NCBI GenBank assembly: GCA_050258095.1
Contig: JBLMYD010000038.1
Location: 3,594-67,593, forward strand
Origin: Chloroflexota bacterium
GTDB lineage: Bacteria; Actinomycetota; Thermoleophilia; Solirubrobacterales; 70-9
Reading direction: 5' to 3'
Length of the DNA stretch: 64,000 nucleotides
Below the pieces are notes generated by a model. That model saw only the letters and a list, made by a program, of their open reading frames with translations, was not told the DNA's origin and ran no database searches. The position numbers and the translations under genes are program-made. Positions 1-64,000 of this stretch are shown piece after piece; position 1 is the first letter of the stretch, and every line of letters starts with the position of its first letter.

Positions 1-354
1 GACTATCCCAACGGCGCCTTCTCCTACTACGAGCTAGTCGTCCCGGTCGACACCACCGTCGAGCTCGACCTCGTCTCCACCGACGTGATCCACACCTGGG
101 ACGTCCCCGCCCTCGCCGGCCAGCGCGACGCCGTCCCGGGCAAGACCAACCACGTCGTCTTCCGCGCCGACGAAGAAGGCGTCTACGACGGCCAGACCGC
201 GACCTTCTCGGGCCAGGCCTACGCCGCGATGCGAACCGCGGTCGACGTCGTCTCGCCGGAGGAATACGAAAGCTTCCTCAAACGACAGAAGTCCGACATC
301 CAGGCCGCCCAGGACCGTGTCGTCGACCTGATCCAAAAAGGAGAAGTGCCGTGA
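1..354 (+). CDS. Heme-copper oxidase subunit II-like protein, C-terminal cupredoxin part (5' end outside window); CuA ligands missing
   Basis: Frame 1 is open from nt 1 to TGA 352-354. The translation ..ELVVPVDTTVELDLVSTDVIHTWDVPALAGQRDAVPGKTN.. aligns with the canonical CtaC of this window (..EMHVPLDRQIEFKMHSQDVIHSFWVPEWRIKKDNVPGITT..). The CuA loop CTELCGFGHAAM reads TATFSGQAYAAM here. GTGA overlap with the next gene. Confidence 0.8.
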   Translation, partial: DYPNGAFSYYELVVPVDTTVELDLVSTDVIHTWDVPALAGQRDAVPGKTNHVVFRADEEGVYDGQTATFSGQAYAAMRTAVDVVSPEEYESFLKRQKSDIQAAQDRVVDLIQKGEVP

Positions 355-2051
355 TCGCCGAGCGCCCGACCCACCCCCCGGCCGAGGTCGTCGTCGACGG
401 CTACCCGAAGCGGCGGCCGCGCTGGATCGAGATCGTGACCAGCGCCGACCACAAGGACGTCGGCCGGGTGATGATCGGCGCCGCGCTCGGCTTCCTCTTC
501 ATCGCCCTGGTCGAGCTGCTGCTGATGCGCCTGCAGCTCGTGGTGCCGGAAAACACGCTGCTCACCCCGGTCGCCTTCAACCGCATGCTCTCCCTCTACG
601 GGGCGACGGCGATCTTCCTCTTCGCGATCCCGCTCGCGCTCGGCCTCTTCTACTACCTGGTGCCGCTGCAGATCGGCGCCCGCGGGACGGCGCTGCCGCG
701 GCTCGGCCAGCTCGGGCTCTGGCTCTACCTGGCGGGCGCGACCGTGCTCTACTCGGGCTTCCTCTTCACGCCGACGGAGGCGGGCGTCAACCCGCTCGCC
801 CCGCTCTCCGAACTGGCCTTCCTGTCCAACAACGGCGTCGACGCCTGGGCGGCGTCGACCGGCCTGGCGACGCTCGGCTTCGTCCTGGTCTCGATCGACC
901 TGGTCGCCACCCTGCGCCGCCTGCGCGCACCGGGCATGGCCTGGCGGCGCCTGCCCGTCTTCTCCTGGTCGGCGGCGATCTGCTCCTGGCTGATGCTGGT
1001 CATCGGCCCGGTGATGCTCGCCGCGATCACGATGCTGCTGATCGACCGCAACTTCGACGGCATCTTCTTCGCCGACGGCTCCGGCGGCGCGCCGCTGCTC
1101 TGGGAGCACCTGAGCTGGATCTTCTTCACCGGCGCCTACATGCTGATCCTGATCACGGCGCTCGGCGCGATCGCCGAGATCGTCCCGGTCTTCTCGGGTC
1201 GGCCGCTCGCCGGTCGCAACGTCGTGATCGCCTCGCTCGGCGCGATCGCCGCGATCGGCACCCTGGCCTGGATGCAGAACATGCTCACCGCGCCAATCGG
1301 GATCGGCTGGATGTACTACGCGATGGTGATGTCGCTGGCGCTGATCGTGCCCTTCGGCCTCGTCTTCTTCAACCTGATCGCGACGATGGTCGGCGGCGCC
1401 CTGCAGCTGCGCGCACCGCTGCTCTTCGCCGCCGGGGCGCTCTCGGCGATCTCGATCGGGCTCGCCGCCGAGGTCTCGCACTCGATGGTCGCGGTCGCCT
1501 GGCGCCTGCACAACACCGTCGACGCCGGCGCCGCCACCCACTTCGCCCTGGTCGGCGGCAGCGTCTTCGGCGGCTTCGCGGCGCTCCACTACTGGTATCC
1601 GAAGCTGACCGGCCGGACGATGGGCGAGACGCTGGCGCGCATCTCCTTCTGGACGATGGCGATCGGCACGCTGCTCGCCTTCGTGCCGCTGTTCCTCGCC
1701 GGCACCGACCACGGCCAGGTGGTCGACGCCTACAAGTTCTTCTCCGGCACGGGGGTCAGCACCGACAACCTGATCGCGACGATCGGCGCCTTCGTCCTCG
1801 CGCTCGGGATCCTGCTGACGCTCGCCAACGCGATCGTCAGCCGCAGCGGCGGCGCCCGGGCCGGACACGACCAGTGGGGCGGCGACTCGCTCGAGTGGTT
1901 CGCCCTCTCGCCGCCGGAGCCGCACAACTTCGACGTGCTGCCCGACGTGCGCAGCGCGCGGCCGATGCGCGACATCCGCGAGGCGATCGCCCACAGCACG
2001 GCCCGCGGCGGGCCCGAGCCCGCGCCGCGCGAGACGCAGCCGGTAGCCTGA
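351..2051 (+). CDS. Heme-copper oxidase subunit I-like membrane protein lacking most canonical His ligands
   Basis: 566 aa and polytopic. COX1 landmarks are present (ADHKDVG, LRAPGM, HYWYPK). The ligand motifs of the in-window CtaD (SAHAAIMIF / WFYSHPAVY / WAHHMF / VAHIHFVLFGG) read SLYGATAIF / WIFFTGAYM / WMQNML / AATHFALVGG. Confidence 0.8.
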   Translation: MIAERPTHPPAEVVVDGYPKRRPRWIEIVTSADHKDVGRVMIGAALGFLFIALVELLLMRLQLVVPENTLLTPVAFNRMLSLYGATAIFLFAIPLALGLFYYLVPLQIGARGTALPRLGQLGLWLYLAGATVLYSGFLFTPTEAGVNPLAPLSELAFLSNNGVDAWAASTGLATLGFVLVSIDLVATLRRLRAPGMAWRRLPVFSWSAAICSWLMLVIGPVMLAAITMLLIDRNFDGIFFADGSGGAPLLWEHLSWIFFTGAYMLILITALGAIAEIVPVFSGRPLAGRNVVIASLGAIAAIGTLAWMQNMLTAPIGIGWMYYAMVMSLALIVPFGLVFFNLIATMVGGALQLRAPLLFAAGALSAISIGLAAEVSHSMVAVAWRLHNTVDAGAATHFALVGGSVFGGFAALHYWYPKLTGRTMGETLARISFWTMAIGTLLAFVPLFLAGTDHGQVVDAYKFFSGTGVSTDNLIATIGAFVLALGILLTLANAIVSRSGGARAGHDQWGGDSLEWFALSPPEPHNFDVLPDVRSARPMRDIREAIAHSTARGGPEPAPRETQPVA

Positions 2052-2058
2052 CGCGTCG

Positions 2059-2958
2059 ATGTCCGGTGCCGAAACCGCTGTCGTCGTACAGCGCACTCCC
2101 GCCTTCGTCGCGACGCTGCGCGACTACCTGACGCTGACCAAGCCGAAGGTGCAGTCGCTGCTGCTGCTGACGACGATCACGACGATGTACGTCGCCGGCG
2201 ACCCCTCCCCCGGCCTCGTCTTCCTCGTCTGCCTGGGCGGCGCGCTCTCGGCCGGCGGCGCCGGCGCGATCAACCATGCCGTCGATCGCGACATCGACCG
2301 GGTCATGGCCCGCACGGCGAGCCGGCCGGTCGCAGGCGGTCGCATCTCGCCGCAGGCCGCGATCGCCTTCGGCGTCGCCCTCGGCTGCGCCTCCTTCCTG
2401 CTGCTGGCGCTCGCCGTCAACCCGCTGGCGGCGGCCCTCTCGCTCTCCGGGCTGCTCGGCTACGTCTTCGTCTACACGCTCTGGCTGAAGCGCTCGACGC
2501 CGCAGAACATCGTCATCGGCGGGGCGGCCGGCGCCGTGCCGCCGCTGGTCGCCTGGGCGGCCGTCACCGGCGGCATCGGCGGCACCGCCCTCTTCCTCTT
2601 CGCGATCGTCTTCTTCTGGACGCCGCCGCACTTCTGGGCGCTCTCGCTGCTGATGAAGGACGAGTACGCCAAGGTCGGCGTGCCGATGCTGCCCGTCGTT
2701 CGCGGCGAGGACGAGACGCGCCGCCAGATCCTCCTCTACACGGTCCTGCTCTACGCGGTGACGCAGCTGCCGTTCTGCGCGGGCGGCTTCGGGGTCGAGT
2801 ACCTGGTCGCCTCGATGGCGCTGGGCGGCGGCTTCATCTACTGCGCGGTGCGCCTGCTGCGCAGCCGCGACCGGCGCTGGGCCCTGCGCACCTACCTCTA
2901 CTCGCTCGCCTACCTGGCGCTGCTCTTCGTCTCGATGCCGATCGACCGGGTCTTCTAG
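2059..2958 (+). CDS. ctaB: Protoheme IX farnesyltransferase (heme O synthase)
   Basis: 299 aa UbiA-type prenyltransferase with LTLTKPKV, the NHAVDRDIDRVM (NxxxDxxxD) motif and multiple TM helices. Starts 8 nt after the subunit I-like gene. Confidence 0.9.
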   Translation: MSGAETAVVVQRTPAFVATLRDYLTLTKPKVQSLLLLTTITTMYVAGDPSPGLVFLVCLGGALSAGGAGAINHAVDRDIDRVMARTASRPVAGGRISPQAAIAFGVALGCASFLLLALAVNPLAAALSLSGLLGYVFVYTLWLKRSTPQNIVIGGAAGAVPPLVAWAAVTGGIGGTALFLFAIVFFWTPPHFWALSLLMKDEYAKVGVPMLPVVRGEDETRRQILLYTVLLYAVTQLPFCAGGFGVEYLVASMALGGGFIYCAVRLLRSRDRRWALRTYLYSLAYLALLFVSMPIDRVF

Positions 2959-2998
2959 TAGAAATCGGCCCGTGGATCGCGAGACCGCACGAGCGAGC

Positions 2999-3085
2999 AT
3001 GAGCGCCGGCCTTGTCGCCGGCGGCGTCGCTGTGGCGATCTTCGCGCTCTGCTTCGTCGTCGCGATGCTCTACATCGCCTCATAG
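2999..3085 (+). CDS. Candidate 28-aa single-TM micro-protein (MSAGLVAGGVAVAIFALCFVVAMLYIAS)
   Basis: Runs ATG 2999 to TAG 3083-3085. 24 of 27 codons end in G/C, which is a better coding signature than the overlapping ORF-track frame 3012... The stop lies 1 nt before the GTG of the next ORF. Below the size cut-off of the ORF track. Confidence 0.35.
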   Translation: MSAGLVAGGVAVAIFALCFVVAMLYIAS

Positions 3086-3086
3086 C

Positions 3087-3374
3087 GTGAGCGAGCACCG
3101 TCACATCCCCGAGCCCGGCGAGCTGGTCTACCGGCCCCGCCCCTCGTGGGCGCCGGCGATCTTCGCCTTCGCGATCGCCCTCGCCGTCTGCGGCATCTTC
3201 ATCAGCTTCATGGTGCCCGGCTGGATCTACTCGATCATCGGCGGCGTCGTCGCCCTCTTCGCCCTGCGCAGCATGGTCAAGGAGGCGAGCAGCTCCTACT
3301 TCAAGCTCCCGCGCACGCAGAAGGCGCGCGGCGCTGTGCTCCCGGTCGAACCGATTTCCCCGCCGCAGGGCTGA
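3087..3374 (+). CDS. Small 2-TM membrane protein (about 95 aa), function unknown
   Basis: An in-frame GTG at 3087 lies within ORF 3012..3374. Two hydrophobic helices (WAPAIFAFAIALAVCGIFISF, WIYSIIGGVVALFAL). I reject the N-terminal part of the track ORF because it overlaps the better-scoring micro-ORF frame. Confidence 0.5.
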   Translation: MSEHRHIPEPGELVYRPRPSWAPAIFAFAIALAVCGIFISFMVPGWIYSIIGGVVALFALRSMVKEASSSYFKLPRTQKARGAVLPVEPISPPQG

Positions 3375-3375
3375 A

Positions 3376-3777
3376 TCAGTCCGGCGTCATCCCGGAGGTG
3401 GCTCCGTCGGAGGTCCAGACGCGGACGATGTCGCGCATCGAGAGCACGCCGACGAGGTCCGGTCCCTCGTAGACGACGAGGTGGCGGATGCCGCGGCGCG
3501 ACATCTCGGCGGCGGCGCGCTCGAGGCTCCAGTCCGGCGAGGCCGCGATCACGCTGTCGCTCATGTGGTCGCCGACCCGCTCGGCGTCGGGATCCTCGCC
3601 GGCGCCCAGCGAGAGCAGCACGTCGCGCTCGGTGACGATCCGCGGCCCGGGCGTCTCGTCGTCGCTGACCAGAGCCGCCCCGGTCCCCTTCTCGGCCATC
3701 ATCCTCGCCGCCTCGCGCAGAGTGTGGCCCGGCCCCACGGTGAGGACCACCTCCGACATGCCATCCCGTACGAGCAT
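3376..3777 (-). CDS. CBS-domain pair protein
   Basis: 133 aa containing two CBS-like units (..VLTVGPGHTLREAARMM..IVTERDVL.. and ..SVIAASPDWSLERAAAEM..GIRHLVV..LVGVLSMRDIV). Confidence 0.8.
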   Translation of the reverse strand: MLVRDGMSEVVLTVGPGHTLREAARMMAEKGTGAALVSDDETPGPRIVTERDVLLSLGAGEDPDAERVGDHMSDSVIAASPDWSLERAAAEMSRRGIRHLVVYEGPDLVGVLSMRDIVRVWTSDGATSGMTPD

Positions 3778-3896
3778 CTGGCTTCTCCCCTCGGTCGCGA
3801 GCTAGTGTGAATCGCCTCAAGCCTACCCGACCACCGTGCCTGGACAAACCGCTTCCGCAGGGGCGGGCATATAGACTCCGGCGCGCTTCGCGCCGT

Positions 3897-4577
3897 ATGC
3901 CAACGCTCTCGAAACTCATTCGTCCCGCGCTCGTCCTCGCCGCCCTCGCCGCGGTCGCGCTGCCCGCGTCCGGCTGCGGCACGAGCACGGCCGACACGAC
4001 GCGCGGGCGGGCCCTCTTCGTCCAGAAGTGCGGCGTCTGCCACGCGCTTGCGCAAGCGGGGACGACGGCGCAGATCGGGCCCAACCTCGACGACGCCTTC
4101 GCTGCCGCCCGCGCCGCCGGCGAGGGCGGCAGCACGGTCGAAGGGATCGTCAAGGACCAGGTCGAGCATCCGCGGCCCAGCAACGCCAACCCGGCGGTCT
4201 CGATGCCGGCCGACGTCGTCACCGGGCAGGACCTCGAGGACGTCGCCGCCTACGTCGGCCTCTGGGCCGGCGTTCCCGGCGCGGCGCCGCCGAAGGTGCA
4301 GGGAGGCCCGGGCGCCCAGATCTTCGCCGGCAGCGGCTGCGGCGGCTGCCACACGCTGGCGGCGGCCGGCTCGGGAGGCACGGCCGGCCCGAACCTCGAC
4401 GAAGTCCTGCCGGGCCAGACAGCGGCGATGGTCGAAGAGTCGATCGTCGATCCGAACGCCAAGATCGCCAAGGGCTACTCGGCCAACGTGATGCCGCCGA
4501 ACTTCGGCCAGACCCTCTCCAAGACGGAAATCGAAGAGCTGGTCGAATTCCTGATCGAATCGACCGGCGGCGGCTGA
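3897..4577 (+). CDS. Dihaem c-type cytochrome, probable lipoprotein
   Basis: Two CxxCH motifs (CGVCH, CGGCH). The internal ATG at 3897 gives MPTLSKLIRPALVLAALAAVALPASGC with a lipobox. The upstream part of track ORF 3807.. is not signal-like. Confidence 0.8.
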   Translation: MPTLSKLIRPALVLAALAAVALPASGCGTSTADTTRGRALFVQKCGVCHALAQAGTTAQIGPNLDDAFAAARAAGEGGSTVEGIVKDQVEHPRPSNANPAVSMPADVVTGQDLEDVAAYVGLWAGVPGAAPPKVQGGPGAQIFAGSGCGGCHTLAAAGSGGTAGPNLDEVLPGQTAAMVEESIVDPNAKIAKGYSANVMPPNFGQTLSKTEIEELVEFLIESTGGG

Positions 4578-4633
4578 AAAGGCGGCTGAGCGCCCCCGGC
4601 GGCCGCTCGCCGCTTGACATCATCCCCGGCGGC

Positions 4634-5599
4634 ATGCGCGCCCGATACAGCATCTCACCGCGGCTCTACGCCACGGTCGCGCTGATCGCGCTGGTCGCCC
4701 TCGCGCTGATCGTGCTCACGGGGGCAGCCGTGCGCCTCACCGGCTCGGGCCTGGGCTGCCCGGACTGGCCCAAGTGCTACGGCCAGACCGTGCCGCCGCT
4801 CAACACCCACGCCGTGATCGAGTTCGCCAACCGAGTCTTCACCGGCTTCGTCGGCTTCGCCGTGATCGCGGCCAGCGTGCTCGCCTGGTTCCGCAAGCCG
4901 TTCCGCGGGCACCTGGCGCTGTTCGGCGCGCTGCTGCCGCTGGGAGTGATCGGCCAGGCGATCCTCGGCGGCCTCGTCGTCCGCCACCACCTCGCCCCGG
5001 GCCTGGTGATGAGCCACTTCATCCTCTCGATGCTGCTGCTCGACGCCGCCTTCGCGCTCGCCTGGTGCGCGCGCTACGAACCGACCGACCGCCGCCGCTC
5101 CGGCGACCGGCTCGGCGTCTGGGCCGTGCGAGCGCTGATCCCGTTCGGCCAGCTGACGATCCTGGCGGGGACGATCGCGACCGCCTCCGGGCCCCACGCC
5201 GGCGCCCACGCCGGCCAGCTGGTGCGCCGCTTCCGCTTCGAGGGCGCCGACACGCTCGAATGGGTCGTCCAGCGGCACGCGGCGATCGCGACCGTCTTCG
5301 GCCTCGCCGCGATAGCCGTCTGGCTCCTCCTGCGGCGCCCGGGCGGCGACGACCGCGCCACCAGGCCCCTGGCCGTGGTGATCGGCCTGCTCGCCCTGCA
5401 GGGCGTCGTCGGCGGCGTCCAGTGGTTCCTCGAACTGCCGACGGAGATCGTCTGGGCCCACGTCGCCCTGGCGACGATCACCTGGCTGGCGATGCTGTGG
5501 ACGGTGGCGACGGCGGGGCGTTTGGAACCGAGAGTCAGCCCAGGTGCGTCACGAGTAGAGCGCCTGCCACTGCAAGAAGCGCAAGAGACAGGCGCGTGA
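4634..5599 (+). CDS. ctaA: Heme A synthase (COX15/CtaA family)
   Basis: The in-frame ATG at 4634 gives MRARYSISPRLYATVALIALV..LTGSGLGCPDWPKCYG.., the typical CtaA N-terminus, with 8 predicted TM helices. The Arg-rich 5' part of ORF 4028.. is rejected. Confidence 0.85.
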   Translation: MRARYSISPRLYATVALIALVALALIVLTGAAVRLTGSGLGCPDWPKCYGQTVPPLNTHAVIEFANRVFTGFVGFAVIAASVLAWFRKPFRGHLALFGALLPLGVIGQAILGGLVVRHHLAPGLVMSHFILSMLLLDAAFALAWCARYEPTDRRRSGDRLGVWAVRALIPFGQLTILAGTIATASGPHAGAHAGQLVRRFRFEGADTLEWVVQRHAAIATVFGLAAIAVWLLLRRPGGDDRATRPLAVVIGLLALQGVVGGVQWFLELPTEIVWAHVALATITWLAMLWTVATAGRLEPRVSPGASRVERLPLQEAQETGA

Positions 5600-5774
5600 T
5601 CGTCGCGTGCAGGCCGATGACCATCCGCTGGGTCTCCCGGATTTCCTCGCCCACGGTTAGGAACCGTTCGTCGACCTTGTCGAAGCGCGCGTCCATGCGC
5701 CGCCCAAGGTCATCGACCTGGTTTTTCAGATCGTCAATCCGGTCGTCGGTCCAGCGCGATGTCATCAGCTCCAT
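5535..5774 (-). CDS. Tail-anchored coiled-coil protein (79 aa), paralogue of 61357..61722
   Basis: MELMTSRWTDDRIDDL..ARFDKVDERF.. followed by a C-terminal TM (LSLALLAVAGALLV). The N-terminus matches MDLMTKSWTDERLEERFDRIDDRFD of the second copy. The 3' end overlaps the ctaA 3' end convergently by 65 nt. Confidence 0.55.
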   Translation of the reverse strand: MELMTSRWTDDRIDDLKNQVDDLGRRMDARFDKVDERFLTVGEEIRETQRMVIGLHATITRLSLALLAVAGALLVTHLG

Positions 5775-5841
5775 TCTGCCAGCCTAGAAGACAGAAAGTT
5801 TCGCGTGGCGCGCTATATCGCGCGGATCTGAAAAAAATTCG

Positions 5842-6492
5842 TCACGAAACAGCGCGCTCGGCGCTGAGGTCGACGACCACGTGGGTGACCGGCAGGTCGA
5901 CACGTTCGCGTGCCTGCTCGACGACGCCCCGCTCGAGCCAGCGCGAGCGCTCCGGCGGGTGGGTGGAGATGACTATCTCGTCCGCCGAGAAGACGCGCAG
6001 AGCGTCCTCGATCGCCACGCCCGGATCGGAGTCGCCGATCTCGCCCTTCGCCTTCAGACCCAGCTCCCGGATCGCGATCAAGGAGAGCTCCATCCGCTGC
6101 CGCGCCAGCTCGATCGCTTCGTCGATGTCGGAGGTCCAGTGCGAGGTCCGCGACGCAGCGAGCGCCGGCGTGACGACGAGAATCTCGCTGTCGCGCCCGC
6201 TGCACCGCCTGCGGATCTCGTCGATCAGCGCCTCGCCGCCGACCGTCTCGTTGGCGACGACGAGGAGCCGGAACCTGCCGTCGCCGCCCTTCGAGACCGC
6301 AACCTCCTGCAGCAGCGATCCCCGCGCGCCCCGGTAGGCCATCTCGGCGCCGAAGCCGACCAGCGCCGCCGCCCAGACGACCCCGATCGCGGGCCTGGTC
6401 AGCAGCGTCAGTCCGATCACCGAGACCGCGCCGAGACCGATCACGACGACCCAGCGAAACGCATCCGCCTCCGACCTCAAGGGGTTGTGCAT
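5842..6492 (-). CDS. Membrane-anchored protein with a USP-like (adenine-nucleotide alpha-hydrolase-like) domain
   Basis: 216 aa. Two N-terminal TM helices are followed by RFRLLVVANETVGGEALIDEI..DEIVISTHPPERSRWLERGVVEQARERVDLPVTHVVVD. This domain is repeated twice in 11029..11901. The fold assignment rests on pattern only. Confidence 0.6.
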   Translation of the reverse strand: MHNPLRSEADAFRWVVVIGLGAVSVIGLTLLTRPAIGVVWAAALVGFGAEMAYRGARGSLLQEVAVSKGGDGRFRLLVVANETVGGEALIDEIRRRCSGRDSEILVVTPALAASRTSHWTSDIDEAIELARQRMELSLIAIRELGLKAKGEIGDSDPGVAIEDALRVFSADEIVISTHPPERSRWLERGVVEQARERVDLPVTHVVVDLSAERAVS

Positions 6493-6557
6493 ACCCCTGT
6501 TTTACTACCCGGCCGGGTCCCGGGTTCAGTCGGCGAGGGCGCAGGTCGGGCTTCGCC

Positions 6558-9500
6558 TCAGCGGCTCCACTTCTGCACGCGATCGTTGAGCGAGTCGGCG
6601 ATCCAGAGATTGCCGCTGGAGTCGCTCGTGATGCCGGCGGGGAATTCGAATTCGAATTGTCCTTCGCCTTTGCCCCCTTCACCGAACTTGCCTTCGTAGG
6701 TGCCTTCTTCGCTGAACCACTGGACGCGGTTGTTGCGTTCGTCGACGATCCAGATCGTCCCCGCTTCGTCGACCGCGATCATGTCGGGATGCATGAACTG
6801 GCCGTCGAAGATGCCCGTGGTGCCGAATTCCTGAACGAATTCGCCGGATTCGTTGAACTCGATGACCGCCCCGGCCAGCCAGTCGCAGACCCAGACGTTG
6901 TTGCCGGGGCCGATGTCGATGCCGCTCGGGTTGATCATGTGCCCTTTTTCGCCTTCGGACGGCTTGACGACCCGAATCAGTTTCCCTTTCGGACTGAACT
7001 CCTGCAGACGGCCGTTGTAGGTGTCGGCGACCCAGATGTCGCCCTCGGCGTCGATCGCGATGCTTTCCGCGTCGAATAGCTGGCCTTCTTCGGTGCCCAT
7101 TTCGCCGAACTGTTCAAAGCATTCTCCCGTTTCGTTGAACTGCGTAACGCGGTAATTGCCCGCGTCGTCGACCCAGATGTAGCCTTCGGCGTCGATCGCC
7201 ACCGACTTCGGCCGGTTGATCTGGCATTTCCCTTCCCCCGATTCGCCGAATTCTCTGATGAATTTGCCTTCTTTGTCGAACTTCTGCAGGCGGTCGTTTT
7301 CCATGTCGACGACCCAGACGTTGCCTTCGGCGTCGATCGCGACGTCGGCGGGATGTTTGAATTTTCCTTCCCCTTCGCCTTCGGAGCCGAAATTGAGGGT
7401 GCTGCGCGGCAGCGACTTGAAGGTTTTGTCTTCCCCTTTGACGATTCCCCCTTCGCTTTCGGCGACGACTCGGAAGTGGTATTCGGTGGCTGTTTTCAGG
7501 CCGGTCGGAGTCTGGCTGACGGCTTTGGCTTCGGTGCCCGAGCCGACTGATTCGCCCGATGTCGGAATTTTGCTTCCGTAGGACGTGGTTTCACCGTATT
7601 CGAACCAGTAGGTTGTTGCGTAGCCTTTGGGGTTGACCAGGGCATTGAGGTTCGCCTGGGTTAATTTGATCGCCGTGGCGGCTTCGGTCGTGACTTTGGG
7701 CGGCGGCTTCGGTTTCCACTTCTGGACCCTGTCGTTGACCGTGTCGGCGACCCAGACGTTGCCTTCGGAATCGGCGCCGATGCCGCCCGGTTCCGCAAGC
7801 TCGCCGGAGTTGTTCCCGGGCGTGCCGAACTGGCCGACGTAGTTGCCTTCGGAGTCGAACCTCTGCACGCGATTGTTGCCCGCATCGGTTACCCAGAGCC
7901 AGCCTTCGGAGTCGATTGCCACCTGGGTGGGTTCTAAGAATTTGCCGTTGCCGTTGCCTTCCGAACCGACTTTGCGGATGAATTTGCCTTCCGAGGTGAA
8001 CTCCTGCAGGCGATCATTGCCGGTGTCGGCTACCCAAACGTTGCCTTTGGAGTCCAGGGCGATGCCTTGAGAGTCATCGAGTTTCCCATCTTCGCTCCCC
8101 AAGCTTCCAAATTCACGGACGAATTCGCCTTTACTGGTGAACTCCTGAACTCGCGGAAATTCCGTGGTGGACTCAACTGTCCAAATATGGTTTGACGAGT
8201 CGATCGAGATGTCTCGCAGCGCCTTGAATTTTCCACTTTCCGAACCAAGGCTGCCAAACTTAAACAGGTATTCGCCTTTGGAATTGAACTCTTGAACTCG
8301 GTGGTTGCCCCGCGTGGCAACCCAAATATTTCCTTTTGAGTCCAACGCTATCCCTTCGGGTTCAATGAATTGGTCGTTTGCACTCCCTTCGCTGCCGAAC
8401 TGAAGGATGAATTTGCCTTCGGAGTCGAACTTCTGGACCCGGTTATGGGCGAAGTCAGTGACCCAAACGTTGCCTTCTTCATCGGCGATCGCGTCGCTCG
8501 GTTCACTCAAGCGCCCAGCTCCCGAGCCTTCGCCACCGAGCTTACGGATGAATTCGCCTTTGCTGGTGAACTCCTGCATACGGTTGTTGAGGGTATCGGC
8601 AACCCAGACGTTGCCTTTGGAATCGACGCCAATCCCCTCCGGCTTTGAAAGCTGTCCGCTGTCATTGCCATGAGTGCCGAATTCCTGGAGAAGTTTGCCT
8701 TCGCCGTTGAACTGCTTCACGTTGTTGCCATTTGTGCTGGCGACCCAAATGTCACCGGTGGAGCCGATCGCGATGCCTTGGGGGTTGGAGACCCCACTGG
8801 CTTTGCGGATGAATTTGCCTTCTGCCGTGAACTCCTCCAAGCGGCTGTTGCCCGTGTCAGCAACCCAAATGTCGTTTTCTGTGTCTATGACGATACCCCT
8901 CGGATTTTCGAATTTCCCGTTTTCGGAGCCCTGGGTGCCGAATTTTTGGATGAAATTTCCTTCGGAATCGAACTCCTGCACCCGGTCGTTTAGGGTATCC
9001 GCAATCCAGACGTTTCCTTCGGAATCGACCGCGATATCCTCGGGTTTTTTGAGTTGCCCGTCTTCGGTGCCTTCGCTGCCGAATTTGCGGACGAATTCGC
9101 CTTTCGACGTGAACTCCTGAACTCGATAGTTATCGGTATCGGCAATCCAAACGTTGCCTTCCGGGTCGAGTGCGATGCCTTGAAGGTTGGAGAGCAACCC
9201 GTCCCCCGACCCTAAGGCTCCGAACTGCTGGATGAATTTCCCTTCCGCGTCGAACTCCTGAACCCGATTGTGACCGGAGTCGGCGACCCAGACGTTGCCT
9301 TCGGCATCTACGGCCGCTTCGCCCGGGATGGAGAGCTGTCCCGCGCCTATGTTGTCGCCGCCGAACTTGCGGACGAATTTGCCTTCCGAGTCGAGCTCCT
9401 GAACCCGGTCGTTGGAGGTATCGGCAATCCAGAGGTTGCCTTTGGAGTCGATGACAAGACCGCCCGGATCTGAAAGCTGGCCGTCTTCGTTGCCGGCGTT

Positions 9501-10349
9501 GCCGGCTTTGGCGACGAATTTGCCTTCCGAGTCGAACTCCTGCAGGCGGTTGTTGCCCGTATCGGCGACCCAAACGTTACCCGCGGAGTCGAGTGCGATG
9601 CCCTGTGGGCTTTGGAGTTGTCCGCCTTCGGTTCCTTCGCTGCCGAATTTGCGGACGAATTCGCCTTTGGGGTTGAACTCTTGAACCCGGTGACTGTTGG
9701 TGTCCGCAGCCCAAACGTTGCCTTCGGAGTCGATGGCCATGCCCTGGGGCTTTAAGAACTTACCGTCTTCGTCTCCCACTGTTCCAAACTTGAGGAGGAA
9801 TTCCCCCGCTGAATTGAACTTCTGGATTCGATTGTTGTTGGTGTCGGCCACCCAGAAGTTGCCTTCGGAGTCGATGGCCATGCCCTGGGGCTTGCCGAAA
9901 TGACCATTGGCAGTACCCGACGAGCCGAATTTCCCGACGAATTCGCCCGTCGCCGAGAACTCCTGAACGCGGTTATTGCCGCTGTCGACGACCCAGATGT
10001 TGCCTTTGGAGTCGACCGCGATCCCCTGGGGTTCGTCGAAGAGGCCGTCAGCGGTGCCGAAGGCACCGAGCTCGCGGACGAATTTGCCTTCGGAGTCGAA
10101 CTCCTGGACCCGGTTGTGGCCGGTGTCGGAAACCCAGGAGTTGCCTTCGGAATCGAGAGCGACCCAGCCCGGTTCGACCAGGTGGCCGCCCGCGGTTCCT
10201 TCGCCGTCGATGCCCAGTTCGTATGTCGCCGTGGCGGCCTCAGCCAACGGAGCTGCGGCCAGAGCGCCCAGGAAGATGCAAGAGAGGGCAAGCGCAACGG
10301 TGTGCGCTTTCCGCGCACTGCGCCGCCCGCTTGCTAACGAACCCTCCAT
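6558..10349 (-). CDS. Secreted NHL-repeat beta-propeller protein: 24 blades (18 + FN3-like module + 6)
   Basis: 1263 aa with signal peptide ..FLGALAAAPLAEA/ATAT. There are 24 tandem units of about 47 aa, e.g. GKFVRKFGSEGTEDGQLKKPEDIAVDSEGNVWIADTLNDRVQEF. A beta-sandwich insert (..ATTYWFEYGETTSYG..TEYHFRVVAES..) follows blade 18. GC is markedly lower than in the flanks. Confidence 0.9.
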   Translation of the reverse strand: MEGSLASGRRSARKAHTVALALSCIFLGALAAAPLAEAATATYELGIDGEGTAGGHLVEPGWVALDSEGNSWVSDTGHNRVQEFDSEGKFVRELGAFGTADGLFDEPQGIAVDSKGNIWVVDSGNNRVQEFSATGEFVGKFGSSGTANGHFGKPQGMAIDSEGNFWVADTNNNRIQKFNSAGEFLLKFGTVGDEDGKFLKPQGMAIDSEGNVWAADTNSHRVQEFNPKGEFVRKFGSEGTEGGQLQSPQGIALDSAGNVWVADTGNNRLQEFDSEGKFVAKAGNAGNEDGQLSDPGGLVIDSKGNLWIADTSNDRVQELDSEGKFVRKFGGDNIGAGQLSIPGEAAVDAEGNVWVADSGHNRVQEFDAEGKFIQQFGALGSGDGLLSNLQGIALDPEGNVWIADTDNYRVQEFTSKGEFVRKFGSEGTEDGQLKKPEDIAVDSEGNVWIADTLNDRVQEFDSEGNFIQKFGTQGSENGKFENPRGIVIDTENDIWVADTGNSRLEEFTAEGKFIRKASGVSNPQGIAIGSTGDIWVASTNGNNVKQFNGEGKLLQEFGTHGNDSGQLSKPEGIGVDSKGNVWVADTLNNRMQEFTSKGEFIRKLGGEGSGAGRLSEPSDAIADEEGNVWVTDFAHNRVQKFDSEGKFILQFGSEGSANDQFIEPEGIALDSKGNIWVATRGNHRVQEFNSKGEYLFKFGSLGSESGKFKALRDISIDSSNHIWTVESTTEFPRVQEFTSKGEFVREFGSLGSEDGKLDDSQGIALDSKGNVWVADTGNDRLQEFTSEGKFIRKVGSEGNGNGKFLEPTQVAIDSEGWLWVTDAGNNRVQRFDSEGNYVGQFGTPGNNSGELAEPGGIGADSEGNVWVADTVNDRVQKWKPKPPPKVTTEAATAIKLTQANLNALVNPKGYATTYWFEYGETTSYGSKIPTSGESVGSGTEAKAVSQTPTGLKTATEYHFRVVAESEGGIVKGEDKTFKSLPRSTLNFGSEGEGEGKFKHPADVAIDAEGNVWVVDMENDRLQKFDKEGKFIREFGESGEGKCQINRPKSVAIDAEGYIWVDDAGNYRVTQFNETGECFEQFGEMGTEEGQLFDAESIAIDAEGDIWVADTYNGRLQEFSPKGKLIRVVKPSEGEKGHMINPSGIDIGPGNNVWVCDWLAGAVIEFNESGEFVQEFGTTGIFDGQFMHPDMIAVDEAGTIWIVDERNNRVQWFSEEGTYEGKFGEGGKGEGQFEFEFPAGITSDSSGNLWIADSLNDRVQKWSR

Positions 10350-10405
10350 AGCGGTAGGTAGTCATACACCAGGAACGGTGTCCAGTCAAGAATACCTGAG
10401 TTTAT

Positions 10406-11029
10406 TTAGAGCACGTAGACCGTCGTGAAGACGATGATCCACATGATGTCGACGAAGTGCCAGTAGATGCCCGGGACCTCGACGCCGAGGTGGTTCTTCG
10501 CCTCGGGGCCGAAGTGGCCGCGGAAGGCGCGGATGGTGGCAAAGCTGAGCAGGCAGAGGCCGACGAAGACGTGGGCGCCGTGCAGGCCGGTGAGGCCGTA
10601 GAAGATCGAGCCGAAGGCGAGGTCGCGGGCGCTGAAGCCAAGATGCGCGTACTCGTTGATCTGGATGAAGAGGAAGGTCGCGCCCAGCAGCCAGGTGAGC
10701 ACTAGGCCGAGCTTCAGGCCCCTGCGGTTGCCACGACGGATCGACTCGAGCGCGTAGTGGACGGTGAAGCTCGAGGAGACGAGGATCGCCGTGTTGACGC
10801 CGGCCACCGCAACGGGCAGTTTGTACGGTTCGGGTGGCCAGGTCGGCGGGTGAACGACGACACGGAGGAAGAAGTAGGAGGCGAAGAAGGCGCCGAACAG
10901 CATCACCTCGGAGACGATGAAGAGAAGGATGCCGAGCGTCTGGCGGTCGATCCGCGAGCTCTGGTTGGCCTCGGGCGGCCCGTGGTGCTCCTCGTGGGCA
11001 TGGCCGAGTGCGACGGTGGCGCTCTCCAT
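10406..11029 (-). CDS. ctaE: Cytochrome c oxidase subunit III
   Basis: The internal ATG at 11029 gives a 207-aa protein: MESATVALGHAHEEHHGPP..LFIVSEVMLFGAFFASYF..GLHGAHVFVG..YWHFVDIMWI... The start shares one nt with the upstream TGA (TGATG). Confidence 0.9.
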   Translation of the reverse strand: MESATVALGHAHEEHHGPPEANQSSRIDRQTLGILLFIVSEVMLFGAFFASYFFLRVVVHPPTWPPEPYKLPVAVAGVNTAILVSSSFTVHYALESIRRGNRRGLKLGLVLTWLLGATFLFIQINEYAHLGFSARDLAFGSIFYGLTGLHGAHVFVGLCLLSFATIRAFRGHFGPEAKNHLGVEVPGIYWHFVDIMWIIVFTTVYVL

Positions 11030-11901
11030 CAGTGCCCTCCCCCCTCCTCGGCGACGGCCGCGGCGACCGCGGCTGCGGGACGGCCCACCTCGAGGTGGGT
11101 CACGGTCTTGTCGGTTATCTCGCGCACGCGGCCGATCAGGTCGTCCTCGAGCCAGCGCGAGCTCTCGCCGGCGAAGGTCGAGATCAGCACCTCGTCGATC
11201 CGGTAGTGCTCGATCGCATTGCGCACGGCGTTGAACGGTTCGGGGCTCATCGGCTGTCCGGTCGCATCGACGTCGGCGCGGTACAGCTCGGCCAGCGTCG
11301 AGGCGAGGTCGCGCACGATCTTCGCCTCGTCGACGTCCTCGGCGCGCGGGCAGATGATCGTGTAACGGTGCGGATGGCCGGCGGCCCGCTCCTTCAGCCG
11401 CTCGACCAGGTCGGGGGCGGCGATCGTCTTCGTCGCCACGACCAGCGTGTGGTTGACCTCCCAGCTGATCGCGTCCTCTTCGATCCGCACCGGGATGTGA
11501 GTGACGGCGACGTCCGGTTCGAAGCGGCCCTTCGCCCACTCGACCAGGTCCTTGCGGGTGAAGCCGAAGCGGGTCTCGTTGAGGCAGGAGAGCAGCACCT
11601 CGCCCGGTTCGTGGGCGCGCACCGCGTCGTCGAGGGCCAGCGACGGCTCGGGGTCCATCACCTCGCCGATCGAGTCGATCCCGTACTCGGAGAGGATCGA
11701 CATCGTCACCTCGACCCGGGCCCGGGCGGCCTCGCGCAGCTCGCCAGCGTCGATCAGCTGACCGACCGCCGGCTGGTTCTGCGGTGCGGCGACGGCGACG
11801 AACGGCACCTCGGCGGCGCGCTCTTTGACCGCCGCCAGCAGCTTGCGCCCGCCCGCCACCTCGTTGAGGAAGACGAGCAGCGGCCGTCCCTCGGCACTCA
11901 T
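11029..11901 (-). CDS. Tandem USP-like two-domain protein embedded in the cta operon
   Basis: 290 aa made of two homologous halves. The second half ends ..DEVLISTFAGESSRWLEDDLIGRVREITDKTVTHLEV, matching 5842..6492. ATGA overlap with the ctaD stop, and its TGA overlaps the ctaE ATG. Confidence 0.65.
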   Translation of the reverse strand: MSAEGRPLLVFLNEVAGGRKLLAAVKERAAEVPFVAVAAPQNQPAVGQLIDAGELREAARARVEVTMSILSEYGIDSIGEVMDPEPSLALDDAVRAHEPGEVLLSCLNETRFGFTRKDLVEWAKGRFEPDVAVTHIPVRIEEDAISWEVNHTLVVATKTIAAPDLVERLKERAAGHPHRYTIICPRAEDVDEAKIVRDLASTLAELYRADVDATGQPMSPEPFNAVRNAIEHYRIDEVLISTFAGESSRWLEDDLIGRVREITDKTVTHLEVGRPAAAVAAAVAEEGGGH

Positions 11902-13799
11902 GTGGACACCACCGAGGGCTCAGGCGCCTGCACCTCGGCCCCTTCGCCGGCCAGGATCGCGTGGCGGGCGCCGGGCACGCCGTACTCGTAGGGTCCGCCG
12001 ACCACGCGCGGGATCTCGTCGAAGTTGAAGATCGGCGGCGGCGAGGAGACGAGCCACTCGATCGACTTGCCGCGCCAGGGGTTGCCTTCGGCCTTCGGCC
12101 CGAAGCGCCAGCTGACGATCATGTTGTAGAGGAAGACGAGCTGGACGGCGCCGAGCAGAAAGGCGAAACAGCTGATCAGCAGGTTCCAGTCGCCGAACTG
12201 GGAGGCGTAGTCCGCCACGCGCCGTGGCATCCCCTCCATCCCGATCCAGTGCATCGGTAGGAACGTTCCCCAGGTGCCGACCAGGGTCCCCCAGAAGTGG
12301 ATGCGACCGAGCTTCTCGTCGTACATCCGCCCGGTCATCTTCGGGAACCAGTGGTAGATGCCGGCGAAGATCGTGAAGACGGAGCCGCCGAAGAGGACGA
12401 AGTGGATGTGGGCGACGATGAAGTACGTGTCGGAGACGTGGATGTCGATCGGCACCATGCCCAGCATCACGCCGCTGATCCCGCCGACGGTGAAGGTGAC
12501 GATGAAGGCGAGCGCGAACAGCATCGCCGTCGAATAGGTGTGGATCTTGCCGAAATACAGGGTCCCCAGCCAGGAGAAGATCTTGATCCCGGTCGGCACC
12601 GCGATCAGCAGCGTGGTGATCATCATCGGCACGCGCAGCCAGCTGAACATGCCGGCGACGAACATGTGGTGCGCCCAGACCGAGTAGCTGAGGACGACGA
12701 TCCCGATCAGCGCCAGCGCCATCAGGCGGTAGCCGAAGATCGGCTTGCGCGAGTGGATCGAGATGACCTCGCTGATGATCCCGAAGCCGGGCAGCATCAT
12801 GATGTAGACGGCTGGGTGCGAGTAGAACCAGAAGATGTGCTGGTAGCTGATCACGTCGCCGCCGCCGGCGAACTGGAAGAAGTTGGTGTGCAGGGCGCGG
12901 TCGAGGAGGACCATGAACTGGGCGCCGGCGATGAAGGGCGTCGCGGCGACGACCAGCAGCGAGGTCGAGAGGTTGGCCCAGACCAGCAGCGGCATGCGCC
13001 AGAAGGTCATCCCGGGCGCACGCATGGTGATGATCGTGACGAGGAAGTTGAGCGCCGTCGCGATCGAGGAGGCGCCGGCGAACTGAACGCCGAGGTTGAA
13101 GAAGGACTGGCCTAGGGGCGCTCCCGTCGAGAGCGGCGCGTAACCGGTCCAGCCGGCGTCGAAGGCGCCGCCCGGCGCGAGGAAGCTGGCGACGAACATC
13201 AGGCCGGCGATCGGCAGCATCCAGAAGCTGAGCGCGTTTAGCCGCGGGAAGGCCATGTCCGGCGCGCCGATCATCAGCGGCAGCACGTAGTTGGCGATCC
13301 CGGCGAAGACCGGGACGATGAAGACGAAGATCATGATCGCCGCGTGGGCGGAGAAGAGGCCGTTGAAGGTGCCGGCGTCGACGATCTGGGTGCCCGGCTG
13401 GGCCAGCTCGGCCCGGATCAGCATCGCCATCAGCCCGCTGACGAAGAAGAAGAAGAAGTTCGTGCAGATGTACTGGATGCCGATCACCTTGTGATCGGTG
13501 TTGAAGCGGAAGTAGTCGCGCCAGCCCCTGGCGCCGTGCTGCGAGTGGTCCTCGGGAATCGTCGGCATCCCGGCCGCCCAGCGCAGCCAGTAGTCGAAGC
13601 AGCCGAAGCCGAGCAGGAAACCGAGCGGCCCGGTGATCATCGCCACGATCAGCTGCGGGTAGCCGGTCTGCTCGGTCTGGGTGGCGGGCAGGCCCGACGC
13701 CTTGCGCAGGACGACCACGAGAGCGAAGCCGAAGGCGAAGCCGCCCACGGCGCCGATCGCGCCGCGAATCCACCCCGGTTGCTTGATCGCAGCCACCAT
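11898..13799 (-). CDS. ctaD: Cytochrome c oxidase subunit I (canonical)
   Basis: 633 aa carrying all six canonical His ligand motifs (SAHAAIMIF, WFYSHPAVY, WAHHMF, VAHIHFVLFGG). Confidence 0.95.
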   Translation of the reverse strand: MVAAIKQPGWIRGAIGAVGGFAFGFALVVVLRKASGLPATQTEQTGYPQLIVAMITGPLGFLLGFGCFDYWLRWAAGMPTIPEDHSQHGARGWRDYFRFNTDHKVIGIQYICTNFFFFFVSGLMAMLIRAELAQPGTQIVDAGTFNGLFSAHAAIMIFVFIVPVFAGIANYVLPLMIGAPDMAFPRLNALSFWMLPIAGLMFVASFLAPGGAFDAGWTGYAPLSTGAPLGQSFFNLGVQFAGASSIATALNFLVTIITMRAPGMTFWRMPLLVWANLSTSLLVVAATPFIAGAQFMVLLDRALHTNFFQFAGGGDVISYQHIFWFYSHPAVYIMMLPGFGIISEVISIHSRKPIFGYRLMALALIGIVVLSYSVWAHHMFVAGMFSWLRVPMMITTLLIAVPTGIKIFSWLGTLYFGKIHTYSTAMLFALAFIVTFTVGGISGVMLGMVPIDIHVSDTYFIVAHIHFVLFGGSVFTIFAGIYHWFPKMTGRMYDEKLGRIHFWGTLVGTWGTFLPMHWIGMEGMPRRVADYASQFGDWNLLISCFAFLLGAVQLVFLYNMIVSWRFGPKAEGNPWRGKSIEWLVSSPPPIFNFDEIPRVVGGPYEYGVPGARHAILAGEGAEVQAPEPSVVST

Positions 13800-13812
13800 C
13801 AGCAGTCCTCCA

Positions 13813-14604
13813 TTATGCCCCGCCGGCGCCGATCGGCACCGGGTTGGTTTCCGTGTCTTGGACGATCGATTCCTTGTAGGACTGCGGCACGCGTTCTTTC
13901 ACGCCGGCAACCCATTTTTCGAAGTCGGCGGGCTTTTCGACGACGACCTTGGCGCGCATCGCGGCGTGGCCGAAGCCGCAGAGCTCGGTGCAGATCAGCT
14001 GGAAGGTGCCGAGCCGGTCCGGGGTGACGATCGCCGTCGTCGTGATCCCCGGCACGTTGTCCTTCTTGATCCGCCACTCGGGCACCCAGAAGGAGTGGAT
14101 CACGTCCTGGGAGTGCATCTTGAACTCGATCTGGCGGTCGAGCGGCACGTGCATCTCCCCCTGGATCCAGCGACCGCCGTTTTCGGGGTAGCCGAAGCTC
14201 CAGGCGTACTGCTGGGAGAAGACGTCGACGATCAGCGGGTCCTTGGCCGGCTTTTCGATTTCGTTGAGCACGACCCAGCTGTAGCCGGCGCCGAAGAGGA
14301 CGATGATCGTCGGGATCAGCGTCCAGGCCACCTCGAGCCGCGTGTTGCCGTGGATCGGCTCGCCGTCGGACTCGTCGCCCGGCTTGGCCCGGAACTTCCA
14401 GAGGGCGTAGAAGAGCATCACGACGACCAGGGAGAAGACGAAGGCCGAGAGGACGATCATCACGTTGAGCAGGTCGTCGATCTTCGGCGCCGCCGTCGAG
14501 GCCTCCTGGCCGTTCCAGTTGATCGAGAGCATGACCGCCGAGATCGCGGCTGCAAGCGCAACCGTGGCAGCGAGCATCTTCGCTATCGGCAGGCGACCCA
14601 TCAT
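13813..14604 (-). CDS. ctaC: Cytochrome c oxidase subunit II (CuA-containing)
   Basis: 263 aa with 2 TM helices and a cupredoxin domain. CuA site DVIHSFWVP ... CTELCGFGHAAM. Confidence 0.95.
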   Translation of the reverse strand: MMGRLPIAKMLAATVALAAAISAVMLSINWNGQEASTAAPKIDDLLNVMIVLSAFVFSLVVVMLFYALWKFRAKPGDESDGEPIHGNTRLEVAWTLIPTIIVLFGAGYSWVVLNEIEKPAKDPLIVDVFSQQYAWSFGYPENGGRWIQGEMHVPLDRQIEFKMHSQDVIHSFWVPEWRIKKDNVPGITTTAIVTPDRLGTFQLICTELCGFGHAAMRAKVVVEKPADFEKWVAGVKERVPQSYKESIVQDTETNPVPIGAGGA

Positions 14605-14619
14605 CGGCGAGCGCGCATT

Positions 14620-15966
14620 CTATGCAAGCGGCAGACGGTCAAGCTCGCCCCGCGCGGCGGCGATCACCCCGCGCGCCACGCCCTCCCAGCTCCAGAGCCG
14701 CCGGGCCGTCTCCACGAGGCTCTGCCGAGCCGCCTCCCGCTCGGCCTCGGGCAGCGCGAGCCAGGCGTCGAGATGCTCCGCGATCGCCTCGACGGCGCCC
14801 TCCGCGACCGGGAACGAGGTGAGGCGACCGACCTCCGCAGGCAGCGCGGCCGCAAGCTGTCGCGACACCTCAAGCATCCCGGAGTGTCCCGCGGAGACGG
14901 GCAGCACGCCGCAGGCGGCCGCCTCCGCCGCAACCATCCCAAAGGCCTCGGGGAAGGTGCTCGGCATGACCAGCGCCTCGGCACCGGGCAGCAGCTCAGC
15001 CACCTCGTCGTGCTCGAGGCGCCCAATGAAGCGGACCGAGCCGACGATGCTGCGCGCTGCCTCCGCATACCCCACCGGGGGATTCGCCAGGAACGCCGAG
15101 AGGATTGGCAGCGGCCTCTCCGCCCCGCCCTCGAGTGCCCAACCCACCGCGGCTACCTCACGAGCTTTCGCGAGATCTCCCGCCTCCAACGCCGCAAGCA
15201 GCTTCCTCAGTCCGGCTTCGTACTCCCCGTAGCCGGCGATTTCCAGCCGCGCGTCCGGGTGCTTTGCCTTGACGAGGGGCCACGCGGCCAGGAGCAGATC
15301 GACGCCCTTCGAGACGATCAGCTTGCCGACGAAGACGATTCGGGACTGACCGCGTTGGCCCGCGGGGACGGGACGGAATCGCTCCGTGTCGACGCCGGGC
15401 GGGCCGAGGCGGGTCTTGTCCTTGAGCCCAGGGACGTCGGGCAGCGTCTCCCACAGGGACTCGGCCGTGTGGCGCGAGCCGACGAGGATGCCGTGGGCTG
15501 CTTCCATGCCCTCGCGCGCGTAGGGCGAGAAGCGTGGATTTGGCTTGACGGTGTACTCCAGGGCGGAGCCGTGGACCTTGGCGGCGAATGGGGCGATGTC
15601 GGCACGAGCCAGAATCGCTGGACCCATCACGAGGTGGTTGGCCAAGGCGAGGTCTATATCTCCAGCTCGCCCGACCACGTCACGTACCGCAGACACGTTG
15701 GCGTCGATGTAGCGGTCGAGCTCCTCCTCGCTTAGCTCAGGAAAGCTCTTAACCTCAAAGCCTTCATAGGGGTCCTTGACGTAGACCGGGAGTAGGCCGT
15801 GGATGTCGGGGTTGTGGATCTCGACGCCCTCGATCCGGGTCTGGCGGTCCTGACAGACGAGATGGACCTCGTGGCCCAGGTGGGCGAGCGCGCGGGCGAG
15901 GTTGGCGTTGTAGATGTTGCTGCCGGTGCCGCGCAGCATGTAGCCGTGGAAGAGGAGGACGCGCAT
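14620..15966 (-). CDS. Glycosyltransferase, GT4 (group 1) family
   Basis: 448 aa. N-terminus MRVLLFHGYMLRGTGSNIYNANLARALAHLGHEV, and a C-terminal GT-B half with ..VMPSTFPEAFGMVAAEAAACGVLPV... Confidence 0.8.
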   Translation of the reverse strand: MRVLLFHGYMLRGTGSNIYNANLARALAHLGHEVHLVCQDRQTRIEGVEIHNPDIHGLLPVYVKDPYEGFEVKSFPELSEEELDRYIDANVSAVRDVVGRAGDIDLALANHLVMGPAILARADIAPFAAKVHGSALEYTVKPNPRFSPYAREGMEAAHGILVGSRHTAESLWETLPDVPGLKDKTRLGPPGVDTERFRPVPAGQRGQSRIVFVGKLIVSKGVDLLLAAWPLVKAKHPDARLEIAGYGEYEAGLRKLLAALEAGDLAKAREVAAVGWALEGGAERPLPILSAFLANPPVGYAEAARSIVGSVRFIGRLEHDEVAELLPGAEALVMPSTFPEAFGMVAAEAAACGVLPVSAGHSGMLEVSRQLAAALPAEVGRLTSFPVAEGAVEAIAEHLDAWLALPEAEREAARQSLVETARRLWSWEGVARGVIAAARGELDRLPLA

Positions 15967-15998
15967 CGAGACCGCGCAAGCTATTAGTCTTCCCCGCC

Positions 15999-16262
15999 GT
16001 GAACTCGAAGCAGCTCTACCGGATGCGCGCTCCGGCCTCGGGCCGCGAGGCCCTGGCCCGCGCCGAGCAGGGCGAGGTCTACCTCGACCGCGAGACCGGC
16101 GAGGAGATGGCGCCCGTCGCCGCGGTCCTGCCGCTCGCCCCGTCGGCCTCCTCCCTGCCGCGCAGCCCGGAGAACCTTCGCGCCTGCCGCCGCTGCGACC
16201 AGCTGATCGGCCTCGACGTCAGCGACTGCCCGTATTGCGGGTTGAGGCAGGAAGCGCTTTAG
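15999..16262 (+). CDS. Small zinc-ribbon-like protein (87 aa)
   Basis: CRRC..(12)..CPYC pair near the C-terminus. Third-codon-position G/C is very high throughout. The start is uncertain (GTG 15999 or the internal ATG). Confidence 0.5.
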   Translation: MNSKQLYRMRAPASGREALARAEQGEVYLDRETGEEMAPVAAVLPLAPSASSLPRSPENLRACRRCDQLIGLDVSDCPYCGLRQEAL

Positions 16263-16273
16263 CTCTCTGAGGG

Positions 16274-16392
16274 GGGATGGCCGTCGGTAGGTCTTCCTCA
16301 CTCGCCTGACTGGCTGGGTCGGCAACCGCCGTCCGAGGGCCTTTCCCGGCCAGCGGCGCAAAACGTTCGGAAGACCTACCGACGTCCATCCC
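16274..16392. repeat. Long hairpin element 16-a: 24-bp stem (1 mismatch) enclosing a 71-nt conserved core
   Basis: Left arm 16274-16297 is gggatggccgtcggtaggtcttcc and right arm 16369-16392 is ggaagacctaccgacgtccatccc. The core is about 75-80% identical to the reverse complement of the core of element 16-b. Confidence 0.8.
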
Positions 16393-16490
16393 TTGAAAGC
16401 TCAGGCACGCGAGACCCCAGCGCGCGGGCCGGGACACTCGCCAGCACGCCTCGTTGAGGGAGCTTTCGAAGGACGGGGCGGTTTCGCCGT

Positions 16491-16604
16491 CCGGATGTCG
16501 GGTGTCCCTGCGAACGTTTTGTGCCGCTGGCCCGGCGACATCTCTCGGACGGCTCCAACCGATCCAGCCAGTTAGGCAAGTGAGCAGGGGCACCCGACAT
16601 CCGG
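16491..16604. repeat. Long hairpin element 16-b: 20-bp stem (1 T-G) enclosing a 74-nt core, inverted copy of 16-a
   Basis: Left arm 16491-16510 is ccggatgtcgggtgtccctg and right arm 16585-16604 is caggggcacccgacatccgg. The reverse complement of the core aligns with core 16-a (tcact.gcct.actggctgg.tcgg...gccgtccgag...ccagcggc.caaaacgttc). Confidence 0.8.
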
Positions 16605-16626
16605 GCATACCGAACCCGCCCGAGCC

Positions 16627-17397
16627 CTACGGTTTCTTGACCAGCGTCGCCGTGTAGAGCAGCCGCGCGCTGGAGTAGAAGCAGCCGTAGGTCTTGGTCT
16701 TGCCCACCCCCTGCTGGGGATGGCCGCCCTGGATGTCTTCCTTCGAGGCGCAGTGGCCGCCGATGCGGCTGCCGCGCCAGGTGTCTTCTTCGGAGACGTT
16801 GAAGGCGAACATCGGCGCCCAGGTCGGCACCGTGAGGGCGACGATCTGACCGCGCAGGACGGTGAGCGGGTGGTCGAGGGCGAAGATCGGGCTGCGACCG
16901 AAGTACGGGTTGAGGACCTCGACCGGACTCTGGCGGACGAGCGTGAATTGCGGCGGCTTCGAGCCTTTTACCCGGCGCAGGATCCCGATCCGCGCCTTCG
17001 AGGGCTTGCCGAGGAATTCGTTGAAGAAGCCGACCTCGTCGGTGGTCGTCTTGCCGTCCGTGCGCGAGGGCCTGGAGAGCGAGATCGACCAGGCGACGAC
17101 CTTGCCGTCGAAGGGCGCCTCGTAGGGCTGGTTGACGCCCCCGGCGTTGACCTGGTAGCCGGTGACGTGTCCCTCGACCCGGCAGGGAATCACCTCGACG
17201 TTGTTGACGATCTTGCCGGGGCACGAGGGCCGCGGCGTCGAAGCGGTCTTGCCGAGGACGACGACCCGCAGTGGCGCCGAGTCGGCGGCCCCGGGCCAGG
17301 CGGCGACGATCAGCGCCGCGAGCGCGCAGGCGAAGCCGAGCGCCAGCGCGCCGCGGGACCTGGGATCGCGAATTTCCGCTGCTCCTCGCACGGTCAT
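16627..17397 (-). CDS. Secreted Cys-containing hypothetical protein
   Basis: The internal ATG at 17397 gives MTVRGAAEIRDPRSRGALALGFACALAALIVAAWPGAADSAP (signal peptide). No recognisable catalytic motif. Confidence 0.55.
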   Translation of the reverse strand: MTVRGAAEIRDPRSRGALALGFACALAALIVAAWPGAADSAPLRVVVLGKTASTPRPSCPGKIVNNVEVIPCRVEGHVTGYQVNAGGVNQPYEAPFDGKVVAWSISLSRPSRTDGKTTTDEVGFFNEFLGKPSKARIGILRRVKGSKPPQFTLVRQSPVEVLNPYFGRSPIFALDHPLTVLRGQIVALTVPTWAPMFAFNVSEEDTWRGSRIGGHCASKEDIQGGHPQQGVGKTKTYGCFYSSARLLYTATLVKKP

Positions 17398-17521
17398 CAG
17401 TGCAACCCGGTCGCCGGACGGGGGTTGCGGCCGGGATTCTGCCGTCCGGGCCGCAGACATGCGGGTTTGGTTGACGCATTGCACGATCCCGGCCAGACGC
17501 CCTCTGTAGGGTTGCCGCCCG

Positions 17522-18487
17522 ATGCCCGCGATCGTCGTCAAGAAGCTCAAACGCGCCTTCGACGACGTGCTCGCCGTGCGTGGCGTCGACCTCACCGTCG
17601 ACGAGGGCGAGATCTACGGCTTCCTCGGCCCCAACGGGGCGGGCAAGACGACGACGGTGCGGATGCTGACCACGCTGCTGCTGCCGACCGGCGGGCGGGC
17701 GACGGTCGCCGGCCACGACGTGGTCAAGGAAGCGCGGGCGGTGCGGGCCTCGATCGGCGTCGCCCTGCAGGAGGCGGCCCTCGACCCGCTGATGACCGGG
17801 CGCGAGCTGATCAGGCTGCAGGCGACGCTGCAGGGCCTGCCCAGCGCCGAGGGCAAGCGCCGCGCCGACAGCCTGCTCGAGCGAGTCGACCTGGCCGACG
17901 CCGCCGACCGCCGCGTCGGCACCTACTCGGGCGGGATGAAGCGTCGCCTCGACCTGGCCGCGGCCCTCGTCCACGAACCGCGCGTCCTCTTCCTCGACGA
18001 GCCGACGACCGGGCTCGACCCGGTCAGCCGCAAGACGATCTGGGAGGAGGTGCGGGCGCTGAACGACGAGGGCACGACCGTCTTCCTCACCACGCAGTAC
18101 CTCGAGGAGGCCGACCAGCTCGCCGACAACGTCGCGATCATCGACCGCGGCACGATCGTCGCCGAAGGCACCCCCGAGGCGCTCAAGGCCCAGATCGGCA
18201 ACCCCCACATCCAGCTGCAGCTCGCCGCCGGCTCGATCGCCGAGGCCGAGGAAGTGTGCGCCCGGGTCGGGCGCCTGCTGCCGCCGCGCGACGCGAAGAC
18301 GATCCTGGTCGAGGCCGAGAACGGCGCCGGCGACATCCCGAAAGTCGTGCGGGCGCTCGACGAGGCGGGCATCGAGGTCGAGTCCCTGGAGCTGGTCAAG
18401 CCGACCCTCGACGACGTCTTCGTCGCCAAGACCGGCCAGCACATCGAGCAGGGCGACGGAGAGAAGTCGGAGGCCGTCGGAGCATGA
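17522..18487 (+). CDS. ABC transporter ATP-binding protein (ABC-2/DrrA-like)
   Basis: Walker A GPNGAGKTTT, signature YSGGMKRRL, Walker B VLFLDEPT. Confidence 0.9.
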   Translation: MPAIVVKKLKRAFDDVLAVRGVDLTVDEGEIYGFLGPNGAGKTTTVRMLTTLLLPTGGRATVAGHDVVKEARAVRASIGVALQEAALDPLMTGRELIRLQATLQGLPSAEGKRRADSLLERVDLADAADRRVGTYSGGMKRRLDLAAALVHEPRVLFLDEPTTGLDPVSRKTIWEEVRALNDEGTTVFLTTQYLEEADQLADNVAIIDRGTIVAEGTPEALKAQIGNPHIQLQLAAGSIAEAEEVCARVGRLLPPRDAKTILVEAENGAGDIPKVVRALDEAGIEVESLELVKPTLDDVFVAKTGQHIEQGDGEKSEAVGA

Positions 18488-19269
18488 GCGAGCTGAAGAC
18501 CAACCTGCGCGTGATCCGTGCTCTGGGGATGCGGGCGATCCGGCAGACCTTCCGGCGGCCGCAGCTGATGGCGCCGATCCTCGTCTTCCCCACCCTGCTG
18601 CTCGCCGTCCAGACCGGCGGCGCCGGCGGCGCCGTCGACCTGCCCGGCTTCCCGCCGGTGCAGGGCTTCCTCCAGTTCATGCTGGCGGGAGCGATGATGC
18701 AGTCGCTGATGCTGGCCGGCAACAGCGGCGGCATCGCCTTCGCCGTCGACATCGAGATGGGCTTCACCGACCGCCTCTTCGCCGCCCCCGTCCCCCGCTA
18801 CACGATCGTGCTCGGGCGGCTGGCCGGGGTCGCGGCGCTCGGCCTCTTCTCGGCCCTCTGGTTCCTCGCGGTCGGGCTGATCTTCGGCGCCGAAATCCAC
18901 AGCGGCGTCGCCGGCGCCCTGATCGCGATCGTCCTGGTCACGGCGACGGCAACCGCCGTCGGCGGGATAGGAGCGGCGATCGCCCTGCGCACCGGCACGG
19001 CGAGCGTCGTCCAGGGGCTCTTCCCGCTCGTCCTCGTCGTCCTCTTCCTCTCCTCCGCCTTCTTCCCGGTCGATCTGATGATCCAGCCGGCCAGGGCGAT
19101 CGCCGAATACAACCCGTTCAGCTTCATCGCCGAGGGCGTGCGCAACCCGATCATCGCCGACATACACGCCACCGACGTGCTCGAGGCGCTGCTCGCCATC
19201 GCCGGGATCGTGATGCTGGGGCTGGTGCTCAGCGCCCGCGCCCTCCGCCACCGGCTGCGGGTCGGCTGA
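18484..19269 (+). CDS. ABC-2 type transporter permease
   Basis: ATG 18484 overlaps the upstream TGA (ATGA). 261 aa with 6 predicted TM helices, starting MSELKTNLRVIRALGMRAIRQTFRRPQ... Confidence 0.85.
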   Translation: MSELKTNLRVIRALGMRAIRQTFRRPQLMAPILVFPTLLLAVQTGGAGGAVDLPGFPPVQGFLQFMLAGAMMQSLMLAGNSGGIAFAVDIEMGFTDRLFAAPVPRYTIVLGRLAGVAALGLFSALWFLAVGLIFGAEIHSGVAGALIAIVLVTATATAVGGIGAAIALRTGTASVVQGLFPLVLVVLFLSSAFFPVDLMIQPARAIAEYNPFSFIAEGVRNPIIADIHATDVLEALLAIAGIVMLGLVLSARALRHRLRVG

Positions 19270-20060
19270 TGGAAGCGACCGCGACGCTGCCGCAGTGGCG
19301 GGCGAACCTGGCGACGATCGCGGCGCTGATGGCGCGCGCCCGCAACGAGCTGCTGCGCGTGCCCGGGGCGGCGATCCCGGGCGTGCTGGCGCCGACGATC
19401 TTCTTCCTCGGCATCAACGGGGTCTTCGGCGCGCTCACCCAGCTGACCGGGTTCGAAACCGGGGCCTACGAGAGCTTCGTCGTCCCGGTCAGCATGCTCC
19501 AGGGCGCCGGCTTCACCGGCGCCGCGGCCGGGGTCAACCTGGCCCGCGACATCGAGCAGGGCTGGGTCGACCGCCTGCTCGTCTCCCCCGCCCCTCGCTG
19601 GGTCCTGCTCGCCGGCACCGTGCTCGCCGCCAGCGCCCGGGCCCTGATTCCCGCCACCCTCCTGCTGGCGATCGCCCTGCCGCTCGGCGCGACCTGGCCG
19701 GGCCTGGACGGTCTGCTCGTCGCCTACCTGATGGTCGCCTCGATGGCCGCAGTCGCCGCCTGCTGGGGCTCGGCGCTGGCGCTGCGCTTCAAGAGCCAGT
19801 CGGCGGCGCCGCTGATGCAGGCCGGGATGATGGCGGCGATCTTCACCACCACCGCCTACGCGCCGCTCGCCCTGCTGCAGCCCTGGCTGCGCACCGTCGC
19901 CGAAATCAACCCGATCACCGAAGTCGTCGACGCGGCCCGCCAGGGCTTCGTCGGCAGCGTCACCTGGGCCGAAACCTGGCCCGGCCTCCTCGCCCTGCTA
20001 GCGCTGCTCGTCCTCCTCGGCGCCTGGGCGCTGCGCGAAATGCGCCGCACCGCCGCGTGA
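19269..20060 (+). CDS. ABC-2 type transporter permease (second subunit)
   Basis: 263 aa and polytopic. TGATG junction with the preceding permease. Confidence 0.85.
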   Translation: MEATATLPQWRANLATIAALMARARNELLRVPGAAIPGVLAPTIFFLGINGVFGALTQLTGFETGAYESFVVPVSMLQGAGFTGAAAGVNLARDIEQGWVDRLLVSPAPRWVLLAGTVLAASARALIPATLLLAIALPLGATWPGLDGLLVAYLMVASMAAVAACWGSALALRFKSQSAAPLMQAGMMAAIFTTTAYAPLALLQPWLRTVAEINPITEVVDAARQGFVGSVTWAETWPGLLALLALLVLLGAWALREMRRTAA

Positions 20061-21259
20061 CCCCCCGCCGACGGGCCGATTTCCGACGCTATGCGACGGT
20101 TTCAGGCCCGTCGGCGGAGAGGGTGCTGCAGGGGAACTGGGTCGAGGGGGAGCGCGGGGGGGTGCCGTTTGCCTATACGCGGCCGAGCGTCGGGCGCTAT
20201 CCGTGGCAGTGGTACTGGGACTCGTGCTTCGCGGCGATCGTCTGGCGGCGCTTCGAGCCGGCGCGGGCGCGCGCCGAGCTGGAGACCCTGCTCGCCGCCC
20301 AGCGCGAAGACGGCTTCATCGGCCACACGATCTTCTGGGACCGGCCCGTCTCCCTCTCGCGGCTGCTCTTCTACAACGTCGCCTCCCGCGACGCCTTGCA
20401 GACCGAGACGATCCAGCCGCCGCTGCTGGCCTGGGCCTGGAGTCTCGCCGTCGGCGACCCTACGGAGGAGCCGCGAATCGCGGCTCAGGCCGAGTGGCTG
20501 GCGACGAACCGCGACCTCGACGGCGACGGCCTGCTCTGGATCGTCCAGCCCGACGAGTCGGGGCTCGACGCCTCGCCGAAGTTCGACCCGGTCTGGGGCC
20601 GGCGGGCCAACGCCCGGCTCGGCTTCCCGCTGCTCGTCCGGCGCAACCGCCGTCTCGGCTTCGACGCCCGCCGGGTCCGCGACGCGGGCGGTCCCGTCCT
20701 CTGCGAGACGCTCGTCAACACGCTCTGGTCGCTCTCGCTGCAGGCGCTTGGCCGGCCTTCGGCAACCCCAGCGCTGGTCGAGCGTCTCTGGGACGAGCGG
20801 CGCGGCCTCTTCCTCGACGAGGCGCAGCCGGGGGGCGCCAGGCCGGAGATCGTCACCTGGGCGGCGCTGGCGCCGCTGGCGCTGCCCGACCTGCCGGAGG
20901 AGATCGGCAGGCGCATGGTCGAGGAGCACCTGCTCGACGCGGCCGAGTTCCTGACCCCGGTCGCGCCGCCCTCGGTCTCGGTCGCCGAGCCGAGCTATGA
21001 ACCGGGCGGCAACCGCGGTCCGGTGCGCCGCTACTGGCGCGGCCCGACCTGGGTCAACGCCGCCTGGTTGCTCTGGCTCGGCCTGCGCCGCCTCGGCTAT
21101 GAGGAGGAGGCGGAGCGGATGGCCCGCGGGGTGCTCGGCGCCGCCCAGCGAGAAGGCCTGCGCGAGTACTACGACCCGCGCACCGGCGCCGGCCTCGGCG
21201 CCCGCGACTTCGCCTGGTCGGCCCTTGTGGCTGAGTTTGACCAAGCCAATCCTGGCTAG
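20057..21259 (+). CDS. GH63-like (alpha/alpha)6-barrel glycoside hydrolase (mannosylglycerate/glucosylglycerate hydrolase-like)
   Basis: ..YPWQWYWDSCFAAIVW..REDGFIGH..DGDGLLW..ESGLDASPKFD..RYWRGPTWVNAAWLLWLGL..REYYDPRTG... The start is uncertain: GTG 20057 (GTGA overlap) or a GTG near 20123. Family assigned from motif memory. Confidence 0.65.
   Translation: MTPRRRADFRRYATVSGPSAERVLQGNWVEGERGGVPFAYTRPSVGRYPWQWYWDSCFAAIVWRRFEPARARAELETLLAAQREDGFIGHTIFWDRPVSLSRLLFYNVASRDALQTETIQPPLLAWAWSLAVGDPTEEPRIAAQAEWLATNRDLDGDGLLWIVQPDESGLDASPKFDPVWGRRANARLGFPLLVRRNRRLGFDARRVRDAGGPVLCETLVNTLWSLSLQALGRPSATPALVERLWDERRGLFLDEAQPGGARPEIVTWAALAPLALPDLPEEIGRRMVEEHLLDAAEFLTPVAPPSVSVAEPSYEPGGNRGPVRRYWRGPTWVNAAWLLWLGLRRLGYEEEAERMARGVLGAAQREGLREYYDPRTGAGLGARDFAWSALVAEFDQANPG
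20067..20115. repeat. 49-nt palindromic repeat, copy A
   Basis: gccgacgggcc-N27-ggcccgtcggc with an 11-bp perfect stem. 43 of 49 nt are identical to copy B at 33847-33895. Confidence 0.8.
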
Positions 21260-21316
21260 GACGCAGGGAGGGTGGCGGCTCTGCACGCGAGCGACCGAGG
21301 ACACCGCCAGGCGCCG
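21258..21316 (+). repeat. About 60-nt intergenic repeat with paired AGGAC(G/A)C half-sites, copy 1
   Basis: aggacgcagggagggtggcggctctgcacgcgagcgaccgaggacaccgccaggcgccg. Near-identical to 59763-59822 and partially similar to 24613-24666. Confidence 0.75.
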
Positions 21317-21323
21317 GCTTGGC

Positions 21324-21542
21324 CTATTTGTAGCGATACGTGATTCGACCCCGATCGAGGTCGTACGGCGAAAGCTCGATCTTGACGCGATCGCCCGGCA
21401 GGATGCGGATGTAGTGGCGGCGCATCTTGCCCGAGATGTGACCGAGGACGTCGTGGCCGTTGTCGAGTTTGACGCGGAACATCGTGTTGGGGAGGGCCTC
21501 GGTGATCTCGCCCTCCATCTCGATCTTCTCCTCTTTGCCCAT
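21324..21542 (-). CDS. infA: Translation initiation factor IF-1
   Basis: 72 aa: [72 protein letters not shown]. Confidence 0.95.
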
Positions 21543-21561
21543 GCGGCCGGGAGCGTAACAG

Positions 21562-22980
21562 TCAGCTGCGGCGGCGCAGGTGCTCGACCGCCTCCTCGCG
21601 GCTCGAAACCTCGCCCGCGTACTGCGCCGCCTCGAGCTCGGCCAGCAGCTCGCCGACCTCGGGACCGTCGGCGATGCCCAGCTCCGCCGCCAGCTCGTCG
21701 CCACGCAGCAGCGGCCGGGGCGGGCCGTCGCGGCGCCAGTCGAGCGCCGCCGCCAGCATCTGCCGGGCGAGGCTGAGGTGGGCCTCGATCGCCGCCTCGG
21801 TCGCGAACGGCCCCGAACCGCGGGCCGAGAGGCGATCGGCGATCGTCAGCAGGGTGACGTCGGCGCCGACGGGCTCGGTCGCCCGCAGGTACTCGTGCAC
21901 GCGGCGCGGCGGCAGCGGCGCCTCGTGGACCATGAAGCCGAGTCGCAGGTGATGGAGAGTCAGGCCCTGCAGGTGCCTGGTCAGGGCGCGGCTGGCGCGC
22001 AGCCGCCGGCAGATCCCGGCGACCATCTCGGCGCCGTCGCGGTCGTGACCGACGAAGGTGACGAAACCGTCGTGCTCGGCGCGCGTCGCCAGCTTGCCGA
22101 CGTCGTGCAGCAGGGCGCCGAAGCGCAACGCGGTGCCGCGCGTCATCTCGTCGGCCAAGGGCTCGGCGAGCAGCGTCGCCAGCTCGCCGGCTCGCTCGCC
22201 GCCGAAGCGCTCCAGGTCGGCCTCGACCGCAAGCGTGTGCTCGAGCACCGCGATCGTGTGGTCGTAGACGTCGAGGTGATGGTTCGGTCCCTGCTCGACG
22301 CCGCGCAGGGCCGCCAGCTCGGGCAGCACGACGGCGGTCAGGCCGAGCTCGTCGAGCAGCGCGATGCCGCGCAGCGGGTCCGGACCGCCGACGAGCCGGC
22401 GCAGCTCGGCGAGCTGGCGCTCGCCGGCCGGCTGGCCTGCCCGCGATGCTTCCGCGCGGGCCAGGGCGACCGTACCCGCCTCGATCTCCAGCCGCAGGTC
22501 GGCGGCGAGCCGGGCGGCCCGCAGCAGCCGCAGTGGATCGGCGTCGAAGCTGTGGTCGGTGACCGTGCGCAGGATCCCGCGCTCGAGGTCGGCCAGGCCG
22601 CCAAACGGGTCGAGCGGCTCGCCGCCGGCGAGGGGGACGGCCATCGCTCCCACCGTGAAATCCCGCTCCCGCAGGTCGTCCGCGATCGTCGCGCCGCGCA
22701 GCGCCGTCAGGTCGACCTGCCAGCTGCCGTCGGCGGCGCTCGCCCGCCAGGTCGAGAACTCGGCCGAGAGCTCGAAGGCGTGGCCGCCGCCCTCGCGGGC
22801 GATCGCCTTGGCGCCGGCGGCCGGATCGCCGCCGAGCGCCAGGTCGAGGTCGTCGACCGGGCGGCCGAGCGCCGCGTCGCGGACGGCGCCGCCGGCGATC
22901 CACGCGTCCTCGACGCCACCCAGCGCGCGCCGTGCCAGCTCGACGACCGGCGCCGAGCCGAGCCGCTCGGCGACCGTCAC
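21562..22980 (-). CDS. cca: CCA-adding enzyme / poly(A) polymerase family tRNA nucleotidyltransferase with HD domain
   Basis: GTG 22980 overlaps the alr TGA (GTGA). Head-domain motif [20 protein letters not shown] and HD motif LLHDVGK. Confidence 0.85.
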
Positions 22981-24086
22981 GCCGGCTCCCGCGGCACGCG
23001 GGCCGAGATCCCACAGGTGATCTCGTAGTTGATCGTGCCGAGCCGCGCGGCCAGCTCCTCGGCGAGGATCGTCTCCCCGTCCTGCGAGCCGATCAGCACC
23101 GCCTCGTCCCCGGGCTCCACGTCGGTATCGCCACCGAGGTCGACGGTCACGTTGTCCATCGAGACGGTGCCGACCAGGGGGTAGCGCCCGCCGCGAATCA
23201 GCACCTCGGCGTTGTTGGAGAGACCGCGCCTGACCCCGTCGCCGTAGCCGAGGGGGAGCACCCCGACCCAGGTCTCGGCCTCCGCCCGCCAGGTTTGCCC
23301 GTAGCCGGCGCTGCTCCCCGGCGCGAAGCGCTTGACGTCGGCGACGTAGGAGCGCAGCGACAGCGCCGGCGTCAGGCCATGCTCGCCGGGATCGCCCTGG
23401 AAGGGATCGAGCCCGTAGACCGCGACCCCGCAACGGGCCATGTCGAAGTGCGAGCGCCGGTCGCGGAAGACGGCGGCGCTGTTGGCTGCGTGCGCGACGA
23501 CTCCCGGGAACTCGGCCTTGACGGCGGTCGCAACCGCCTCGAAGCGGCGCAGCTGCACGTCGAAGAAATCCGAGGCGGGCTCGTCGGCGGTGGCGAGGTG
23601 CGTCCAGACGCCCGCCAGCGCGAGGTCGGGGTCCGCGTCGCAGGCGCGGGCCAGGGCGAGCACCTCGTCGGGGTCGGGGTTGCCGAGCCGCCCCATGCCG
23701 CTGTCGTACTTGACGTGGACGCGGACCGGGCGTCCCTGCGCCCGGCCGCGCGCTCCGGCCAGCGCGCGGAAGCCGTCCCGCCAGACGGCCACTTCGGACC
23801 CGGCGGCAAGCGCTACGTCGAGGTCCTCGGGCGTGAGCGCACCCATGGTCAGCAGCGGCACCTGCGGGAAGCGACGGCCCACCTGAGCTGCCTCCATGCC
23901 GGTCGCAACGGCGAGGCGGGTGGCTCCGCCCGAGAGGGCCGCGTCCACGCAGGCGTCGGCGCCGTGCCCGTACCCGTCGGCCTTGACCACGGCGCAGAGC
24001 TCGGCGCCCTCGCCCAGCTCGGCGCGCAGCCGCGCGCAGTTGCGCTCGACGGCGCCAAGGTCGATTCGGGCGACCGCCCGCGCCAT
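22977..24086 (-). CDS. alr: Alanine racemase
   Basis: 369 aa with PLP-Lys motif AVVKADGYGHG and the typical C-terminal beta-domain. Confidence 0.9.
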   Translation of the reverse strand: MARAVARIDLGAVERNCARLRAELGEGAELCAVVKADGYGHGADACVDAALSGGATRLAVATGMEAAQVGRRFPQVPLLTMGALTPEDLDVALAAGSEVAVWRDGFRALAGARGRAQGRPVRVHVKYDSGMGRLGNPDPDEVLALARACDADPDLALAGVWTHLATADEPASDFFDVQLRRFEAVATAVKAEFPGVVAHAANSAAVFRDRRSHFDMARCGVAVYGLDPFQGDPGEHGLTPALSLRSYVADVKRFAPGSSAGYGQTWRAEAETWVGVLPLGYGDGVRRGLSNNAEVLIRGGRYPLVGTVSMDNVTVDLGGDTDVEPGDEAVLIGSQDGETILAEELAARLGTINYEITCGISARVPREPA

Positions 24087-24089
24087 GGG

Positions 24090-24551
24090 CTAGCCCGAGA
24101 CGAGCGCGGCGAGCGCGTCGGCCCGCGTCACCAGCCCGGCGAGACGCCCCTCGCCGTCGACCACGGGCAGGTGGTTGTGGTGCTTCTCGGCGATCGTCCG
24201 GGCGACGGTCGCGGCGGCGTCGTCGCTGCGCACGACCACCGGGTCGGGCGTCATCAGCTCGGAGACCTTCGTCGCGAAGGCCTTGTTGAGCCGCTCCTCG
24301 AAGCCCTTCATCGAGCCGACGAAGACGATGCCGCCCATGATGTTGAGGTAGTGCGGCAGGTGCAGGTCGGCCTCCTCGTCGCCGATCACGAGGTCCGACT
24401 CGCTGACGATCCCGACCACCTGGCGCGCCTCGTCGACTACCGGGATCGCCCCCAGCTCGGTCTTCGCCAGCAGCTCGATCGCCGCCCGCGCATCGGCGTC
24501 GGGCGAGATCGCCGGCACGTCGGCGTCCATGATCTCGGCGGCGGTCTTCAT
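24090..24551 (-). CDS. CBS-domain pair protein
   Basis: 153 aa containing two CBS units (..PAISPDADARAAIELL.. and ..PVVVRSDDAAATVARTIAEKHHNHLPVVD..). Confidence 0.8.
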   Translation of the reverse strand: MKTAAEIMDADVPAISPDADARAAIELLAKTELGAIPVVDEARQVVGIVSESDLVIGDEEADLHLPHYLNIMGGIVFVGSMKGFEERLNKAFATKVSELMTPDPVVVRSDDAAATVARTIAEKHHNHLPVVDGEGRLAGLVTRADALAALVSG

Positions 24552-24612
24552 GGGGCGAGATTATTGGACGGATCGGAATGGTGCCTGGGGGCGGACGTGG
24601 CCAAGCAGATCA

Positions 24613-24666
24613 AGGACGCAGGGAGGCCTAATAGCAGCGCTATTTGGCCGACTGAGGACGCAGAGA
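24613..24666 (+). repeat. Degenerate third copy of the AGGACGCAGG-pair element
   Basis: aggacgcaggga ... gaggacgcagaga, with the half-sites 42 nt apart (40-41 nt in the other copies). The interior differs and contains an 11-bp hairpin at 24625-24649. Confidence 0.5.
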
Positions 24667-24684
24667 TGCGCAGTGCCACGCGCG

Positions 24685-26139
24685 TCATCCAGGTGCCATT
24701 CCGGCCGGGATCGAGTCGATCACGTCAGTCGCGATCACCGACTCAGCGGCGCCGATCCGGCGCGCCGCGTCGCGGCCGGCGCGGGCATGGACGAGGACGC
24801 CGGCGCAGGCGGCGGCGAAGGGCTCCAGCCCGCGCGCCAGCAGCGCGGCGACGATCCCCGAGAGCACGTCCCCGGTCCCGGCGGTCGCCAGGGCCGGCGC
24901 CGGCAGGGCGTTGACCGCGACCCGCTCGCCGTCGGTGACGATCGAGTCGTCGCCCTTGAGCACGACGACCGCGCCCGCCGTCCGCGCCAGCTCGCGAGCG
25001 GCCGCGAGCCGGTGGGCGGCGACCTCGTCGGGCGGGCGGTCGAGCAGCCGCCCGAGCTCGCCCTCGTGCGGGGTGAGCACCGTCGGCGCCTCGCGCGCGG
25101 CGAGCAGCGCGGCCTCGCCGGCGAAGGCGTTGAGGCCGTCGGCGTCGAGCACGAGTGGCGCGGCGATCCGCGCCACCGCTTCGCGGGCGAGGCCGACCGA
25201 GCCGGGGTCGCGGCCCAGCCCCGGGCCGAAGACGCCCGCGGCAGCGCGCTCGAAGCTGCGCAGCAGCGGCTTCAGCGAGGCCGGCGCCAGGCAGCCGTCC
25301 CCGCCGGGGCAGCCGACCGACATCACCTCCGGTTGCCCGGCCTCGAAGACCGCCTCGAGGTCGGCCGGCACGGCGACGGTCGCGTAGCCGGCGCCGGCGC
25401 GGATCGCGGCCCGCGAGGACATCTGGACTGCCCCGGTCAGCCCCCGGGACCCGCCCGCGATCGTCACCTGCCCGGAGCTGAACTTGGTCGAGCGCGGTCC
25501 GCGGGCGGGCGCCAGCGCCAGCACCGCGGGCTCGATCGTGCCCGCCGCCGGCGCGACCGGAGCGCCCTCCGGGATGCCGATCGGCGCGACCTGCAGCTCG
25601 CCCGTGTGCCACTTGCCCGGCGCCACCCGCTGGCCGATCTTGGCCGCGTGGAAGGTGACGGTCAGGTCGGCCTCGACCGCTTCGCTCGCGACCTCGCCCG
25701 TCGAAGCGTCGACGCCGGAGGCGATGTCGCAGGCGACGACCGGCGCCGGGCAGCGGTTGAGCGCCGCGATCGCCGCCGCCGCGGGCTCGCGCGGGGCGCC
25801 CGAGAAGCCGGTGCCGAAGATCGCGTCGATCGCCGCGCCGCAACCCTCCAACCAGTGGGAGAGGTCGCGCTCCCCCTCCTCGAAGACCGCGGCGCTCTCG
25901 ACCTCGAAGCCCATCTCGCGCAGGCGCCGCTCGGCGACCAGGCCGTCGCCGCCGTTGTTGCCCTTGCCGCAGAGGATCCGCACCGGCCCCGCGGGCGCCA
26001 GCCCGGCGACCGCCTCGGCGACCGCCGTCCCAGCCGCCTCCATCAGCTCCTCGCCGGAAACCCCCTGCTCCTCGATCGCCCAGCGATCGACCGCGCGCAT
26101 GCCCTCGGCGTCGTAGAGCGGGTTGAGCCAGGCCTCCAT
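24685..26139 (-). CDS. nnr: Bifunctional NAD(P)H-hydrate repair enzyme (epimerase / ADP-dependent dehydratase)
   Basis: 484 aa. YjeF N-terminal domain (..GKGNNGGDG..) followed by a C-terminal carbohydrate-kinase-like domain (..GTGDVLSG..). Confidence 0.9.
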   Translation of the reverse strand: MEAWLNPLYDAEGMRAVDRWAIEEQGVSGEELMEAAGTAVAEAVAGLAPAGPVRILCGKGNNGGDGLVAERRLREMGFEVESAAVFEEGERDLSHWLEGCGAAIDAIFGTGFSGAPREPAAAAIAALNRCPAPVVACDIASGVDASTGEVASEAVEADLTVTFHAAKIGQRVAPGKWHTGELQVAPIGIPEGAPVAPAAGTIEPAVLALAPARGPRSTKFSSGQVTIAGGSRGLTGAVQMSSRAAIRAGAGYATVAVPADLEAVFEAGQPEVMSVGCPGGDGCLAPASLKPLLRSFERAAAGVFGPGLGRDPGSVGLAREAVARIAAPLVLDADGLNAFAGEAALLAAREAPTVLTPHEGELGRLLDRPPDEVAAHRLAAARELARTAGAVVVLKGDDSIVTDGERVAVNALPAPALATAGTGDVLSGIVAALLARGLEPFAAACAGVLVHARAGRDAARRIGAAESVIATDVIDSIPAGMAPG

Positions 26140-26172
26140 CGCAGACAGTGTCGACGATTCCCGGCCCGGCGC

Positions 26173-27726
26173 CTATTCCCCGATGCCGACGATCAGCTTC
26201 GCGGTCGCCAGGTCGCCGTCCCTGCCCGTGCCAATGCCGATGTAGCGGATGGCCTTCAGGTAGGGCACCGCTTCCCAGAAACCGGTTTCCGAGCGGGGGA
26301 CGAGAGCGCGCGCGAGCCGCAGGGCCGCCGGCCCGTCGACGAAGCCGCTGATCGGTGTGTCGCCCAGCGCCGCGGCGGCCGCCTTGTATTCGGGGTTGTC
26401 GCTCAGGATCGAGCCTTCCGCTTCGGCGAGGCCCAGCAGCGTCTGCGGCAGGCCGTAGCCGATCGCGAAGCGTTCGCCCTTGGCGGCGACGACCAGCGGC
26501 TTCGGCCCGAGTTCGGAGCTGCGCACCGTGAAGCCGTTCGCCTTGCCGCTCAGCGCCGTCACCCCCGGCGTGCCGGACTGGCGCACGAGCGCGCCGATCG
26601 TCTTGATCGCCGTCGTCACTTCGCTCGAGTCGTTGGTGGTGAAGACCGCGGCCCCGCCGAGGCTGCCCTTGTCGGCGCCGGTGGCGAAGATCCCCATGTC
26701 CTCGATCGAGGTGGCGACCTTGTCGATGTCGAAGCCGAACTGGCTGAAGCCTTTCTTCAGCGCGTGGGGTTCGAACTGGCCGGGAATCCCGTTCTTGTCG
26801 AGCTCGTCGAGCGCTTTGCGGAGCTGCTCGCCGAAGCCCGTGGAGGCGAAGGCGGCGAATGAGTTGCAGGGCAGCGAGCCGAGCATCGCCGAGGCGTCGC
26901 CTTCCGGGGGCGGTTCGCTGCCGGCGTTGGCGCTGACGTCGATCTCGACCTGTTCGGCCCCCGGCAGCACGCTGGCGACCATCGTCGCTTCGTTTGGATT
27001 CAGACCCGCGTTTTCGAAGACCTGCTTCGCGGTCGGGTCGATCGATTCTTCCGAGGCGACGACGATCCCACCGAGGTCGACGTAGACGTCGGCGAGGCTG
27101 CCGTCCGATGCGGCCGAGATCGCGTCCTGGAACTGGGATTCGTCGGCCAGCGATTCGCCGTTGGCCGCCTTGACGGCTTCCGCGAAGCCCTTCTTGCCTT
27201 CGGCGACGACGAGGTTGCCGCCGATCAGGCCGATCGCGTTCCCTTCCGAGCCGCCGACCTCGAATTCGACGCCCCGGAAGGAGCCCTTGCGGTAGGGCTG
27301 ATCGCCCTTGCCGGTCTGCCGATCGACGAATGCTTCGGCGGCTTCGGCATCGGTCACCTGCACGATGAGCACCGGATCGGTGAGCTTCCCGTCCTTGAGC
27401 TTGGCGAAGCCGACCGCCGCCCGTTCGCCGAGCCAGGGCTCGACTTCGGTGGCGAAGTCGAAGGGCTCCCCTTCGTCGCGGGCTTTTTCTTCGAGCTTTT
27501 CGGCGATCAGCCCGCCGAGGCCGTCGACGCCGGCGACCGCCTTCGCGACCGAGTCGACGTTCGACTTCAGCTCGCCGGTCGGCCGCACCGTGCCTTCGAC
27601 GAAGACGAGCGAGCCGGGCGCGGCGAAGCCGGCGAGGTCGGCGCTGGAACCGCCACCGCCGCAGCCGGCGATCGCGACCGCGGCCATGACCGCGAGAACT
27701 GTGAGGACGAAACGGAGCTTTTTCAT
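26173..27726 (-). CDS. Lipoprotein of unknown function (DUF3352-like)
   Basis: ATG 27726 gives MKKLRFVLTVLAVMAAVAIAGCGG (lipobox). 517 aa. The family name is from memory only. Confidence 0.65.
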   Translation of the reverse strand: MKKLRFVLTVLAVMAAVAIAGCGGGGSSADLAGFAAPGSLVFVEGTVRPTGELKSNVDSVAKAVAGVDGLGGLIAEKLEEKARDEGEPFDFATEVEPWLGERAAVGFAKLKDGKLTDPVLIVQVTDAEAAEAFVDRQTGKGDQPYRKGSFRGVEFEVGGSEGNAIGLIGGNLVVAEGKKGFAEAVKAANGESLADESQFQDAISAASDGSLADVYVDLGGIVVASEESIDPTAKQVFENAGLNPNEATMVASVLPGAEQVEIDVSANAGSEPPPEGDASAMLGSLPCNSFAAFASTGFGEQLRKALDELDKNGIPGQFEPHALKKGFSQFGFDIDKVATSIEDMGIFATGADKGSLGGAAVFTTNDSSEVTTAIKTIGALVRQSGTPGVTALSGKANGFTVRSSELGPKPLVVAAKGERFAIGYGLPQTLLGLAEAEGSILSDNPEYKAAAAALGDTPISGFVDGPAALRLARALVPRSETGFWEAVPYLKAIRYIGIGTGRDGDLATAKLIVGIGE

Positions 27727-27776
27727 CGCGCGGCAGACTAGCGACGCGCCAGGCGTCCGCAACGCCGGGTGGACGA

Positions 27777-29636
27777 TCACTCGACGGTGACCGTCTTCGC
27801 CAGGTTGCGCGGCTGGTCGACGTTGAGGCCGCGCTCGCGGGCGATGTAGTAGGCGAGCAGCTGCAGCGGCAGGATCGCGACGATCGGCTGCAGCAGCCAA
27901 TCGGTGCGGGCGACCTCGACCGTGTCGTCGGCGACGTCGTCGACCCGCGTGCAGCCCTCGGTAACCACCGCGATCGTCGAGGCGCCGCGAGCGCGCACCT
28001 CTTCGACGTTGGAGAGGATCTTGTCGAGCACGGGGCTCTCGGTGGCGACGCAGATCACCGGCGTCGACTCGTCGAGCAGGGCGATCGGGCCGTGCTTCAT
28101 CTCTCCCGCCGCGTAGGCGTCGGTCGGGATGTAGGAGATCTCCTTCAGCTTCAGCGCCCCCTCGAGGCAGACCGGCAGGCCGATGTGGCGCCCGAGGTAG
28201 AGGAAGAACTGGCGCTCGCTGCGGCTCGCGGCGACGTCCCGCATGCTCTCCTCGCAGGCGGCCAGAGTCGTCTCGATCTTCGACGGTAGCGACTTCATCT
28301 CGGCGATCAGCTCGGCCAGCTCGGCCGCCGGCAGCGTGCCGCGCAGCTGCGCCAGCCTCAGGCCGAGCAGGTACATCGCCGCCACCTGGGCGACGAACGT
28401 CTTCGTCGCCGCCACGCTCACCTCCGGCCCCGCCCGCGTGTAGAGGACGGTGTCGGCGTCGCGCGTCGCCTGGCTGCCCATCACGTTGGTGATCGTCAGG
28501 ACCTTGGCGCCGTGCTCGCGCGCCAGCCGCATCGCCGCCAGCGTGTCCGCGGTCTCGCCCGACTGGGTGATCCCGATCACGAGATCGCCGGGGCCGATCA
28601 CGGGATTGCGGTAGCGGTACTCGGAGGCGATGTCCATCTCGACCGGGACCCGCGCCCACTCCTCGATCGCGTAGCGGCCGACGAGGCCGGCGTGGTAGGA
28701 GGTGCCGCAGGCGACGATCACGATCCGCCGCAGCGAGCGGAGGAAGTCGTCGTCGAGCTCGACCTCGGAGATGTCGACCGCGTCGTCGCCGGGCAGCCGG
28801 TCGGCGATCGTCTCCGCGACCGCGTCGGCCTGTTCGTGGATCTCCTTCAGCATGAAGGTCTCGTAGCCGCCCTTCTCGGCCGCCGACTCGTCCCAGGAGA
28901 TCTCTTCGGCCTGGCGCTGCACCGGCGCGCCGGCGGCGTCGGTGATGGTCACCCCGGCGGGCTCGATCGTGACGATCTCGTCGTTCTCGATCGCCACCGC
29001 CCGGCGCGTCTCGGCGAGGAAGGCCGGGATCGCCGAGGCGAGGAAGGTCTCGCCCTCGCCGACGCCGGCGACCAGCGGGCACTCGCGACGGGCGCCGACC
29101 AGCCGGCCGGGCTCGTCGCCGTGCATGGCGACGAAGGCGTAATGGCCGCGCAGCTCGGCGAAGGAGGCGCGCACGGCGGCAGTCAGGTCGCCGTCGTAGT
29201 TGCGCTCGATCAGGTGGGCGACGATCTCGGCGTCGGTCTCGGAGCTGAACTCGTGGCCTTCGACGGCGAGCTCGCGGCGCAGGTCGGCGTGGTTCTCGAC
29301 GATCCCGTTGAGGACGATGTGGACGCGGTCCGAGCAGTCGCCGTGCGGGTGCGCGTTCTCCTCGGTGACGCGGCCGTGCGTCGCCCAGCGCGTGTGGGCG
29401 ACGCCGGTGGTGGCGGGCGGCGCGGCGACGGCGACTCCGCCGTCCTCGGCCTGCTGCGCGACGGCGGCGCGCAGGTTCGCCAGGTTGCCGACCGCGCGCA
29501 CGCTGTCGATGCGGCCGTCCTCCTCGATCACCGAGATGCCGGCCGAGTCATAGCCGCGGTACTCGAGCTTCTCCAGACCGGCGACGAGGATGTCGCGGCA
29601 TGGGCGCTCACCTACGTATCCGACGATTCCGCACAT
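27777..29636 (-). CDS. glmS: Glutamine--fructose-6-phosphate aminotransferase
   Basis: The internal ATG at 29636 gives MCGIVGYVGERP.. (N-terminal nucleophile Cys). Two SIS domains; the C-terminus is ..NLAKTVTVE. Confidence 0.95.
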   Translation of the reverse strand: MCGIVGYVGERPCRDILVAGLEKLEYRGYDSAGISVIEEDGRIDSVRAVGNLANLRAAVAQQAEDGGVAVAAPPATTGVAHTRWATHGRVTEENAHPHGDCSDRVHIVLNGIVENHADLRRELAVEGHEFSSETDAEIVAHLIERNYDGDLTAAVRASFAELRGHYAFVAMHGDEPGRLVGARRECPLVAGVGEGETFLASAIPAFLAETRRAVAIENDEIVTIEPAGVTITDAAGAPVQRQAEEISWDESAAEKGGYETFMLKEIHEQADAVAETIADRLPGDDAVDISEVELDDDFLRSLRRIVIVACGTSYHAGLVGRYAIEEWARVPVEMDIASEYRYRNPVIGPGDLVIGITQSGETADTLAAMRLAREHGAKVLTITNVMGSQATRDADTVLYTRAGPEVSVAATKTFVAQVAAMYLLGLRLAQLRGTLPAAELAELIAEMKSLPSKIETTLAACEESMRDVAASRSERQFFLYLGRHIGLPVCLEGALKLKEISYIPTDAYAAGEMKHGPIALLDESTPVICVATESPVLDKILSNVEEVRARGASTIAVVTEGCTRVDDVADDTVEVARTDWLLQPIVAILPLQLLAYYIARERGLNVDQPRNLAKTVTVE

Positions 29637-29663
29637 TGAGGGAGGCGAGTAAGGGTAGAGGGT

Positions 29664-29739
29664 GGGATGCCTGATGCCCTTCCCCAAACGCTCGGCGGGA
29701 GCCTCGCTTGAGTGTTTGGGGAGGGGCATCAGGCATCCC
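29664..29739. repeat. Long hairpin H1: 30-bp stem (two T-G pairs), 16-nt loop
   Basis: Left arm gggatgcctgatgcccttccccaaacgctc, loop ggcgggagcctcgctt, right arm gagtgtttggggaggggcatcaggcatccc. Lies in the glmM-glmS spacer. Confidence 0.85.
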
Positions 29740-29800
29740 TTGACAGGGCACAAGCTTCGTCAAGCTTGATGCCGGCTTCGCGACCTGGGCTTCCCCGCGG

Positions 29801-29872
29801 TGTGTGGCCTTGGGGGTCCTTCCCCAGGAACTCCCGCGAAGCGGCCTGGGGAAGGACCCCCAAGGCCACACA
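29801..29872. repeat. Long hairpin H2: 28-bp perfect stem, 16-nt loop
   Basis: Left arm tgtgtggccttgggggtccttccccagg, loop aactcccgcgaagcgg, right arm cctggggaaggacccccaaggccacaca. Ends 9 nt from the glmM stop. Confidence 0.85.
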
Positions 29873-29880
29873 GAACTGGC

Positions 29881-31221
29881 TCAGGACAGCTCTCGGCGCA
29901 CGATCGCGACCAGCCGCTCGCAGACGGCCTCAGCCTCCTCGGCGCTCGGCGCCTCCGCCATCACCCTGACGAGGGGCTCGGTGCCGGACGGGCGCAGCAG
30001 GACCCGACCGCGCCCCTCGAGCGCGGCCCCCTCGCTCTCGACCGCCTCCCAGACCGCGGTCGCGCCGGCGATCGCGTCGCGGTCGGCGACCTCGACGTTG
30101 ACCAGGGTCTGCGGCAGCTTCTCCATCGGCGCCGCCGCCTCCAGCCCGTTGCCGTCGAGCTCGCGCATCGTCGCCAGCGCGGCGGCGATGCCGTCGCCGG
30201 TCGCGGCGAAGCGGGTGTCGATGATGTGGCCCGACTGCTCGCCGCCCAGCGACCAGCCGCGCTCGCGCAACTCGTCGAGCACGTAGCGGTCGCCGACCTT
30301 GGTCGTCGCGACCTCGATCCCGGCCCCCGCCATCGCCTTGTGGAAACCGTAGTTGCTCATCACGGTGACGGCGATGCCGCCGTCCAGCTCGCCGCGGGCG
30401 GCCATGCCGCGGCCGATCAGGGCGATCAGCTCGTCGCCGTCGTGCGTCCGGCCCGTCCCGTCGACGGCGAGGACGCGGTCGCCGTCGCCGTCGAAGGCGA
30501 AGCCGATCGTCGCCTCGGACCCGGCGATCGCGCTCGCCAGCGTGGCGAGGTCGGTCGAGCCGCAGCCGTCGTTGATGTTGCGCCCGTCGGGCTCGGCGGC
30601 GAGCGTCTCGACCTCGGCCCCGAGCCGCTCGAAGATCGCCGGCGCGGCGCGGAACGTGGCGCCGTTGGCGCAGTCGAGCATCACCCGCCGACCGGAGAGA
30701 TCGAGCGGGAAGTGCGCCTCTAGCGCGCGCAGGTAGTCCTCGAGGCCGCCGTCCAGCTCCCGCACCCGCCCGGGTGCTGTCGCCATTTCATCCGCATCGC
30801 GGTCGAGATGACGACCGCGGTCGGGGAGGTGGGACTCGATCCGCGCCTCGGTCGCGTCGTCGAGCTTGGTCCCCTGTGCCGAGAAGAACTTGATGCCGTT
30901 GTCGCCGTAGGGATTGTGGGAGGCGGAGACGACGACGGCGAGGTCGAGCCCGAGGCGCTTGACGAGGATCGCCGCGGCCGGCGTCGGCAGGACGCCGCCG
31001 AGCAGCGCGTCGCCGCCGCCCGCCGCGATGCCGGCGGCGAGGGCGGACTCGAGCATCGGGCCGGACTCGCGCGTGTCGCGCACGATCAACACCTGCGGCC
31101 GCGGCGGGGCCAGCGAGGCGACTGCGGCGCGTCCCAACGAGGTCGCCAGCTCCGCAGTCAGGAAGGTGCCGACCTCTCCTCGGACCCCGTCGGTTCCGAA
31201 GAGCTTTCGCTCCGCCGTCAC
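29881..31221 (-). CDS. glmM: Phosphoglucosamine mutase
   Basis: 446 aa with FGTDGVRG and the phosphoserine loop SASHNPYGDNGIK. Confidence 0.95.
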   Translation of the reverse strand: MTAERKLFGTDGVRGEVGTFLTAELATSLGRAAVASLAPPRPQVLIVRDTRESGPMLESALAAGIAAGGGDALLGGVLPTPAAAILVKRLGLDLAVVVSASHNPYGDNGIKFFSAQGTKLDDATEARIESHLPDRGRHLDRDADEMATAPGRVRELDGGLEDYLRALEAHFPLDLSGRRVMLDCANGATFRAAPAIFERLGAEVETLAAEPDGRNINDGCGSTDLATLASAIAGSEATIGFAFDGDGDRVLAVDGTGRTHDGDELIALIGRGMAARGELDGGIAVTVMSNYGFHKAMAGAGIEVATTKVGDRYVLDELRERGWSLGGEQSGHIIDTRFAATGDGIAAALATMRELDGNGLEAAAPMEKLPQTLVNVEVADRDAIAGATAVWEAVESEGAALEGRGRVLLRPSGTEPLVRVMAEAPSAEEAEAVCERLVAIVRRELS

Positions 31222-31231
31222 CAGGGACGCC

Positions 31232-32143
31232 TCAGCGCTTCGAGAACTGCGGCCGCTTGCGGGCCTTCTTAAGCCCGGCCTTGCGGCGCTCCTTGGCCCG
31301 GGCGTCGCGGGTCAGGAAGCCGCGCCGCTTGAGCTCGCCCCGCAGCTCCGGATCGACCTTGGTCAGGGCGCGGGCGATGCCGTGGCGGACGGCGCCGGCC
31401 TGGCCGCTGATGCCGCCACCGTGGACGCGCACGCGCACGTCGACGGTCTTCTCGTAGCCGGTGGTCGTCAGCGGCTGGCGCACCGTCGTCTGGTGCAACG
31501 GCCGCGGGAAGAACTCCGCCAGCTCGCGCTTGTTGACTTCGATCTTGCCCTTGCCGGGCAGCACGGTCACGCGGGCGATCGAGGTCTTGCGCTTGCCGGT
31601 CGCCAGGTAGCGGGCGTCGCCTTCCATCTTCGCCGGCGTGCGACTAGCCGCCTTCGGCTCCTCCTCGGCCTCGCCGACCAGAGCCGCCTCGCGCTGGGCC
31701 CGCTCTTCCTCTTCGGCTTCGATCCGCGCCTGCTCCTCGGCGCTGAGCGGCCGCTCCTCGGGCTCGACCGCGATCGGCTCCAGATCCGCCCCCGGAATCA
31801 CATCCTTCTTCTTCTCCTCCACCTCGGGCTTCTCGGGCGCGGGCTTCTTAGCCCTCTCCTCGGCATCGGACTCCTCCTCCGCCACAGGCTCCCCCTCATC
31901 CGCCCCGGACCCCTCAGCTTCTCCCTCCTCAGACTCCTCGACGACTTCACCTTCGGCCTCAGCCGCCTCGACCTGGGATTCCTCAGCCGCCTCTCCCGCG
32001 GGTGGTGTCGAGGATGGGGAGTCGCCCGCAGCTTGCGAGGACGACTCGCCATCCTCGGCGACAGGACCCGCGGGCGAATCCGCTGGTCCCTCAACCGAAG
32101 CCTCGTCCTGCCCCGAAGTCTCTTTGCTCTCGTCGTCGATCAA
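31232..32143 (-). CDS. rpsI: 30S ribosomal protein S9, possibly with a 172-aa acidic N-terminal extension
   Basis: The C-terminal 130 aa are canonical (..[45 protein letters not shown]). TTG 32143 overlaps the rplM TGA (TTGA). An alternative internal ATG lies at 31627. Confidence 0.85.
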
Positions 32144-32586
32144 GTCTGAATCTCCATCGGTTTGGGCTGCTGCGCAGCATGCGGGTGCTCAGGCCCGGCG
32201 TACACCTTGAGCTTGGTCAGCTGCCGGCGGGCGAGCCGGTTGCGGGGAAGCATCCCCTTGACGGCCTTGCGAATGACCTCCTCGGGCCGCCGCTCGAGCA
32301 TCTCGGCCAGCGTACGCGACTTGATCCCGCCCGGGTAGCCGCTGTGGCGCCAGTAGCGCTTCTGCGCCAGCTTGTCGCCGGTGACGCGGATCTTCTCGGC
32401 GTTGACGACGACGATGAAGTCACCCGTGTCGACGTGCGGCGTGTACTCGGGCTTGCGCTTGCCGCGCAGGGCGTCGGCGATGCGCGTGGCCAGGCGCCCG
32501 AGCGTCTGGCCCTCGGCGTCGACCAGATACCAGTCGCGCCGGCGGTCTGCGGCTGTGGCTACGTAGGTCTTCACAAGCCGGCGCAT
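32140..32586 (-). CDS. rplM: 50S ribosomal protein L13
   Basis: 148 aa: ..[38 protein letters not shown]... Confidence 0.95.
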
Positions 32587-32630
32587 GATAGGGGACTCCG
32601 GCCGCAGGCGTGGCTATACTGCCGCGCCAG

Positions 32631-32772
32631 CAACGCCGAGTCCCGGCTGCATGGATGGCCGGGGGCGGAGGAACCGAAGGAGCCGTTGCAGGTTCCGGGG
32701 GCGAATGGGCCGAACAGAGCCCTAGCGCATCTCTTTCAGCGCGAGCCCGACAGCTAACTCCGTAGGCGAATC
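32631..32772 (+). promoter_or_regulatory. c-di-AMP riboswitch (ydaO-yuaA motif) in the leader of the M23 peptidase gene
   Basis: The 3' half GCCCGACAGCUAACUCCGUAGGCGAAUCGAAAGAGAGGG resembles my recollection of the B. subtilis ydaO element (CCCGAAUCCGUCAGCUAACCUCGUAAGCGUUCGAAAGGAGAGG). G-rich segments GGGGGCGGAGGAACC and GGGGGCGAAUGGG sit where GCGGGGGACCCA and GGGGUGAAUCC occur. CGCC/GGCG forms a closing helix. A TATACT -10-like hexamer lies at 32615-32620. The element ends about 15 nt before the GTG start. Confidence 0.65.
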
Positions 32773-32786
32773 GAAAGAGAGGGCAC

Positions 32787-33725
32787 GTGGCGCTTAAGTT
32801 TGCCGGGCCTTGGTCAAAGGGAAGCTCGATCTTCATCGCAGCGTCGGTGGCGCTGCTGGCTGCCGCCTGCACTGCGTCGGCGGTTACCGGCGGCGCGCCG
32901 ACGTCGGCCGGCTCGCCGCCGTCCCCGGGCAGCCAGAGCGGCTCTCCCAGCGAAGACCCCAGCGCCGGCGCGCTGCGCCTGATCCTGGCCAGGACGACTC
33001 CCCGCAGGTCCTTCTACTACGGCTATCGCTACCCCAAGCTCGTCTTCGAAATCGCCAGCACCCAGAGCCAGAACGACCTGCGCATCGACGTCGTCGACGC
33101 GGCCGGGGAAAGCGTCCGCACCTTCTTCCGCAACGACGTGCCGCCGCGCGAACGCGTTCGCATCCGCTGGGACGGAACCGGCAGCAGCGGCCGCCCGGCC
33201 CCGAACGGTCGCTACACCTTCCAGGTCTCCTCGCAGGCGGGCGCGGTGGCGACCCAGTCCGCGACTCCCTCGCAAGCGATCGATCCCCGCTTCGCCTTCT
33301 TCGGATACGCGTTCCCGGTCCTCGGCCCGCACGACTTCGGCGGCGCGGCAGCCCGCTTCGGCGCGCCGCGCGCGGGTCACACCCACCAGGGCCAGGACAT
33401 CATGGCGCGCTGCGGGCAGATCGAGGTCGCCGCTCGGGGCGGCAAAGTCCAGTACGCGGGCTACGAGGCCAACGCCGGCAACTACATCGTCATCGACGGC
33501 AAGGGCACCGGCTTCGACTTCATGTACGCGCACCTGGCGCGGCCCTCGCCGCTGAAGACCGGCGACCCGGTCCGCACCGGCCAGCCGATCGGCATCGTCG
33601 GCCAGACCGGCGACGCGACCGCCTGCCACCTCCACTTCGAGATGTGGACCGCTCCCGGCTGGTACGAGGGCGGCAGCCCGATCGACCCGCTTCCCTACCT
33701 GCAGCGCTGGGACCGCTACAGCTGA
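32787..33725 (+). CDS. M23 (LytM-type) metallopeptidase lipoprotein with an Ig-like N-terminal domain
   Basis: Signal/lipobox ..LLAAACTAS, then RIRWDGTGSSGRPAPNGRYTF (FlgD-Ig-like). M23 motifs HTHQGQD (HxxxD) and CHLHFE (HxH). Confidence 0.85.
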   Translation: MALKFAGPWSKGSSIFIAASVALLAAACTASAVTGGAPTSAGSPPSPGSQSGSPSEDPSAGALRLILARTTPRRSFYYGYRYPKLVFEIASTQSQNDLRIDVVDAAGESVRTFFRNDVPPRERVRIRWDGTGSSGRPAPNGRYTFQVSSQAGAVATQSATPSQAIDPRFAFFGYAFPVLGPHDFGGAAARFGAPRAGHTHQGQDIMARCGQIEVAARGGKVQYAGYEANAGNYIVIDGKGTGFDFMYAHLARPSPLKTGDPVRTGQPIGIVGQTGDATACHLHFEMWTAPGWYEGGSPIDPLPYLQRWDRYS

Positions 33726-34504
33726 CGCGCTTCGAGCAGCGCCAGCGCTACGGCGACCGGCACCGTCGCCGGCAGCTCGTCGACCGCAAAGAAGAGCAAA
33801 TCGAAGCCCAGCGCCAGCACCGCCACCAACCCCGCCCCAACCCACTGCCGACGGGCCGATTTCCGTCGATATGCGTCGGTTTTCGTCCCGTCGGCGGCAA
33901 GGAGGCAACCGACGAGGGCGGCGATGAAGAGGTCGCCGAAGCCCATCTGGGCGTGGCCGAAGTGGATGGCCTGCAGGGCCGGTAGTCCCGCCCCGGGAAC
34001 CGCGGCGCTGAGGACGGCGTTGGGGCCCTGGAGCAGGTCGGCAGACACGTAGATCGTGTCGACGATCGCCATCGCGTAGACGCCGAGGCGCAGCCAGGAG
34101 GCAGGCACCGCGCAGACGAGCAGCCAGCCGAGGGCGATGCAGGCGAGACCCGAGAGCGCGGTCGCAGCCGCCTCGCCGGCCAGCGAACCGGGCGCGGTCC
34201 AGGCGAGGGCGAAGAGCGGCAGCGCTCCCCAGCCCCAGGTCGGCGTCGAGCGGTGAACCAACGCGCCAAGCGCAAATGCCGCCAGCGGCGGCACCACGAC
34301 CAACGCCAGGTACGACAACCACGTCGCCGAGCTCGATTCGAGTTCGACCACCCCGATCACGAGCGCGATCGACCCCGCCGGGATCAGCGCCCACCACGGG
34401 CTCCCCAGCCCCGCCATCCACGCCGGTCGCGCCCTCGCCCGCGGCAGCGCCACCAGCGCCGCCTGCACCAGGCCGAGGACCGCTATCGAAATCGCGAAGG
34501 GCAT
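33716..34504 (-). CDS. Polytopic membrane protein resembling GxGD intramembrane aspartyl proteases (presenilin/SPP-like)
   Basis: 262 aa with 8-9 TM helices. AIVDTIYVSADLLQGPN compares with presenilin YDLVAVLCPKGPL. MGFGDLFIAALVG is a GxGD motif. DELPATVPV is PAL-like. Assigned from motif pattern only. Confidence 0.5.
   Translation of the reverse strand: MPFAISIAVLGLVQAALVALPRARARPAWMAGLGSPWWALIPAGSIALVIGVVELESSSATWLSYLALVVVPPLAAFALGALVHRSTPTWGWGALPLFALAWTAPGSLAGEAAATALSGLACIALGWLLVCAVPASWLRLGVYAMAIVDTIYVSADLLQGPNAVLSAAVPGAGLPALQAIHFGHAQMGFGDLFIAALVGCLLAADGTKTDAYRRKSARRQWVGAGLVAVLALGFDLLFFAVDELPATVPVAVALALLEARQL
33847..33895. repeat. 49-nt palindromic repeat, copy B, inside the coding sequence of 33716..34504
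   Basis: gccgacgggccgatttccgtcgatatgcgtcggttttcgtcccgtcggc. It is translated in frame as ..AADGTKTDAYRRKSARRQ.. in the loop between the GxGD and PAL-like helices. Confidence 0.8.
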
Positions 34505-34518
34505 CCGCCCCGACCCTA

Positions 34519-34570
34519 GGACGTGCCGTCACCCAGGTGCCTAAAAAGGCACTCCCTGGCCGGCACGTCC
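34519..34570. repeat. 52-nt conserved hairpin element, copy 1
   Basis: ggacgtgccg-N14-aaaaaggcac-N8-cggcacgtcc. The arms, centre and spacing are the same as at 53497-53548. Confidence 0.75.
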
Positions 34571-34580
34571 GGCGGAGGGC

Positions 34581-36167
34581 CTACTCCCACTCGATCGTGG
34601 CGGGAGGCTTCGAGGAGATATCCAGCGCCACGCGGTTCACGTCGGGGATCTCGTTGATGATCCGATTCGAGACCCTTTCCAGCAGGTCGTAGGGCAACCG
34701 CGCCCAATCGGCCGTCATCGCGTCGTCGGAGGTCACCGCGCGGATCACGATCGGGTAGGCGTAGGTGCGGCCGTCGCCCTGCACCCCGACCGAGCGGACG
34801 ACCGGGAGGACGCAGAAGGACTGCCAGAGCTGGCGGTAGAGGTCGGCGGCGCGGATCTCCTCCTGCAAGACCGCATCGGCGGCGCGCAGGATGTCCAGTC
34901 TCTCCTTAGTCACCTCGCCGCCGACGATGCGGATCGCCAGGCCCGGCCCGGGGAAGGGCTGACGCCAGACCATCCGCTCCGGCAGGCCCAGCTCGGCGCC
35001 GACGGCGCGCACCTCGTCCTTGAACAGCATCCGCAGCGGCTCGACCAGCTCGAACTCGAGGTCCTCCGGCAAACCGCCGACGTTGTGGTGCGACTTGATC
35101 GTCGCCGCGTTGTGGCCGCCGCCGGACTCGATCACGTCCGAGTAGAGGGTGCCCTGGACGAGGTAGGCGGCGTCCTCGAGCTTCGCCGCCTCCTCCTCGA
35201 AGACGCGGATGAACTCCTCGCCGATGATCTTGCGCTTGCGCTCGGGCTCGTCGACCCCGGCCAGCCTGCCGAGGAAGCGCTCCTCGGCTTCGACGTGGAC
35301 GAGCGGGATGCCGAACTGCTCGAAGGCGGCGACCACCTGCTCGGCCTCGTTCAGCCGCATCAACCCGTGGTCGACGAAGACGCAGGTCAGCTGCTCGCCG
35401 ATCGCCCGGTGGACGAGCAGCGCCGCCACCGAGGAGTCGACGCCACCGGAGAGGCCGCAGATCACCCGCCCCTCCCCCACCTGGGCCCGGATCCGCTCGA
35501 CCTGTTCGGCGATCACGGACTGCGGCGACCACTGCTGCTCGCAGCCGGCGACGTCGCGCAGGAAGCGGGTGAGGATCTCGGTCCCGTACGGCGTGTGGAC
35601 GACCTCGGGATGGAACTGGATGCCATAGAGGCCGCGCTCCGGGTACTCGCAGGCCGCCACCGGCGAGCCGGGGCTGGCGGCGAGCGCGGTGAACCCCTGC
35701 GGCGGCTCGAAGACGGCGTCGCGATGGCTCATCCAGCAGTGCTGCTCCTCGGGCAAACCGCCCAGCAGCCGCCCGCCCCCGTCGCGCAGGGTCAGCTCGG
35801 TGCGCCCGAACTCCCCCGCCTCGGCCGCCTCGACCCGGCCGCCGAGGGCCTGGACCATCGCCTGCATCCCGTAGCAGATGCCGAGCAGCGGAATCCCAAG
35901 GTCGAGCAGTTGCGTCGGAAACTCCGGCGCCCCCTCCTCGTACACCGACGCCGGCCCACCGGACAAGACAAGCCCCTTCGGCTTGCGCTCCCTGATCGCC
36001 TCCACCGAGGTCGTCGACGGCAAGAGCTCGGCGAACACGCCGCACTCGCGAATCCGCCGAGCGATCAACTGCGAGTACTGCCCCCCGAAGTCGAGGACCA
36101 GCACCTCCTCCAGCTCCGAGACCGACGCCGGCGTGGCGCCGGCCTCAGTCGTCGGCGACTCCAACAC
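34581..36167 (-). CDS. guaA: GMP synthase (glutamine-hydrolysing)
   Basis: 528 aa. GATase domain ([20 protein letters not shown]..), ATP-PPase P-loop SGGVDSS, C-terminus ..PPATIEWE. The GTG 36167 start overlaps the upstream gene by 23 nt, so the start may instead be near 36104. Confidence 0.95.
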
Positions 36168-37350
36168 CGGCGGAGACCGCCGCGCGCCCGTTCGACCCCA
36201 TGCCGACGGCCTGCTCGTTCTGCAACTTCTTCCCCTCGCTCATCAACGCCGGCGCGACCATCACCTCGGCCCGCTGGAAGGAGCGGATGTCCTCGTAGCC
36301 GCAGGTCGCCATCGAGGTCTTCAGCGCCCCCATTAGGTTGAAGGTGCCGTCGTTCTCCTGCGCCGGGCCGAGCAGGATCTCCTCCATCGTGCCGTCCTGG
36401 CGGGTCGAGACCCGGGTCCCGCGCGGCAGCGAGGGGTGGAAGGTCGCCATCCCCCAGTGGAAGCCGCGGCCGGGGGCCTCCTTGGCACGGGCCAGCGGCG
36501 AACCGACCATCACCGAGTCGGCGCCGCAGGCGATCGCCTTGGAGACGTCGCCGCCGGTGCGCATGCCGCCGTCGGCGATCACGTTGACGTACTCGCCGGT
36601 CTCGAGCATGTGCTGGGAGCGCGCCGCCGCCACGTCGGCGATCGCCGTCGCCTGCGGGACGCCGATGCCGAGCACGCCGCGCGTCGTGCACGCCGCCCCC
36701 GGGCCGACCCCGACCAGCACGCCGACCGCGCCGGTGCGCATCAGGTGCAGCCCGGTCGAGTAGGAGGCGCAGCCGCCGACCACGGTCGGCACCGGCACCT
36801 CGGCGATGAACTCCTTCAGGTTGAGCGGCTCCACCGTCGTCGAGACGTGTTCGGCCGAGATCACCGTGCCCTGGATGACGAGGATGTCGATCCCCGCCTC
36901 GACCGCGATCTCGTAGTGCTCGCGCACCTTCTGCGGCGTCAGCGAGCCGCAGGCGACGGCGCCGCGCTGCTTGATCTCGGCTATCCGCCGGCCGATCAGC
37001 TCCGGCTTGACCGGCTCCGTGTAGATCTCCTGCATGATCCGCGTCGCCTCGCGCACGGGCGCGGCGGCGATCTTCTCCAGCTGCTCCTCGGCGTTCTCGA
37101 AGCGCGTCCAGATGCCCTCCAGGTTGAGCACCCCGAGCCCGCCCAGCTCGTTGACGAGCACAGCCGTGTCGGGGCTGACCACGCCGTCCATCGCCGAGGC
37201 GACGAGCGGCAGCTCGAAGCGGTAGGGGCCAAGGGTCCAGCTGATGTCAATGTCGTCGGGATCGCGTGTGCGGCGCGACGGGACGATCGCGATGTCGTCG
37301 AATCCGTAGGCGCGCCGCCCCTTCTTGCCCCGACCGATGTCGATCTCCAA
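36145..37350 (-). CDS. IMP dehydrogenase-family protein without CBS insertion (GuaB3-like)
   Basis: 401 aa: ..[52 protein letters not shown]... Confidence 0.85.
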
Positions 37351-37383
37351 TTAGGTCCTCCAGGGTGGCGTTGAGGACCCAGC

Positions 37384-38340
37384 CTACACTTCGGCGGGGA
37401 CCTCCAAGTCCTGCACGTGGACCTCGCCGAGCAGCCGCTCGACCTGGTTGCGATCGACCGTGCCGGCGCCGAAGTGCTGGGTCGACTCGGCGCCGCAGGC
37501 GACGCCGTAGGCAAGGCTCTCCTCCGCCGGTCGGCCTTCGTAGCGAGCGGCGACGTAGCCGGCGAGAAAGGCGTCGCCGGAGCCGACCGAGGAGACGACC
37601 TCCAGCGGCTCGGTGCGGACCTCGACGAAGCGCCGCTCCGATCCCTCGCCGACCGCCGCCACGCAGCCGTCGGGCCGCGTGATCGCCGCCTCGCCGGCGC
37701 CGAGCCGGATCAGCTCCGAGAGCCCGTGGACGAGGTCCCGCCGATCGGCGAACTCCTGGCCGACCAGCTCCTCGGCCTCGCGCTCGTTGGGCGTGACGAC
37801 GGCGGCGCCGGCGCGCAGGCCCGCCCGCATCGCCTCGCCCTCCGCGTCGAGCACCACCGCAACGCCCTGCTCGTTCAGCTCCTTGACGAGACGCGCGTAG
37901 AGGTCGGGGCCGGCACCGGGTGGCAGGGTGCCGGCGATCACGCAGATCTTCGCGCCGGTGGCGAGGTAGCGCAGCCGGGCGACGAAGGTCTCGACCTCCT
38001 CGGGGCTGACCGCGGGGCCGCGCTCGTTGATCTCGGTCTGCTCGCCGGAGGTCGGGTCGATCACCGCCACGTTGATCCGCGTCTCGCCCGCGATCCGGGT
38101 GAAATCGGTGAGCACCTCTTCGTCGCGCAGCTGCTCCATGACCCGCAGGCCGGTCGGGCCGCCGACGAACCCGGTGGCGATCACCGGCCGGCCGAGCCGG
38201 CTGATCGCCCGCGCCACGTTGACCCCCTTGCCGCCGGCCACGGTGCGGCTCTCGACCGCCCGGTGGCGATGCCCGAGACGGAAATTCGGCACCGCGACGG
38301 TGCGGTCGATCGCGGCGTTCAGGGTGACGGTGAGGATCAT
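37384..38340 (-). CDS. PfkB-family sugar-phosphate kinase (1-phosphofructokinase / tagatose-6-phosphate kinase-like)
   Basis: ATG 38340 (ATGA overlap with the dacB stop) gives MILTVTLNAAIDRTV..GGKGVNVAR..VGSGDAFLAG... Confidence 0.85.
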   Translation of the reverse strand: MILTVTLNAAIDRTVAVPNFRLGHRHRAVESRTVAGGKGVNVARAISRLGRPVIATGFVGGPTGLRVMEQLRDEEVLTDFTRIAGETRINVAVIDPTSGEQTEINERGPAVSPEEVETFVARLRYLATGAKICVIAGTLPPGAGPDLYARLVKELNEQGVAVVLDAEGEAMRAGLRAGAAVVTPNEREAEELVGQEFADRRDLVHGLSELIRLGAGEAAITRPDGCVAAVGEGSERRFVEVRTEPLEVVSSVGSGDAFLAGYVAARYEGRPAEESLAYGVACGAESTQHFGAGTVDRNQVERLLGEVHVQDLEVPAEV

Positions 38341-39524
38341 CGGAGACGGCGCCTGAGGACGATTGCCACAGCGATCAGTATCCCGGACAGGGCCAGGACA
38401 AACCAAATCGCCTTGCCTTCGACGAAGCTGCGCACCACGTCGAAGGTGCTCGCCTCGGCGACCGCCCGTCCGGCGCGCAGAGCGACCGTCGCGACGTGGC
38501 GGTCGGCGACGGAGACGATCGCAGCGCCAAGCGGGGCACCGCGCCGAATCGGCCCCTCGACCTCGTGCGGCGCGCGCACGGACACCTCGACGCGCTGACC
38601 TGGCCGCACGCCGACGGCGACGCTGCGCGCGGCGCGCAGCGGCAGCTCGCCGCCCGCGTAGCGGATCGACGGCCGGGCGAGCGCCTCGCCTGCCCGCACC
38701 GGCAGCCGGCGCCGGTAGCGCGAGAAGCCGTATTCGAGCAGCTCGAGGTCGTCGCGAAAGCGGTCTTCGTCGGTCGGCGCCCCGATCACGACCGCGATCA
38801 GCTCGACGCCCTTGCGCCGCCCCGAGCCGACCAGGACGTAGCGGGCGCCGAACGTGTGGCCGGTCTTGACGCCGGTCACCCAGGGCGCCATCCGCAGCAG
38901 CTCGTCGATCGTCTCGATCCGGCGCCGCGGCCGCACGCTGCGCAGCACGGCGCGGCGCGACGCCGCGATCCGGGCAAAGGTCGGCAGCGCCAGCAGCCGC
39001 CTCGTCAGCGTCGCCAGGTCGCGCGCGCTCGAGTGGTTGCCGCGCTGGTCGAGGCCGATCGGGTTGGCGAAGTGCGTGTCGGACAGGCCGAGCGCCGCCG
39101 CGTACTCGTTCATCTGGCGCACGAAGCGCCGCTCGCTGCCGGCGGCGGCGCGGGCGAGGTCGTAGGCGGCGTCGTTGCCGCTGCGCAGGATCAGCCCGTA
39201 GAGCAGGTCGCGCACGCTGATCCGCTGGCCGGCGCGGAGGTTGAGCAGCGACTCGCCGTATCCGGCCGCGTAGGGGGCGGCGCGCACGATGCGGTCGAGG
39301 GGCAGCTCGTGCAGGGCGACGTAGGCGGTCATCAGCTTGGTCGTGCTGGCGACGGGCAGCTCTCGCGCCGCGGCGTGGGAGACGAGCACGTCGCCCGTGT
39401 CGGCGTCGACCAGGATCCACGCCCGCGCCTCGACCCGCGGCGGGCGCTCGGCAGCCGCGGCCGGGCCGGCGCCGGCCAGCGCCAGGAGCGCAGCCGCCGC
39501 GACCGCGACCCCGGTTCGCCTCAG
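38337..39524 (-). CDS. dacB: D-alanyl-D-alanine carboxypeptidase (S11), probably starting at CTG 39524
   Basis: SxxK STTK, SxN SGND, KTG KTGHT. The in-frame sequence upstream of the track start encodes a signal peptide plus conserved mature residues (LRRTGVAVAAAALLALAGAGPAAAAERPPRVEARAWILVDADTGDV). It contains no ATG/GTG/TTG. The CTG overlaps the LysM-gene TGA. Confidence 0.8.
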   Translation of the reverse strand: MRRTGVAVAAAALLALAGAGPAAAAERPPRVEARAWILVDADTGDVLVSHAAARELPVASTTKLMTAYVALHELPLDRIVRAAPYAAGYGESLLNLRAGQRISVRDLLYGLILRSGNDAAYDLARAAAGSERRFVRQMNEYAAALGLSDTHFANPIGLDQRGNHSSARDLATLTRRLLALPTFARIAASRRAVLRSVRPRRRIETIDELLRMAPWVTGVKTGHTFGARYVLVGSGRRKGVELIAVVIGAPTDEDRFRDDLELLEYGFSRYRRRLPVRAGEALARPSIRYAGGELPLRAARSVAVGVRPGQRVEVSVRAPHEVEGPIRRGAPLGAAIVSVADRHVATVALRAGRAVAEASTFDVVRSFVEGKAIWFVLALSGILIAVAIVLRRRLR

Positions 39525-39835
39525 CGCAGCTTGAGGACTTCGCCGGCGATCAGGATCTGCGGGTCGACGTGCGGGTTGAGCTGTTCGATCGTCCGCACGG
39601 GCACGCCGGTCCGGTGGGCGATCGAGATCAGGGTGTCGCCGCTCTGCACTTCGTAGGTCGCCGGCACGTTGCGCTTCTCGACCTTGTGGAGTGTCGTTTC
39701 CGAGCGGCCCTGGCGTTCGGAGCCCGAACCGCCGCCGTTGAGGGCGGCGCCAACGGCGACGATGACGACGACCGCGGCAACGACCAGGGCGGTCACCGCC
39801 GCGGTGCGGGCTGATGCTGACGGGCGCTTGTTCAT
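39521..39835 (-). CDS. LysM-domain membrane-anchored protein
   Basis: 104 aa. An N-terminal TM helix is followed by the LysM domain YEVQSGDTLISIAHRTGVPVRTIEQLNPHVDPQILIAGEVLKL. Confidence 0.8.
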   Translation of the reverse strand: MNKRPSASARTAAVTALVVAAVVVIVAVGAALNGGGSGSERQGRSETTLHKVEKRNVPATYEVQSGDTLISIAHRTGVPVRTIEQLNPHVDPQILIAGEVLKLR

Positions 39836-39892
39836 GGGAGCCGGCGCGGTTGGAGATGGGCGCCGCAGATCGTATATACGGTCAAGGCGCTT

Positions 39893-40780
39893 TTAGGCGG
39901 TTGAAACATCCCAAACCGCGGCCCGCAGCGCCTCAGCCGCGGCACCGGGGTCCGCGGCGCCGGCGATGCTGCGCGAGGCGGCGACGATCGCCGAGGCCGG
40001 GCCGGCCGCGAAGGCCGGGCCGAGCAGCTCCGGCGTGCCGCCCTGGGCGCCGATCCCGGGCAGGAGGAAGAGCGAGCGCGGCATCAGGCTGCGCAGGCGG
40101 GCGATGTGCTCGGGCGCGGTCGCGCCGACGACCGCGCCCATCCCGCTGAGGCCGTTCTCGCCGAGCAGCCTGCCGGAGAGGTCGTCGACGATGCCGGCGA
40201 GGCGCTCGTGCAGCGGCCGGTCGGGGGCCGGCAGGTCCTGGACGTCGGACGCGCCCGGGTTGCTCGTCCGCACCAGGGCGAAGACCCCCGCTCCGGCGGC
40301 CGCGGCCGCGGCGACGAGCGGCTCGAGCGCGTCGCGGCCGAGCAGCGGGTTGGCGGTGAAGGCGTCGACTCCGAGCCCTGCGACCGGGCCCCAGGGGGTG
40401 TCGGTCTCGCCGACCAGCGCCTGGGCGTAGGCGGCCGCCGAGACCGACACGTCGCCGCGCTTGCCATCGGCGAGCACCAGCAGGCCGGCCTCGCGGGCGG
40501 CGGCGCAGACCCCTTCCAGAGCGGCCCAGCCGGGCGCCCCGAGTCGCTCGAAGCAGGCGAGCTGCGGCTTCGCCGCCACGCAGGCCGGCCCCGCCCGCTC
40601 GATCAGCGAGCGGCAGCTCTCCAGCACGGCGGCGGCGGCCAGCTCGGCCGCCGTCCCGGCGCCGGCCCCGGCCTCGACCCCGGCGAGCTTCGACGGGTCG
40701 GGATCGAGACCGAGGCAGACCTGACTGCGGCGCTCCTCGACGAGCGCCGCCAGACGGTCTGCGAACGTCGCGGTGCTCAG
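39893..40780 (-). CDS. pyrF: Orotidine 5'-phosphate decarboxylase (type 2), probably starting at CTG 40780
   Basis: DGKRGDV and ..LPGIGAQGG.. are present. The conserved ..VCLGLDPDP.. segment lies 5' of the first GTG (40627), in an open frame without ATG/GTG/TTG. The CTG overlaps the hup TGA. Confidence 0.8.
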   Translation of the reverse strand: MSTATFADRLAALVEERRSQVCLGLDPDPSKLAGVEAGAGAGTAAELAAAAVLESCRSLIERAGPACVAAKPQLACFERLGAPGWAALEGVCAAAREAGLLVLADGKRGDVSVSAAAYAQALVGETDTPWGPVAGLGVDAFTANPLLGRDALEPLVAAAAAAGAGVFALVRTSNPGASDVQDLPAPDRPLHERLAGIVDDLSGRLLGENGLSGMGAVVGATAPEHIARLRSLMPRSLFLLPGIGAQGGTPELLGPAFAAGPASAIVAASRSIAGAADPGAAAEALRAAVWDVSTA

Positions 40781-41055
40781 CCCTTGACCTTGGCCTTCAG
40801 CGCCGAGCCGGCGGAAAAGCGCGGCACCCTGCCGCCCGGAATCGTGATCCGCTCGCCGGTGCGCGGGTTGACGCCCTGGCGCGGGCCGCGCTCGGCGACG
40901 TGGAATTTGCCGAAGCCGGTGAAGCTGACCTCGCCGCCATTGCTCAGGGTGTCGGTGATCGCGTCCAGCACGGCATCGACCGCGTCGCCGGCAGCTTTCT
41001 TGCTGCCCAGCCGGTCGTCGCTCGCCAGTTGATCCAGAAACTCAGCCTTTGTCAC
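40777..41055 (-). CDS. hup: HU-family DNA-binding protein
   Basis: 92 aa: ..VSFTGFGKFHVAERGPRQGVNPRTGERITIPGGRVPRFSAG... Confidence 0.9.
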   Translation of the reverse strand: MTKAEFLDQLASDDRLGSKKAAGDAVDAVLDAITDTLSNGGEVSFTGFGKFHVAERGPRQGVNPRTGERITIPGGRVPRFSAGSALKAKVKG

Positions 41056-41132
41056 GTCGAAGCTCCTCGGTCAGGGGTGGTTGAAATCGCGCGCAATCTA
41101 ACAGCGACCACGGCGTAATGGCCGTGCCTGGC

Positions 41133-42494
41133 TCAAGAACCCGCCACCGTCATCTCGGCGATCAGCAGCGGCGGGGTGCTGACCGAGGCGCCGAAGGGGA
41201 CCCAGCGCGGCTCCGCGCCGCAGGCCCGCACCGCGCCGAGCATCGAGATCAGGTCGCTGGCGATCGTGAACTCGCGCAGCGGCTCAGCCAGATCTCCGCC
41301 GCGGATCGCCCGCCCCGAGGCGCCGACCGAGAAGACGCCCGAAACGGGGTTGACCCCCGAGTGCAGGCCGGCGACGTCGTTGACGAGGACGCCGTCCCCG
41401 GCCTCGCCGAGCAGCTCCGCGAAGGAGAGCGCGCCCGTCCTCACGATCAGGTTCGAGGGAGCGACCGAGGGCTGCGAGCGATACCCGCCGCGACCGGCGC
41501 TCGCGGTCGAGGCCACCCCGTCGCGGCGGGCGGTGTAGGTGTCGTAGAGGTAGGTGCGCAGCGTCCCCGCCTCGATCAGCGTCGTGCGCCGGTGCGGCAG
41601 CCCCTCGCCGTCGAAGGGGGCGGAGCCCGGCCCGTCCGGGTCGAGCCCGTCGTCGTGGAGGACGAACGAGTCGGTGGCCACGCTGTCGTCGAGCCGTCCC
41701 GCGAACGGCGAGCGGCCGCGCTGGACGGCGCCGGCGGCGAGGCCGCGACCGACGATCGCGACGAAGGCGGCGGCCACCGTCGGGTCGAGGACCACCGGGC
41801 AGGTGCGCGATGCGGGCTTGCCGGCGCCGACCATCGCCGCCGCCCGCTCCGCGCCCTCGACGCCGATCGCCGCCGGGTCGAGCGAGTCGGGGCCGCGCCC
41901 GAGACCGAAGCCGAAGCCGGTCTCGCGGCCCCCGTCGCCCTCGGCCAGCGCCTGCACGTAGGCGTGACAGGTGGAGCGCTCGTACTCGCCGTCGATGCCG
42001 GTGGAGGAGGCGATCGCCACGGTCTCGGCCGAGTCCGCGTAGACCGCCTGCTCGATGCCGACCACGCGCTCGTCGGCTGCCAGCGTCGCCCGCTCGACGG
42101 CGAGCGCCAGCTCCGCGACGTCGGCGGTCGACCACGCCGCGACCGAGGGATCGCTCAGCTCCGGCGCGCCGTTCCCTGTTGTTTCGGGGGGAGGGCGCAG
42201 CGGAGCGGGCGGGCCGGCGAACTCGTCCTCGTCGGCGACGCGGGCGACCTCGACCGCCCGCGCGGCGAGCGCCGCGATCCCCTCCCCGGAGAGATCCGTG
42301 TCGTAGGCGTAGCCGACGCGGGAGCCGACCCAGGCCCGGATGCCGAGCCCGCGCCTCGTCGCCGCGCTGAGGCTCTCCACCGCGCCCCCGTAGGCGCGCA
42401 CCTCGCGCCCGCGGTCCTCGGAGCCGTACGCTTCGGCGTCGGAGGCGCCCGCCGCGAGCGCTCCCTCCACCGCGCGTCGCGCGACCTCGATCAA
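41133..42494 (-). CDS. pmbA: PmbA/TldE-family metalloprotease subunit
   Basis: TTG 42494 overlaps the tldD TGA (TTGA) and gives (M)IEVARRAVEGALAAGASDAEAY... TldD/PmbA fold-wide similarity. The start codon is inferred. Confidence 0.8.
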   Translation of the reverse strand: MIEVARRAVEGALAAGASDAEAYGSEDRGREVRAYGGAVESLSAATRRGLGIRAWVGSRVGYAYDTDLSGEGIAALAARAVEVARVADEDEFAGPPAPLRPPPETTGNGAPELSDPSVAAWSTADVAELALAVERATLAADERVVGIEQAVYADSAETVAIASSTGIDGEYERSTCHAYVQALAEGDGGRETGFGFGLGRGPDSLDPAAIGVEGAERAAAMVGAGKPASRTCPVVLDPTVAAAFVAIVGRGLAAGAVQRGRSPFAGRLDDSVATDSFVLHDDGLDPDGPGSAPFDGEGLPHRRTTLIEAGTLRTYLYDTYTARRDGVASTASAGRGGYRSQPSVAPSNLIVRTGALSFAELLGEAGDGVLVNDVAGLHSGVNPVSGVFSVGASGRAIRGGDLAEPLREFTIASDLISMLGAVRACGAEPRWVPFGASVSTPPLLIAEMTVAGS

Positions 42495-43885
42495 ACCTCG
42501 GTCCCCCCCACGGTCAGCGCCTTGATGCGGACGTGCCCCTGGCCGGTGCCGACCGGCACTTTCTGGCCGGCCTTGCCGCAGACGCCGGTCTTCATCTCGA
42601 AGTCGTCGCCGACCGCGTCGATCCCGGCCAGGGCGTCGAGGCAGTTGCCGACCAGGGTCGCCCCGCGGCAGGGACGCGTCACCTTCCCCGCCTCGATCAG
42701 GTAGCCCTCGGAGACGCCGAAGACGAAGTCGCCGGTCGCCGGGTCGACCTGGCCGCCGCCGAACGAGGCGGCGTAGAAGCCGCGCTCGACCTCGGCGATC
42801 ATCGCCTCGGGGCTGGCGTCCCCCGGGGCGATGTAGGTGTTGGTCATCCGCGGCACCGGCAGGTGCCGGAAGCTCTCGCGGCGGCCGTTGCCGGTCGAGG
42901 CGACGCCATCGCGTCCGGCGGTGAGGCGGTCGTAGAGGAAGGCGGCGAGCCGGCCTTCCTCGATCAGCATCGTCCTGCCGGTCGGCGTGCCCTCGTCGTC
43001 GATCGCGTCGCTGCCCCACTCGCCGGGCATGCTGCCGTCGTCGTAGGCGGTGAGCAGCGGCTCGGCGACCCGCTCGCCGAGGCGGCCGGCGTAGACGCTG
43101 GCGCCCTTCTGGACGTGGTCGGCCTCCAGCCCGTGGCCGGTCATCTCGTGGAAGAGCACGCCGCCGAAGCCGCCGCCGACGACGACCGGCATCGAGCCGG
43201 CCGGCGCCGGGCCCGCGTCGAGGAGGACCAGGGCCTTGCGCGCGGCGCCGGCGGCGACCTCGCCGGGATCGCCGTCGAAGAGCTCGAAGCCGCGGTGGCC
43301 GCCGAGCGTCTCGGCGCCGGTCTCGACCGCGTTGCCGCGCCTCGCCACCGCCTGGGCGCCGATCCGCACCCGGGTGCGGTCGTCGCCCGTGAACAGGCCC
43401 TCGGAGTTGGTGATGGCGACCTCGCGCCGAATCTCCGCGTAGGAGGCCATGAGCTGGGCGATCTCCGCGCCCGCCGCGCGCCCGCGCTCGTCGAGCGTCC
43501 GCAGCAGGTCGGCCTTGCGCTGGGCGGGGACGTCGCCGGGTGGCTGCTCGATCGGCTGCGGCGCGCTCCGCACCGACTCGAGCTGCCGCGGGCTCGCCTG
43601 CTGACCCCGCACAGCCGTCGCGGCCTCTGCGGCGGCGCGCTCGAGGTCGGCCGGGTCGAGGCCGTCGACGTGGGCGAAGTAGGTGGTCCCGCCGCTGACC
43701 ACGCGCACGCCCGCCCCCTCGCCCGCGCCGGCCTGCACGGATTCGATCCGCGACTCGTCGATCGCCATCGTCAGGCCGGCCGTGCGCTCGGCGAAGACCT
43801 CGGCGAAGTCGCCCCCGTTCGCCAGCGCGCGGGACAGCACCCGCGCCGCCACGTCGGCGTCGATCAAGCCTCCGTCGCTCGTCAT
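42491..43885 (-). CDS. tldD: TldD-family metalloprotease
   Basis: ATG 43885 gives MTSDGGLIDADVAARVLSRALANGGDFAEVFAE... Contains the HExxxH-type motif FHEMTGHGLEADH. Confidence 0.9.
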   Translation of the reverse strand: MTSDGGLIDADVAARVLSRALANGGDFAEVFAERTAGLTMAIDESRIESVQAGAGEGAGVRVVSGGTTYFAHVDGLDPADLERAAAEAATAVRGQQASPRQLESVRSAPQPIEQPPGDVPAQRKADLLRTLDERGRAAGAEIAQLMASYAEIRREVAITNSEGLFTGDDRTRVRIGAQAVARRGNAVETGAETLGGHRGFELFDGDPGEVAAGAARKALVLLDAGPAPAGSMPVVVGGGFGGVLFHEMTGHGLEADHVQKGASVYAGRLGERVAEPLLTAYDDGSMPGEWGSDAIDDEGTPTGRTMLIEEGRLAAFLYDRLTAGRDGVASTGNGRRESFRHLPVPRMTNTYIAPGDASPEAMIAEVERGFYAASFGGGQVDPATGDFVFGVSEGYLIEAGKVTRPCRGATLVGNCLDALAGIDAVGDDFEMKTGVCGKAGQKVPVGTGQGHVRIKALTVGGTEV

Positions 43886-44109
43886 CGATCGCGCTTCCGC
43901 CCCGCGACCTCGATCAGGCGCCCGGCGGCGACGAAGAGCTCGCCGCCGGCGACCGAGTCGGCGGCATGGTCGTCGGCACGCCCGCCGGGGTAGTAGAGGC
44001 GGGCGAAGGGACGGCGGGCGACGCGACGACGGCGCATGTAGGCGGCGGCCTCGTCGGCGTAGCCCGAGACGCGGTCGAGCAGGACGCGATGCGGCTTCGG
44101 CGGGCTCAC
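43882..44109 (-). CDS. 75-aa basic protein of unknown function, translationally coupled on both sides
   Basis: GTG 44109 overlaps the roadblock-gene TGA (GTGA), and its TGA overlaps the tldD ATG (ATGA). About 66 of 75 codons end in G/C. Confidence 0.4.
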   Translation of the reverse strand: MSPPKPHRVLLDRVSGYADEAAAYMRRRRVARRPFARLYYPGGRADDHAADSVAGGELFVAAGRLIEVAGRKRDR

Positions 44110-44513
44110 TCTCCGGCCCGCCCGTCGCCGCCGGCCGCAAGGTCGCGCAGAACCGAGCGCATGTCGAAGAAGAGCAGCGAGGCGAGCGCGAAGCGGTCGG
44201 TCACCGCGACCGCAGCCAGGCCCGCGTGCCGGAGCGCGAAGACCTCGCCCTGCTCGGTGGCGACGTGGACCTGCTCGACCGGCTCCTCCCCCGCCCGGTC
44301 GGCGACGTCGAACAGGGCGGAGGCGTCCTCGCGCCAACGGTCGGCATGACCGCTGGCCGCCAGCACCTCGCCGTCCGCGTCGAGAATCGCCCCACCGCGC
44401 AGGTCGGGGGACATCTCGTCCAGGTAGGCGAGCGCCGTCGCCGCTGCACCGCTCGTCTCACCGTCGGCCATCTCGGCCAAAATACCGGCCGGTGTCCCTG
44501 GCCCGTGCCTCAT
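44106..44513 (-). CDS. Roadblock/LC7 (MglB-like) domain protein
   Basis: ..LRGGAILDADGEVLAASG..VHVATEQGEVFALRHAGLAAVAVTDRFALASLLFFDMRSVLRDL... The start is ATG 44513 or ATG 44471 (MADGETSG). Confidence 0.6.
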   Translation of the reverse strand: MRHGPGTPAGILAEMADGETSGAAATALAYLDEMSPDLRGGAILDADGEVLAASGHADRWREDASALFDVADRAGEEPVEQVHVATEQGEVFALRHAGLAAVAVTDRFALASLLFFDMRSVLRDLAAGGDGRAGE

Positions 44514-44641
44514 GGATCGTCGTCGTCTCGGTCTGCGCGATCGCGGCAGTCGCCTTCGCGCTCAGCGACTACACCGGCTACGCGATCACGGTCGTCGCCG
44601 TCGGCCTCGCCGCGGCGGTGAATTTGCTGCCCAGCCCGTAG
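44492..44641 (+). CDS. Candidate 49-aa 2-TM protein
   Basis: Runs GTG 44492 to TAG 44639-44641: (M)SLARASWIVVVSVCAIAAVAFALSDYTGYAITVVAVGLAAAVNLLPSP. About 45 of 49 codons end in G/C. Not in the ORF track. Confidence 0.4.
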   Translation: MSLARASWIVVVSVCAIAAVAFALSDYTGYAITVVAVGLAAAVNLLPSP

Positions 44642-44656
44642 AGCAGAAAAAAGGCC

Positions 44657-44792
44657 GGCGGGTGCGCCTCTCCGGAAATTGATGTCGCACGCGCCTGCGG
44701 CGCTTAGCGACAGATGAGGAGCGCGGCCTGCGGCCGCGCGGAATCGGATTGCATAGGCCGCTTCGCTACATTTCCGGAGAGGCGCACCCGCC
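44657..44792. repeat. Long hairpin element 44-a: 23-bp perfect stem enclosing a 90-nt structured core
   Basis: Arms ggcgggtgcgcctctccggaaat / atttccggagaggcgcacccgcc. The core contains two internal stem-loops (gtcgc.c.gcgcc-tgc-ggcgc..gcgac and gcgcggcc-tgc-ggccgcgc). Confidence 0.85.
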
Positions 44793-44923
44793 AGCCTCTC
44801 GATGCTCCACAGCTATCGAAAGCTCTTACCCGAAGCGGCGGCGTCGGTTTGATGCTCCTCAAAGAGCTTGTGGAGTCCTGACGCCGATTCCGCAGCTCGT
44901 GCGTCTCTGGGAAATGTGTTGAG

Positions 44924-45066
44924 GGGGAGCCTGGTCGTCCTCCAGGCGAATGTCGCGAAGCGGCCTATGCAATCCGGTGTTTGCGCGGCGAAGCCGCGCT
45001 GAAGATTCGGCGCAAAGGCCGAAGGCCGTGCGCCATCAATTCGACTGGAGGACGACCAGGCTCCCC
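44924..45066. repeat. Long hairpin element 44-b: 22-bp perfect stem enclosing a 99-nt core, inverted copy of 44-a
   Basis: Arms ggggagcctggtcgtcctccag / ctggaggacgaccaggctcccc. The reverse complement of the core aligns with core 44-a, including an identical 22-mer cggattgcataggccgcttcgc. The internal stem-loops are kept by compensatory changes. Confidence 0.85.
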
Positions 45067-45074
45067 ACCTTCCG

Positions 45075-45986
45075 CTACCCAGCCCGGAAGGGGCCGGAGC
45101 GCTCGTCGGCCGGGTCGCGCAGCGAGCTCTCGGGCTCGGCGTGGATCAGGACTTCGGCGTTCGGGACCGCGGCCTCGATCGAGTCGCGCAGCGCGTGGGT
45201 CAGCTCATGAGCCCGCTCGAGGCTCGTGCCGGCGCGGTACTGGACGTGGAGGTCGATGTAGCGGCGGCGGCCCGCCCGGCGGGCGCGCAGCTTGTGGTAG
45301 CCGACGACCTCCGGCGTGCGCGCCGCCGAGATCGCGGCCTCGATCCGGTCCATCTCCTCGCCGGGGAGGGCCTCGTCGACGAGCACGCCCGAGGAGTGGC
45401 GGACGATCCTGATCCCGGCCGTGACGATCGCCCCGGCGACGACCAGGGCCGTGATCGAGTCGAAGGCGGCGTTGCCGGTGGCGGCGACCAGCGCCAGGCC
45501 GAGCAGGACGCCGGCCGAGGTCATCGCGTCGGCGCGCAGGTGGGCGGCGTCGCCGGCGAGGGCGGGAGATTCGTGGGCGCGCGCCTGCCGCGAGAGCACC
45601 GAGGAGACGACGAGGTTGGCGAGCACCGAGAAGCCCATCACGGCGATGCCGGCGCCGAGGGTCTCGACTTCGGCACCGACGACGAGCCGGTGCGTGGCCT
45701 CATAGACGATGATCCCGGCGCCGACGAGGATCAGCAGGCCCTCGATCGTTGCCGCCAGGCTCTCGACCTTCTCGTGACCGTAGGGGTGCTCGGCGTCGGC
45801 CGGCTCGTCGGCCTTGCGCACCGAGGCGAAGGCGACGACGGAGGCGACGAGGTCGATCAGCGAGTGGATCGCCTCGGTGAGGATCGCGATCGAGCCGGTG
45901 ACTGCGGCGGCGGCCAGCTTGATCGCGATCAGCAAGGCATTGGAAGCGATCGATAGGGCCGCCGCCCCACTCTTGGTGCGGATCAT
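45075..45986 (-). CDS. Cation diffusion facilitator (CDF) family metal efflux transporter
   Basis: 303 aa with 6 TM helices. ..ALSIASNALLIAIKLAAA..HSLIDLVAS.. and a C-terminal cytoplasmic domain. Confidence 0.9.
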   Translation of the reverse strand: MIRTKSGAAALSIASNALLIAIKLAAAAVTGSIAILTEAIHSLIDLVASVVAFASVRKADEPADAEHPYGHEKVESLAATIEGLLILVGAGIIVYEATHRLVVGAEVETLGAGIAVMGFSVLANLVVSSVLSRQARAHESPALAGDAAHLRADAMTSAGVLLGLALVAATGNAAFDSITALVVAGAIVTAGIRIVRHSSGVLVDEALPGEEMDRIEAAISAARTPEVVGYHKLRARRAGRRRYIDLHVQYRAGTSLERAHELTHALRDSIEAAVPNAEVLIHAEPESSLRDPADERSGPFRAG

Positions 45987-46600
45987 CGCCGGCCCGGCGT
46001 CGCGGCGCCTTCCAGGTGCTCGGCCAGCAACCGAGCGGCGCCGCCCCGATGGCTGATCTCGTTCTTCTCGGCCTGGCTCAACTCCGACATCGTCCTCGTG
46101 TCCTCGCCGGTCGCGTCCGGCACGAAGGCCGGGTCGTAGCCGAAGCCGCCCTCGCCGCGCGGCGCCTCGATCAGGCGTCCCTCGCAGCGAGCCTCGAAGA
46201 CCCGCTCGGCGCCGTCCTCGGAGACCAGAGCCAGCGCGCAGTGATAGGCAGCACGACGATCCTCGCCGGCCGCCACCACCTCGCGCAGCAGCTTGTCCAG
46301 GTTCTCCTCGTCGGTCGCGTCGGGGCCGCCGTAGCGCGCCGAGTGGATGCCCGGCCGGCCGTCGAGGCCGGCCGCCTCGATGCCCGAGTCGTCGCCGATC
46401 GCGGCCTCGCCGGTCGCGGCGTGCGCGGCGCGCGCCTTCTCCAGGGCGATCTCGGCGAACGAGTCCCCGTGCTCCGGAGGCAGCTCGACGCCCTCGGGCA
46501 GCCCCCTGAGGTCGAGCGCGGGCAGCAGTTCGCGCATCTCGCGCAGCTTGTGCTTGTTCGCCGTGGCGAAGATCAAGGCGCGGCTAGCCCCCGACGGCAC
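45983..46600 (-). CDS. rdgB: Non-canonical purine NTP pyrophosphatase (RdgB/Ham1)
   Basis: 205 aa: ..LIFATANKHKLREM..DDSGIEAAGLDGRPGIHSARY..GFGYDPAF..SHRG... Confidence 0.9.
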   Translation of the reverse strand: MPSGASRALIFATANKHKLREMRELLPALDLRGLPEGVELPPEHGDSFAEIALEKARAAHAATGEAAIGDDSGIEAAGLDGRPGIHSARYGGPDATDEENLDKLLREVVAAGEDRRAAYHCALALVSEDGAERVFEARCEGRLIEAPRGEGGFGYDPAFVPDATGEDTRTMSELSQAEKNEISHRGGAARLLAEHLEGAATPGRR

Positions 46601-47309
46601 GCTCCTGCACCTGCCGCAGTCGCGAGATGCCCATCTCGGCGAGGCCGAGGAGCTCGTCGAGCGAGGCGCGCGAGAGCGGCGTGCGCTCCGCCGTCGCCTG
46701 CACCTCGACCAGGCCGCCCTCGCCGGTCATCACGACGTTGGCGTCGACCTCGGCGTTGGAGTCCTCGCCGTAGTCGAGGTCGCAGAGGGCGCGGCCGCCG
46801 ACCATGCCGACGCTGACCGCCGCGACGGAGCCGCTCAGCGGCATCTCCTCCAGCGCCCCTGCGTCGAGCAGCTTCTGGCAGGCGAGCCGCAGCGCCACGT
46901 AGCCGCCCGTGATCGCCGCGCAACGGGTCCCGCCATCGGCCTGCAGGACGTCGCAGTCGACGTAGACGCTGCGTTCGCCCAGCGCTTTGAAGTCGACCAC
47001 GACCCGCAGCGAGCGGCCGATCAGGCGCTGGATCTCGACCCCGCGCCCGTCCTGCTTGCCCCGCGAGACGTCGCGCGTCTTGCGCTCGCCGGTGGACGCG
47101 GGCAGCATCGAGTATTCGGCCGTGACCCAGCCCTTGCCGCGACCCTGCAGCCAGCGCGGCACCGCCCGATCGACCGAAGCGGTGCAGATCACACGCGTGC
47201 GGCCGAGCGTGATCAGCGCCGAGCCGTCGGCGGTCTCGACGAAGCCGGGGTCGATCGACACCGGCCGGATGTCGGCGGGAGCGCGGTCGTAGCTGCGTGA
47301 AGCGGGCAT
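46584..47309 (-). CDS. rph: Ribonuclease PH
   Basis: 241 aa: ..DGSALITLGRTRVICTASV..GWVTAEYSMLPAST..RGKQDGRGVEIQRLIGRSLR... Confidence 0.95.
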   Translation of the reverse strand: MPASRSYDRAPADIRPVSIDPGFVETADGSALITLGRTRVICTASVDRAVPRWLQGRGKGWVTAEYSMLPASTGERKTRDVSRGKQDGRGVEIQRLIGRSLRVVVDFKALGERSVYVDCDVLQADGGTRCAAITGGYVALRLACQKLLDAGALEEMPLSGSVAAVSVGMVGGRALCDLDYGEDSNAEVDANVVMTGEGGLVEVQATAERTPLSRASLDELLGLAEMGISRLRQVQERAVGG

Positions 47310-47335
47310 CGTCCCCGCGAGTCTGTCATTTACCC

Positions 47336-47364
47336 GGAAGGGCCGCGCTGCGCGCGGCCCTTCC
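47336..47364 (-). terminator. GC-rich hairpin downstream of vapC (13-bp perfect stem, 3-nt loop), no U-tract
   Basis: ggaagggccgcgc-tgc-gcgcggcccttcc. Lies between the vapC stop (47447) and the rph start (47309). Confidence 0.4.
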
Positions 47365-47446
47365 GTCCCACTGGGGTTGCTCTGGCGTCAAGCCTGGAAC
47401 CGACGCTGGAGCGTGGGCGCACAATAGACGCGTAGTACCTGAGCAG

Positions 47447-47866
47447 TCAAGAGTTTTGATCGGGTAGTACGCGCAGCCCGCGCTGCGAGAAGTGCGCATC
47501 GAAGGCAAACGCGGCGTCCTCTCCTTCCCGCTCTATCAGGGCGAAGGAGGTGGCGTCGACGTAGCTCCAACGCTTGTCCTCGTGCCGCTGGAGGATCTCC
47601 CACGCTCGTTCCTCGGTCGTCCGGTCGAGCCTGACGAGGTCGATCGCGCCCCCCGCCCGGAAGCGGCTGCCCCACTCGATCGCCTCGCGCCGGCCGACGC
47701 GAACCATCAACGCGGTGTAGGTCTCGGCGAACACGTAGTTGGAGGTGAAGAGCGCCGCCCCTTCGGCGATCAGCTCCCGCATCGCCTCGCGTGCCCGCTC
47801 GTGCTCGGCCTCCCCGGCATTGCGCAGCGCGACGAACGCGCTGGTGTCGACGAAGACGGACCTCAT
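47447..47866 (-). CDS. vapC: PIN-domain toxin VapC
   Basis: 139 aa: MRSVFVDTSAFVAL.. with the conserved acidic residues. ATGA overlap with the upstream antitoxin. Confidence 0.85.
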   Translation of the reverse strand: MRSVFVDTSAFVALRNAGEAEHERAREAMRELIAEGAALFTSNYVFAETYTALMVRVGRREAIEWGSRFRAGGAIDLVRLDRTTEERAWEILQRHEDKRWSYVDATSFALIEREGEDAAFAFDAHFSQRGLRVLPDQNS

Positions 47867-48099
47867 CGGCCGTAGAGATCGCGGTCGAGGCTCGTCACGC
47901 TGGTCCGCTCGCGACCTTTCCCGGGCGACTCGACGACCAGGTAGCTGAGCAGGGGGTCCTCCGCCGCGTCCAGCCGGCGCGCCCGCTCCGCGTCGATCAG
48001 CTCCCGCACCACGGCCGCGATGCTGCCCGCCTCCCCGGCGCGCTGCTTCAGCCAGCGGTACTGGCCCTCGTCCAGATATAGCTGCGTACGATGCCTCAT
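47863..48099 (-). CDS. vapB: Ribbon-helix-helix antitoxin VapB
   Basis: ATG 48099 gives MRHRTQLYLDEGQYRWLKQRAGEAGSIAAVVRELID.. (RHH). The palindrome gctgta-a-tacagc at 48100-48112 abuts the start codon and is a possible operator. Confidence 0.75.
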   Translation of the reverse strand: MRHRTQLYLDEGQYRWLKQRAGEAGSIAAVVRELIDAERARRLDAAEDPLLSYLVVESPGKGRERTSVTSLDRDLYGR

Positions 48100-48224
48100 G
48101 CTGTAATACAGCGTACGCCCTATCCCGGACGGAATTCGCCCCCCGTCCACGCGCAAGCGATCTCCCAAGCCGACCGGGGGCACGAGGACGGGGGCGACGG
48201 CGCCGGACCGACCTTCCTCGAACC

Positions 48225-48473
48225 TCATTTGAACGTCACCTTGTTGACGGCCTCCTTGATCTTGTTGACGATCACGTCCGCCAGCTCGGTGCCCTGCTTG
48301 CCGTTGAACCCCTTCATCGCCGCGACCATCCCGACCATCAGCAGCGAGACGAGCAGGATCAGGCCGACGTACTCGACGGTGCCCTGTCCCCGCTCGCGAC
48401 CGACCAGCGAGCGGATCGCGACGATCCGCTGCTCGACGACGGCGTGTACGTAACCCATCAGCGCGTAAAGCAT
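48225..48473 (-). CDS. flp: Flp/Fap-family type IVb pilin precursor (orphan)
   Basis: ATG 48473 is preceded by GGAGG 6 nt upstream. ..GRERGQG/TVEYVGLILLVSLLMVGMV.. matches the Flp G/xxxEY processing motif plus a hydrophobic helix. No tad genes in the window. Confidence 0.6.
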   Translation of the reverse strand: MLYALMGYVHAVVEQRIVAIRSLVGRERGQGTVEYVGLILLVSLLMVGMVAAMKGFNGKQGTELADVIVNKIKEAVNKVTFK

Positions 48474-48616
48474 CTGCAGCCTCCTCATTGCGGTTTCCAC
48501 CGATGCTGGCCCCCGCCGACGCACCGAACAAGACGCGAGCGCGCCAACTCTGGATCAATTTCGTGAAGGATCTGCAACAGGCAGAATCGGTCGCTCGTCG
48601 CGGATACGCTCAGGCC

Positions 48617-49564
48617 GTGCGCGTGCTGGTCGTGACCAACTTCTCGCCCGACGCGGCGGCGCCGCAGCGGGGCCAATGGGTTCGCGATCAGGTCGACGAG
48701 CTGCGGGGCCTCGGGATGAGCGTCGAGCTGTTCACCTTCCCCCGCGGGCGCAAACACTACGCCCCGGCGACGCTGCGGCTGCGCCGCCTCCTGCGACGGG
48801 AGCGGTTCGACCTGGTCCACGCGCACTACGGCCTGGTCGGCTGGTGCGCGCGCCTGGCCGGCGCCAGGCCCCTGGTCGTCAGCTTCCACGGCACCGACGT
48901 GCGCCACCCGGTCGTCGGCCGCATGTCGCGGGCGCTGGCGAAGCGAGTGGACCTGGCCGCAGCCGTGTCGCGAGCGCTCTTCGAGGCCGATGACGGCCGT
49001 CCGGGGCTCCCCCCCGTCCCCGGCTCCGCGGTGCTCCCCTGCGGGCCGGACATCGGCCGCTTCGGCCGGCTTCCCCGGGTCGAGGCCCGCCGGCGACTGG
49101 GCCTCGAGCCGAACGGCCGCTACCTCCTCTTCCCGGCGAACCCGGCGCGCCCGGAGAAGAGACACGACCGCGCCGCCTCGCTGGCAGGCGCCTGCGAGGC
49201 CGAGCTGCTGACCGGCGGGGCGATCCCGCCGGAGGAGATGCCGCTCTGGATCAACGCCGCCAACGCCGTCCTGGTCACCTCCGACTACGAGGGCTTCGGC
49301 CTCACCTGCATCGAGGCCCTCGCCTGCGACGTCCCGGTCCTCTCCACGCCGGTGGGAATCGCGCCCTATGCGACGTCGGGGATCGCGGGCACGCTCTGCG
49401 CGCCGTTCGAGCCGACGACCTGGGCGGCGGCCGCCCGGCCGCTGCTCGCAGCCGGCGACCCGCGAGTAGACGGCGCCGCCCGGGCCGCCTCGCTCGCCGC
49501 GCCCCGCATGGCAGAGCGCACCGCCGTCGCCTACCGCGCTGTCCTCGACGGCGTAATAGATTGA
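48617..49564 (+). CDS. Glycosyltransferase, GT4 (group 1) family
   Basis: GTG 48617 gives (M)RVLVVTNFSPD.. and the protein continues ..VTSDYEGFGLTCIEALACDVPVLSTPVG... I judge the upstream part of track ORF 48488.. non-coding; the start is uncertain. Confidence 0.75.
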   Translation: MRVLVVTNFSPDAAAPQRGQWVRDQVDELRGLGMSVELFTFPRGRKHYAPATLRLRRLLRRERFDLVHAHYGLVGWCARLAGARPLVVSFHGTDVRHPVVGRMSRALAKRVDLAAAVSRALFEADDGRPGLPPVPGSAVLPCGPDIGRFGRLPRVEARRRLGLEPNGRYLLFPANPARPEKRHDRAASLAGACEAELLTGGAIPPEEMPLWINAANAVLVTSDYEGFGLTCIEALACDVPVLSTPVGIAPYATSGIAGTLCAPFEPTTWAAAARPLLAAGDPRVDGAARAASLAAPRMAERTAVAYRAVLDGVID

Positions 49565-50028
49565 CCGCGATGGGTGAGGCAACCACTCAGCCCGGTGACG
49601 GCGACCTCGGCGCCCAGGTCGAGATGGCCAAGAAGCGCCTAGAGGAGGCCGCAGCCGCAGCGAGCACCGCGGAGAGGCAGGTCGCGACCGAGATCATGGC
49701 GCTCGAGCGCGATCTGGAACAGGAGCGAACGCGCGCCAGCGAGGCGCTGGAGGAGCTGCGCGCGGCCCACGCCGAGGAGCTGCGGCGCGAGCGCGAAGCC
49801 AAGGACCGGGTGATCGCCGAGGCCGAGTCGCGCCTGGCCGAGATCGAGACCCAGACCGAGGCCGCCGTGCAGCGGATCGCAGAGACCGAGGCCCGCGCGC
49901 AGGCGGCGGAAAGCCGCGCCGCGGAGGCCGAGGGCGCGATCGCCGACGAGCACGCCCGGGCCCGCACGGCCGCCGCGGCCTGGCTGCGGGGGCAGGTCGA
50001 GACACTGCGGCGAGAGGAAGGGCGATAG
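49561..50028 (+). CDS. Coiled-coil protein of unknown function (Ala/Glu/Arg-rich)
   Basis: 155 aa with strong G/C third-position bias. TTGA overlap with the GT4 stop (or ATG 49570). Confidence 0.55.
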   Translation: MTAMGEATTQPGDGDLGAQVEMAKKRLEEAAAAASTAERQVATEIMALERDLEQERTRASEALEELRAAHAEELRREREAKDRVIAEAESRLAEIETQTEAAVQRIAETEARAQAAESRAAEAEGAIADEHARARTAAAAWLRGQVETLRREEGR

Positions 50029-50054
50029 CGCCGCTCTCCAAGTTCGACGTCGCC

Positions 50055-51470
50055 GTGGTGGGAGGCGGCGCCGCGGGTCTGTGGACGGCACTGCAAGCGG
50101 CGGAGCGCGGCGGCTCTGTCTGCCTGGTCTCGCGCACCCCGCTCTCGGAGAGCGCCAGCTTCTGGGCGCAGGGCGGCCTGGCGGCGGCGCTGGAACTCGG
50201 CGACTCGCCGGCCCGGCACGCCGCCGACACGATCGCTGCGGGCCGCGGGCTCTGCCGCCCCTCGGCGGTCCAGACGCTGGTCGAGGAGGCGCCGGCGGCG
50301 GTCCGCGAGCTGCTGCGGCGCGGCGTCGTCTTCGACCTCGAGGCCGGCGGCGAGCTCTCGCTCGGGCTCGAGGGCGGGCACACCCGGCGGCGCATCGTCC
50401 ACTCGGGCGGCAGCGCCACCGGCCACGAGATCACCTCGAAACTGGCGGCGATGGTGGCGGCGGAGCCCCGCATCGAGGTGCGCGAGCGGGCCTCGATGAC
50501 AACGCTGTGGAGCGACGGCGATCGCTGCCACGGCCTGCTCACCGACGACGGGCGAATCGCTGCCGCGGCGACGGTGCTCGCCACCGGGGGCGCGGCGGCC
50601 CTCTGGCAGCGCACCTCGAATCCGTGGGGGGCGATCGGCGCCGGCCCGACGATGGCCGCCGCTGCCGGCGCCGACCTCGCCGACCTCGAGCTCTGCCAGT
50701 TCCACCCCACCGCCCTCTTCCTCCCCGGCACACGCTTCGACGGGATGCTGATCACCGAGGCCGTGCGCGGCGAGGGCGCGACGCTGCTCGACGCCGCGGG
50801 TCTTCGCTTCACCGACGAGCTGGCCCCGCGCGACGCGGTCACGGCCGCGATCCTCGACCGCCTAGCCGCCGACGGCACCGAGGCGGTCGGGCTCGACCTG
50901 CGCGACCTCGACCCCGGGCGCTTCCCGACCGTGTTCGACGCGCTGGCCGAGGCCGGGCTCCAACCGGCCGCCGAGCCCGTGCCCGTGGCCCCGGCGGCCC
51001 ACTACACGATGGGCGGCATCGCGGTCGACCTCGACGGCCGCTCCTCCCTGCCGGGCCTGCTCGCCGTCGGCGAGTGCTCGTGCACGGGCCTGCACGGCGC
51101 CAACCGGCTCGCCTCCAACTCGCTCAGCGAGTGCTTCGTGTTCGGAGCGCGGGCCGCGGCTGCGGCGGTCGAGGAGACAGCCGGCTCCGCGCTCCCCGAG
51201 CCCGGCCCCTGGCGGTTCGAGCCGCCGACCGAGGCGACGCGCGAGGCCGTCTGGCGCCTGGCCGGCCCGCTGCGCCGGCCCGAGCAGCTGGAGGAGCTGC
51301 GCAGCGACCCCTATCCGCTGGCGGCGGCGATCGCCGCCTGCGCGCTGGAGCGGCGCGAGTCGCGCGGCGGCCACCTGCGCACCGACTTCCCCCACGTCGA
51401 CCCCAATCTCGACGGCATCCACCTCGTCCGCGCCGCCGACGGCGAGATCCGCCGCGAGACCTGGCGCTGA
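50055..51470 (+). CDS. nadB: L-aspartate oxidase (true start probably upstream of 50055)
   Basis: VVGGGAAGLW (FAD GxGxxG), ..HYTMGGI.., ..GANRLASNSL... The first GTG leaves no beta-1 strand; in-frame ..APLSKFDVAV.. precedes it. Confidence 0.9.
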   Translation: MVGGGAAGLWTALQAAERGGSVCLVSRTPLSESASFWAQGGLAAALELGDSPARHAADTIAAGRGLCRPSAVQTLVEEAPAAVRELLRRGVVFDLEAGGELSLGLEGGHTRRRIVHSGGSATGHEITSKLAAMVAAEPRIEVRERASMTTLWSDGDRCHGLLTDDGRIAAAATVLATGGAAALWQRTSNPWGAIGAGPTMAAAAGADLADLELCQFHPTALFLPGTRFDGMLITEAVRGEGATLLDAAGLRFTDELAPRDAVTAAILDRLAADGTEAVGLDLRDLDPGRFPTVFDALAEAGLQPAAEPVPVAPAAHYTMGGIAVDLDGRSSLPGLLAVGECSCTGLHGANRLASNSLSECFVFGARAAAAAVEETAGSALPEPGPWRFEPPTEATREAVWRLAGPLRRPEQLEELRSDPYPLAAAIAACALERRESRGGHLRTDFPHVDPNLDGIHLVRAADGEIRRETWR

Positions 51471-51536
51471 CTTCGTCTTTATCGGGCATATAGCACCGAT
51501 AAGTGCGAACTCAGCCAGGTAGATAGCGTCAGAGTC

Positions 51537-53513
51537 GTGCTGCTCGGAGTCGACGTAGGCGGGACCTTCACCGACGCCGTCCTCTTCGACGGCGAGCGCG
51601 TCCACACCGCGAAGCGACCGACGACGCCGGAGGACCAGTCGGTCGCCGTTCTCGCCGCGGTGGAGGCGGTCCTGGCGCAGACGGGGGCCACAGGCGGGGA
51701 CATCGAGTCCTTCGCCCACGGGATGACGGTGGGCACCAACGCCCTGCTCGAGGAGCGCGGCGCCCGCACGGCGCTGGTCGCGACCGCGGGCTTCGCCGAC
51801 GTGCTCGAGATCGGGCGCCAGAACCGCCCCCAGCTCTACCGCCTCTGCGCCCCGAAGCCGACCCCGCTGGTGCCACCGGAGCTTCGCTTCGAGGCGGCCG
51901 AGCGCGTCGGCCCCGACGGCGTCATCGAGCCGCTCGCCGGCGGCGAGCGCGAGCGACTGGCCGCGCGGCTGCGCGAGTGCGACGCCGAATCGGTCGCGAT
52001 CTGCCTGCTCTTCTCCTACGTCGACCCGAGCCACGAGCGGCTGATCGCCGAGCACTTGCGACGCGAGCTCCCCGGCTTGCACGTCTCCGCATCGCACGAG
52101 GTCCTGCCCCGCTTCCGGGAGTACGAGCGCTGCTCGACCACCGCGATCGACGCCTACCTCTCGCCCCTGCTCGGCAGCTACCTCTCGCGGCTCGCGGGCT
52201 CGGCCACGGCGGCAGGGCTCCCCGAGCCGATGGTGATGAGATCCTCGGGGGGACTGGCGAGCGCCGCGGAGACGGCCCGGGCCGGCGCCTGGAGCGTGCT
52301 CTCGGGTCCGGCCGGCGGCGCGGTCGGCGCCAGCCTGCTGTCACGCGTCTCCGGCGACGGCAATGCGCTCGGCTTCGACATGGGCGGCACCTCCTGCGAC
52401 GTCTGCGTGATCCAGGACGGAGAGGTGCAGCGCACCGACTCGCGCGAGATCGCCGGCCGGGTCATCCAGCTGCCGATGGTCGACGTCCACACGGTCGGCG
52501 CCGGCGGCGGCTCGATCGGCTGGCGCGACCCGGGCGGCGCCCTGCGGGTCGGTCCGCGCTCGGCGGGCGCCGATCCGGGCCCGGCCTGCTACGCCCGCGG
52601 CGGGCGCGAGCCCACCGTCACCGACGCCAACCTCCTGCTCGGCCGCCTCGCCGGCGATTCCGAGCTGGCCGGGGGCGTGGCGCTCGACGTCGACGCGGCC
52701 CACAGGGCCGTCGGCGAGCTGGCCTCCGCCCTCGGGCTCGACGTCCTGGCGACCGCCGAAGGCATCGTGCGGGTCGCCAATCAGGAGATGGTGCGGGCGC
52801 TGCGCGTAGTCACGGTCGAGCGCGGCATCGACCCGCGACGCTTCGCCCTGCTCCCCTTCGGCGGCGCCGGCCCGATGCACGCCGCCGCGGTCGCCGCCGA
52901 GCTCGGGATCGAGCGCATCCTCTGCCCGCGAGCGGGCGGCGTCCTCTCGGCGCTCGGGCTCTGCGCCTCGGACCGGCGCCGCGACACGACCCGCACCGTG
53001 ATGCTCGGCGGGGCCGAGCTGACCGCGGGGCGAATCGCCGCGGAGGTTGACGACCTGCGGAGCAGCATCGACGGCGACGTCGCGGGCGCCGTGCCGGAGG
53101 TCGTCTACGAGATGCGCTACGCGGGCCAGGCCTTCGAGCTGCCGGTGCCGGGCGACCTGCGACCCGATCCGGCCGACCTCGAAGAGCGCTTCGCCGCCGC
53201 CCACGAGCAGCGCTACGGCCACCGCGACCCCGAGGGCGAGGTCGTCCTCGTCCACATCCGCATGGCGCTGGTGGTGCCGGGGGCCGATCCCAGGCCGGTC
53301 GCCGCCGAGCGCGGCGCCCTGCGGGAGAGCAGCCGCCCGGTCCGCTTCGACGGGACCTGGCTGGAGACGCCGGTGCTGCGCGGCGAGCCGCCTGCCGGCA
53401 CGGAGGCCGCCGGCCCCGTCGTCTTCGAGCTGCCCGAGGCGACCTTCGTCCTGCCCCCCGGCTGGCGTGCCGAGGTCGACGCGGCCGGCACGATCGGGAC
53501 GTGCCGCGCGTGA
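51537..53513 (+). CDS. hyuA: Hydantoinase/oxoprolinase family protein, A subunit
   Basis: 658 aa: MLLGVDVGGTFTDAVL.. ..GFDMGGTSCDV... Confidence 0.85.
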   Translation: MLLGVDVGGTFTDAVLFDGERVHTAKRPTTPEDQSVAVLAAVEAVLAQTGATGGDIESFAHGMTVGTNALLEERGARTALVATAGFADVLEIGRQNRPQLYRLCAPKPTPLVPPELRFEAAERVGPDGVIEPLAGGERERLAARLRECDAESVAICLLFSYVDPSHERLIAEHLRRELPGLHVSASHEVLPRFREYERCSTTAIDAYLSPLLGSYLSRLAGSATAAGLPEPMVMRSSGGLASAAETARAGAWSVLSGPAGGAVGASLLSRVSGDGNALGFDMGGTSCDVCVIQDGEVQRTDSREIAGRVIQLPMVDVHTVGAGGGSIGWRDPGGALRVGPRSAGADPGPACYARGGREPTVTDANLLLGRLAGDSELAGGVALDVDAAHRAVGELASALGLDVLATAEGIVRVANQEMVRALRVVTVERGIDPRRFALLPFGGAGPMHAAAVAAELGIERILCPRAGGVLSALGLCASDRRRDTTRTVMLGGAELTAGRIAAEVDDLRSSIDGDVAGAVPEVVYEMRYAGQAFELPVPGDLRPDPADLEERFAAAHEQRYGHRDPEGEVVLVHIRMALVVPGADPRPVAAERGALRESSRPVRFDGTWLETPVLRGEPPAGTEAAGPVVFELPEATFVLPPGWRAEVDAAGTIGTCRA

Positions 53514-53548
53514 GGGGTCAAAAAAGGCACCCGGGGGTCGGCACGTCC
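53497..53548. repeat. 52-nt conserved hairpin element, copy 2 (spans the hyuA stop codon)
   Basis: ggacgtgccg-N14-aaaaaggcac-N8-cggcacgtcc, the same architecture as 34519-34570. Confidence 0.75.
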
Positions 53549-53568
53549 GGGAAGTGGAGGTGCTGCGG

Positions 53569-55071
53569 ATGGACCCGGTGACGCTGCAGGTGACGATCGG
53601 CGCCCTGCACGCCGCCTGCGAAGAGATGGGCGCGGCGCTGATCCGCTCCGCCTACTCGGCCAACATCAAGGAGCGCCACGACTGCTCGACGGCGCTCTTC
53701 GACCCGGCCGGCGAGCTGGTCATGCAGGCCGAGCACATCCCGGTGCACCTCGGCTCGATGCCCGACGCCGTCGCCGCCGTGCTCGACTTCGCGCAGGAGC
53801 CGGGACGCTCCTGGATCCTCAACGACCCCTTCCGCGGCGGCACCCACCTGCCGGACATCACGCTGATCTCCCCCGTCTTCGCCGCCGGCGCGCTGCTCGG
53901 CTTCGCCGCCTGCCGGGCGCATCACGCCGACGTCGGCGGGCCGACGCCCGGCAGCATGCCGGCGGGATCGACCAACATCGACGAGGAGGGCGTGACGATC
54001 CCGCCGCAGGCGGCCGACCCGGAGGCGCTGCGCGAGATCGCCTCACGCATGCGCTTCCCCCACCAGCGCCTCGCCGACCTGCGCGCGCAGGCGGCGGCGA
54101 ACCGGATCGGGGGACTGCGGCTCGCCGAGCTCTGCGAGCGCTACGGCGCGGAGGGCCTGCGCGCCGGCATGGCCGAGATCCTCGCCTACGCCGAGCGCCG
54201 CACCCGGGCCGCGCTCGCGGCGCTTCCCGACGGCAGCTACCGGGCCGAGGACGTGCTCGAAGACGACGCCAACGGCGGCCCGAGCGACGTGACGCTGCGG
54301 GTCGAGGCCACCGTGCGCGGCGACGGCCTGACGCTCGACTTCTCGGGGACCGACGCGGAGGTCGCGGGCAACCTCAACTGCCCGCTCTCGGTCACCAAGT
54401 CGGCCGCGTTCTTCGCCGTGCGCGTGCTGACCGACCCCGACGCGCCGCCCTCGGCCGGCGCCTACCGACCGATCGAGGTGATCGCGCCGCCCGGCTGCCT
54501 GCTCAACGCCCAGCCGCCGGCGGCGGTCGCGGCGGGCAACGTCGAGACCTCCAGCCGCGTCGCCGACCTCGTCGTCTCGGCCCTCGCCGGCGCCAGGCCG
54601 GTGCCCGCCCAGGGACAGGGGACGATGAACAACCTGACCCTCGCCGGCGAGGGCTTCACCTACTACGAGACGCTCGCGGGTGGCCAGGGCGCCTGCCCCG
54701 ACGCCGACGGGCCGAGCGCCATCCACGTGGCGATGTCGAACACGCTGAACACGCCGGTGGAGGCCCTGGAGAGCGAATTCCCGCTGCGCGTGCGCGAGCT
54801 CTCCCTGCGCCGCGACAGCGGCGGCAGCGGCAGGCACGCCGGAGGCGACGGCCTCGTGCGCGAGATCGAGGCCCTGGCGCCGATGAGCTTCAGCCTGATC
54901 GCCGAGCGCCGCCGCCACGCGCCGAGTGGCCGCGACGGCGGCGCGAACGGCCTCCCCGGCCGCAACCTTTGCAACGGTGCCGAGCTGCCCAGCAAGGCCC
55001 AGAGCGACCTGGCCCCCGGCGACAAGCTCCGCATCGAAACGCCGGGCGGCGGCGGCCACGGCAGTCAGTGA
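53569..55071 (+). CDS. hyuB: Hydantoinase B/oxoprolinase family protein, B subunit
   Basis: ATG 53569 is preceded by GGAGG (53557-53561). MDPVTLQVTIGALHAACEEMGAALIRSAYSANIKERHDCS... Confidence 0.85.
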   Translation: MDPVTLQVTIGALHAACEEMGAALIRSAYSANIKERHDCSTALFDPAGELVMQAEHIPVHLGSMPDAVAAVLDFAQEPGRSWILNDPFRGGTHLPDITLISPVFAAGALLGFAACRAHHADVGGPTPGSMPAGSTNIDEEGVTIPPQAADPEALREIASRMRFPHQRLADLRAQAAANRIGGLRLAELCERYGAEGLRAGMAEILAYAERRTRAALAALPDGSYRAEDVLEDDANGGPSDVTLRVEATVRGDGLTLDFSGTDAEVAGNLNCPLSVTKSAAFFAVRVLTDPDAPPSAGAYRPIEVIAPPGCLLNAQPPAAVAAGNVETSSRVADLVVSALAGARPVPAQGQGTMNNLTLAGEGFTYYETLAGGQGACPDADGPSAIHVAMSNTLNTPVEALESEFPLRVRELSLRRDSGGSGRHAGGDGLVREIEALAPMSFSLIAERRRHAPSGRDGGANGLPGRNLCNGAELPSKAQSDLAPGDKLRIETPGGGGHGSQ

Positions 55072-55086
55072 CTTTCGTCACATATT

Positions 55087-55114
55087 TTGCGTTCTGGGCG
55101 CTCTCGCGTAGAAT
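55087..55114 (+). promoter_or_regulatory. Candidate sigma70-type promoter TTGCGT-16 nt-TAGAAT
   Basis: The hexamers lie at 55087-55092 and 55109-55114, in the AT-richer spacer upstream of the DUF1802-like gene. This would give a leader of about 90 nt. Confidence 0.3.
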
Positions 55115-55208
55115 GCTCAGCTGGGCGGCGGTTGACCCGCCTAGACAGGGTTCGAGGCGTCCTCTGCCAGTCTCAGATTTATCCGACCTTTCAAGGGTAC
55201 GATTACAA

Positions 55209-55838
55209 ATGCCAATCGCTTTCAAGGAATGGGCCGTGACGGTCCGCGCGCTCGCCGAGGGCGAGCAGCTACTGACCCTCCGCAAGGGGGGCATCCGCGA
55301 GGAGAACAAGCACTTCGAGCTCGACCACGAGCGCTTCTTCCTCTACCCGACCTTCGACCACCAGCACAACAACCTGGTGCGCGAGTCCCACCACCCCGAG
55401 CTGGGGCGGGCGCTCGAGGAGGGCGTCTGGGGCGAAGAAGAACCGCCCGCCAAGGCGCTGATCCAGGACGGCGGCATCCCGCAGCCCGAGAGGGTGCGGC
55501 TGCGCGCCTGGGCCGAGGTCACCGACCACATCACGGTCACCGACCCGCGGGTCGTCGACGGCCTCTCCCCCTACTACGTCTGGACGCCGGACTACGCGGA
55601 AAAGCGCCTCAACTGGAAGCGGCGCCACCCCCTCCACATCCTGCTGCTGCGGGTGCACCGCATCCCGCGCCCGGTGACGGTCAAAGTCCGCGAGGAGTAC
55701 CACGGCTGCCGCTCCTGGGTCGAGGTCGACCGGGAACTGCCCTTCGAGGGCACGCCCGTGATGGCCGACGAGGAGTTCGAGCGCGCCCGCGCTGAGATCC
55801 TCGGAGTTTGCGGGGCGGCCGAGCCGGTCCTGGTCTAG
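55209..55838 (+). CDS. DUF1802-like protein
   Basis: ATG 55209 gives MPIAFKEWAVTVRALAEGEQLLTLRKGGIREE... The family name is from memory of the N-terminal ALKEWAV..LLLRKGGI signature. Confidence 0.6.
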   Translation: MPIAFKEWAVTVRALAEGEQLLTLRKGGIREENKHFELDHERFFLYPTFDHQHNNLVRESHHPELGRALEEGVWGEEEPPAKALIQDGGIPQPERVRLRAWAEVTDHITVTDPRVVDGLSPYYVWTPDYAEKRLNWKRRHPLHILLLRVHRIPRPVTVKVREEYHGCRSWVEVDRELPFEGTPVMADEEFERARAEILGVCGAAEPVLV

Positions 55839-55858
55839 GCAGCGCTACCCTCGGCCCG

Positions 55859-56614
55859 GTGCCCTGGGTCGAAACGGAATCGCTGAGCTTCTCGGCGCGC
55901 CACGACAGCGGCGACACGGCCTTCGCCGAGCGGACGCTCGACCGCATGGAGGAACTGCGGCTGCGACTGGAGGATCGCTTCGACTCCGTGCCGGGAGACA
56001 TCACGATCGTCGTCCACACCAGCCCCGCCTGGCTGGCGCTCGCCCACCCCTTCCTGCCGCTGGCGCGCTGGTCGGCAGCGCCGGCCGGCAGGCGCTACCT
56101 CGCCGGCTGGCCGATGGCGACCGAGCTGCACGTGCTCAACGACTCGCACAGCGAGAGACGGGCGGCGGGCGAGGACTCGCACGAGGCGCTGCGCGGGACG
56201 GCCGAGCGCCTCTACGCCCAGCTCGTGATCGCCGCCAACAACCCCCGGTTCCCGCCCTCCTGGACGCCGCGCCGCTTCGCCCGCTACCTGGCCTGGGCCT
56301 GGCTGATCGAAGGCGGCGCCCAGTACTTCTCCCGCCAGGTCGGCCTCTACCGCGCGGCCGTGATCCGGCGCCTGCGCGAGAGCGCCCGCCCCTCCTTCCC
56401 GCCCTCGCGCCGCGACGCGGTCATCCTCGGCGGCACGATCTTCGACCTGCTCGAGGCCGAACGCGGCCCCGACGCCTGCGAGCGCCTCGCCCTGCACATG
56501 CTCCCCGACGGCGCCGGCAGGACGCTCGAAGACGCATTCGAAGCCCCCATCGGCGAGATCGAGGATGCCTGGCGGGGGTATCTGCGCGATATCGCGCGCC
56601 CCAATCCGGGCTAA
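55859..56614 (+). CDS. Hypothetical protein
   Basis: GTG 55859 is the first start after the upstream stop. 251 aa: ..WLIEGGAQYFSRQ... No motif recognised. Confidence 0.45.
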   Translation: MPWVETESLSFSARHDSGDTAFAERTLDRMEELRLRLEDRFDSVPGDITIVVHTSPAWLALAHPFLPLARWSAAPAGRRYLAGWPMATELHVLNDSHSERRAAGEDSHEALRGTAERLYAQLVIAANNPRFPPSWTPRRFARYLAWAWLIEGGAQYFSRQVGLYRAAVIRRLRESARPSFPPSRRDAVILGGTIFDLLEAERGPDACERLALHMLPDGAGRTLEDAFEAPIGEIEDAWRGYLRDIARPNPG

Positions 56615-56844
56615 CCGGGCTCCTGGCGCGTCGCCAGCACCTCGCGTGCTTCCTCGGCCGCCTCCTCGGCGACGAGCACTTGCCGAGGTCCGGCGGCCAG
56701 GAACTCGGGGTTGTCGACGGTGCGCTGGATCATGCTCGGGATGCCGTGCGCGGTCAGCAGGCCCTGGATCATCTCGGCCTCCATCAGGTGCTGCGCGTAG
56801 GCGACCCTGACCAGCCGCCCGCTACTCGACGACGAGCTCGGCAT
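56611..56844 (-). CDS. Small DUF2007-like protein
   Basis: ..LVRVAYAQHLMEAEMIQGLLTAHGIPSMIQ... The start is uncertain (overlaps mec by 23 nt if ATG 56844 is used). Confidence 0.5.
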   Translation of the reverse strand: MPSSSSSSGRLVRVAYAQHLMEAEMIQGLLTAHGIPSMIQRTVDNPEFLAAGPRQVLVAEEAAEEAREVLATRQEPG

Positions 56845-57220
56845 CGGCGATCGCCAGGTCCTTCAGCCAGTAGGCCTTCACGTCCGGCGCCTCGGGGTCT
56901 TCGAGCGAGACGATCACGTAGATCGCGTCGGGCCAGTTGACCGCCTGGTTGACGTCGGTCTGCGACGGGTAGGCGGCGCTCTTCGTGTGCGAGTGGTAGA
57001 TCGCCAGCAGCTCGTCGCCCCCGTCTTCGATCTGCTTCAGCGCGTCGTACTGGCCCTGCGAGTCCATCTCGAAGCGCAGCGGGCTGGCGGCCGCGTTCTC
57101 GACCCTGACGACCGACGCAGCGGTCCCGTCGCTGCCGCCGACCATGCCGCAGCACTCGTTGGGCAGGTCCTCGCGCGCGTGCGCGACCATCTCGTCGATC
57201 AGGCTCTGGGATATCCGCAT
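56822..57220 (-). CDS. mec: JAMM/MPN+ metalloprotease (CysO-cysteine peptidase Mec)
   Basis: 132 aa: ..ECCGMVGG.. and the JAMM motif HSHTKSAAYPSQTD. The ATG shares one nt with the upstream TGA. Confidence 0.85.
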   Translation of the reverse strand: MRISQSLIDEMVAHAREDLPNECCGMVGGSDGTAASVVRVENAAASPLRFEMDSQGQYDALKQIEDGGDELLAIYHSHTKSAAYPSQTDVNQAVNWPDAIYVIVSLEDPEAPDVKAYWLKDLAIADAELVVE

Positions 57221-58743
57221 CACTGCTTCACCTCGTCGCGCCCGGCGCCGCCGAAGAGCTTGTCCACGCCCTTGCCGCCGCAGATCAGGTCCGGGCCGCC
57301 GAGGCCGCGCACTTCGTCCCTGCCGCCGAGCGCCGCGATCACGTCGCGATGCGGCGTGCCGATCAATTTGTCCGCCTTGCGGGTCCCGACGATCGTCGCC
57401 CTGCGTCCGAGGCAGCGGATGTGAGACGTCCCGCCCCGCACCCCGATCAAGGCGAACCCCTGACTTTCGCCGCAGCAGCCGACTTCGGCGAGAACGACGA
57501 TCCGGCCGCCGGACTGAACGGCGATCGAGTAGTCGGTGATGCCCCCGTTGCCGTAAGGCACCTGCACGCTCTGGCCGCCGTTGAAGGTGCGGTCCCTGCT
57601 CCCGTTCGAGCCCAGGCGAAACACGTTGACCCTGCCGCTCCAGCCGGTGCCGACAAGCCGTCCCTTCGCGTCGACGGCGATCGCCGACACGCCGGACGAG
57701 CCGACCCGGGGGTAGAGACGGAGCCGGCCTTTCCTGCCGAAGTGGGGCGCAAGGGCGCCGCTCGGCGTGATCTTCGCCACGTTGTCGACCGTCGACACGC
57801 GTTCGGTGGATTCTTCGAAGGCGACGATGACCCTGCCGTTGCGCGTCTGCGTCGCCGCCACGACCGAGCCTTCCGCGCCGGGCGTCGGGAAGAACAGCCG
57901 GCCGCTTCCCGCCAGGCGAGTATCCGGCTGTCCGTCGGCCAGAAAGCGGGCCAGGCTGAAGCCTTCGCCGAACAGGCGCGTGCCGCCGAGGCAGCAGAGC
58001 GGGCTGGGAACGGAGATGCTTCCGCTGGGACCGATCAGGATGTCCGCCGGCCGAGTTTGGTTCGGCTCGACGATGCGGCTTTCGCCGCCGGTGCCGAAGC
58101 CGGGGTCGCGCCGGCCATCGGCGAGGAAGCGGGCGACGCGAAGTTCCTCGCCCCCTTCGACGCGGCCGCCGGCGACCGAGACGACGACCCCCCCGTCGGG
58201 CTGAACGGCGACGGCCGGCCGTGGGGTGAGCGCCGCTTCCAGCGGATCGGGCACGAGACCGCCTGATCCAAACGTCGGGTCGAGGCGCCCGCTCGCGTCG
58301 AGGCGCGCAACCACGAGGTGCTGCGACGGCCCGTCGATCGCGGCGATCGCCGGCTTGCCGTCCGGGCCGACCGCGAGGTCGAAGGAGTGGGAGAAGGCGT
58401 TCTGCGTGACGACCACCTGCGGGCCCGCCCCGGCTCCATAGGTCCGGTCGCGCCGTCCGTTGGCGCTGTAGCGGGCGACCGTGAGCTCCACGGTGCAGCC
58501 GAAGGGCGGTTCGCAGGGCTGGTAGGTGGAGCTGAGGACGAAGATTTCGTCGTGCGGCCCGAGCGCCATCTGGGCCCAGGAATCCCCCCGGAACGTCGTC
58601 CCTGCCGGCGCTTCGACGTCGACGATGCCGTCGCCGCCGAACGAGCGGTCGAGGTCGGCGGGCGCCCCCAAGGCCGGCGCGGTCGCGAGCGTCAGCGCAA
58701 CCGCCGCCGCGGTGCACAGGCAAGCGAGGCGACCTACCACCAA
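57220..58743 (-). CDS. Secreted delta-60-type repeat protein with C-terminal RTX-like Ca-binding repeats
   Basis: Signal peptide ..AAAVALTLATAPALGAP. Repeated motifs VARLDASGRLDPTFGSGG / VARFLADGRRDPGFGTGG / VFRLGSNGSRDRTFNGG. The C-terminus is LGGRDEVRGLGGPDLICGGKGVDKLFGGAGRDEV. Overlaps the cysM stop and the mec start. Confidence 0.75.
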   Translation of the reverse strand: MVVGRLACLCTAAAVALTLATAPALGAPADLDRSFGGDGIVDVEAPAGTTFRGDSWAQMALGPHDEIFVLSSTYQPCEPPFGCTVELTVARYSANGRRDRTYGAGAGPQVVVTQNAFSHSFDLAVGPDGKPAIAAIDGPSQHLVVARLDASGRLDPTFGSGGLVPDPLEAALTPRPAVAVQPDGGVVVSVAGGRVEGGEELRVARFLADGRRDPGFGTGGESRIVEPNQTRPADILIGPSGSISVPSPLCCLGGTRLFGEGFSLARFLADGQPDTRLAGSGRLFFPTPGAEGSVVAATQTRNGRVIVAFEESTERVSTVDNVAKITPSGALAPHFGRKGRLRLYPRVGSSGVSAIAVDAKGRLVGTGWSGRVNVFRLGSNGSRDRTFNGGQSVQVPYGNGGITDYSIAVQSGGRIVVLAEVGCCGESQGFALIGVRGGTSHIRCLGRRATIVGTRKADKLIGTPHRDVIAALGGRDEVRGLGGPDLICGGKGVDKLFGGAGRDEVKQ

Positions 58744-59699
58744 ACCGTCGAGTCCAGGTTCTCGATGTCCTCGATCGGCTTCGTGTAGACGCCGGAGGAG
58801 AGGTACTTCCAGCCGTCGTCGGGGATGAGGAAGACGACGTTGCCGCTGTCCAGCTCGCCGGCGATGCGGGCGGCGATGCGGCAGATCGCGCCGGAGGAGA
58901 CGCCGGCGAAGATGCCCTCCTCATCGAGCAGCTTGCGGGTCCAGACGACCGCGTCGCGGTTGGAGACCATGATCTTGCGGTCGAGCAGGGTGATGTCGAT
59001 GATCGGCGGGATGAAGCCGTCGTCGAGCGAGCGCAGGCCGTGCACCTCCTCGCCCTGCATCGGCTCGGCGGCGACGAGCAGCGTGTCGGGGTTCTCCTCC
59101 TTCAGCCGTCGGCCGTTGCCCATCAGCGTGCCGCCGGTGCCGAGGCCGGCGACGAAGGCGGTCACCTCGTCCAGCTCTTCGAGGATCTCGACCGCGGTCC
59201 CGTTGTAGTGGGCGAGCGGGTTGGCCTCGTTTCCATACTGGTAGGGCATGTAGTAGCCGGGGTCCTTGGCCATCTCCAGCGCCACCTCGACGGCGCCGTT
59301 GGAGCCCTTGGCCCCCTCCGAGTAGACGATCTCCGCCCCGTACATCTCGAGCAGCTGGGTGCGCTCTTTGGTCACGTTGTCGGGCATCACGACCTTCAGC
59401 GGGTAGCCCTTGCGGCGGCAGATCATCGCCAGCGAGATGCCGGTGTTGCCCGAGGTCGGCTCGAGGATCGTCTGGCCGGGCTCGATCAGGCCCTCGGCCT
59501 CGGCCGACTCGATCATCGACTTGGCGACGCGGTCCTTTACCGAGCCGGTCGGGTTGCGGCCCTCGAGCTTGGCGTAGATGCGGACGTCGGGGTTGGGCGT
59601 GATGCGCGGCAGCTCGACCAGCGGCGTGTTGCCGATCGACTCGACGACGTTGCCGAAACGGCCCCCGCAAGGTCTATTTAGAAGTTCCGACATAGCCAC
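58734..59699 (-). CDS. cysM: Cysteine synthase (CysM-type, PLP-dependent)
   Basis: GTG start. PLP-Lys motif NPTGSVKDR, plus SGNTGISLA. Confidence 0.9.
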   Translation of the reverse strand: MAMSELLNRPCGGRFGNVVESIGNTPLVELPRITPNPDVRIYAKLEGRNPTGSVKDRVAKSMIESAEAEGLIEPGQTILEPTSGNTGISLAMICRRKGYPLKVVMPDNVTKERTQLLEMYGAEIVYSEGAKGSNGAVEVALEMAKDPGYYMPYQYGNEANPLAHYNGTAVEILEELDEVTAFVAGLGTGGTLMGNGRRLKEENPDTLLVAAEPMQGEEVHGLRSLDDGFIPPIIDITLLDRKIMVSNRDAVVWTRKLLDEEGIFAGVSSGAICRIAARIAGELDSGNVVFLIPDDGWKYLSSGVYTKPIEDIENLDSTVWW

Positions 59700-59708
59700 G
59701 CTCTCCCG

Positions 59709-59728
59709 TTACTTCAAAAAGTGTAGCG
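59709..59728 (-). promoter_or_regulatory. Shared AT-rich promoter/operator motif CGCTAYACTTTTTGAAGTAA (copy upstream of cysM)
   Basis: 19 of 20 nt are identical to 61324-61343. Contains the -10-like hexamer TACACT. Lies 10 nt from the cysM GTG. Confidence 0.5.
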
Positions 59729-59762
59729 CTGGACTGCGAGACGGCGAAAATCAAGCCTGTCA

Positions 59763-59822
59763 AGGACGCAGGGAACGTGGCGTGCTCTGCACGCGAGCGA
59801 CCGAGGACGCAGGCAGGCGCCG
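59763..59822 (+). repeat. About 60-nt intergenic repeat with paired AGGACGCAGG half-sites, copy 2
   Basis: aggacgcagggaacgtggcgtgctctgcacgcgagcgaccgaggacgcaggcaggcgccg, in the cysO-cysM spacer. Confidence 0.75.
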
Positions 59823-59835
59823 ATCTGCAGCCGTC

Positions 59836-60108
59836 TCAACCGCCGGCCATGGCGGGCAGGATGACGACCGTGTCGCCGTCGGCGACGCCGGTGGCGAGGC
59901 CGTCGAGGACCCGCACGTCCTCGTCGTTGAGGTAGACGTTGACGTAGCGGTTGAGGTCGCCGTCCTCGCCGAAGAGCTGGGCCTCCGTCTCCGGGTACTC
60001 GGCCGTGAGCGCGCGCAGCACCTCGCCGACGTCGGAGCCGGCGGCCTCGACCTCGGGCCGGCCGCCCGTGTGCGGGCGCAGGACCGGGGGTATGCGAACG
60101 GTCGCCAT
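59836..60108 (-). CDS. cysO: ThiS/MoaD-family sulfur carrier protein (CysO-like)
   Basis: 90 aa of beta-grasp size, with C-terminal ..ILPAMAGG (Gly-Gly). Confidence 0.85.
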   Translation of the reverse strand: MATVRIPPVLRPHTGGRPEVEAAGSDVGEVLRALTAEYPETEAQLFGEDGDLNRYVNVYLNDEDVRVLDGLATGVADGDTVVILPAMAGG

Positions 60109-60127
60109 GAGCTGGGAAACCTACCGC

Positions 60128-61294
60128 CTAGCCGGCGCAGAAGAGCTCGTAGTCGGGGAACTTGCCCATCTCAGACACCGGGACCTCCGGCGCGTTCTCG
60201 CCGCAGATCGGGCACTCGGGGTCGCGCCGCACCTTGAGCTCGGTGAAGCGGGTGCCGAGCGCCTCGTAGAGCAGCAGGCGGCCGACCAGCGGCTCGCCGA
60301 TCCCGATCACGAGCTTCAGCACCTCGTTCGCCTGCAGGGTGCCCATCGTGCCGGCCATCACGCCGAGCACGCCGTTCGCCGAGCAGCTCGGCGCCAGCTC
60401 GGCCGGCGGCGGCGTCGGGTAGAGGCAGCGGTAGCAGGGCCCCTCGTAGGGGACGAAGGTCGAGATCTGGCCGTCGAAGCTGAGGATCGAGGCCGAGACG
60501 ACCGGCTTGCGCAGCCGCACCGAGGCGTCGTTGAGCAGGTAGCGGGTGGGGAAGTTGTCGGCCCCGTCGACGATCACGTCGTAGGGCTCGATGATCTCGA
60601 GGATGTTCTCGGCGTCGAGGCGGGTGCGGTGCTCGATCACCTCGACGTCGGGGTTGAGCGCCTCGATCGTCAGCCGCGCCGACTCGGTCTTCGGGGTGCC
60701 GATTCGCTCCGTGTTGTGTATCACCTGGCGCTGCCGGTTGGAGGGGTCGACGACGTCGTCGTCGACGAGGCCGATCGTGCCGATCCCGGCCGCGGCCAGG
60801 TAGAGGGCGGTCGGCGCGCCGAGCCCGCCGGCGCCGAGCAGCAGCACCTTGGCGTTCAGCATCTTCAGCTGGCCCTCGACCCCGACCTCGGGGAGGAGCG
60901 TGTGGCGTGAGTAGCGGTCGCGCTGCTCGGGGGTCATGCCCTCGGTGGCGACCACCGGCAGCCCCTGCTCCTGCCAGAGCAGGATGCCGCCGGCCATCGA
61001 GGCGACGTCGGTGTAGCCCATCGCTTCCATCTGCTCCGCGGCCTTGTAGGAGCGGTTGCCGCTGCGGCAGTAGAGGATCGTGCGGGCGGACTTGTCGGGG
61101 GCGGCGCCGGCGATCTCGTCGGCGAGCAGTCCCGGCGGCACGAGCTTGCCGCCCTCGATGCGCGCCTCCTGGAACTCGTGCGGCTCGCGCGTGTCGATCA
61201 GGACGACGTCGCCGCCCTCGATCTCCTGCGCCGCCTCGAACGGCTCGACCTCCTCGACCACTTGCTTCGTCTGCGCGCCCGTTGCCATGCCCAT
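60128..61294 (-). CDS. Rhodanese-ThiF/MoeB fusion: sulfur-carrier adenylyltransferase/sulfurtransferase (MoeZ-like, permuted domain order)
   Basis: N-terminal rhodanese domain (..LIDTREPHEF..ILYCRSGNRS..). C-terminal E1-like domain (LLLGAGGLGAP, CYRC ... CPIC zinc motif). Confidence 0.85.
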   Translation of the reverse strand: MGMATGAQTKQVVEEVEPFEAAQEIEGGDVVLIDTREPHEFQEARIEGGKLVPPGLLADEIAGAAPDKSARTILYCRSGNRSYKAAEQMEAMGYTDVASMAGGILLWQEQGLPVVATEGMTPEQRDRYSRHTLLPEVGVEGQLKMLNAKVLLLGAGGLGAPTALYLAAAGIGTIGLVDDDVVDPSNRQRQVIHNTERIGTPKTESARLTIEALNPDVEVIEHRTRLDAENILEIIEPYDVIVDGADNFPTRYLLNDASVRLRKPVVSASILSFDGQISTFVPYEGPCYRCLYPTPPPAELAPSCSANGVLGVMAGTMGTLQANEVLKLVIGIGEPLVGRLLLYEALGTRFTELKVRRDPECPICGENAPEVPVSEMGKFPDYELFCAG

Positions 61295-61323
61295 CTCCTA
61301 AATACCCGAAATCCGATCCGCTT

Positions 61324-61343
61324 TTACTTCAAAAAGTATAGCG
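61324..61343 (-). promoter_or_regulatory. Shared AT-rich promoter/operator motif CGCTAYACTTTTTGAAGTAA (copy upstream of the moeZ-like gene)
   Basis: TATACT -10-like hexamer, about 30 nt upstream of ATG 61294, with AGGAG before the start. Confidence 0.5.
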
Positions 61344-61356
61344 GGTCGCGGCGGCT

Positions 61357-61722
61357 TCAGAGCTGGGTAGCCAGGAGGCCGAGCAGCGCGGCGATCACTA
61401 CCACGCCAGAGCGGAACAGCATCAAGTGAAGGGCTTCGAAGCGCTCGTCCATTCGCTCAAAGCGCTTGTCAATTCGCTCGAAGCGCTTGTCAATTCGCTC
61501 GAAGCCTGCCTTCATCTCGCCGCGGAGCTCGCGAAGGTCCCCTTCGACGCGATCGAAGCGCTGCTCGCAACTCCGATCGAGCTCGTCGATTCGCCGGTCG
61601 GTGGCGTCGAAGCGACGGCCAACCTCGTCAAAGCGTTGATCCACCCCATCGAACCGGTCGTCGATGCGGTCGAAGCGCTCTTCAAGCCTCTCGTCGGTCC
61701 AGCTCTTCGTCATCAGGTCCAT
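61357..61722 (-). CDS. Tail-anchored coiled-coil protein, paralogue of 5535..5774
   Basis: ATG 61722 gives MDLMTKSWTDERLEERFDRIDDRFDGVDQRFDEV.. ..FERIDKRFERIDKRFERMDERFE.. followed by a C-terminal TM (VVVIAALLGLLATQL). The track start at 61749 is also possible. Confidence 0.55.
   Translation of the reverse strand: MDLMTKSWTDERLEERFDRIDDRFDGVDQRFDEVGRRFDATDRRIDELDRSCEQRFDRVEGDLRELRGEMKAGFERIDKRFERIDKRFERMDERFEALHLMLFRSGVVVIAALLGLLATQL
61438..61500. repeat. Three tandem 21-bp units (in-frame heptad ERIDKRF repeats)
   Basis: gaagcgctcgtccattcgctc / aaagcgcttgtcaattcgctc / gaagcgcttgtcaattcgctc. Confidence 0.85.
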
Positions 61723-61824
61723 GATGGCACCGTAACTAGATGTCTGCACGGCGTGGCGCGCACATCGTCAATTCTCTGCAACAACAGGCGCGCGGAACAC
61801 GCGCCGAGGGCCTGGCGCCGCGGA

Positions 61825-62685
61825 TCAGGCGAAGCTCGGCCGCATCTGGCGCAGCCTTTTCACGCGCTCCTCGATCGGCGGGTGCGTGGAGAAGAGGCCG
61901 GCCATGCCTTTGGCCGAGAACGGCTTGACGATGTAGAGCGGCTCAGCCGCCTGGTTGACCTGCATCGGCATCGCCTTCGCGCCCTGCTCGAGACGCAGCA
62001 GGGCGCTCGCCAGCGACTCCGGGTTGCCGCAGATTTCGGCGCCGCCGGCGTCGGCCGCGTACTCGCGCTGGCGCGAGATCGCCATCTGGATGATGGAGGC
62101 GGCGATCGGGGCGAGCAGGAACGTGGCGAGCTGGCCGACGATCGCCAGCGGCGAGTTGTTGTCCTCGCCGAACCAGATCAGCATGTAGGCAACGTAGGTG
62201 ATCGCGGCGCCGATCGCCGAGGCGACCGACTGGATCAGGATGTCGCGGTTGCGGATGTGCGTCAGCTCGTGCGCGAGGACGCCGCGCAGCTCGTCTTCGG
62301 GGAGCAGGTTGAGGATGCCGCGCGTGCAGGCGACGGCCGAGTGCTTCGGATTGCGCCCGGTCGCGAAGGCGTTGGGCTGGTCCTGCGGGATCACGTAGAG
62401 CCGCGGCATCGGCAGCCCGGCACGCGCCGTCAGTTCTTCCACCGCCGCGTAGAGCTTCGGCGCTTCCGCCTGCGAGACCGGCTTGGCCCGGCTCATCGCC
62501 AGCGCCATCTTGTCGCTGAAGAAGTAGGCGAAGAAGTTGATCGCGAAAGCCATCAGCAGGAAGAAGCCCGCCGTGCGTGCACCGCCGATCAGGAAGCCGA
62601 TCACGACGAGCAGCCCTCCAAGCGAGGCCATCAGGATCGTGGTCCGGATCATCGCGCCGAAAGTCGATTGTTTGGTGGTCGTCAT
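61825..62685 (-). CDS. htpX: Zinc metalloprotease HtpX (M48)
   Basis: 286 aa. TM helices plus the HExxH motif HELTHIRNRD. Confidence 0.9.
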   Translation of the reverse strand: MTTTKQSTFGAMIRTTILMASLGGLLVVIGFLIGGARTAGFFLLMAFAINFFAYFFSDKMALAMSRAKPVSQAEAPKLYAAVEELTARAGLPMPRLYVIPQDQPNAFATGRNPKHSAVACTRGILNLLPEDELRGVLAHELTHIRNRDILIQSVASAIGAAITYVAYMLIWFGEDNNSPLAIVGQLATFLLAPIAASIIQMAISRQREYAADAGGAEICGNPESLASALLRLEQGAKAMPMQVNQAAEPLYIVKPFSAKGMAGLFSTHPPIEERVKRLRQMRPSFA

Positions 62686-62783
62686 CGCTGCTGGGTCCCT
62701 CCTTTTAGGGTCTCTTCGATTATGCCGTAGCCGGATGGCGGCACGCGGCCGATAACCGACCGCTTCAGTAGGATTTAGCTCAG

Positions 62784-63260
62784 ATGTTGTTCTCGACCAA
62801 AGCGGAGTACGGCGTGCGCCTGATGGTCGAGCTGGGCCGGCAGCCCGGCTCGACGCCCGTCGCGCTGAGCGCGGTCGCCGAGGCCGAGCGCCTCCCCCTC
62901 TCCTACATGGAGCACCTGGTGGCGAGGCTGCGCAAGGCGGGCCTGGTCACCTCGACGCGCGGCGCCCACGGCGGCTACCGGCTGGCGAAGCCCGCCGGGG
63001 AGATCACGATGGACGCGGTCGTCGAAGCGCTCGAAGGGCAGATCGCCCCGATGGAGTGCTTCCACGACACGCCCGACGGCAAGGTCCTCTGCTCGCACGA
63101 GGACGACGGCGACCGCGCCTGCGCGACCAAGTTGCTCTGGACGCGTGTGCAGGGCGGCGTCAGCAAGGCGCTCTCGGGCACGACGCTCGCCGAGCTGGTG
63201 GAGTTCGCCGGCTCCGACGCGGACGACAAGCACCCGGCGCCGGTCAGCACCGCCGCCTGA
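62784..63260 (+). CDS. Rrf2-family transcriptional regulator
   Basis: MLFSTKAEYGVRLMVELGRQ.. (wHTH). A Cys cluster (ECF..LCS..AC) is compatible with Fe-S sensing. Sits directly upstream of sufC. Confidence 0.85.
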   Translation: MLFSTKAEYGVRLMVELGRQPGSTPVALSAVAEAERLPLSYMEHLVARLRKAGLVTSTRGAHGGYRLAKPAGEITMDAVVEALEGQIAPMECFHDTPDGKVLCSHEDDGDRACATKLLWTRVQGGVSKALSGTTLAELVEFAGSDADDKHPAPVSTAA

Positions 63261-63292
63261 TCGCAAGACCCAAACCCAGAAACGGAGCGAAA

Positions 63293-64000
<708 letters not shown>

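What the first reader, a model, noticed from the sequence alone, without database searches (positions are those of the whole stretch)
1..2051. Oxidase subunit II/I paralogue pair that has lost almost all heme and copper ligands
The window contains a canonical CtaC/CtaD, so a direct comparison is possible. In the subunit I-like protein the helix II heme His is Tyr (SAHAAIMIF vs SLYGATAIF). The CuB His and the cross-linked Tyr are gone (WFYSHPAVY vs WIFFTGAYM). The CuB His-His pair is Gln-Asn (WAHHMF vs WMQNML). The first His of the helix X pair is Ala (VAHIHFVLFGG vs AATHFALVGG). Only 1 of the 6 canonical His ligands remains. The partner subunit II-like protein has no CuA Cys or His (CTELCGFGHAAM vs TATFSGQAYAAM). 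Both ORFs are intact, translationally coupled (GTGA) and followed within 8 nt by ctaB. Two small membrane ORFs, a dihaem cytochrome c and ctaA come next. Quinol oxidases lose CuA but keep the subunit I ligands, so this looks like a non-catalytic oxidase scaffold. A role in heme O/A handling or oxidase assembly is inference from the gene neighbourhood.
Basis: partly seen in the sequence, partly recalled or inferred. Interest (0 to 1): 0.8.

Follow-up and report, generated by a model that had tools for sequence, protein, structure and literature searches.

The report
Ligand-less oxidase subunit pair beside ctaB
Two genes that look like the core subunits of a respiratory oxygen-reducing enzyme have lost almost every residue needed to hold haem, copper or move protons, yet they are kept intact and joined to the haem O synthase gene in hundreds of soil actinobacterial genomes, so they are most likely a non-catalytic helper for haem or oxidase assembly.

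Summary
Window 351..2051 encodes a 566-aa protein with the 12-helix fold of A-family oxidase subunit I. It keeps 1 of 6 metal-binding His. It has also lost the cross-linked Tyr, the D- and K-channel residues and the haem-propionate Arg pair. Window 1..354 is the C-terminal end of a subunit II-like protein.

It is not a pseudogene. The gene is intact in all 85 loci examined, and relatives occur in 343 species genomes. dN/dS is 0.33 (canonical CtaD 0.12). The subunit II stop overlaps the subunit I start in 80 of 84 loci, and ctaB follows within 20 nt in 74 of 83.

Positional orthologues in other Solirubrobacterales have no ligand His at all. Acidimicrobiia carry a related ctaB-linked form that keeps only the two haem a His.

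The literature reports a ligand-less COX1-like gene clustered with ctaB in Acetobacter, suggested to stabilise CtaB.

Best reading: a selected, non-catalytic oxidase-derived module working with CtaB/CtaA. That function is inferred, not shown. It is a new variant of a known kind, of moderate interest.

The parts
1..354 (+). C-terminal 117 aa of a subunit II-like (COX2/cupredoxin) protein. The ORF runs off the window start. The two CuA Cys and the second CuA His are lost. The first CuA His and the Met are retained.
   Evidence: Pfam COX2 4.4e-16. 30% identity to the window's CtaC. Ligand table over 85 loci. Full-length orthologue at L001 7314..8012.
351..2051 (+). Subunit I-like protein (COX1L), 566 aa, 12 transmembrane helices. 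It keeps 1 of 6 ligand His. The proton channels and the Arg pair are lost.
   Evidence: Pfam COX1 1.1e-85. NCBIfam score below cutoff. Alignments. AlphaFold2 pLDDT 85.3, pTM 0.88. Foldseek TM 0.84-0.89 to solved subunit I structures. dN/dS 0.33.
2059..2958 (+). ctaB, haem O synthase. It starts 7 nt after the COX1L stop codon.
   Evidence: NCBIfam haem O synthase equivalogs score 358 and 332 bits, above their cutoffs. Sequence at the junction. A ctaB-frame start lies within 20 nt of the COX1L stop in 74/83 loci.
2972..3085 (+). 37-aa ORF with a single hydrophobic stretch. A 37-aa gene is called at the same position in related loci.
   Evidence: A 37-aa gene is called at the same place in L081. 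No significant family match.
3087..3374 (+). 95-aa protein with two hydrophobic stretches (likely two TM helices). The GTG start lies 1 nt after the preceding stop. It may resemble the C-terminal half of actinobacterial oxidase subunit IV (CtaF).
   Evidence: tblastn finds it in related loci at 52-77% identity. The Pfam Cyt_c_ox_IV hit has E = 0.17, which is not significant.
3376..3777 (-). CBS-pair protein on the opposite strand, present in this position throughout the family.
   Evidence: Pfam CBS 1.4e-20. Present in the syntenic position in L001-L080 where the contig reaches that far (75 of the 85 loci), and in L081, L082, L084 and L093.
3807..4577 (+). Dihaem c-type cytochrome with two CxxCH motifs.
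   Evidence: Pfam Cytochrom_C and Cytochrome_CBB3. CGVCH and CGGCH motifs.
4634..5599 (+). ctaA, haem A synthase. The ATG at 4634 is the likely start.
   Evidence: Pfam COX15-CtaA 1.8e-28. Start position.
10406..14604 (-). Canonical oxidase operon used as the internal reference. It comprises ctaC 13813..14604, ctaD 11898..13799 (all six His, Tyr, K and D present; A2-type YS motif), a 290-aa unknown gene at 11029..11901, and ctaE 10406..11029.
   Evidence: Present convergently next to the pseudo-oxidase cluster in related loci.

Best explanation
Window 1..2051 encodes a catalytically dead paralogue of the subunit II/subunit I core of an A-family haem-copper oxidase. Selection keeps it as a membrane protein module rather than as an enzyme.

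The pair is translated as a coupled unit together with haem O synthase (ctaB). In sister lineages it is also coupled with haem A synthase (ctaA).

The most likely mode of action is that the pseudo-subunit I behaves as a permanent 'apo-subunit I' mimic in the membrane. It would dock and stabilise or activate CtaB, and possibly CtaA. It could also serve as a platform from which farnesylated haem is handed on to the real CtaD encoded 10 kb away.

Shown here:
- The oxidase subunit I fold.
- Loss of the redox, proton-channel and propionate-binding residues.
- Purifying selection on the gene.
- Conserved translational coupling and synteny.
- Recurrence of the ctaB link across Actinomycetota lineages.

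Inferred, not shown:
- Any physical contact with CtaB or CtaA.
- Any effect on haem O or haem A synthesis, or on oxidase assembly.
For: 1. Fold and loss of function.
- Pfam COX1 matches the full profile.
- The AlphaFold2 model has 12 TM helices, pLDDT 85 and pTM 0.88.
- Foldseek gives TM 0.84-0.89 and rmsd about 2 A to Thermus caa3, R. sphaeroides aa3 and mycobacterial CtaD.
- Five of six His, the cross-linked Tyr, the D-channel Asp, the K-channel Lys and the Arg pair are replaced. Three alignment registers agree.

2. Selection.
- 343 GTDB species genomes encode a relative.
- The ORF is intact in 85/85 loci.
- Median dN/dS: COX1L 0.33, COX2L 0.27, ctaB 0.21, cytochrome c 0.38, canonical ctaD 0.12.
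- 67 residues are invariant across orthologues that are only 40-49% identical overall.

3. Coupling.
- An NTGA stop/start overlap joins COX2L to COX1L in 80/84 loci.
- The ctaB start lies within 20 nt of the COX1L stop in 74/83 loci, median 5 nt.
- The order COX2L-COX1L-ctaB-small ORF-CBS(-)-cytochrome c-ctaA is the same in all 80 related loci as far as each contig extends.

4. Recurrence of the haem-synthesis link.
- Distant positional orthologues with no ligand His (L081, L082) keep the link to ctaB.
- L084 and L093 read COX2L-COX1L-ctaA-ctaB.
- Three more degenerate lineages lie next to ctaB: L085 and L086 as COX2-COX1-ctaB, and L087 and L091 (Acidimicrobiia type) as ctaB-COX1L-COX3L.
- All seven neighbouring UbiA proteins tested pass the NCBIfam haem O synthase equivalog cutoff.

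5. Precedent.
[quoted passage not shown] - CtaA is thought to bind apo-subunit I in order to deliver haem A (PMC9145763).
Against: - No direct evidence of expression, of interaction with CtaB or CtaA, or of any phenotype.
- ctaB and ctaA commonly sit in or beside genuine oxidase operons (PMC4986455). The adjacency could therefore be synteny inherited from a once-functional operon rather than a functional tie.
- The protein evolves two to three times faster than the canonical subunits. dN/dS is 0.33 against 0.12. Against the more distant Solirubrobacterales loci L081/L082, COX1L is 45-49% identical where ctaE is 80-81% and ctaB 58-61%. This indicates relaxed constraint.
- Not all degenerate COX1 lineages are next to ctaB. 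A Luteimonas-type locus (L088) and the ACIII-linked ones (L089, L090) are not.
- No COX1L-UbiA fusion was found among the eight long or atypical degenerate representatives checked.
- Nei-Gojobori dS is probably depressed by the extreme GC3 bias, so the absolute dN/dS values are only comparable between genes, not interpretable on their own.
Confidence: 0.5

Rival explanations
1. Structural subunit of a respiratory complex. The dead pair is kept because it packs against the real aa3 oxidase, or against a bcc complex, as an architectural element of a supercomplex. On this reading it has no specific role in haem synthesis.
For: - The cluster sits convergently next to the canonical ctaC-ctaD-x-ctaE operon in related loci.
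- The closest solved structures and sequence matches are actinobacterial CtaD subunits from obligate bcc-aa3 supercomplexes.
- COX1L shares the C-terminal LPxxRSxRP motif with mycobacterial CtaD. The window's own A2-type CtaD does not have it.
- Degli Esposti et al. argue that ligand-less bc1 subunits are retained for a structural role in stabilising Complex I (PMC10715153).
- The subunit II electron-entry Trp and the first CuA His are invariant.
Against: - No qcr genes or Rieske motif occur in the window, so no partner is identified.
- The tightest and most recurrent coupling is to ctaB and ctaA, not to the catalytic operon.
- A stoichiometric structural subunit of a conserved complex would be expected to evolve at a rate closer to that of ctaD and ctaE.
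Confidence: 0.2
2. New function on an old fold. The protein still binds a cofactor or substrate in a non-canonical way. One possibility is a single haem at the former haem a site, ligated by Tyr83 and His397. Alternatively it acts as a channel, transporter or sensor, perhaps regulated by the conserved CBS-pair protein.
For: - Tyr83, His397, Tyr263, Gln309, Asn310 and Glu374 are conserved or nearly so (80-81 of 81, up to 83 of 85 for Asn310) among the close orthologues.
- Arg60, the equivalent of the residue that hydrogen-bonds the haem a formyl group (assignment from my own knowledge of bovine Arg38), is retained.
- The related Acidimicrobiia clade keeps both haem a His (pattern H-Y-W-S-E-Q/T-H in more than 90 of 120 listed clusters) while losing the whole binuclear centre. 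A single-haem state therefore exists in the wider family.
- Gln-Asn at the former CuB His-His pair is kept even in distant orthologues (82-83 of 85).
- A CBS-pair gene is present in the cluster wherever the contig covers that position.
Against: - Positional orthologues in other Solirubrobacterales carry Phe/Phe, Leu/Trp or Tyr/Tyr at the two axial positions. Axial ligation is therefore not a family requirement.
- The haem-propionate Arg pair is lost everywhere.
- About 44% of all positions are at least 95% conserved in the close set. Conservation of two chosen residues is therefore not significant on its own.
- No conserved charged pathway replaces the D- or K-channel.
Confidence: 0.15
3. Relic retained for its translation rather than its product. 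A second oxidase operon has died, and the ORFs persist because ctaB expression depends on translational coupling and on the upstream promoter. The protein itself would then be nearly neutral.
For: - Constraint is relaxed relative to the canonical subunits (dN/dS 0.33 against 0.12) and divergence is fast.
- The former ligand positions drift between lineages.
- There is a graded series from a CuA-intact, two-His form (L084) to forms with no His, which looks like progressive decay.
- Stop/start coupling to ctaB is tight.
Against: - About 2.4 kb of membrane-protein coding sequence has no frameshift or premature stop in any of 85 loci, and relatives occur in 343 species.
- dN/dS is far below 1 and similar to that of bona fide neighbours (cytochrome c 0.38, ctaA 0.23).
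- 67 residues are invariant across orthologues only 40-49% identical.
- The family has been kept across at least two actinobacterial classes.
- A confident 12-helix model is obtained.
Confidence: 0.1

Closest known systems
Ligand-less ('deranged') COX1-like gene clustered with ctaB in Acetobacter (Matsutani et al. 2014, BBA 1837:1810, as summarised in Degli Esposti et al. 2023, PMC10715153)
   Same: It is a subunit I homologue that lacks the metal-binding residues and is retained next to haem O synthase. A structural, CtaB-stabilising role has been proposed. The function is untested in both cases.
   Different: - The phylum differs: Alphaproteobacteria there, Thermoleophilia/Actinomycetota here.
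- Acetobacter has replaced cytochrome c oxidase with a bo3 quinol oxidase. Here a fully liganded ctaC-ctaD-ctaE operon lies 8-10 kb away.
- Here there is also a paired, translationally coupled pseudo-subunit II.
- Here one His remains, and ctaA, a dihaem cytochrome c and a CBS protein belong to the same conserved cluster.
Canonical A-family (A2-type) aa3 oxidase CtaC/CtaD, as encoded at window 11898..14604
   Same: The fold and subunit architecture are the same: a 12-TM subunit I, and a subunit II with an N-terminal hydrophobic region (two TM helices in CtaC) plus a cupredoxin domain. Identity is 29-31%. Many structural Pro, Gly and Trp residues and cytoplasmic loop motifs are shared (DHK, PLxIGA, ALPRL, RAPGM, WxPKxTGR, LEW..SPP..NFD).
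   Different: COX1L has lost five of six His, the cross-linked Tyr, the D- and K-channel residues, the Arg pair, and four of six CuA ligands. It scores below the NCBIfam equivalog cutoff and evolves about 2.7 times faster by dN/dS.
Actinobacterial CtaD of the bcc-aa3 supercomplex (M. smegmatis 6HWH/6ADQ, C. glutamicum 7Q21)
   Same: These are the best sequence and structure matches in the PDB (phmmer 2e-79; Foldseek TM 0.87-0.89). The C-terminal LPxxRSxRP tail motif is shared.
   Different: Those proteins are fully liganded A1-type catalytic subunits. No supercomplex partner genes are seen in this window.
Quinol oxidases (E. coli bo3 CyoA/CyoB, B. subtilis aa3-600 QoxA/QoxB)
   Same: Subunit II has a cupredoxin domain without a CuA centre.
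   Different: Quinol oxidases keep all subunit I ligands and the proton channels. This protein does not, so it is not a quinol oxidase.
Haem a insertion and activation factors (Surf1/Shy1, Coa2, PET117; CtaA-CtaB complex)
   Same: This is the proposed working analogy: a non-catalytic membrane factor that couples haem O/A synthases to subunit I maturation. In yeast, Cox10 oligomerisation depends on newly made Cox1 (PMC7140478).
   Different: There is no sequence or fold relationship. The resemblance concerns the proposed role only.
Acidimicrobiia ctaB-COX1L-COX3L genes
   Same: It is a COX1 paralogue next to haem O synthase, upstream of a canonical caa3 operon, with the binuclear centre, the Arg pair and the K/D-channel residues lost. 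It groups with the Solirubrobacterales proteins in a neighbour-joining tree.
   Different: It keeps both haem a axial His, so it is probably a one-haem protein. Its partners are a COX3-like and a cupredoxin protein, and the gene order is ctaB first. Monophyly with the window's protein rests on a crude tree that is prone to long-branch attraction.

Membership tests
Catalytic A-family haem-copper oxidase subunit I (CtaD/CoxA, TIGR02891) | 12-TM COX1 fold | tested here: met
   Pfam COX1 covers profile positions 2-436 of 436. The AlphaFold2 model has 12 helices. Foldseek TM 0.84-0.89.
Catalytic A-family haem-copper oxidase subunit I (CtaD/CoxA, TIGR02891) | Six invariant His: two for the low-spin haem, one for the high-spin haem, three for CuB | tested here: not met
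   Only His397 remains. The other positions are Tyr83, Thr260, Gln309, Asn310 and Ala395.
Catalytic A-family haem-copper oxidase subunit I (CtaD/CoxA, TIGR02891) | Cross-linked active-site Tyr, and D- and K-channel residues | tested here: not met
   Tyr -> Met264, Asp -> Gly112, Lys -> Val338, Glu/YS position -> Ala262 and Phe258-Phe259.
Catalytic A-family haem-copper oxidase subunit I (CtaD/CoxA, TIGR02891) | Score above the curated equivalog cutoff | tested here: not met
   377.8 bits against a cutoff of 670.75. For comparison, the window's canonical CtaD scores 652.6 bits on the same model, which is also slightly below that cutoff.
CuA-containing subunit II (CtaC/CoxB) | COX2 cupredoxin domain preceded by two TM helices | tested here: met
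   Pfam COX2 4.4e-16 on the visible part. The N-terminal hydrophobic region is seen in full-length orthologues, where it aligns to the N-terminal region of canonical CtaC; helices were not predicted explicitly. The N-terminus lies outside the window.
CuA-containing subunit II (CtaC/CoxB) | CuA ligand set His, Cys, Glu(carbonyl), Cys, His, Met | tested here: not met
   His1 and Met are kept (85/85 and 84/85). Cys1 -> Ser/Ala/Thr, Glu -> Thr, Cys2 -> Ser, His2 -> Tyr. One basal lineage (L084) still has the full set.
Quinol oxidase (bo3 / aa3-600 type) | Subunit II without CuA, combined with a fully liganded, proton-pumping subunit I | tested here: not met
   The subunit I ligands and channels are absent. 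The NCBIfam CyoB and QoxB scores are far below their cutoffs.
Nitric oxide reductases of the HCO superfamily (cNOR, qNOR, eNOR, bNOR, sNOR, gNOR, nNOR) | Two haems and a non-haem metal site ligated by His (gNOR has Asp for one His), with no Tyr cofactor | tested here: not met
   The metal-site His are absent. The families described in PMC11214002 all retain a metal site.
Ligand-less COX1-like protein linked to ctaB (Acetobacter type) | COX1 homologue lacking the metal-binding residues | tested here: met
   One His persists in this clade, and none in the orthologues L081, L082 and L093.
Ligand-less COX1-like protein linked to ctaB (Acetobacter type) | Retained in a gene cluster with haem O synthase | tested here: met
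   There is a 7-nt gap to ctaB here. The link is conserved in 83/84 loci, or with ctaA in between. The ctaB identity is confirmed by NCBIfam.
Ligand-less COX1-like protein linked to ctaB (Acetobacter type) | Host has lost the functional cytochrome c oxidase, which was replaced by a quinol oxidase | tested here: not met
   A fully liganded ctaC-ctaD-ctaE operon is present in the window and in related loci.
Ligand-less COX1-like protein linked to ctaB (Acetobacter type) | Common descent with the Acetobacter protein | not testable with these tools
   No Acetobacter sequence could be retrieved. Matsutani et al. 2014 is not held.
Decaying pseudogene | Frameshifts or stops in relatives, and dN/dS near 1 | tested here: not met
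   A single tblastn segment with at least 95% coverage in 85/85 loci. Median dN/dS 0.33.

The most novel reading that the evidence does not exclude
The pair is one end of an Actinomycetota-wide family of oxidase-derived pseudoenzymes. On this reading they serve as dedicated platforms for farnesyl-haem synthesis and delivery.

A permanent apo-subunit I mimic, with its pseudo-subunit II, would dock CtaB and CtaA and control their activity. In some clades it would transiently hold haem O or haem A in the vestigial haem a pocket. That pocket is bis-His in Acidimicrobiia and Tyr83/His397 in this clade.

This would be a new class of assembly factor built from the enzyme it serves. It would also give a handle on the open question of how haem A reaches subunit I.
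Probability: 0.3. Interest if true: 0.75.

Novelty: new variant of a known kind. Interest (0 to 1): 0.55.

Why it matters
How farnesylated haems are made safely and passed from CtaB to CtaA to subunit I is still unresolved, in bacteria and in mitochondria. This matters for human disease caused by defects in COX10, COX15 and SURF1.

A naturally occurring, strongly conserved 'dead' subunit I/II pair that is hard-wired to ctaB and ctaA would be a ready-made probe of that step, provided it does bind those enzymes.

It also matters for annotation. These proteins are named 'cytochrome c oxidase subunit I' or 'cbb3-type ... subunit I' in public records. Metabolic reconstructions of abundant soil Solirubrobacterales and Acidimicrobiia therefore over-count terminal oxidases.

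Finally, the graded series gives a rare view of stepwise pseudoenzyme evolution in a respiratory complex. The steps run from CuA intact with two His, to one His, to no His, with a one-haem form in a sister class.

Tried and rejected
- Pseudogene hypothesis. Rejected: the ORFs are intact in 85 loci and dN/dS is 0.33.
- Quinol oxidase or NOR. Rejected on the ligand tests.
- Gene fusions of degenerate COX1 with UbiA/CtaB, as a Rosetta-stone signal. None found among eight long or atypical representatives; one is a COX1-COX3 fusion.
- Search for qcr/Rieske partners in the window by motif. None found, so the supercomplex rival could not be tested.
- Promoter and terminator scan of 1..6000. Nothing above shuffled expectation.
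- Is conservation concentrated on the cytoplasmic face? Only a weak trend: 54% of N-side positions are at least 95% conserved, against 44% for P-side and TM positions. This is not used as evidence.
- Pfam and NCBIfam on the two small ORFs. Only a non-significant Cyt_c_ox_IV hit, E = 0.17.
- Context of the fully liganded near relative P0132, to test whether the ctaB link is ancestral. The contig is too short and the downstream gene is unassignable.
- Neighbour-joining tree of representatives. It groups most degenerate sequences, but long-branch attraction cannot be excluded, so monophyly is treated as a lead only.
- Attempt to read Matsutani et al. 2014 failed; the paper is not held.
- Literature searches for ligand-less HCO families other than the Acetobacter note found nothing.


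Full report
**What is there**

The first 2,051 bases of this 70% G+C window carry two + strand ORFs.
- Window 1..354 is the C-terminal 117 aa of a COX2-type cupredoxin protein. The ORF runs off the window start. Pfam COX2 gives 4.4e-16.
- Window 351..2051 encodes a 566-aa protein that matches the whole Pfam COX1 profile at 1.1e-85.

The stop of the first ORF overlaps the GTG start of the second (GTGA), behind an AAAGGAGAAG ribosome-binding site.

ctaB starts 7 nt after the second stop. It passes the NCBIfam haem O synthase equivalog cutoff.

Downstream genes follow in this order:
- a 37-aa hydrophobic ORF (2972..3085);
- a 95-aa ORF with two hydrophobic stretches (3087..3374);
- a CBS-pair gene on the opposite strand (3376..3777);
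- a dihaem cytochrome c (3807..4577);
- ctaA (4634..5599).

A complete canonical operon lies convergently at 10406..14604: ctaC, ctaD, a 290-aa unknown gene, and ctaE. It gives an internal reference for every ligand position.

**Checking the observation**

Three independent alignments agree on the register: against the window's own CtaD, a five-sequence alignment, and phmmer against M. smegmatis CtaD from solved supercomplex structures.

| Canonical residue | In COX1L |
|---|---|
| Haem a His, helix II | Tyr83 |
| CuB His, helix VI | Thr260 |
| Cross-linked Tyr | Met264 (a Tyr sits at 263) |
| CuB His-His, helix VII | Gln309-Asn310 |
| Haem a3 His, helix X | Ala395 |
| Second haem a His, helix X | His397 (retained) |

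- The D-channel Asp becomes Gly112.
- The K-channel Lys becomes Val338.
- The Glu/YS position becomes Ala and Phe-Phe.
- The Arg pair that binds the haem propionates (GMPRR) becomes GQVV.

The protein scores 378 bits on the NCBIfam CtaD equivalog, against a cutoff of 671. The canonical copy scores 653 bits on the same model, which is itself just under that cutoff.

An AlphaFold2 model has pLDDT 85.3, pTM 0.88 and 12 transmembrane helices. It superposes on Thermus caa3, R. sphaeroides aa3, E. coli bo3 and actinobacterial CtaD with TM-scores of 0.84-0.89. So the fold is intact while the chemistry is gone.

In the subunit II-like protein, the CuA loop CTELCGFGHAAM reads TATFSGQAYAAM.
- The first CuA His (DVIH) and the Met are retained. 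They are invariant in 85/85 and 84/85 relatives, as is the electron-entry Trp.
- The ORF cannot be called intact from the window alone. It is intact in relatives.

**It is not a pseudogene**

A scan of one genome per GTDB species found 343 genomes encoding a relative. The best 80 are all Solirubrobacterales, Conexibacteraceae or Thermoleophilia MAGs at 75-87% identity. Metagenome protein clusters at 83-92% identity number more than 120.

In all 85 loci examined, the gene is a single uninterrupted reading frame covering at least 95% of the query.

| Gene | Median Nei-Gojobori dN/dS |
|---|---|
| COX1L | 0.33 |
| COX2L | 0.27 |
| ctaB | 0.21 |
| ctaA | 0.23 |
| dihaem cytochrome c | 0.38 |
| canonical ctaD | 0.12 |
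| canonical ctaE | 0.13 |

The absolute values are inflated for every gene by GC3 bias, but the ranking is informative. The pair is under purifying selection like its ordinary neighbours, though about 2.7 times more relaxed than the catalytic subunits.

Against the more distant Solirubrobacterales loci L081 and L082 the same picture holds:
- COX1L 45-49% identical;
- ctaB 58-61%;
- canonical ctaE 80-81%.

**Synteny and coupling**

All 80 related loci show the same gene order as far as each contig extends: COX2L, COX1L, ctaB, small ORF, CBS(-), cytochrome c, ctaA, then the canonical operon on the other strand.
- The COX2L stop overlaps an in-frame COX1L start (ATGA, GTGA or TTGA) in 80 of 84 loci.
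- A ctaB start lies within 20 nt of the COX1L stop in 74 of 83 loci, with a median of 5 nt.

**The wider family**

A search of 1.84 billion representative proteins and neighbourhood look-ups show that the window's protein belongs to a series.

| Locus / protein | Lineage | Residues at the 7 ligand positions | Gene order |
|---|---|---|---|
| Window | Solirubrobacterales | YTMQNAH | COX2L-COX1L-ctaB |
| L081 (P0122 cluster) | other Solirubrobacterales | FSVQSTF, no His | same position, same neighbours |
| L082 (P0124) | other Solirubrobacterales | LTFLNSW, no His | same position, same neighbours |
| L093 (P0393) | another Solirubrobacterales subclade | YTVQNDY, no His | COX2L-COX1L-ctaA-ctaB |
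| L084 (P0127) | more basal lineage | HHSLRYG, two His | COX2L-COX1L-ctaA-ctaB; subunit II still has the full CuA motif |
| L085, L086 | lineage not identified | HQVQHWN and NQGRHQG | COX2-COX1-ctaB |
| L087, L091 | Acidimicrobiales type | H-Y-W-S-E-Q/T-H (more than 90 of the 120 listed clusters); L087's own protein P0167 reads HTWNEAH | ctaB-COX1L-COX3L-cupredoxin or thioredoxin-like protein, upstream of a canonical caa3 operon |

The Acidimicrobiia form keeps both haem a His but has lost the entire binuclear centre, the Arg pair and the channel residues. All seven neighbouring UbiA proteins that were tested pass the haem O synthase equivalog cutoff.

Not every degenerate COX1 is ctaB-linked. 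A Luteimonas-type locus and two ACIII-linked operons are not.

A neighbour-joining tree groups the actinobacterial degenerate forms. Long-branch attraction cannot be excluded, so monophyly is treated as a lead only.

**What it most likely does**

Redox catalysis and proton pumping can be set aside. The ligand positions are not merely changed; they differ between orthologues, so there is no fixed replacement site.

What selection preserves is the fold, many structural Pro, Gly and Trp residues, several cytoplasmic loop motifs, a conserved cytoplasmic tail (PDVRSxRPxxDIRE), and the physical and translational link to ctaB, and in some lineages to ctaA.

Three pieces of established knowledge fit this picture.
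- CtaA and CtaB form a membrane complex, and CtaA is thought to bind apo-subunit I to hand over haem A (PMC9145763).
- In yeast, Cox10 multimerisation depends on newly synthesised Cox1 and its early intermediates (PMC7140478).
- For Acetobacter, a ligand-less COX1-like gene kept in a cluster with ctaB has been suggested to stabilise CtaB (PMC10715153, citing Matsutani et al. 2014).

My best explanation is that the pair is an oxidase-derived, non-catalytic module. It would act as a standing apo-subunit I mimic that docks and stabilises or activates the haem O/A synthases, and perhaps serves as a hand-off platform toward the real CtaD. Confidence is about 0.5. The non-catalytic, selected status alone is about 0.9.

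Three rivals remain:
- a purely architectural subunit of a respiratory supercomplex (0.2);
- a neo-functionalised protein, for example one that retains a Tyr83/His397 haem or acts with the CBS protein (0.15);
- a relic kept mainly for translational coupling to ctaB (0.1).

**Novelty**

The major recent survey of new HCO families describes only metal-bearing enzymes (PMC11214002). NCBIfam has no model for this family. Public records name these proteins as ordinary or 'cbb3-type' subunit I.

The concept of a ligand-less COX1-like gene tied to ctaB is nevertheless already in the literature for Acetobacter. New here are:
- the different phylum;
- the paired, coupled pseudo-subunit II;
- coexistence with a fully functional oxidase next door;
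- the breadth (hundreds of species and a sister form in Acidimicrobiia);
- the graded series of ligand loss.

I rate it a new variant of a known kind, with interest 0.55.

Noticed in passing
L087 7001-8677, L091 3161-4879, and proteins P0167, P0188, P0216, P0316-P0432: A large Acidimicrobiales/Acidimicrobiia clade of COX1 paralogues keeps both haem a His but replaces every binuclear-centre ligand (pattern H-Y-W-S-E-Q/T-H). The Arg pair and the K/D-channel residues are also replaced. The gene order is ctaB-COX1L-COX3L-cupredoxin or thioredoxin-like protein, just upstream of a canonical caa3 operon. It is probably a one-haem, non-oxidase protein.
   Followed up: partly
L089 6001-7695 and L090 6001-7668 (P0249, P0208): COX1 homologues lacking two to four ligand His (HQFWLQH, HHYQHAH) sit directly downstream of alternative complex III genes (NrfD/ActC, ActD, cytochrome c). 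They are followed by weak COX3- and COX4-like genes. This is a different kind of degenerate oxidase and is not linked to ctaB.
   Followed up: partly
L088 2015-3697 (P0306; cluster member named Luteimonas sp.): A gammaproteobacterial COX2-cytochrome c / COX1 pair in which COX1 reads HRF--QH at the ligand positions. No ctaB is nearby.
   Followed up: no
window 11029..11901 (-) and 5842..6492 (-): A 290-aa ORF with no family match is wedged between canonical ctaD and ctaE, with stop/start overlaps on both sides. It is an internal duplication of a domain of about 140 aa. [quoted passage not shown] Both copies are conserved in related loci.
   Followed up: partly
window 6558..10349 (-): A 1,263-aa NHL-repeat protein with a signal-peptide-like N-terminus occupies a stretch where G+C drops to 56-62%, against about 70% elsewhere. 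NHL/Vgb_lyase-type genes occupy the equivalent position in L081.
   Followed up: no
window 11898..13799 (-): The functional CtaD is A2-type: it has a YS motif (WFYSHPAVY) instead of the D-channel Glu. It also carries an N-terminal extension of about 95 aa with two hydrophobic segments. Its subunit II (263 aa) has no fused cytochrome c domain, and a separate dihaem cytochrome c is encoded at 3807..4577.
   Followed up: no
window 3376..3777 (-): A stand-alone CBS-pair protein is encoded on the opposite strand inside the cluster. It is found in the same position in the related loci whose contigs reach it (75 of 85), including the most divergent (L081, L082, L084, L093). It is more conserved than COX1L (58-79% against 40-49% identity).
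   Followed up: partly
window 3087..3374 (+): The 95-aa protein with two hydrophobic stretches begins with a HIPxP...RPSWxP segment. It gives a weak, non-significant hit to the C-terminal half of actinobacterial subunit IV (Cyt_c_ox_IV, E = 0.17). The canonical operon has no ctaF, so this may be the missing small subunit.
   Followed up: partly
L001 5157-7200 (-), L081, L082, L084, L092: The genes upstream of the pair are repeatedly LPG_synthase_TM and PAP2_3 membrane proteins on the opposite strand. A fully liganded near relative (P0132, L092) also sits beside an LPG_synthase_TM gene, which hints at a shared ancestral location.
   Followed up: no

Follow-up and report, generated by a model that had tools for sequence, protein, structure and literature searches.

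On balance, we take hairpin elements A and B, which lie in inverted orientation in one intergenic block of the 64-kb window (the whole stretch of DNA that was analysed), to be two modules that together form a single composite copy of a DNA repeat family, dispersed, non-coding and non-autonomous, and REP/BIME/REPIN-like or MITE-like in kind. The family is previously undescribed: a mosaic, structured, palindromic dispersed repeat of Solirubrobacterales (Actinomycetota, Thermoleophilia), the order to which it was restricted in the sampling done here. Solirubrobacterales are abundant in soil and barely studied. A preliminary description of this DNA had proposed that the pair represents a class of elements, and this was upheld by 68 copies in 27 Solirubrobacterales genomes and by short-core and mini-hairpin relatives at 29.7 kb in the window itself. 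The same description read the covarying helices as the mark of a functional multi-stem RNA. The multi-helix architecture stands and the covariation is overwhelming at family level; the RNA reading was not sustained, given stems that pair almost only by Watson-Crick rules, double changes mostly of transversion type, and a block that is missing at nearly all orthologous loci. A and B look like mobile "junk-like" DNA, not a proven functional RNA.

The modules follow one plan, in which a long near-perfect outer palindrome (P1, 22 to 28 bp) of fast-drifting sequence encloses a junction core with hairpins P2 and P3 and is followed by a 3' tail. Positions are collected in Table 1. The stem and core lengths first given for the two elements were recovered: the perfect 23-bp portion of the stem of A begins at 44657 and lies within longer arms around the 90-nt core, and B has a perfect 22-bp stem with a 99-nt core, or 28-nt arms at 96% enclosing 87 nt. 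The two are inverted copies, as had been claimed: aligning the plus strand of A with B read in reverse complement gave 82% column identity. Conservation lies in the interiors, and the outer arms are unrelated, each arm being paired with its own partner. The common 22-mer, CGGATTGCATAGGCCGCTTCGC, has exactly two matches in the window, at 44745 (+) and 44955 (-), and was matched in none of 100 shuffles. All four strand folds of A and B gave z = -7 to -10 against dinucleotide shuffles. Compensatory change had been described for two inner hairpins. It holds for the first (GTCGC/GCGAC against GGCGC/GCGCC, and GCGCC/GGCGC against GGCC/GGCC) and fails for the second, where GCGCGGCC-TGC-GGCCGCGC and GCGCGGC-TTC-GCCGCGC differ by one pair more or less, which does not amount to compensation.

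Table 1. Features of the window that bear on the A/B unit, with related and comparable hairpin units
Feature	Position	Strand	Remarks
Whole intergenic block, 433 nt	44642-45074	.	hairpin A, spacer, inverted hairpin B
49-aa hydrophobic membrane ORF (VSLARASWIVVVSVCAIAAV...LLPSP*)	44492-44641	+	translation, tblastn across orthologous loci
Cation diffusion facilitator (Cation_efflux + ZT_dimer)	45075-45986	-	Pfam E 2.5e-44, 1.1e-19
Element A ('type II' outer stem)	44652-44797	+	R1 151 bits, E 8e-32
Element A, P1 arms	44652-44679 / 44770-44797	+	28 nt, 96% complementary, 90 nt enclosed
Element A, J1/2 TGA	44680-44682	+	
Element A, P2 hairpin	44683-44712	+	
Element A, J2/3	44713-44720	+	
Element A, P3 hairpin	44721-44739	+	
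Element A, conserved single-stranded GGAATCGGATTGCATAG	44740-44756	+	
Element A, small P4 hairpin GCCGCTTCGCTAC	44757-44769	+	
Spacer A-B, 126 nt	44798-44923	.	3' tail of A (rightwards) and of B (leftwards)
Element B ('type I' outer stem GGGGAGCCTGGTCGTCCTCCAG.CGAAT)	44924-45066	-	R1 169 bits, E 7e-36
Element B, P1 arms	45039-45066 / 44924-44951	-	28 nt, 96% complementary, 87 nt enclosed
Element B, P2	45008-45035	-	
Element B, P3	44983-44999	-	
Element B, conserved 22-mer	44955-44976	-	
Element B, P4	44952-44964	-	
E/F composite unit, family-related	29664-29872	-	between glmM and start of presumed glmS
Mini-hairpin F	29801-29872	-	28-bp perfect stem; loop CCGCTTCGCGGGAGTT keeps P4 motif
Short-core hairpin E	29664-29739	-	30-bp stem
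Pair C/D	16274-16604	.	between convergent genes; sequence unrelated to A/B
Hairpin C	16274-16392	.	arms 16274-16297 / 16369-16392
Hairpin D	16491-16604	.	arms 16491-16511 / 16584-16604

The spacer between A and B includes small hairpins and motifs of the AAGCTC/GAGCTT type, and at motif level it resembles the 3' tails that follow related hairpins in other genomes; blastn of the spacer against the other family loci gave no significant similarity. Further fragments of the core had been reported from this spacer, and these could not be found, as blastn returned no significant match to either core. When A, B, the spacer and the hairpins C and D at 16.3 kb were compared with the window by blastn, no copies appeared beyond each pair.

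Other copies were sought with a core 18-mer (GGATTGCATAGGCCGCTT) in a genome set that represents each prokaryotic species once. The 18-mer occurred at 52 loci, 48 of which came from 27 Solirubrobacterales assemblies, with a maximum of six in one 3-Mb chromosome; the remaining four were in unrelated taxa with no element around the match, and we read them as chance. A covariance model, R1, was built from 46 copies and run on the window and the 48 loci (432 kb), where it identified the 68 full copies at 84 bits or more. By way of ascertainment, 48 of the 68 were reached via the 18-mer, 46 of these being the model seeds, and 20 lack it; across these 20 partner copies, which the 18-mer had no part in selecting, GATTGCAT shows no variation. 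A distant-mode search of a plasmid collection gave no match to the element, and a degenerate core pattern run on viral contigs gave a single match in low-G+C DNA, with no element around it, which was read as chance. Keyword searches of the literature found no description of repeats in Solirubrobacterales.

Every Solirubrobacterales match has the same layout. A variable outer stem ending ..GAAT/ATTC.. is followed by GAATTGA and P2, then by P3 (GCGCGGC/GCCGCGC), a conserved stretch ..CCGGATTGCATAGGCCGCTTCGCGACATTC and the 3' arm, and conservation extends past this arm into the tail. GAATTGA, GATTGCAT and CGCTTCGCGAC are the invariant unpaired motifs of the module. The sequence of P2 is wholly different between subfamilies (TGTCGCACGCGC.., GCACCGCGCG.., CACCCCAAGAGC.., CCACCACGCGC..), unrelated hairpins replacing it at the same position. 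P1 and P2 types are common to the copies of one genome and differ between genomes, and modules also recombine, three loci (L046, L048 and L051) having mismatched chimeric arms. An alternative pairing suggested by RNAalifold, between the 5' half of P3 and the 22-mer, was disfavoured, as compensated P3 variants (L005, L023) keep the local hairpin. We tentatively regard P4 as a plausible fourth small hairpin of the module; its form GC-CGC-TTC-GCG-AC has the variants CGCC/GGCG, GGCC/GGCC and GCAC/GTGC, and it contains one conserved C.A mismatch, which the opposite strand would read as a U.G wobble. Between GATTGCAT and P4 the copies differ in length, by 3, 4 or 5 nt. Non-triplet indels of this kind show that the core is not coding, and a coding reading of the conserved ATG in GAATGTCGCG was ruled out by those lying just downstream of it.

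Modules occur singly or in pairs. Among the 68 copies there are 22 pairs, the window's own included, and all 22 are tail-to-tail with 10 to 280 nt between the modules. The arrangement of a type-I hairpin, a tail region of 130 to 170 nt and an inverted type-II hairpin recurs at six loci (L004, L011, L026, L028, L038 and L051), and at other loci the partner of the module is a short-core hairpin or a bare hairpin. Within orthologous sets the partner module may be present or absent (L006 versus L013, L045 and L047; L023 versus L034; L012 versus L022), and arm remnants remain where it is absent. No pair in the 8-kb loci encloses an ORF. The spacer carries conserved motifs, A/T-rich islands among them, in a genome of 70% G+C.

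Covariation was counted in an alignment of the 68 copies (A4) fitted to the model. Standard pairs occupy 95.8% of the cells, against 73% after shuffling and 35-50% with slid partners, and 39 of the 43 pairs (26 of the 27 in P1) change on both sides. None of 500 shuffles reached the observed covariation score. These counts are qualified by the fitting of the alignment to the model, by the ascertainment of most copies via the 18-mer and by the C.A mismatch of P4. Pairing is almost strictly Watson-Crick, with G.U in 22 and A.C in 38 of 2857 cells, a comparison that has limited power at such counts; P1 alone has 1729 Watson-Crick pairs, 21 G.U and 35 A.C. Of 596 compensated cells, 355 are of transversion type (for example G-C to C-G) and 241 of transition type, and double changes of the former type arise without a wobble intermediate. 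Stepwise compensation in RNA normally passes through G.U and favours exchanges of the transition type. The observed pairs fit the pattern of a DNA palindrome in which either arm can act as template for renewal of its partner. Perfect stems persist in derivatives whose core has been lost, as in hairpin F, where 28 of 28 positions pair. Perfect stems can be created and maintained by template switching (PMC8794818), and compensatory changes are common in the hairpins of REPINs, which have been proposed to move as single-stranded DNA (PMC3116915).

A mechanism that would account for these features can be outlined. A putative trans-acting enzyme would recognise the junction core and not the termini. 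The unpaired junction motifs are the most conserved parts of the module, from which we infer that it is the core in folded form that is recognised, most probably as a single strand of DNA, by analogy with REP/RAYT and IS200/IS605. The arms could stay complementary by template switching during replication or by correction within the palindrome; alternatively or additionally, selection for a single-stranded DNA hairpin might keep them paired, selection on RNA being an unlikely cause. On this reading the modules, single or joined tail-to-tail, form a mosaic in the way that BIMEs are built from REPs, and the unit has spread to many unrelated gene 3' ends. In the window it was inserted into a zero-length junction of two overlapping convergent stops, and internal deletions later decay such units to short-core and bare hairpins. 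With read-through from upstream, each module would place a 25-bp duplex at the 3' end of the mRNA, which could block exonucleases or attract RNase III as a side effect. The conservation of elements at orthologous sites across species, with compensated arms, could equally reflect selection at the level of the host.

The site next to the efflux gene allowed filled and empty alleles to be compared. The block is bounded by the TAG stop of the 49-aa ORF (44639-44641) and the stop of the efflux gene (CTA on the plus strand, 45075-45077). The 49-aa ORF, for which Pfam gave no match, is conserved in orthologous loci and convergent with the efflux gene. The orthologous set comprised 80 metagenome loci with an efflux gene 76-93% identical, among which R1 gave one match (L099); L037, from the genome scan, is orthologous on both flanks, and 82 loci were compared in all. 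Filled and empty orthologous sites both occur: family members are present at five of the 82 loci (the window, L099, L037, L056 and L069) and absent from the other 77. Full modules are confined to three loci, namely the window (433 nt), L099 (240 nt) and L037 (320 nt), the last two having type-I copies orthologous to B after the efflux gene, while L056 and L069 have composites of a mini-hairpin and a short-core hairpin (269 and 273 nt). In about 29 of the 82 loci the convergent stops overlap by four bases ([C/T]TA[G/A]) with no intergenic DNA, so that an empty site reads ..GGC TAG GGA.. with both stops inside CTAG, and most of the remaining orthologous loci have a gap of less than 60 nt. The absence of the block from nearly all orthologues marks it as inserted DNA that is dispensable for both genes.

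The nearest relatives, L053 and L054 (93% amino acid identity), have the empty site, L056 is filled yet 98.7% identical to these two, and in a tree of the efflux protein filled and empty loci are intermixed. The left junction GGG-TAG is common to all five filled loci, and L056, L069 and L099 share synonymous variants on the right flank. From these shared features a single old filling event may explain the site. The filled allele may thus be one old haplotype that was spread by homologous recombination and later remodelled, not the product of repeated transposition. Remodelling would have included internal deletion, giving the mini and short-core forms, and exchange of P2 for the type prevailing in each genome (the window versus L037 and L099). 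Neither a target-site duplication nor defined termini emerged from the comparisons; at the five filled loci the filler between the stop codon and P1 measures 0 to 33 nt and is mutually unrelated. A 13-nt direct repeat that flanks the block (44626-44638 and 45074-45086) was considered as a target duplication and rejected, as it represents the coding end of the small ORF (PSP*) and, in reverse complement, that of the efflux gene (RAG*), and is much weaker in empty alleles. At other convergent junctions called in the window the stops abut or overlap, as in CTAA at 56611-56614.

The DNA-level reading has a more radical form, which we put forward as an unlikely extension, that of a new kind of mobile element. 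Its folded four-way-junction core (GAATTGA, GATTGCAT and the small UUC hairpin) would be the part that is recognised. The element would travel as a folded single strand, through an enzyme for which no link to a repeat family has been made so far, and it would colonise the zero-length junction of overlapping convergent stops (CTAG), duplicating TA. If so, the termini would not be recognised and the closing arms would be free to drift while pairing, and the duplication of TA at overlapping stops would leave both genes a stop codon.

A functional structured RNA is likewise improbable in our judgement. The element would be a cis-acting 3'-UTR domain or a released small RNA, transcribed with the upstream gene and perhaps having a role as terminator, insulator or RNase III processing site, or as a four-way junction of protein-binding or ribozyme-like kind, and its usefulness would have caused it to be copied round the genome. 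In favour of such an RNA are the four helices, whose covariation is very strong, the invariant unpaired junction nucleotides and the low fold z-scores; 54 of the 68 copies begin no more than 70 nt downstream of the stop codon of a co-oriented long ORF; different species retain the element at orthologous positions, its stems being compensated; and the replacement of P2 in place by unrelated hairpins makes it seem that some hairpin is required. Against this, the wobble signature is missing and double changes are mostly of transversion type, a perfect helix of 25 to 28 bp is atypical of stable functional RNAs, and perfect stems outlast the core in derivatives. The orientation relative to genes is uninformative for tail-to-tail pairs or for copies between convergent genes. 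Most orthologous loci do without the element, and about 29 of these have no 3' UTR at all. A scan of the whole window with Rfam at gathering thresholds matched only a c-di-AMP riboswitch (32624-32782), leaving A and B without a family, and at E values up to 10 the A/B region drew only generic long-hairpin microRNA models (10 to 29 bits against thresholds of 73 to 268). A consensus scan of 44400-45300 found no sigma-70-type promoter or U-tract terminator. An AAAAAA run at 44646-44651 makes the minus strand of copy A read TTTTTT after the hairpin.

We consider it quite unlikely that the unit is a classical cut-and-paste MITE, in which the composite or the module would have arisen by deletion from a DDE insertion sequence (IS630/Tc1-mariner or IS5/IS427 type). 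Such an element would insert at TA or CTAG and duplicate TA, hence its position at TAG stops with both genes keeping a stop. The empty site is indeed CTAG, and all five filled alleles read ...TA|G...C|TA...; the 5' leader of one subfamily (GATGGTCGATTCCACGA...) begins right after TA in eight of ten copies, as judged by eye; and the element is small, non-coding and multi-copy with inverted-repeat ends. CTAG is eight-fold depleted in the window (21 observed versus 173 expected), so that an element seeking CTAG would be channelled to stop codons. The TA flanks are, however, confounded with stop codons that are present there anyway, and TAG is not significantly enriched as a stop (29 TAG, 22 TGA and 3 TAA versus 184, 205 and 32 in the background), for which reason TAG enrichment was dropped as a sign of a TA or CTAG target. 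The E/F unit has TGA and no TA on the glmM side. Sequence at the presumed termini shows no conservation. The outer arms, where a transposase would have its sites, vary more than any other part and the interior core varies least, and conservation continues into the tail past the 3' arm. An autonomous partner was found in none of the loci examined, and the few ORFs examined in the 8-kb loci included no transposase or mobilising gene; an ORF upstream of a 5'-truncated copy in L020 was considered as a transposase and rejected, being a phosphate-transporter/PhoU-type protein.

Least probable of all, and very doubtful, is a host-domesticated DNA site where the palindromes would play their part as duplex or cruciform DNA in the space that separates converging transcription units (by binding gyrase or a nucleoid protein, or as a topological barrier, roles reportedly proposed for E. 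coli BIME-2 and RIB/RIP elements). The Watson-Crick-only covariation, the position of most units between convergent genes and the conserved spacer motifs with their A/T-rich islands fit such a site, but most convergent junctions in the window and the orthologous loci are overlapping stops with no such site, and one unit (E/F) lies between tandem genes.

Compared with known systems, the repeat family that we favour is closest in organisation to the REP/BIME/REPIN elements of Proteobacteria, which are mobilised by RAYTs (IS200-like Y1 transposases), and next to Correia-type MITEs. With the former it shares extragenic, multi-copy occurrence in lineage-specific variants at gene 3' ends and between convergent genes, the lack of coding capacity and of an obvious target-site duplication, and the occurrence of singlets and truncated remnants. 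Alternating orientation and conserved linker motifs recall BIMEs, a likeness of organisation only, as the sequences are unrelated, and long hairpins with frequent compensatory changes recall REPINs (PMC3116915). The module, at about 146 nt plus tail, is unlike REPs of 20 to 40 nt. REPINs have conserved ends and a variable spacer, whereas here the apical multi-hairpin core is conserved and the closing stem variable; and the inverted repeats of a REPIN form one joint hairpin, whereas A and B each fold alone with compensated arms. No GTAG/CGTC tag of the REP kind was established, the GTAG upstream of some copies coinciding with TAG stops. No RAYT gene was present among the few ORFs examined, and the host belongs to an actinobacterial order.

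Like the MITEs Correia of Neisseria, ERIC/RU-1, RUP and Nezha (100-450 bp, non-coding, dispersed and near genes), the family has inverted-repeat arms, here of about 26 bp, that would form a long hairpin on transcription. A possible TA target recalls Correia and IS630-derived MITEs, and both the copy number and the insertion polymorphism between relatives are MITE-like. In MITEs of the TIR type, however, the arms are conserved between copies, and here they vary while remaining paired; the termini are undefined, the structured interior is conserved and a tail lies outside the arms. There is neither sequence similarity to the four named families nor a parent insertion sequence. Intrinsic terminators and the mycobacterial TRIT repeat likewise place a G+C-rich hairpin after stops and, in the latter case, repeat it at many genes. 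The present modules differ from intrinsic terminators in generally having no U-tract and tails that are not T-rich, in stems of 22 to 28 bp around a structured interior of 90 nt, and in that most orthologous gene ends have no such element. Integron attC sites and the forked-hairpin attP of CTX phage offer a further parallel, in that recognition of a folded strand would apply, with conserved unpaired or junction bases and a variable stem. Unlike attC, the modules have no R''/R' core sites and no conserved RYYYAAC/GTTRRRY ends, their stems are perfect without extrahelical bases, and they stand isolated at gene ends with no cassette array and no integrase or Xer context.

The design is the opposite of what REPs and MITEs usually show, the structured interior being conserved and the arms varying while they stay perfectly paired. 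The family is common, with copies in 27 species-level genomes. The strong helix covariation was probably made or kept at the DNA level, which implies that covariation alone is no proof of a functional RNA. The covariance model could be used to mask such elements in screens for non-coding RNA and, in soil metagenomes, as a marker of gene 3' ends and of insertion polymorphisms between strains, and it provides a handle for finding the responsible enzyme.

Two further units in the window deserve description. E/F has glmM, identified by Pfam, on one side, and the gene on its other side is one that we take to be glmS from its N-terminus, MCGIVGYVG; AAGCTT motifs are present in the spacer between E and F. 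Copies of the E type occur in 10 loci and of the F type in three, including L056 and L069 at the efflux-gene site. C/D had been singled out as a pair of like architecture and unrelated sequence, and it proved to be just that, with outer stems that differ yet are paired and inverted cores about 85% identical. A search with its pattern (CAGCGGCRCAAAACGTTC) gave no match, and blastn of C and D revealed no further copy of this pair in 132 loci. The 64-kb window holds three composite long-hairpin units, of which A/B and E/F are demonstrably of the family.

The window's genome is very compact. At the convergent gene pairs 3372-3379, 33716-33725 and 56611-56614 of our crude gene map, the stop codons abut or overlap; examples of such junctions are CTGAATCAG, with 1 nt between the stops, and a CTAA common to both stops. 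In the same map, the only long convergent intergenic regions are those that contain hairpin pairs. The G+C content of the window is 70.4%, and CTAG is approximately 8-fold rarer in it than base composition predicts (21 observed versus 173 expected).

The convergent junction between the cation efflux gene and a small hydrophobic ORF acts as a general sink for DNA insertions. The small ORF, at 49 aa, falls below our ORF-length cutoff of 50 aa and has no Pfam match; most of the 80 metagenome loci carry it, conserved, beside the efflux gene. Seven of these loci, from other lineages (L062, L063, L066, L070, L076, L126 and L130), contain unrelated palindromes or hairpins (46 to 212 nt) just past the efflux-gene stop, and insertions of 0.8 to 1.6 kb occupy the same junction in three others (L068, L096 and L102).

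Features of the window and copies of the hairpin-repeat family at other loci
Feature	Position	Strand	Remark
Hairpin pair C/D	16274-16604		between convergent genes, stops TAG ~16260 and CTA 16627
Putative glmS start	~29636	-	N-terminus MCGIVGYVG
Hairpins E and F	29664-29872		between glmM and putative glmS start
glmM	29881-31311	-	
c-di-AMP (ydaO/yuaA) riboswitch	32624-32782	+	Rfam, 75 bits; gathering score 38
49-aa hydrophobic ORF	44492-44641	+	adjoins efflux gene
Copy with mismatched outer arms, L046	4145-4308		
Copy with mismatched outer arms, L051	5534-5698		
Copy with mismatched outer arms, L048	6307-6470		
Copy with mismatched outer arms, L044	7657-7817		

Two other long-hairpin pairs lie in the window. 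The cores of C and D are approximately 85% identical and inverted relative to one another; their outer stems differ in sequence, yet are paired within each hairpin. No further copies of this pair were found among the 132 loci. Hairpins E (30-bp stem) and F (28 bp, perfect) have a tandem rather than a convergent gene context, and the loop of F keeps CCGCTTCGCG, a motif found in full elements of the dispersed family.

Within that family, four copies have 5' and 3' outer arms of different subtypes that pair poorly, which suggests recombination or conversion between copies. The 3' arm of the L050 copy (~7520) is interrupted or truncated by unrelated sequence; the L020 copy (5635-5740) has lost its 5' arm and begins directly after the stop of a phosphate-transporter-like ORF.

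Directly 5' of element A, the hairpin module next to the small ORF, is an AAAAAA run (44646-44651) that is not present at other copies. Since TTTTTT follows the A hairpin on the minus strand, this copy could serve as an intrinsic terminator when transcription reads through from the efflux gene. At L023, a single type-II module (A-like outer stem) is followed at ~5040-5070, in minus orientation, by a canonical-looking intrinsic terminator, AACCCCGGTCGGGTTTTT; at the orthologous locus L034, an inverted partner module occupies that position. The sole gathering-level Rfam match in the window was the c-di-AMP riboswitch, with an ORF starting near 32766 directly downstream.
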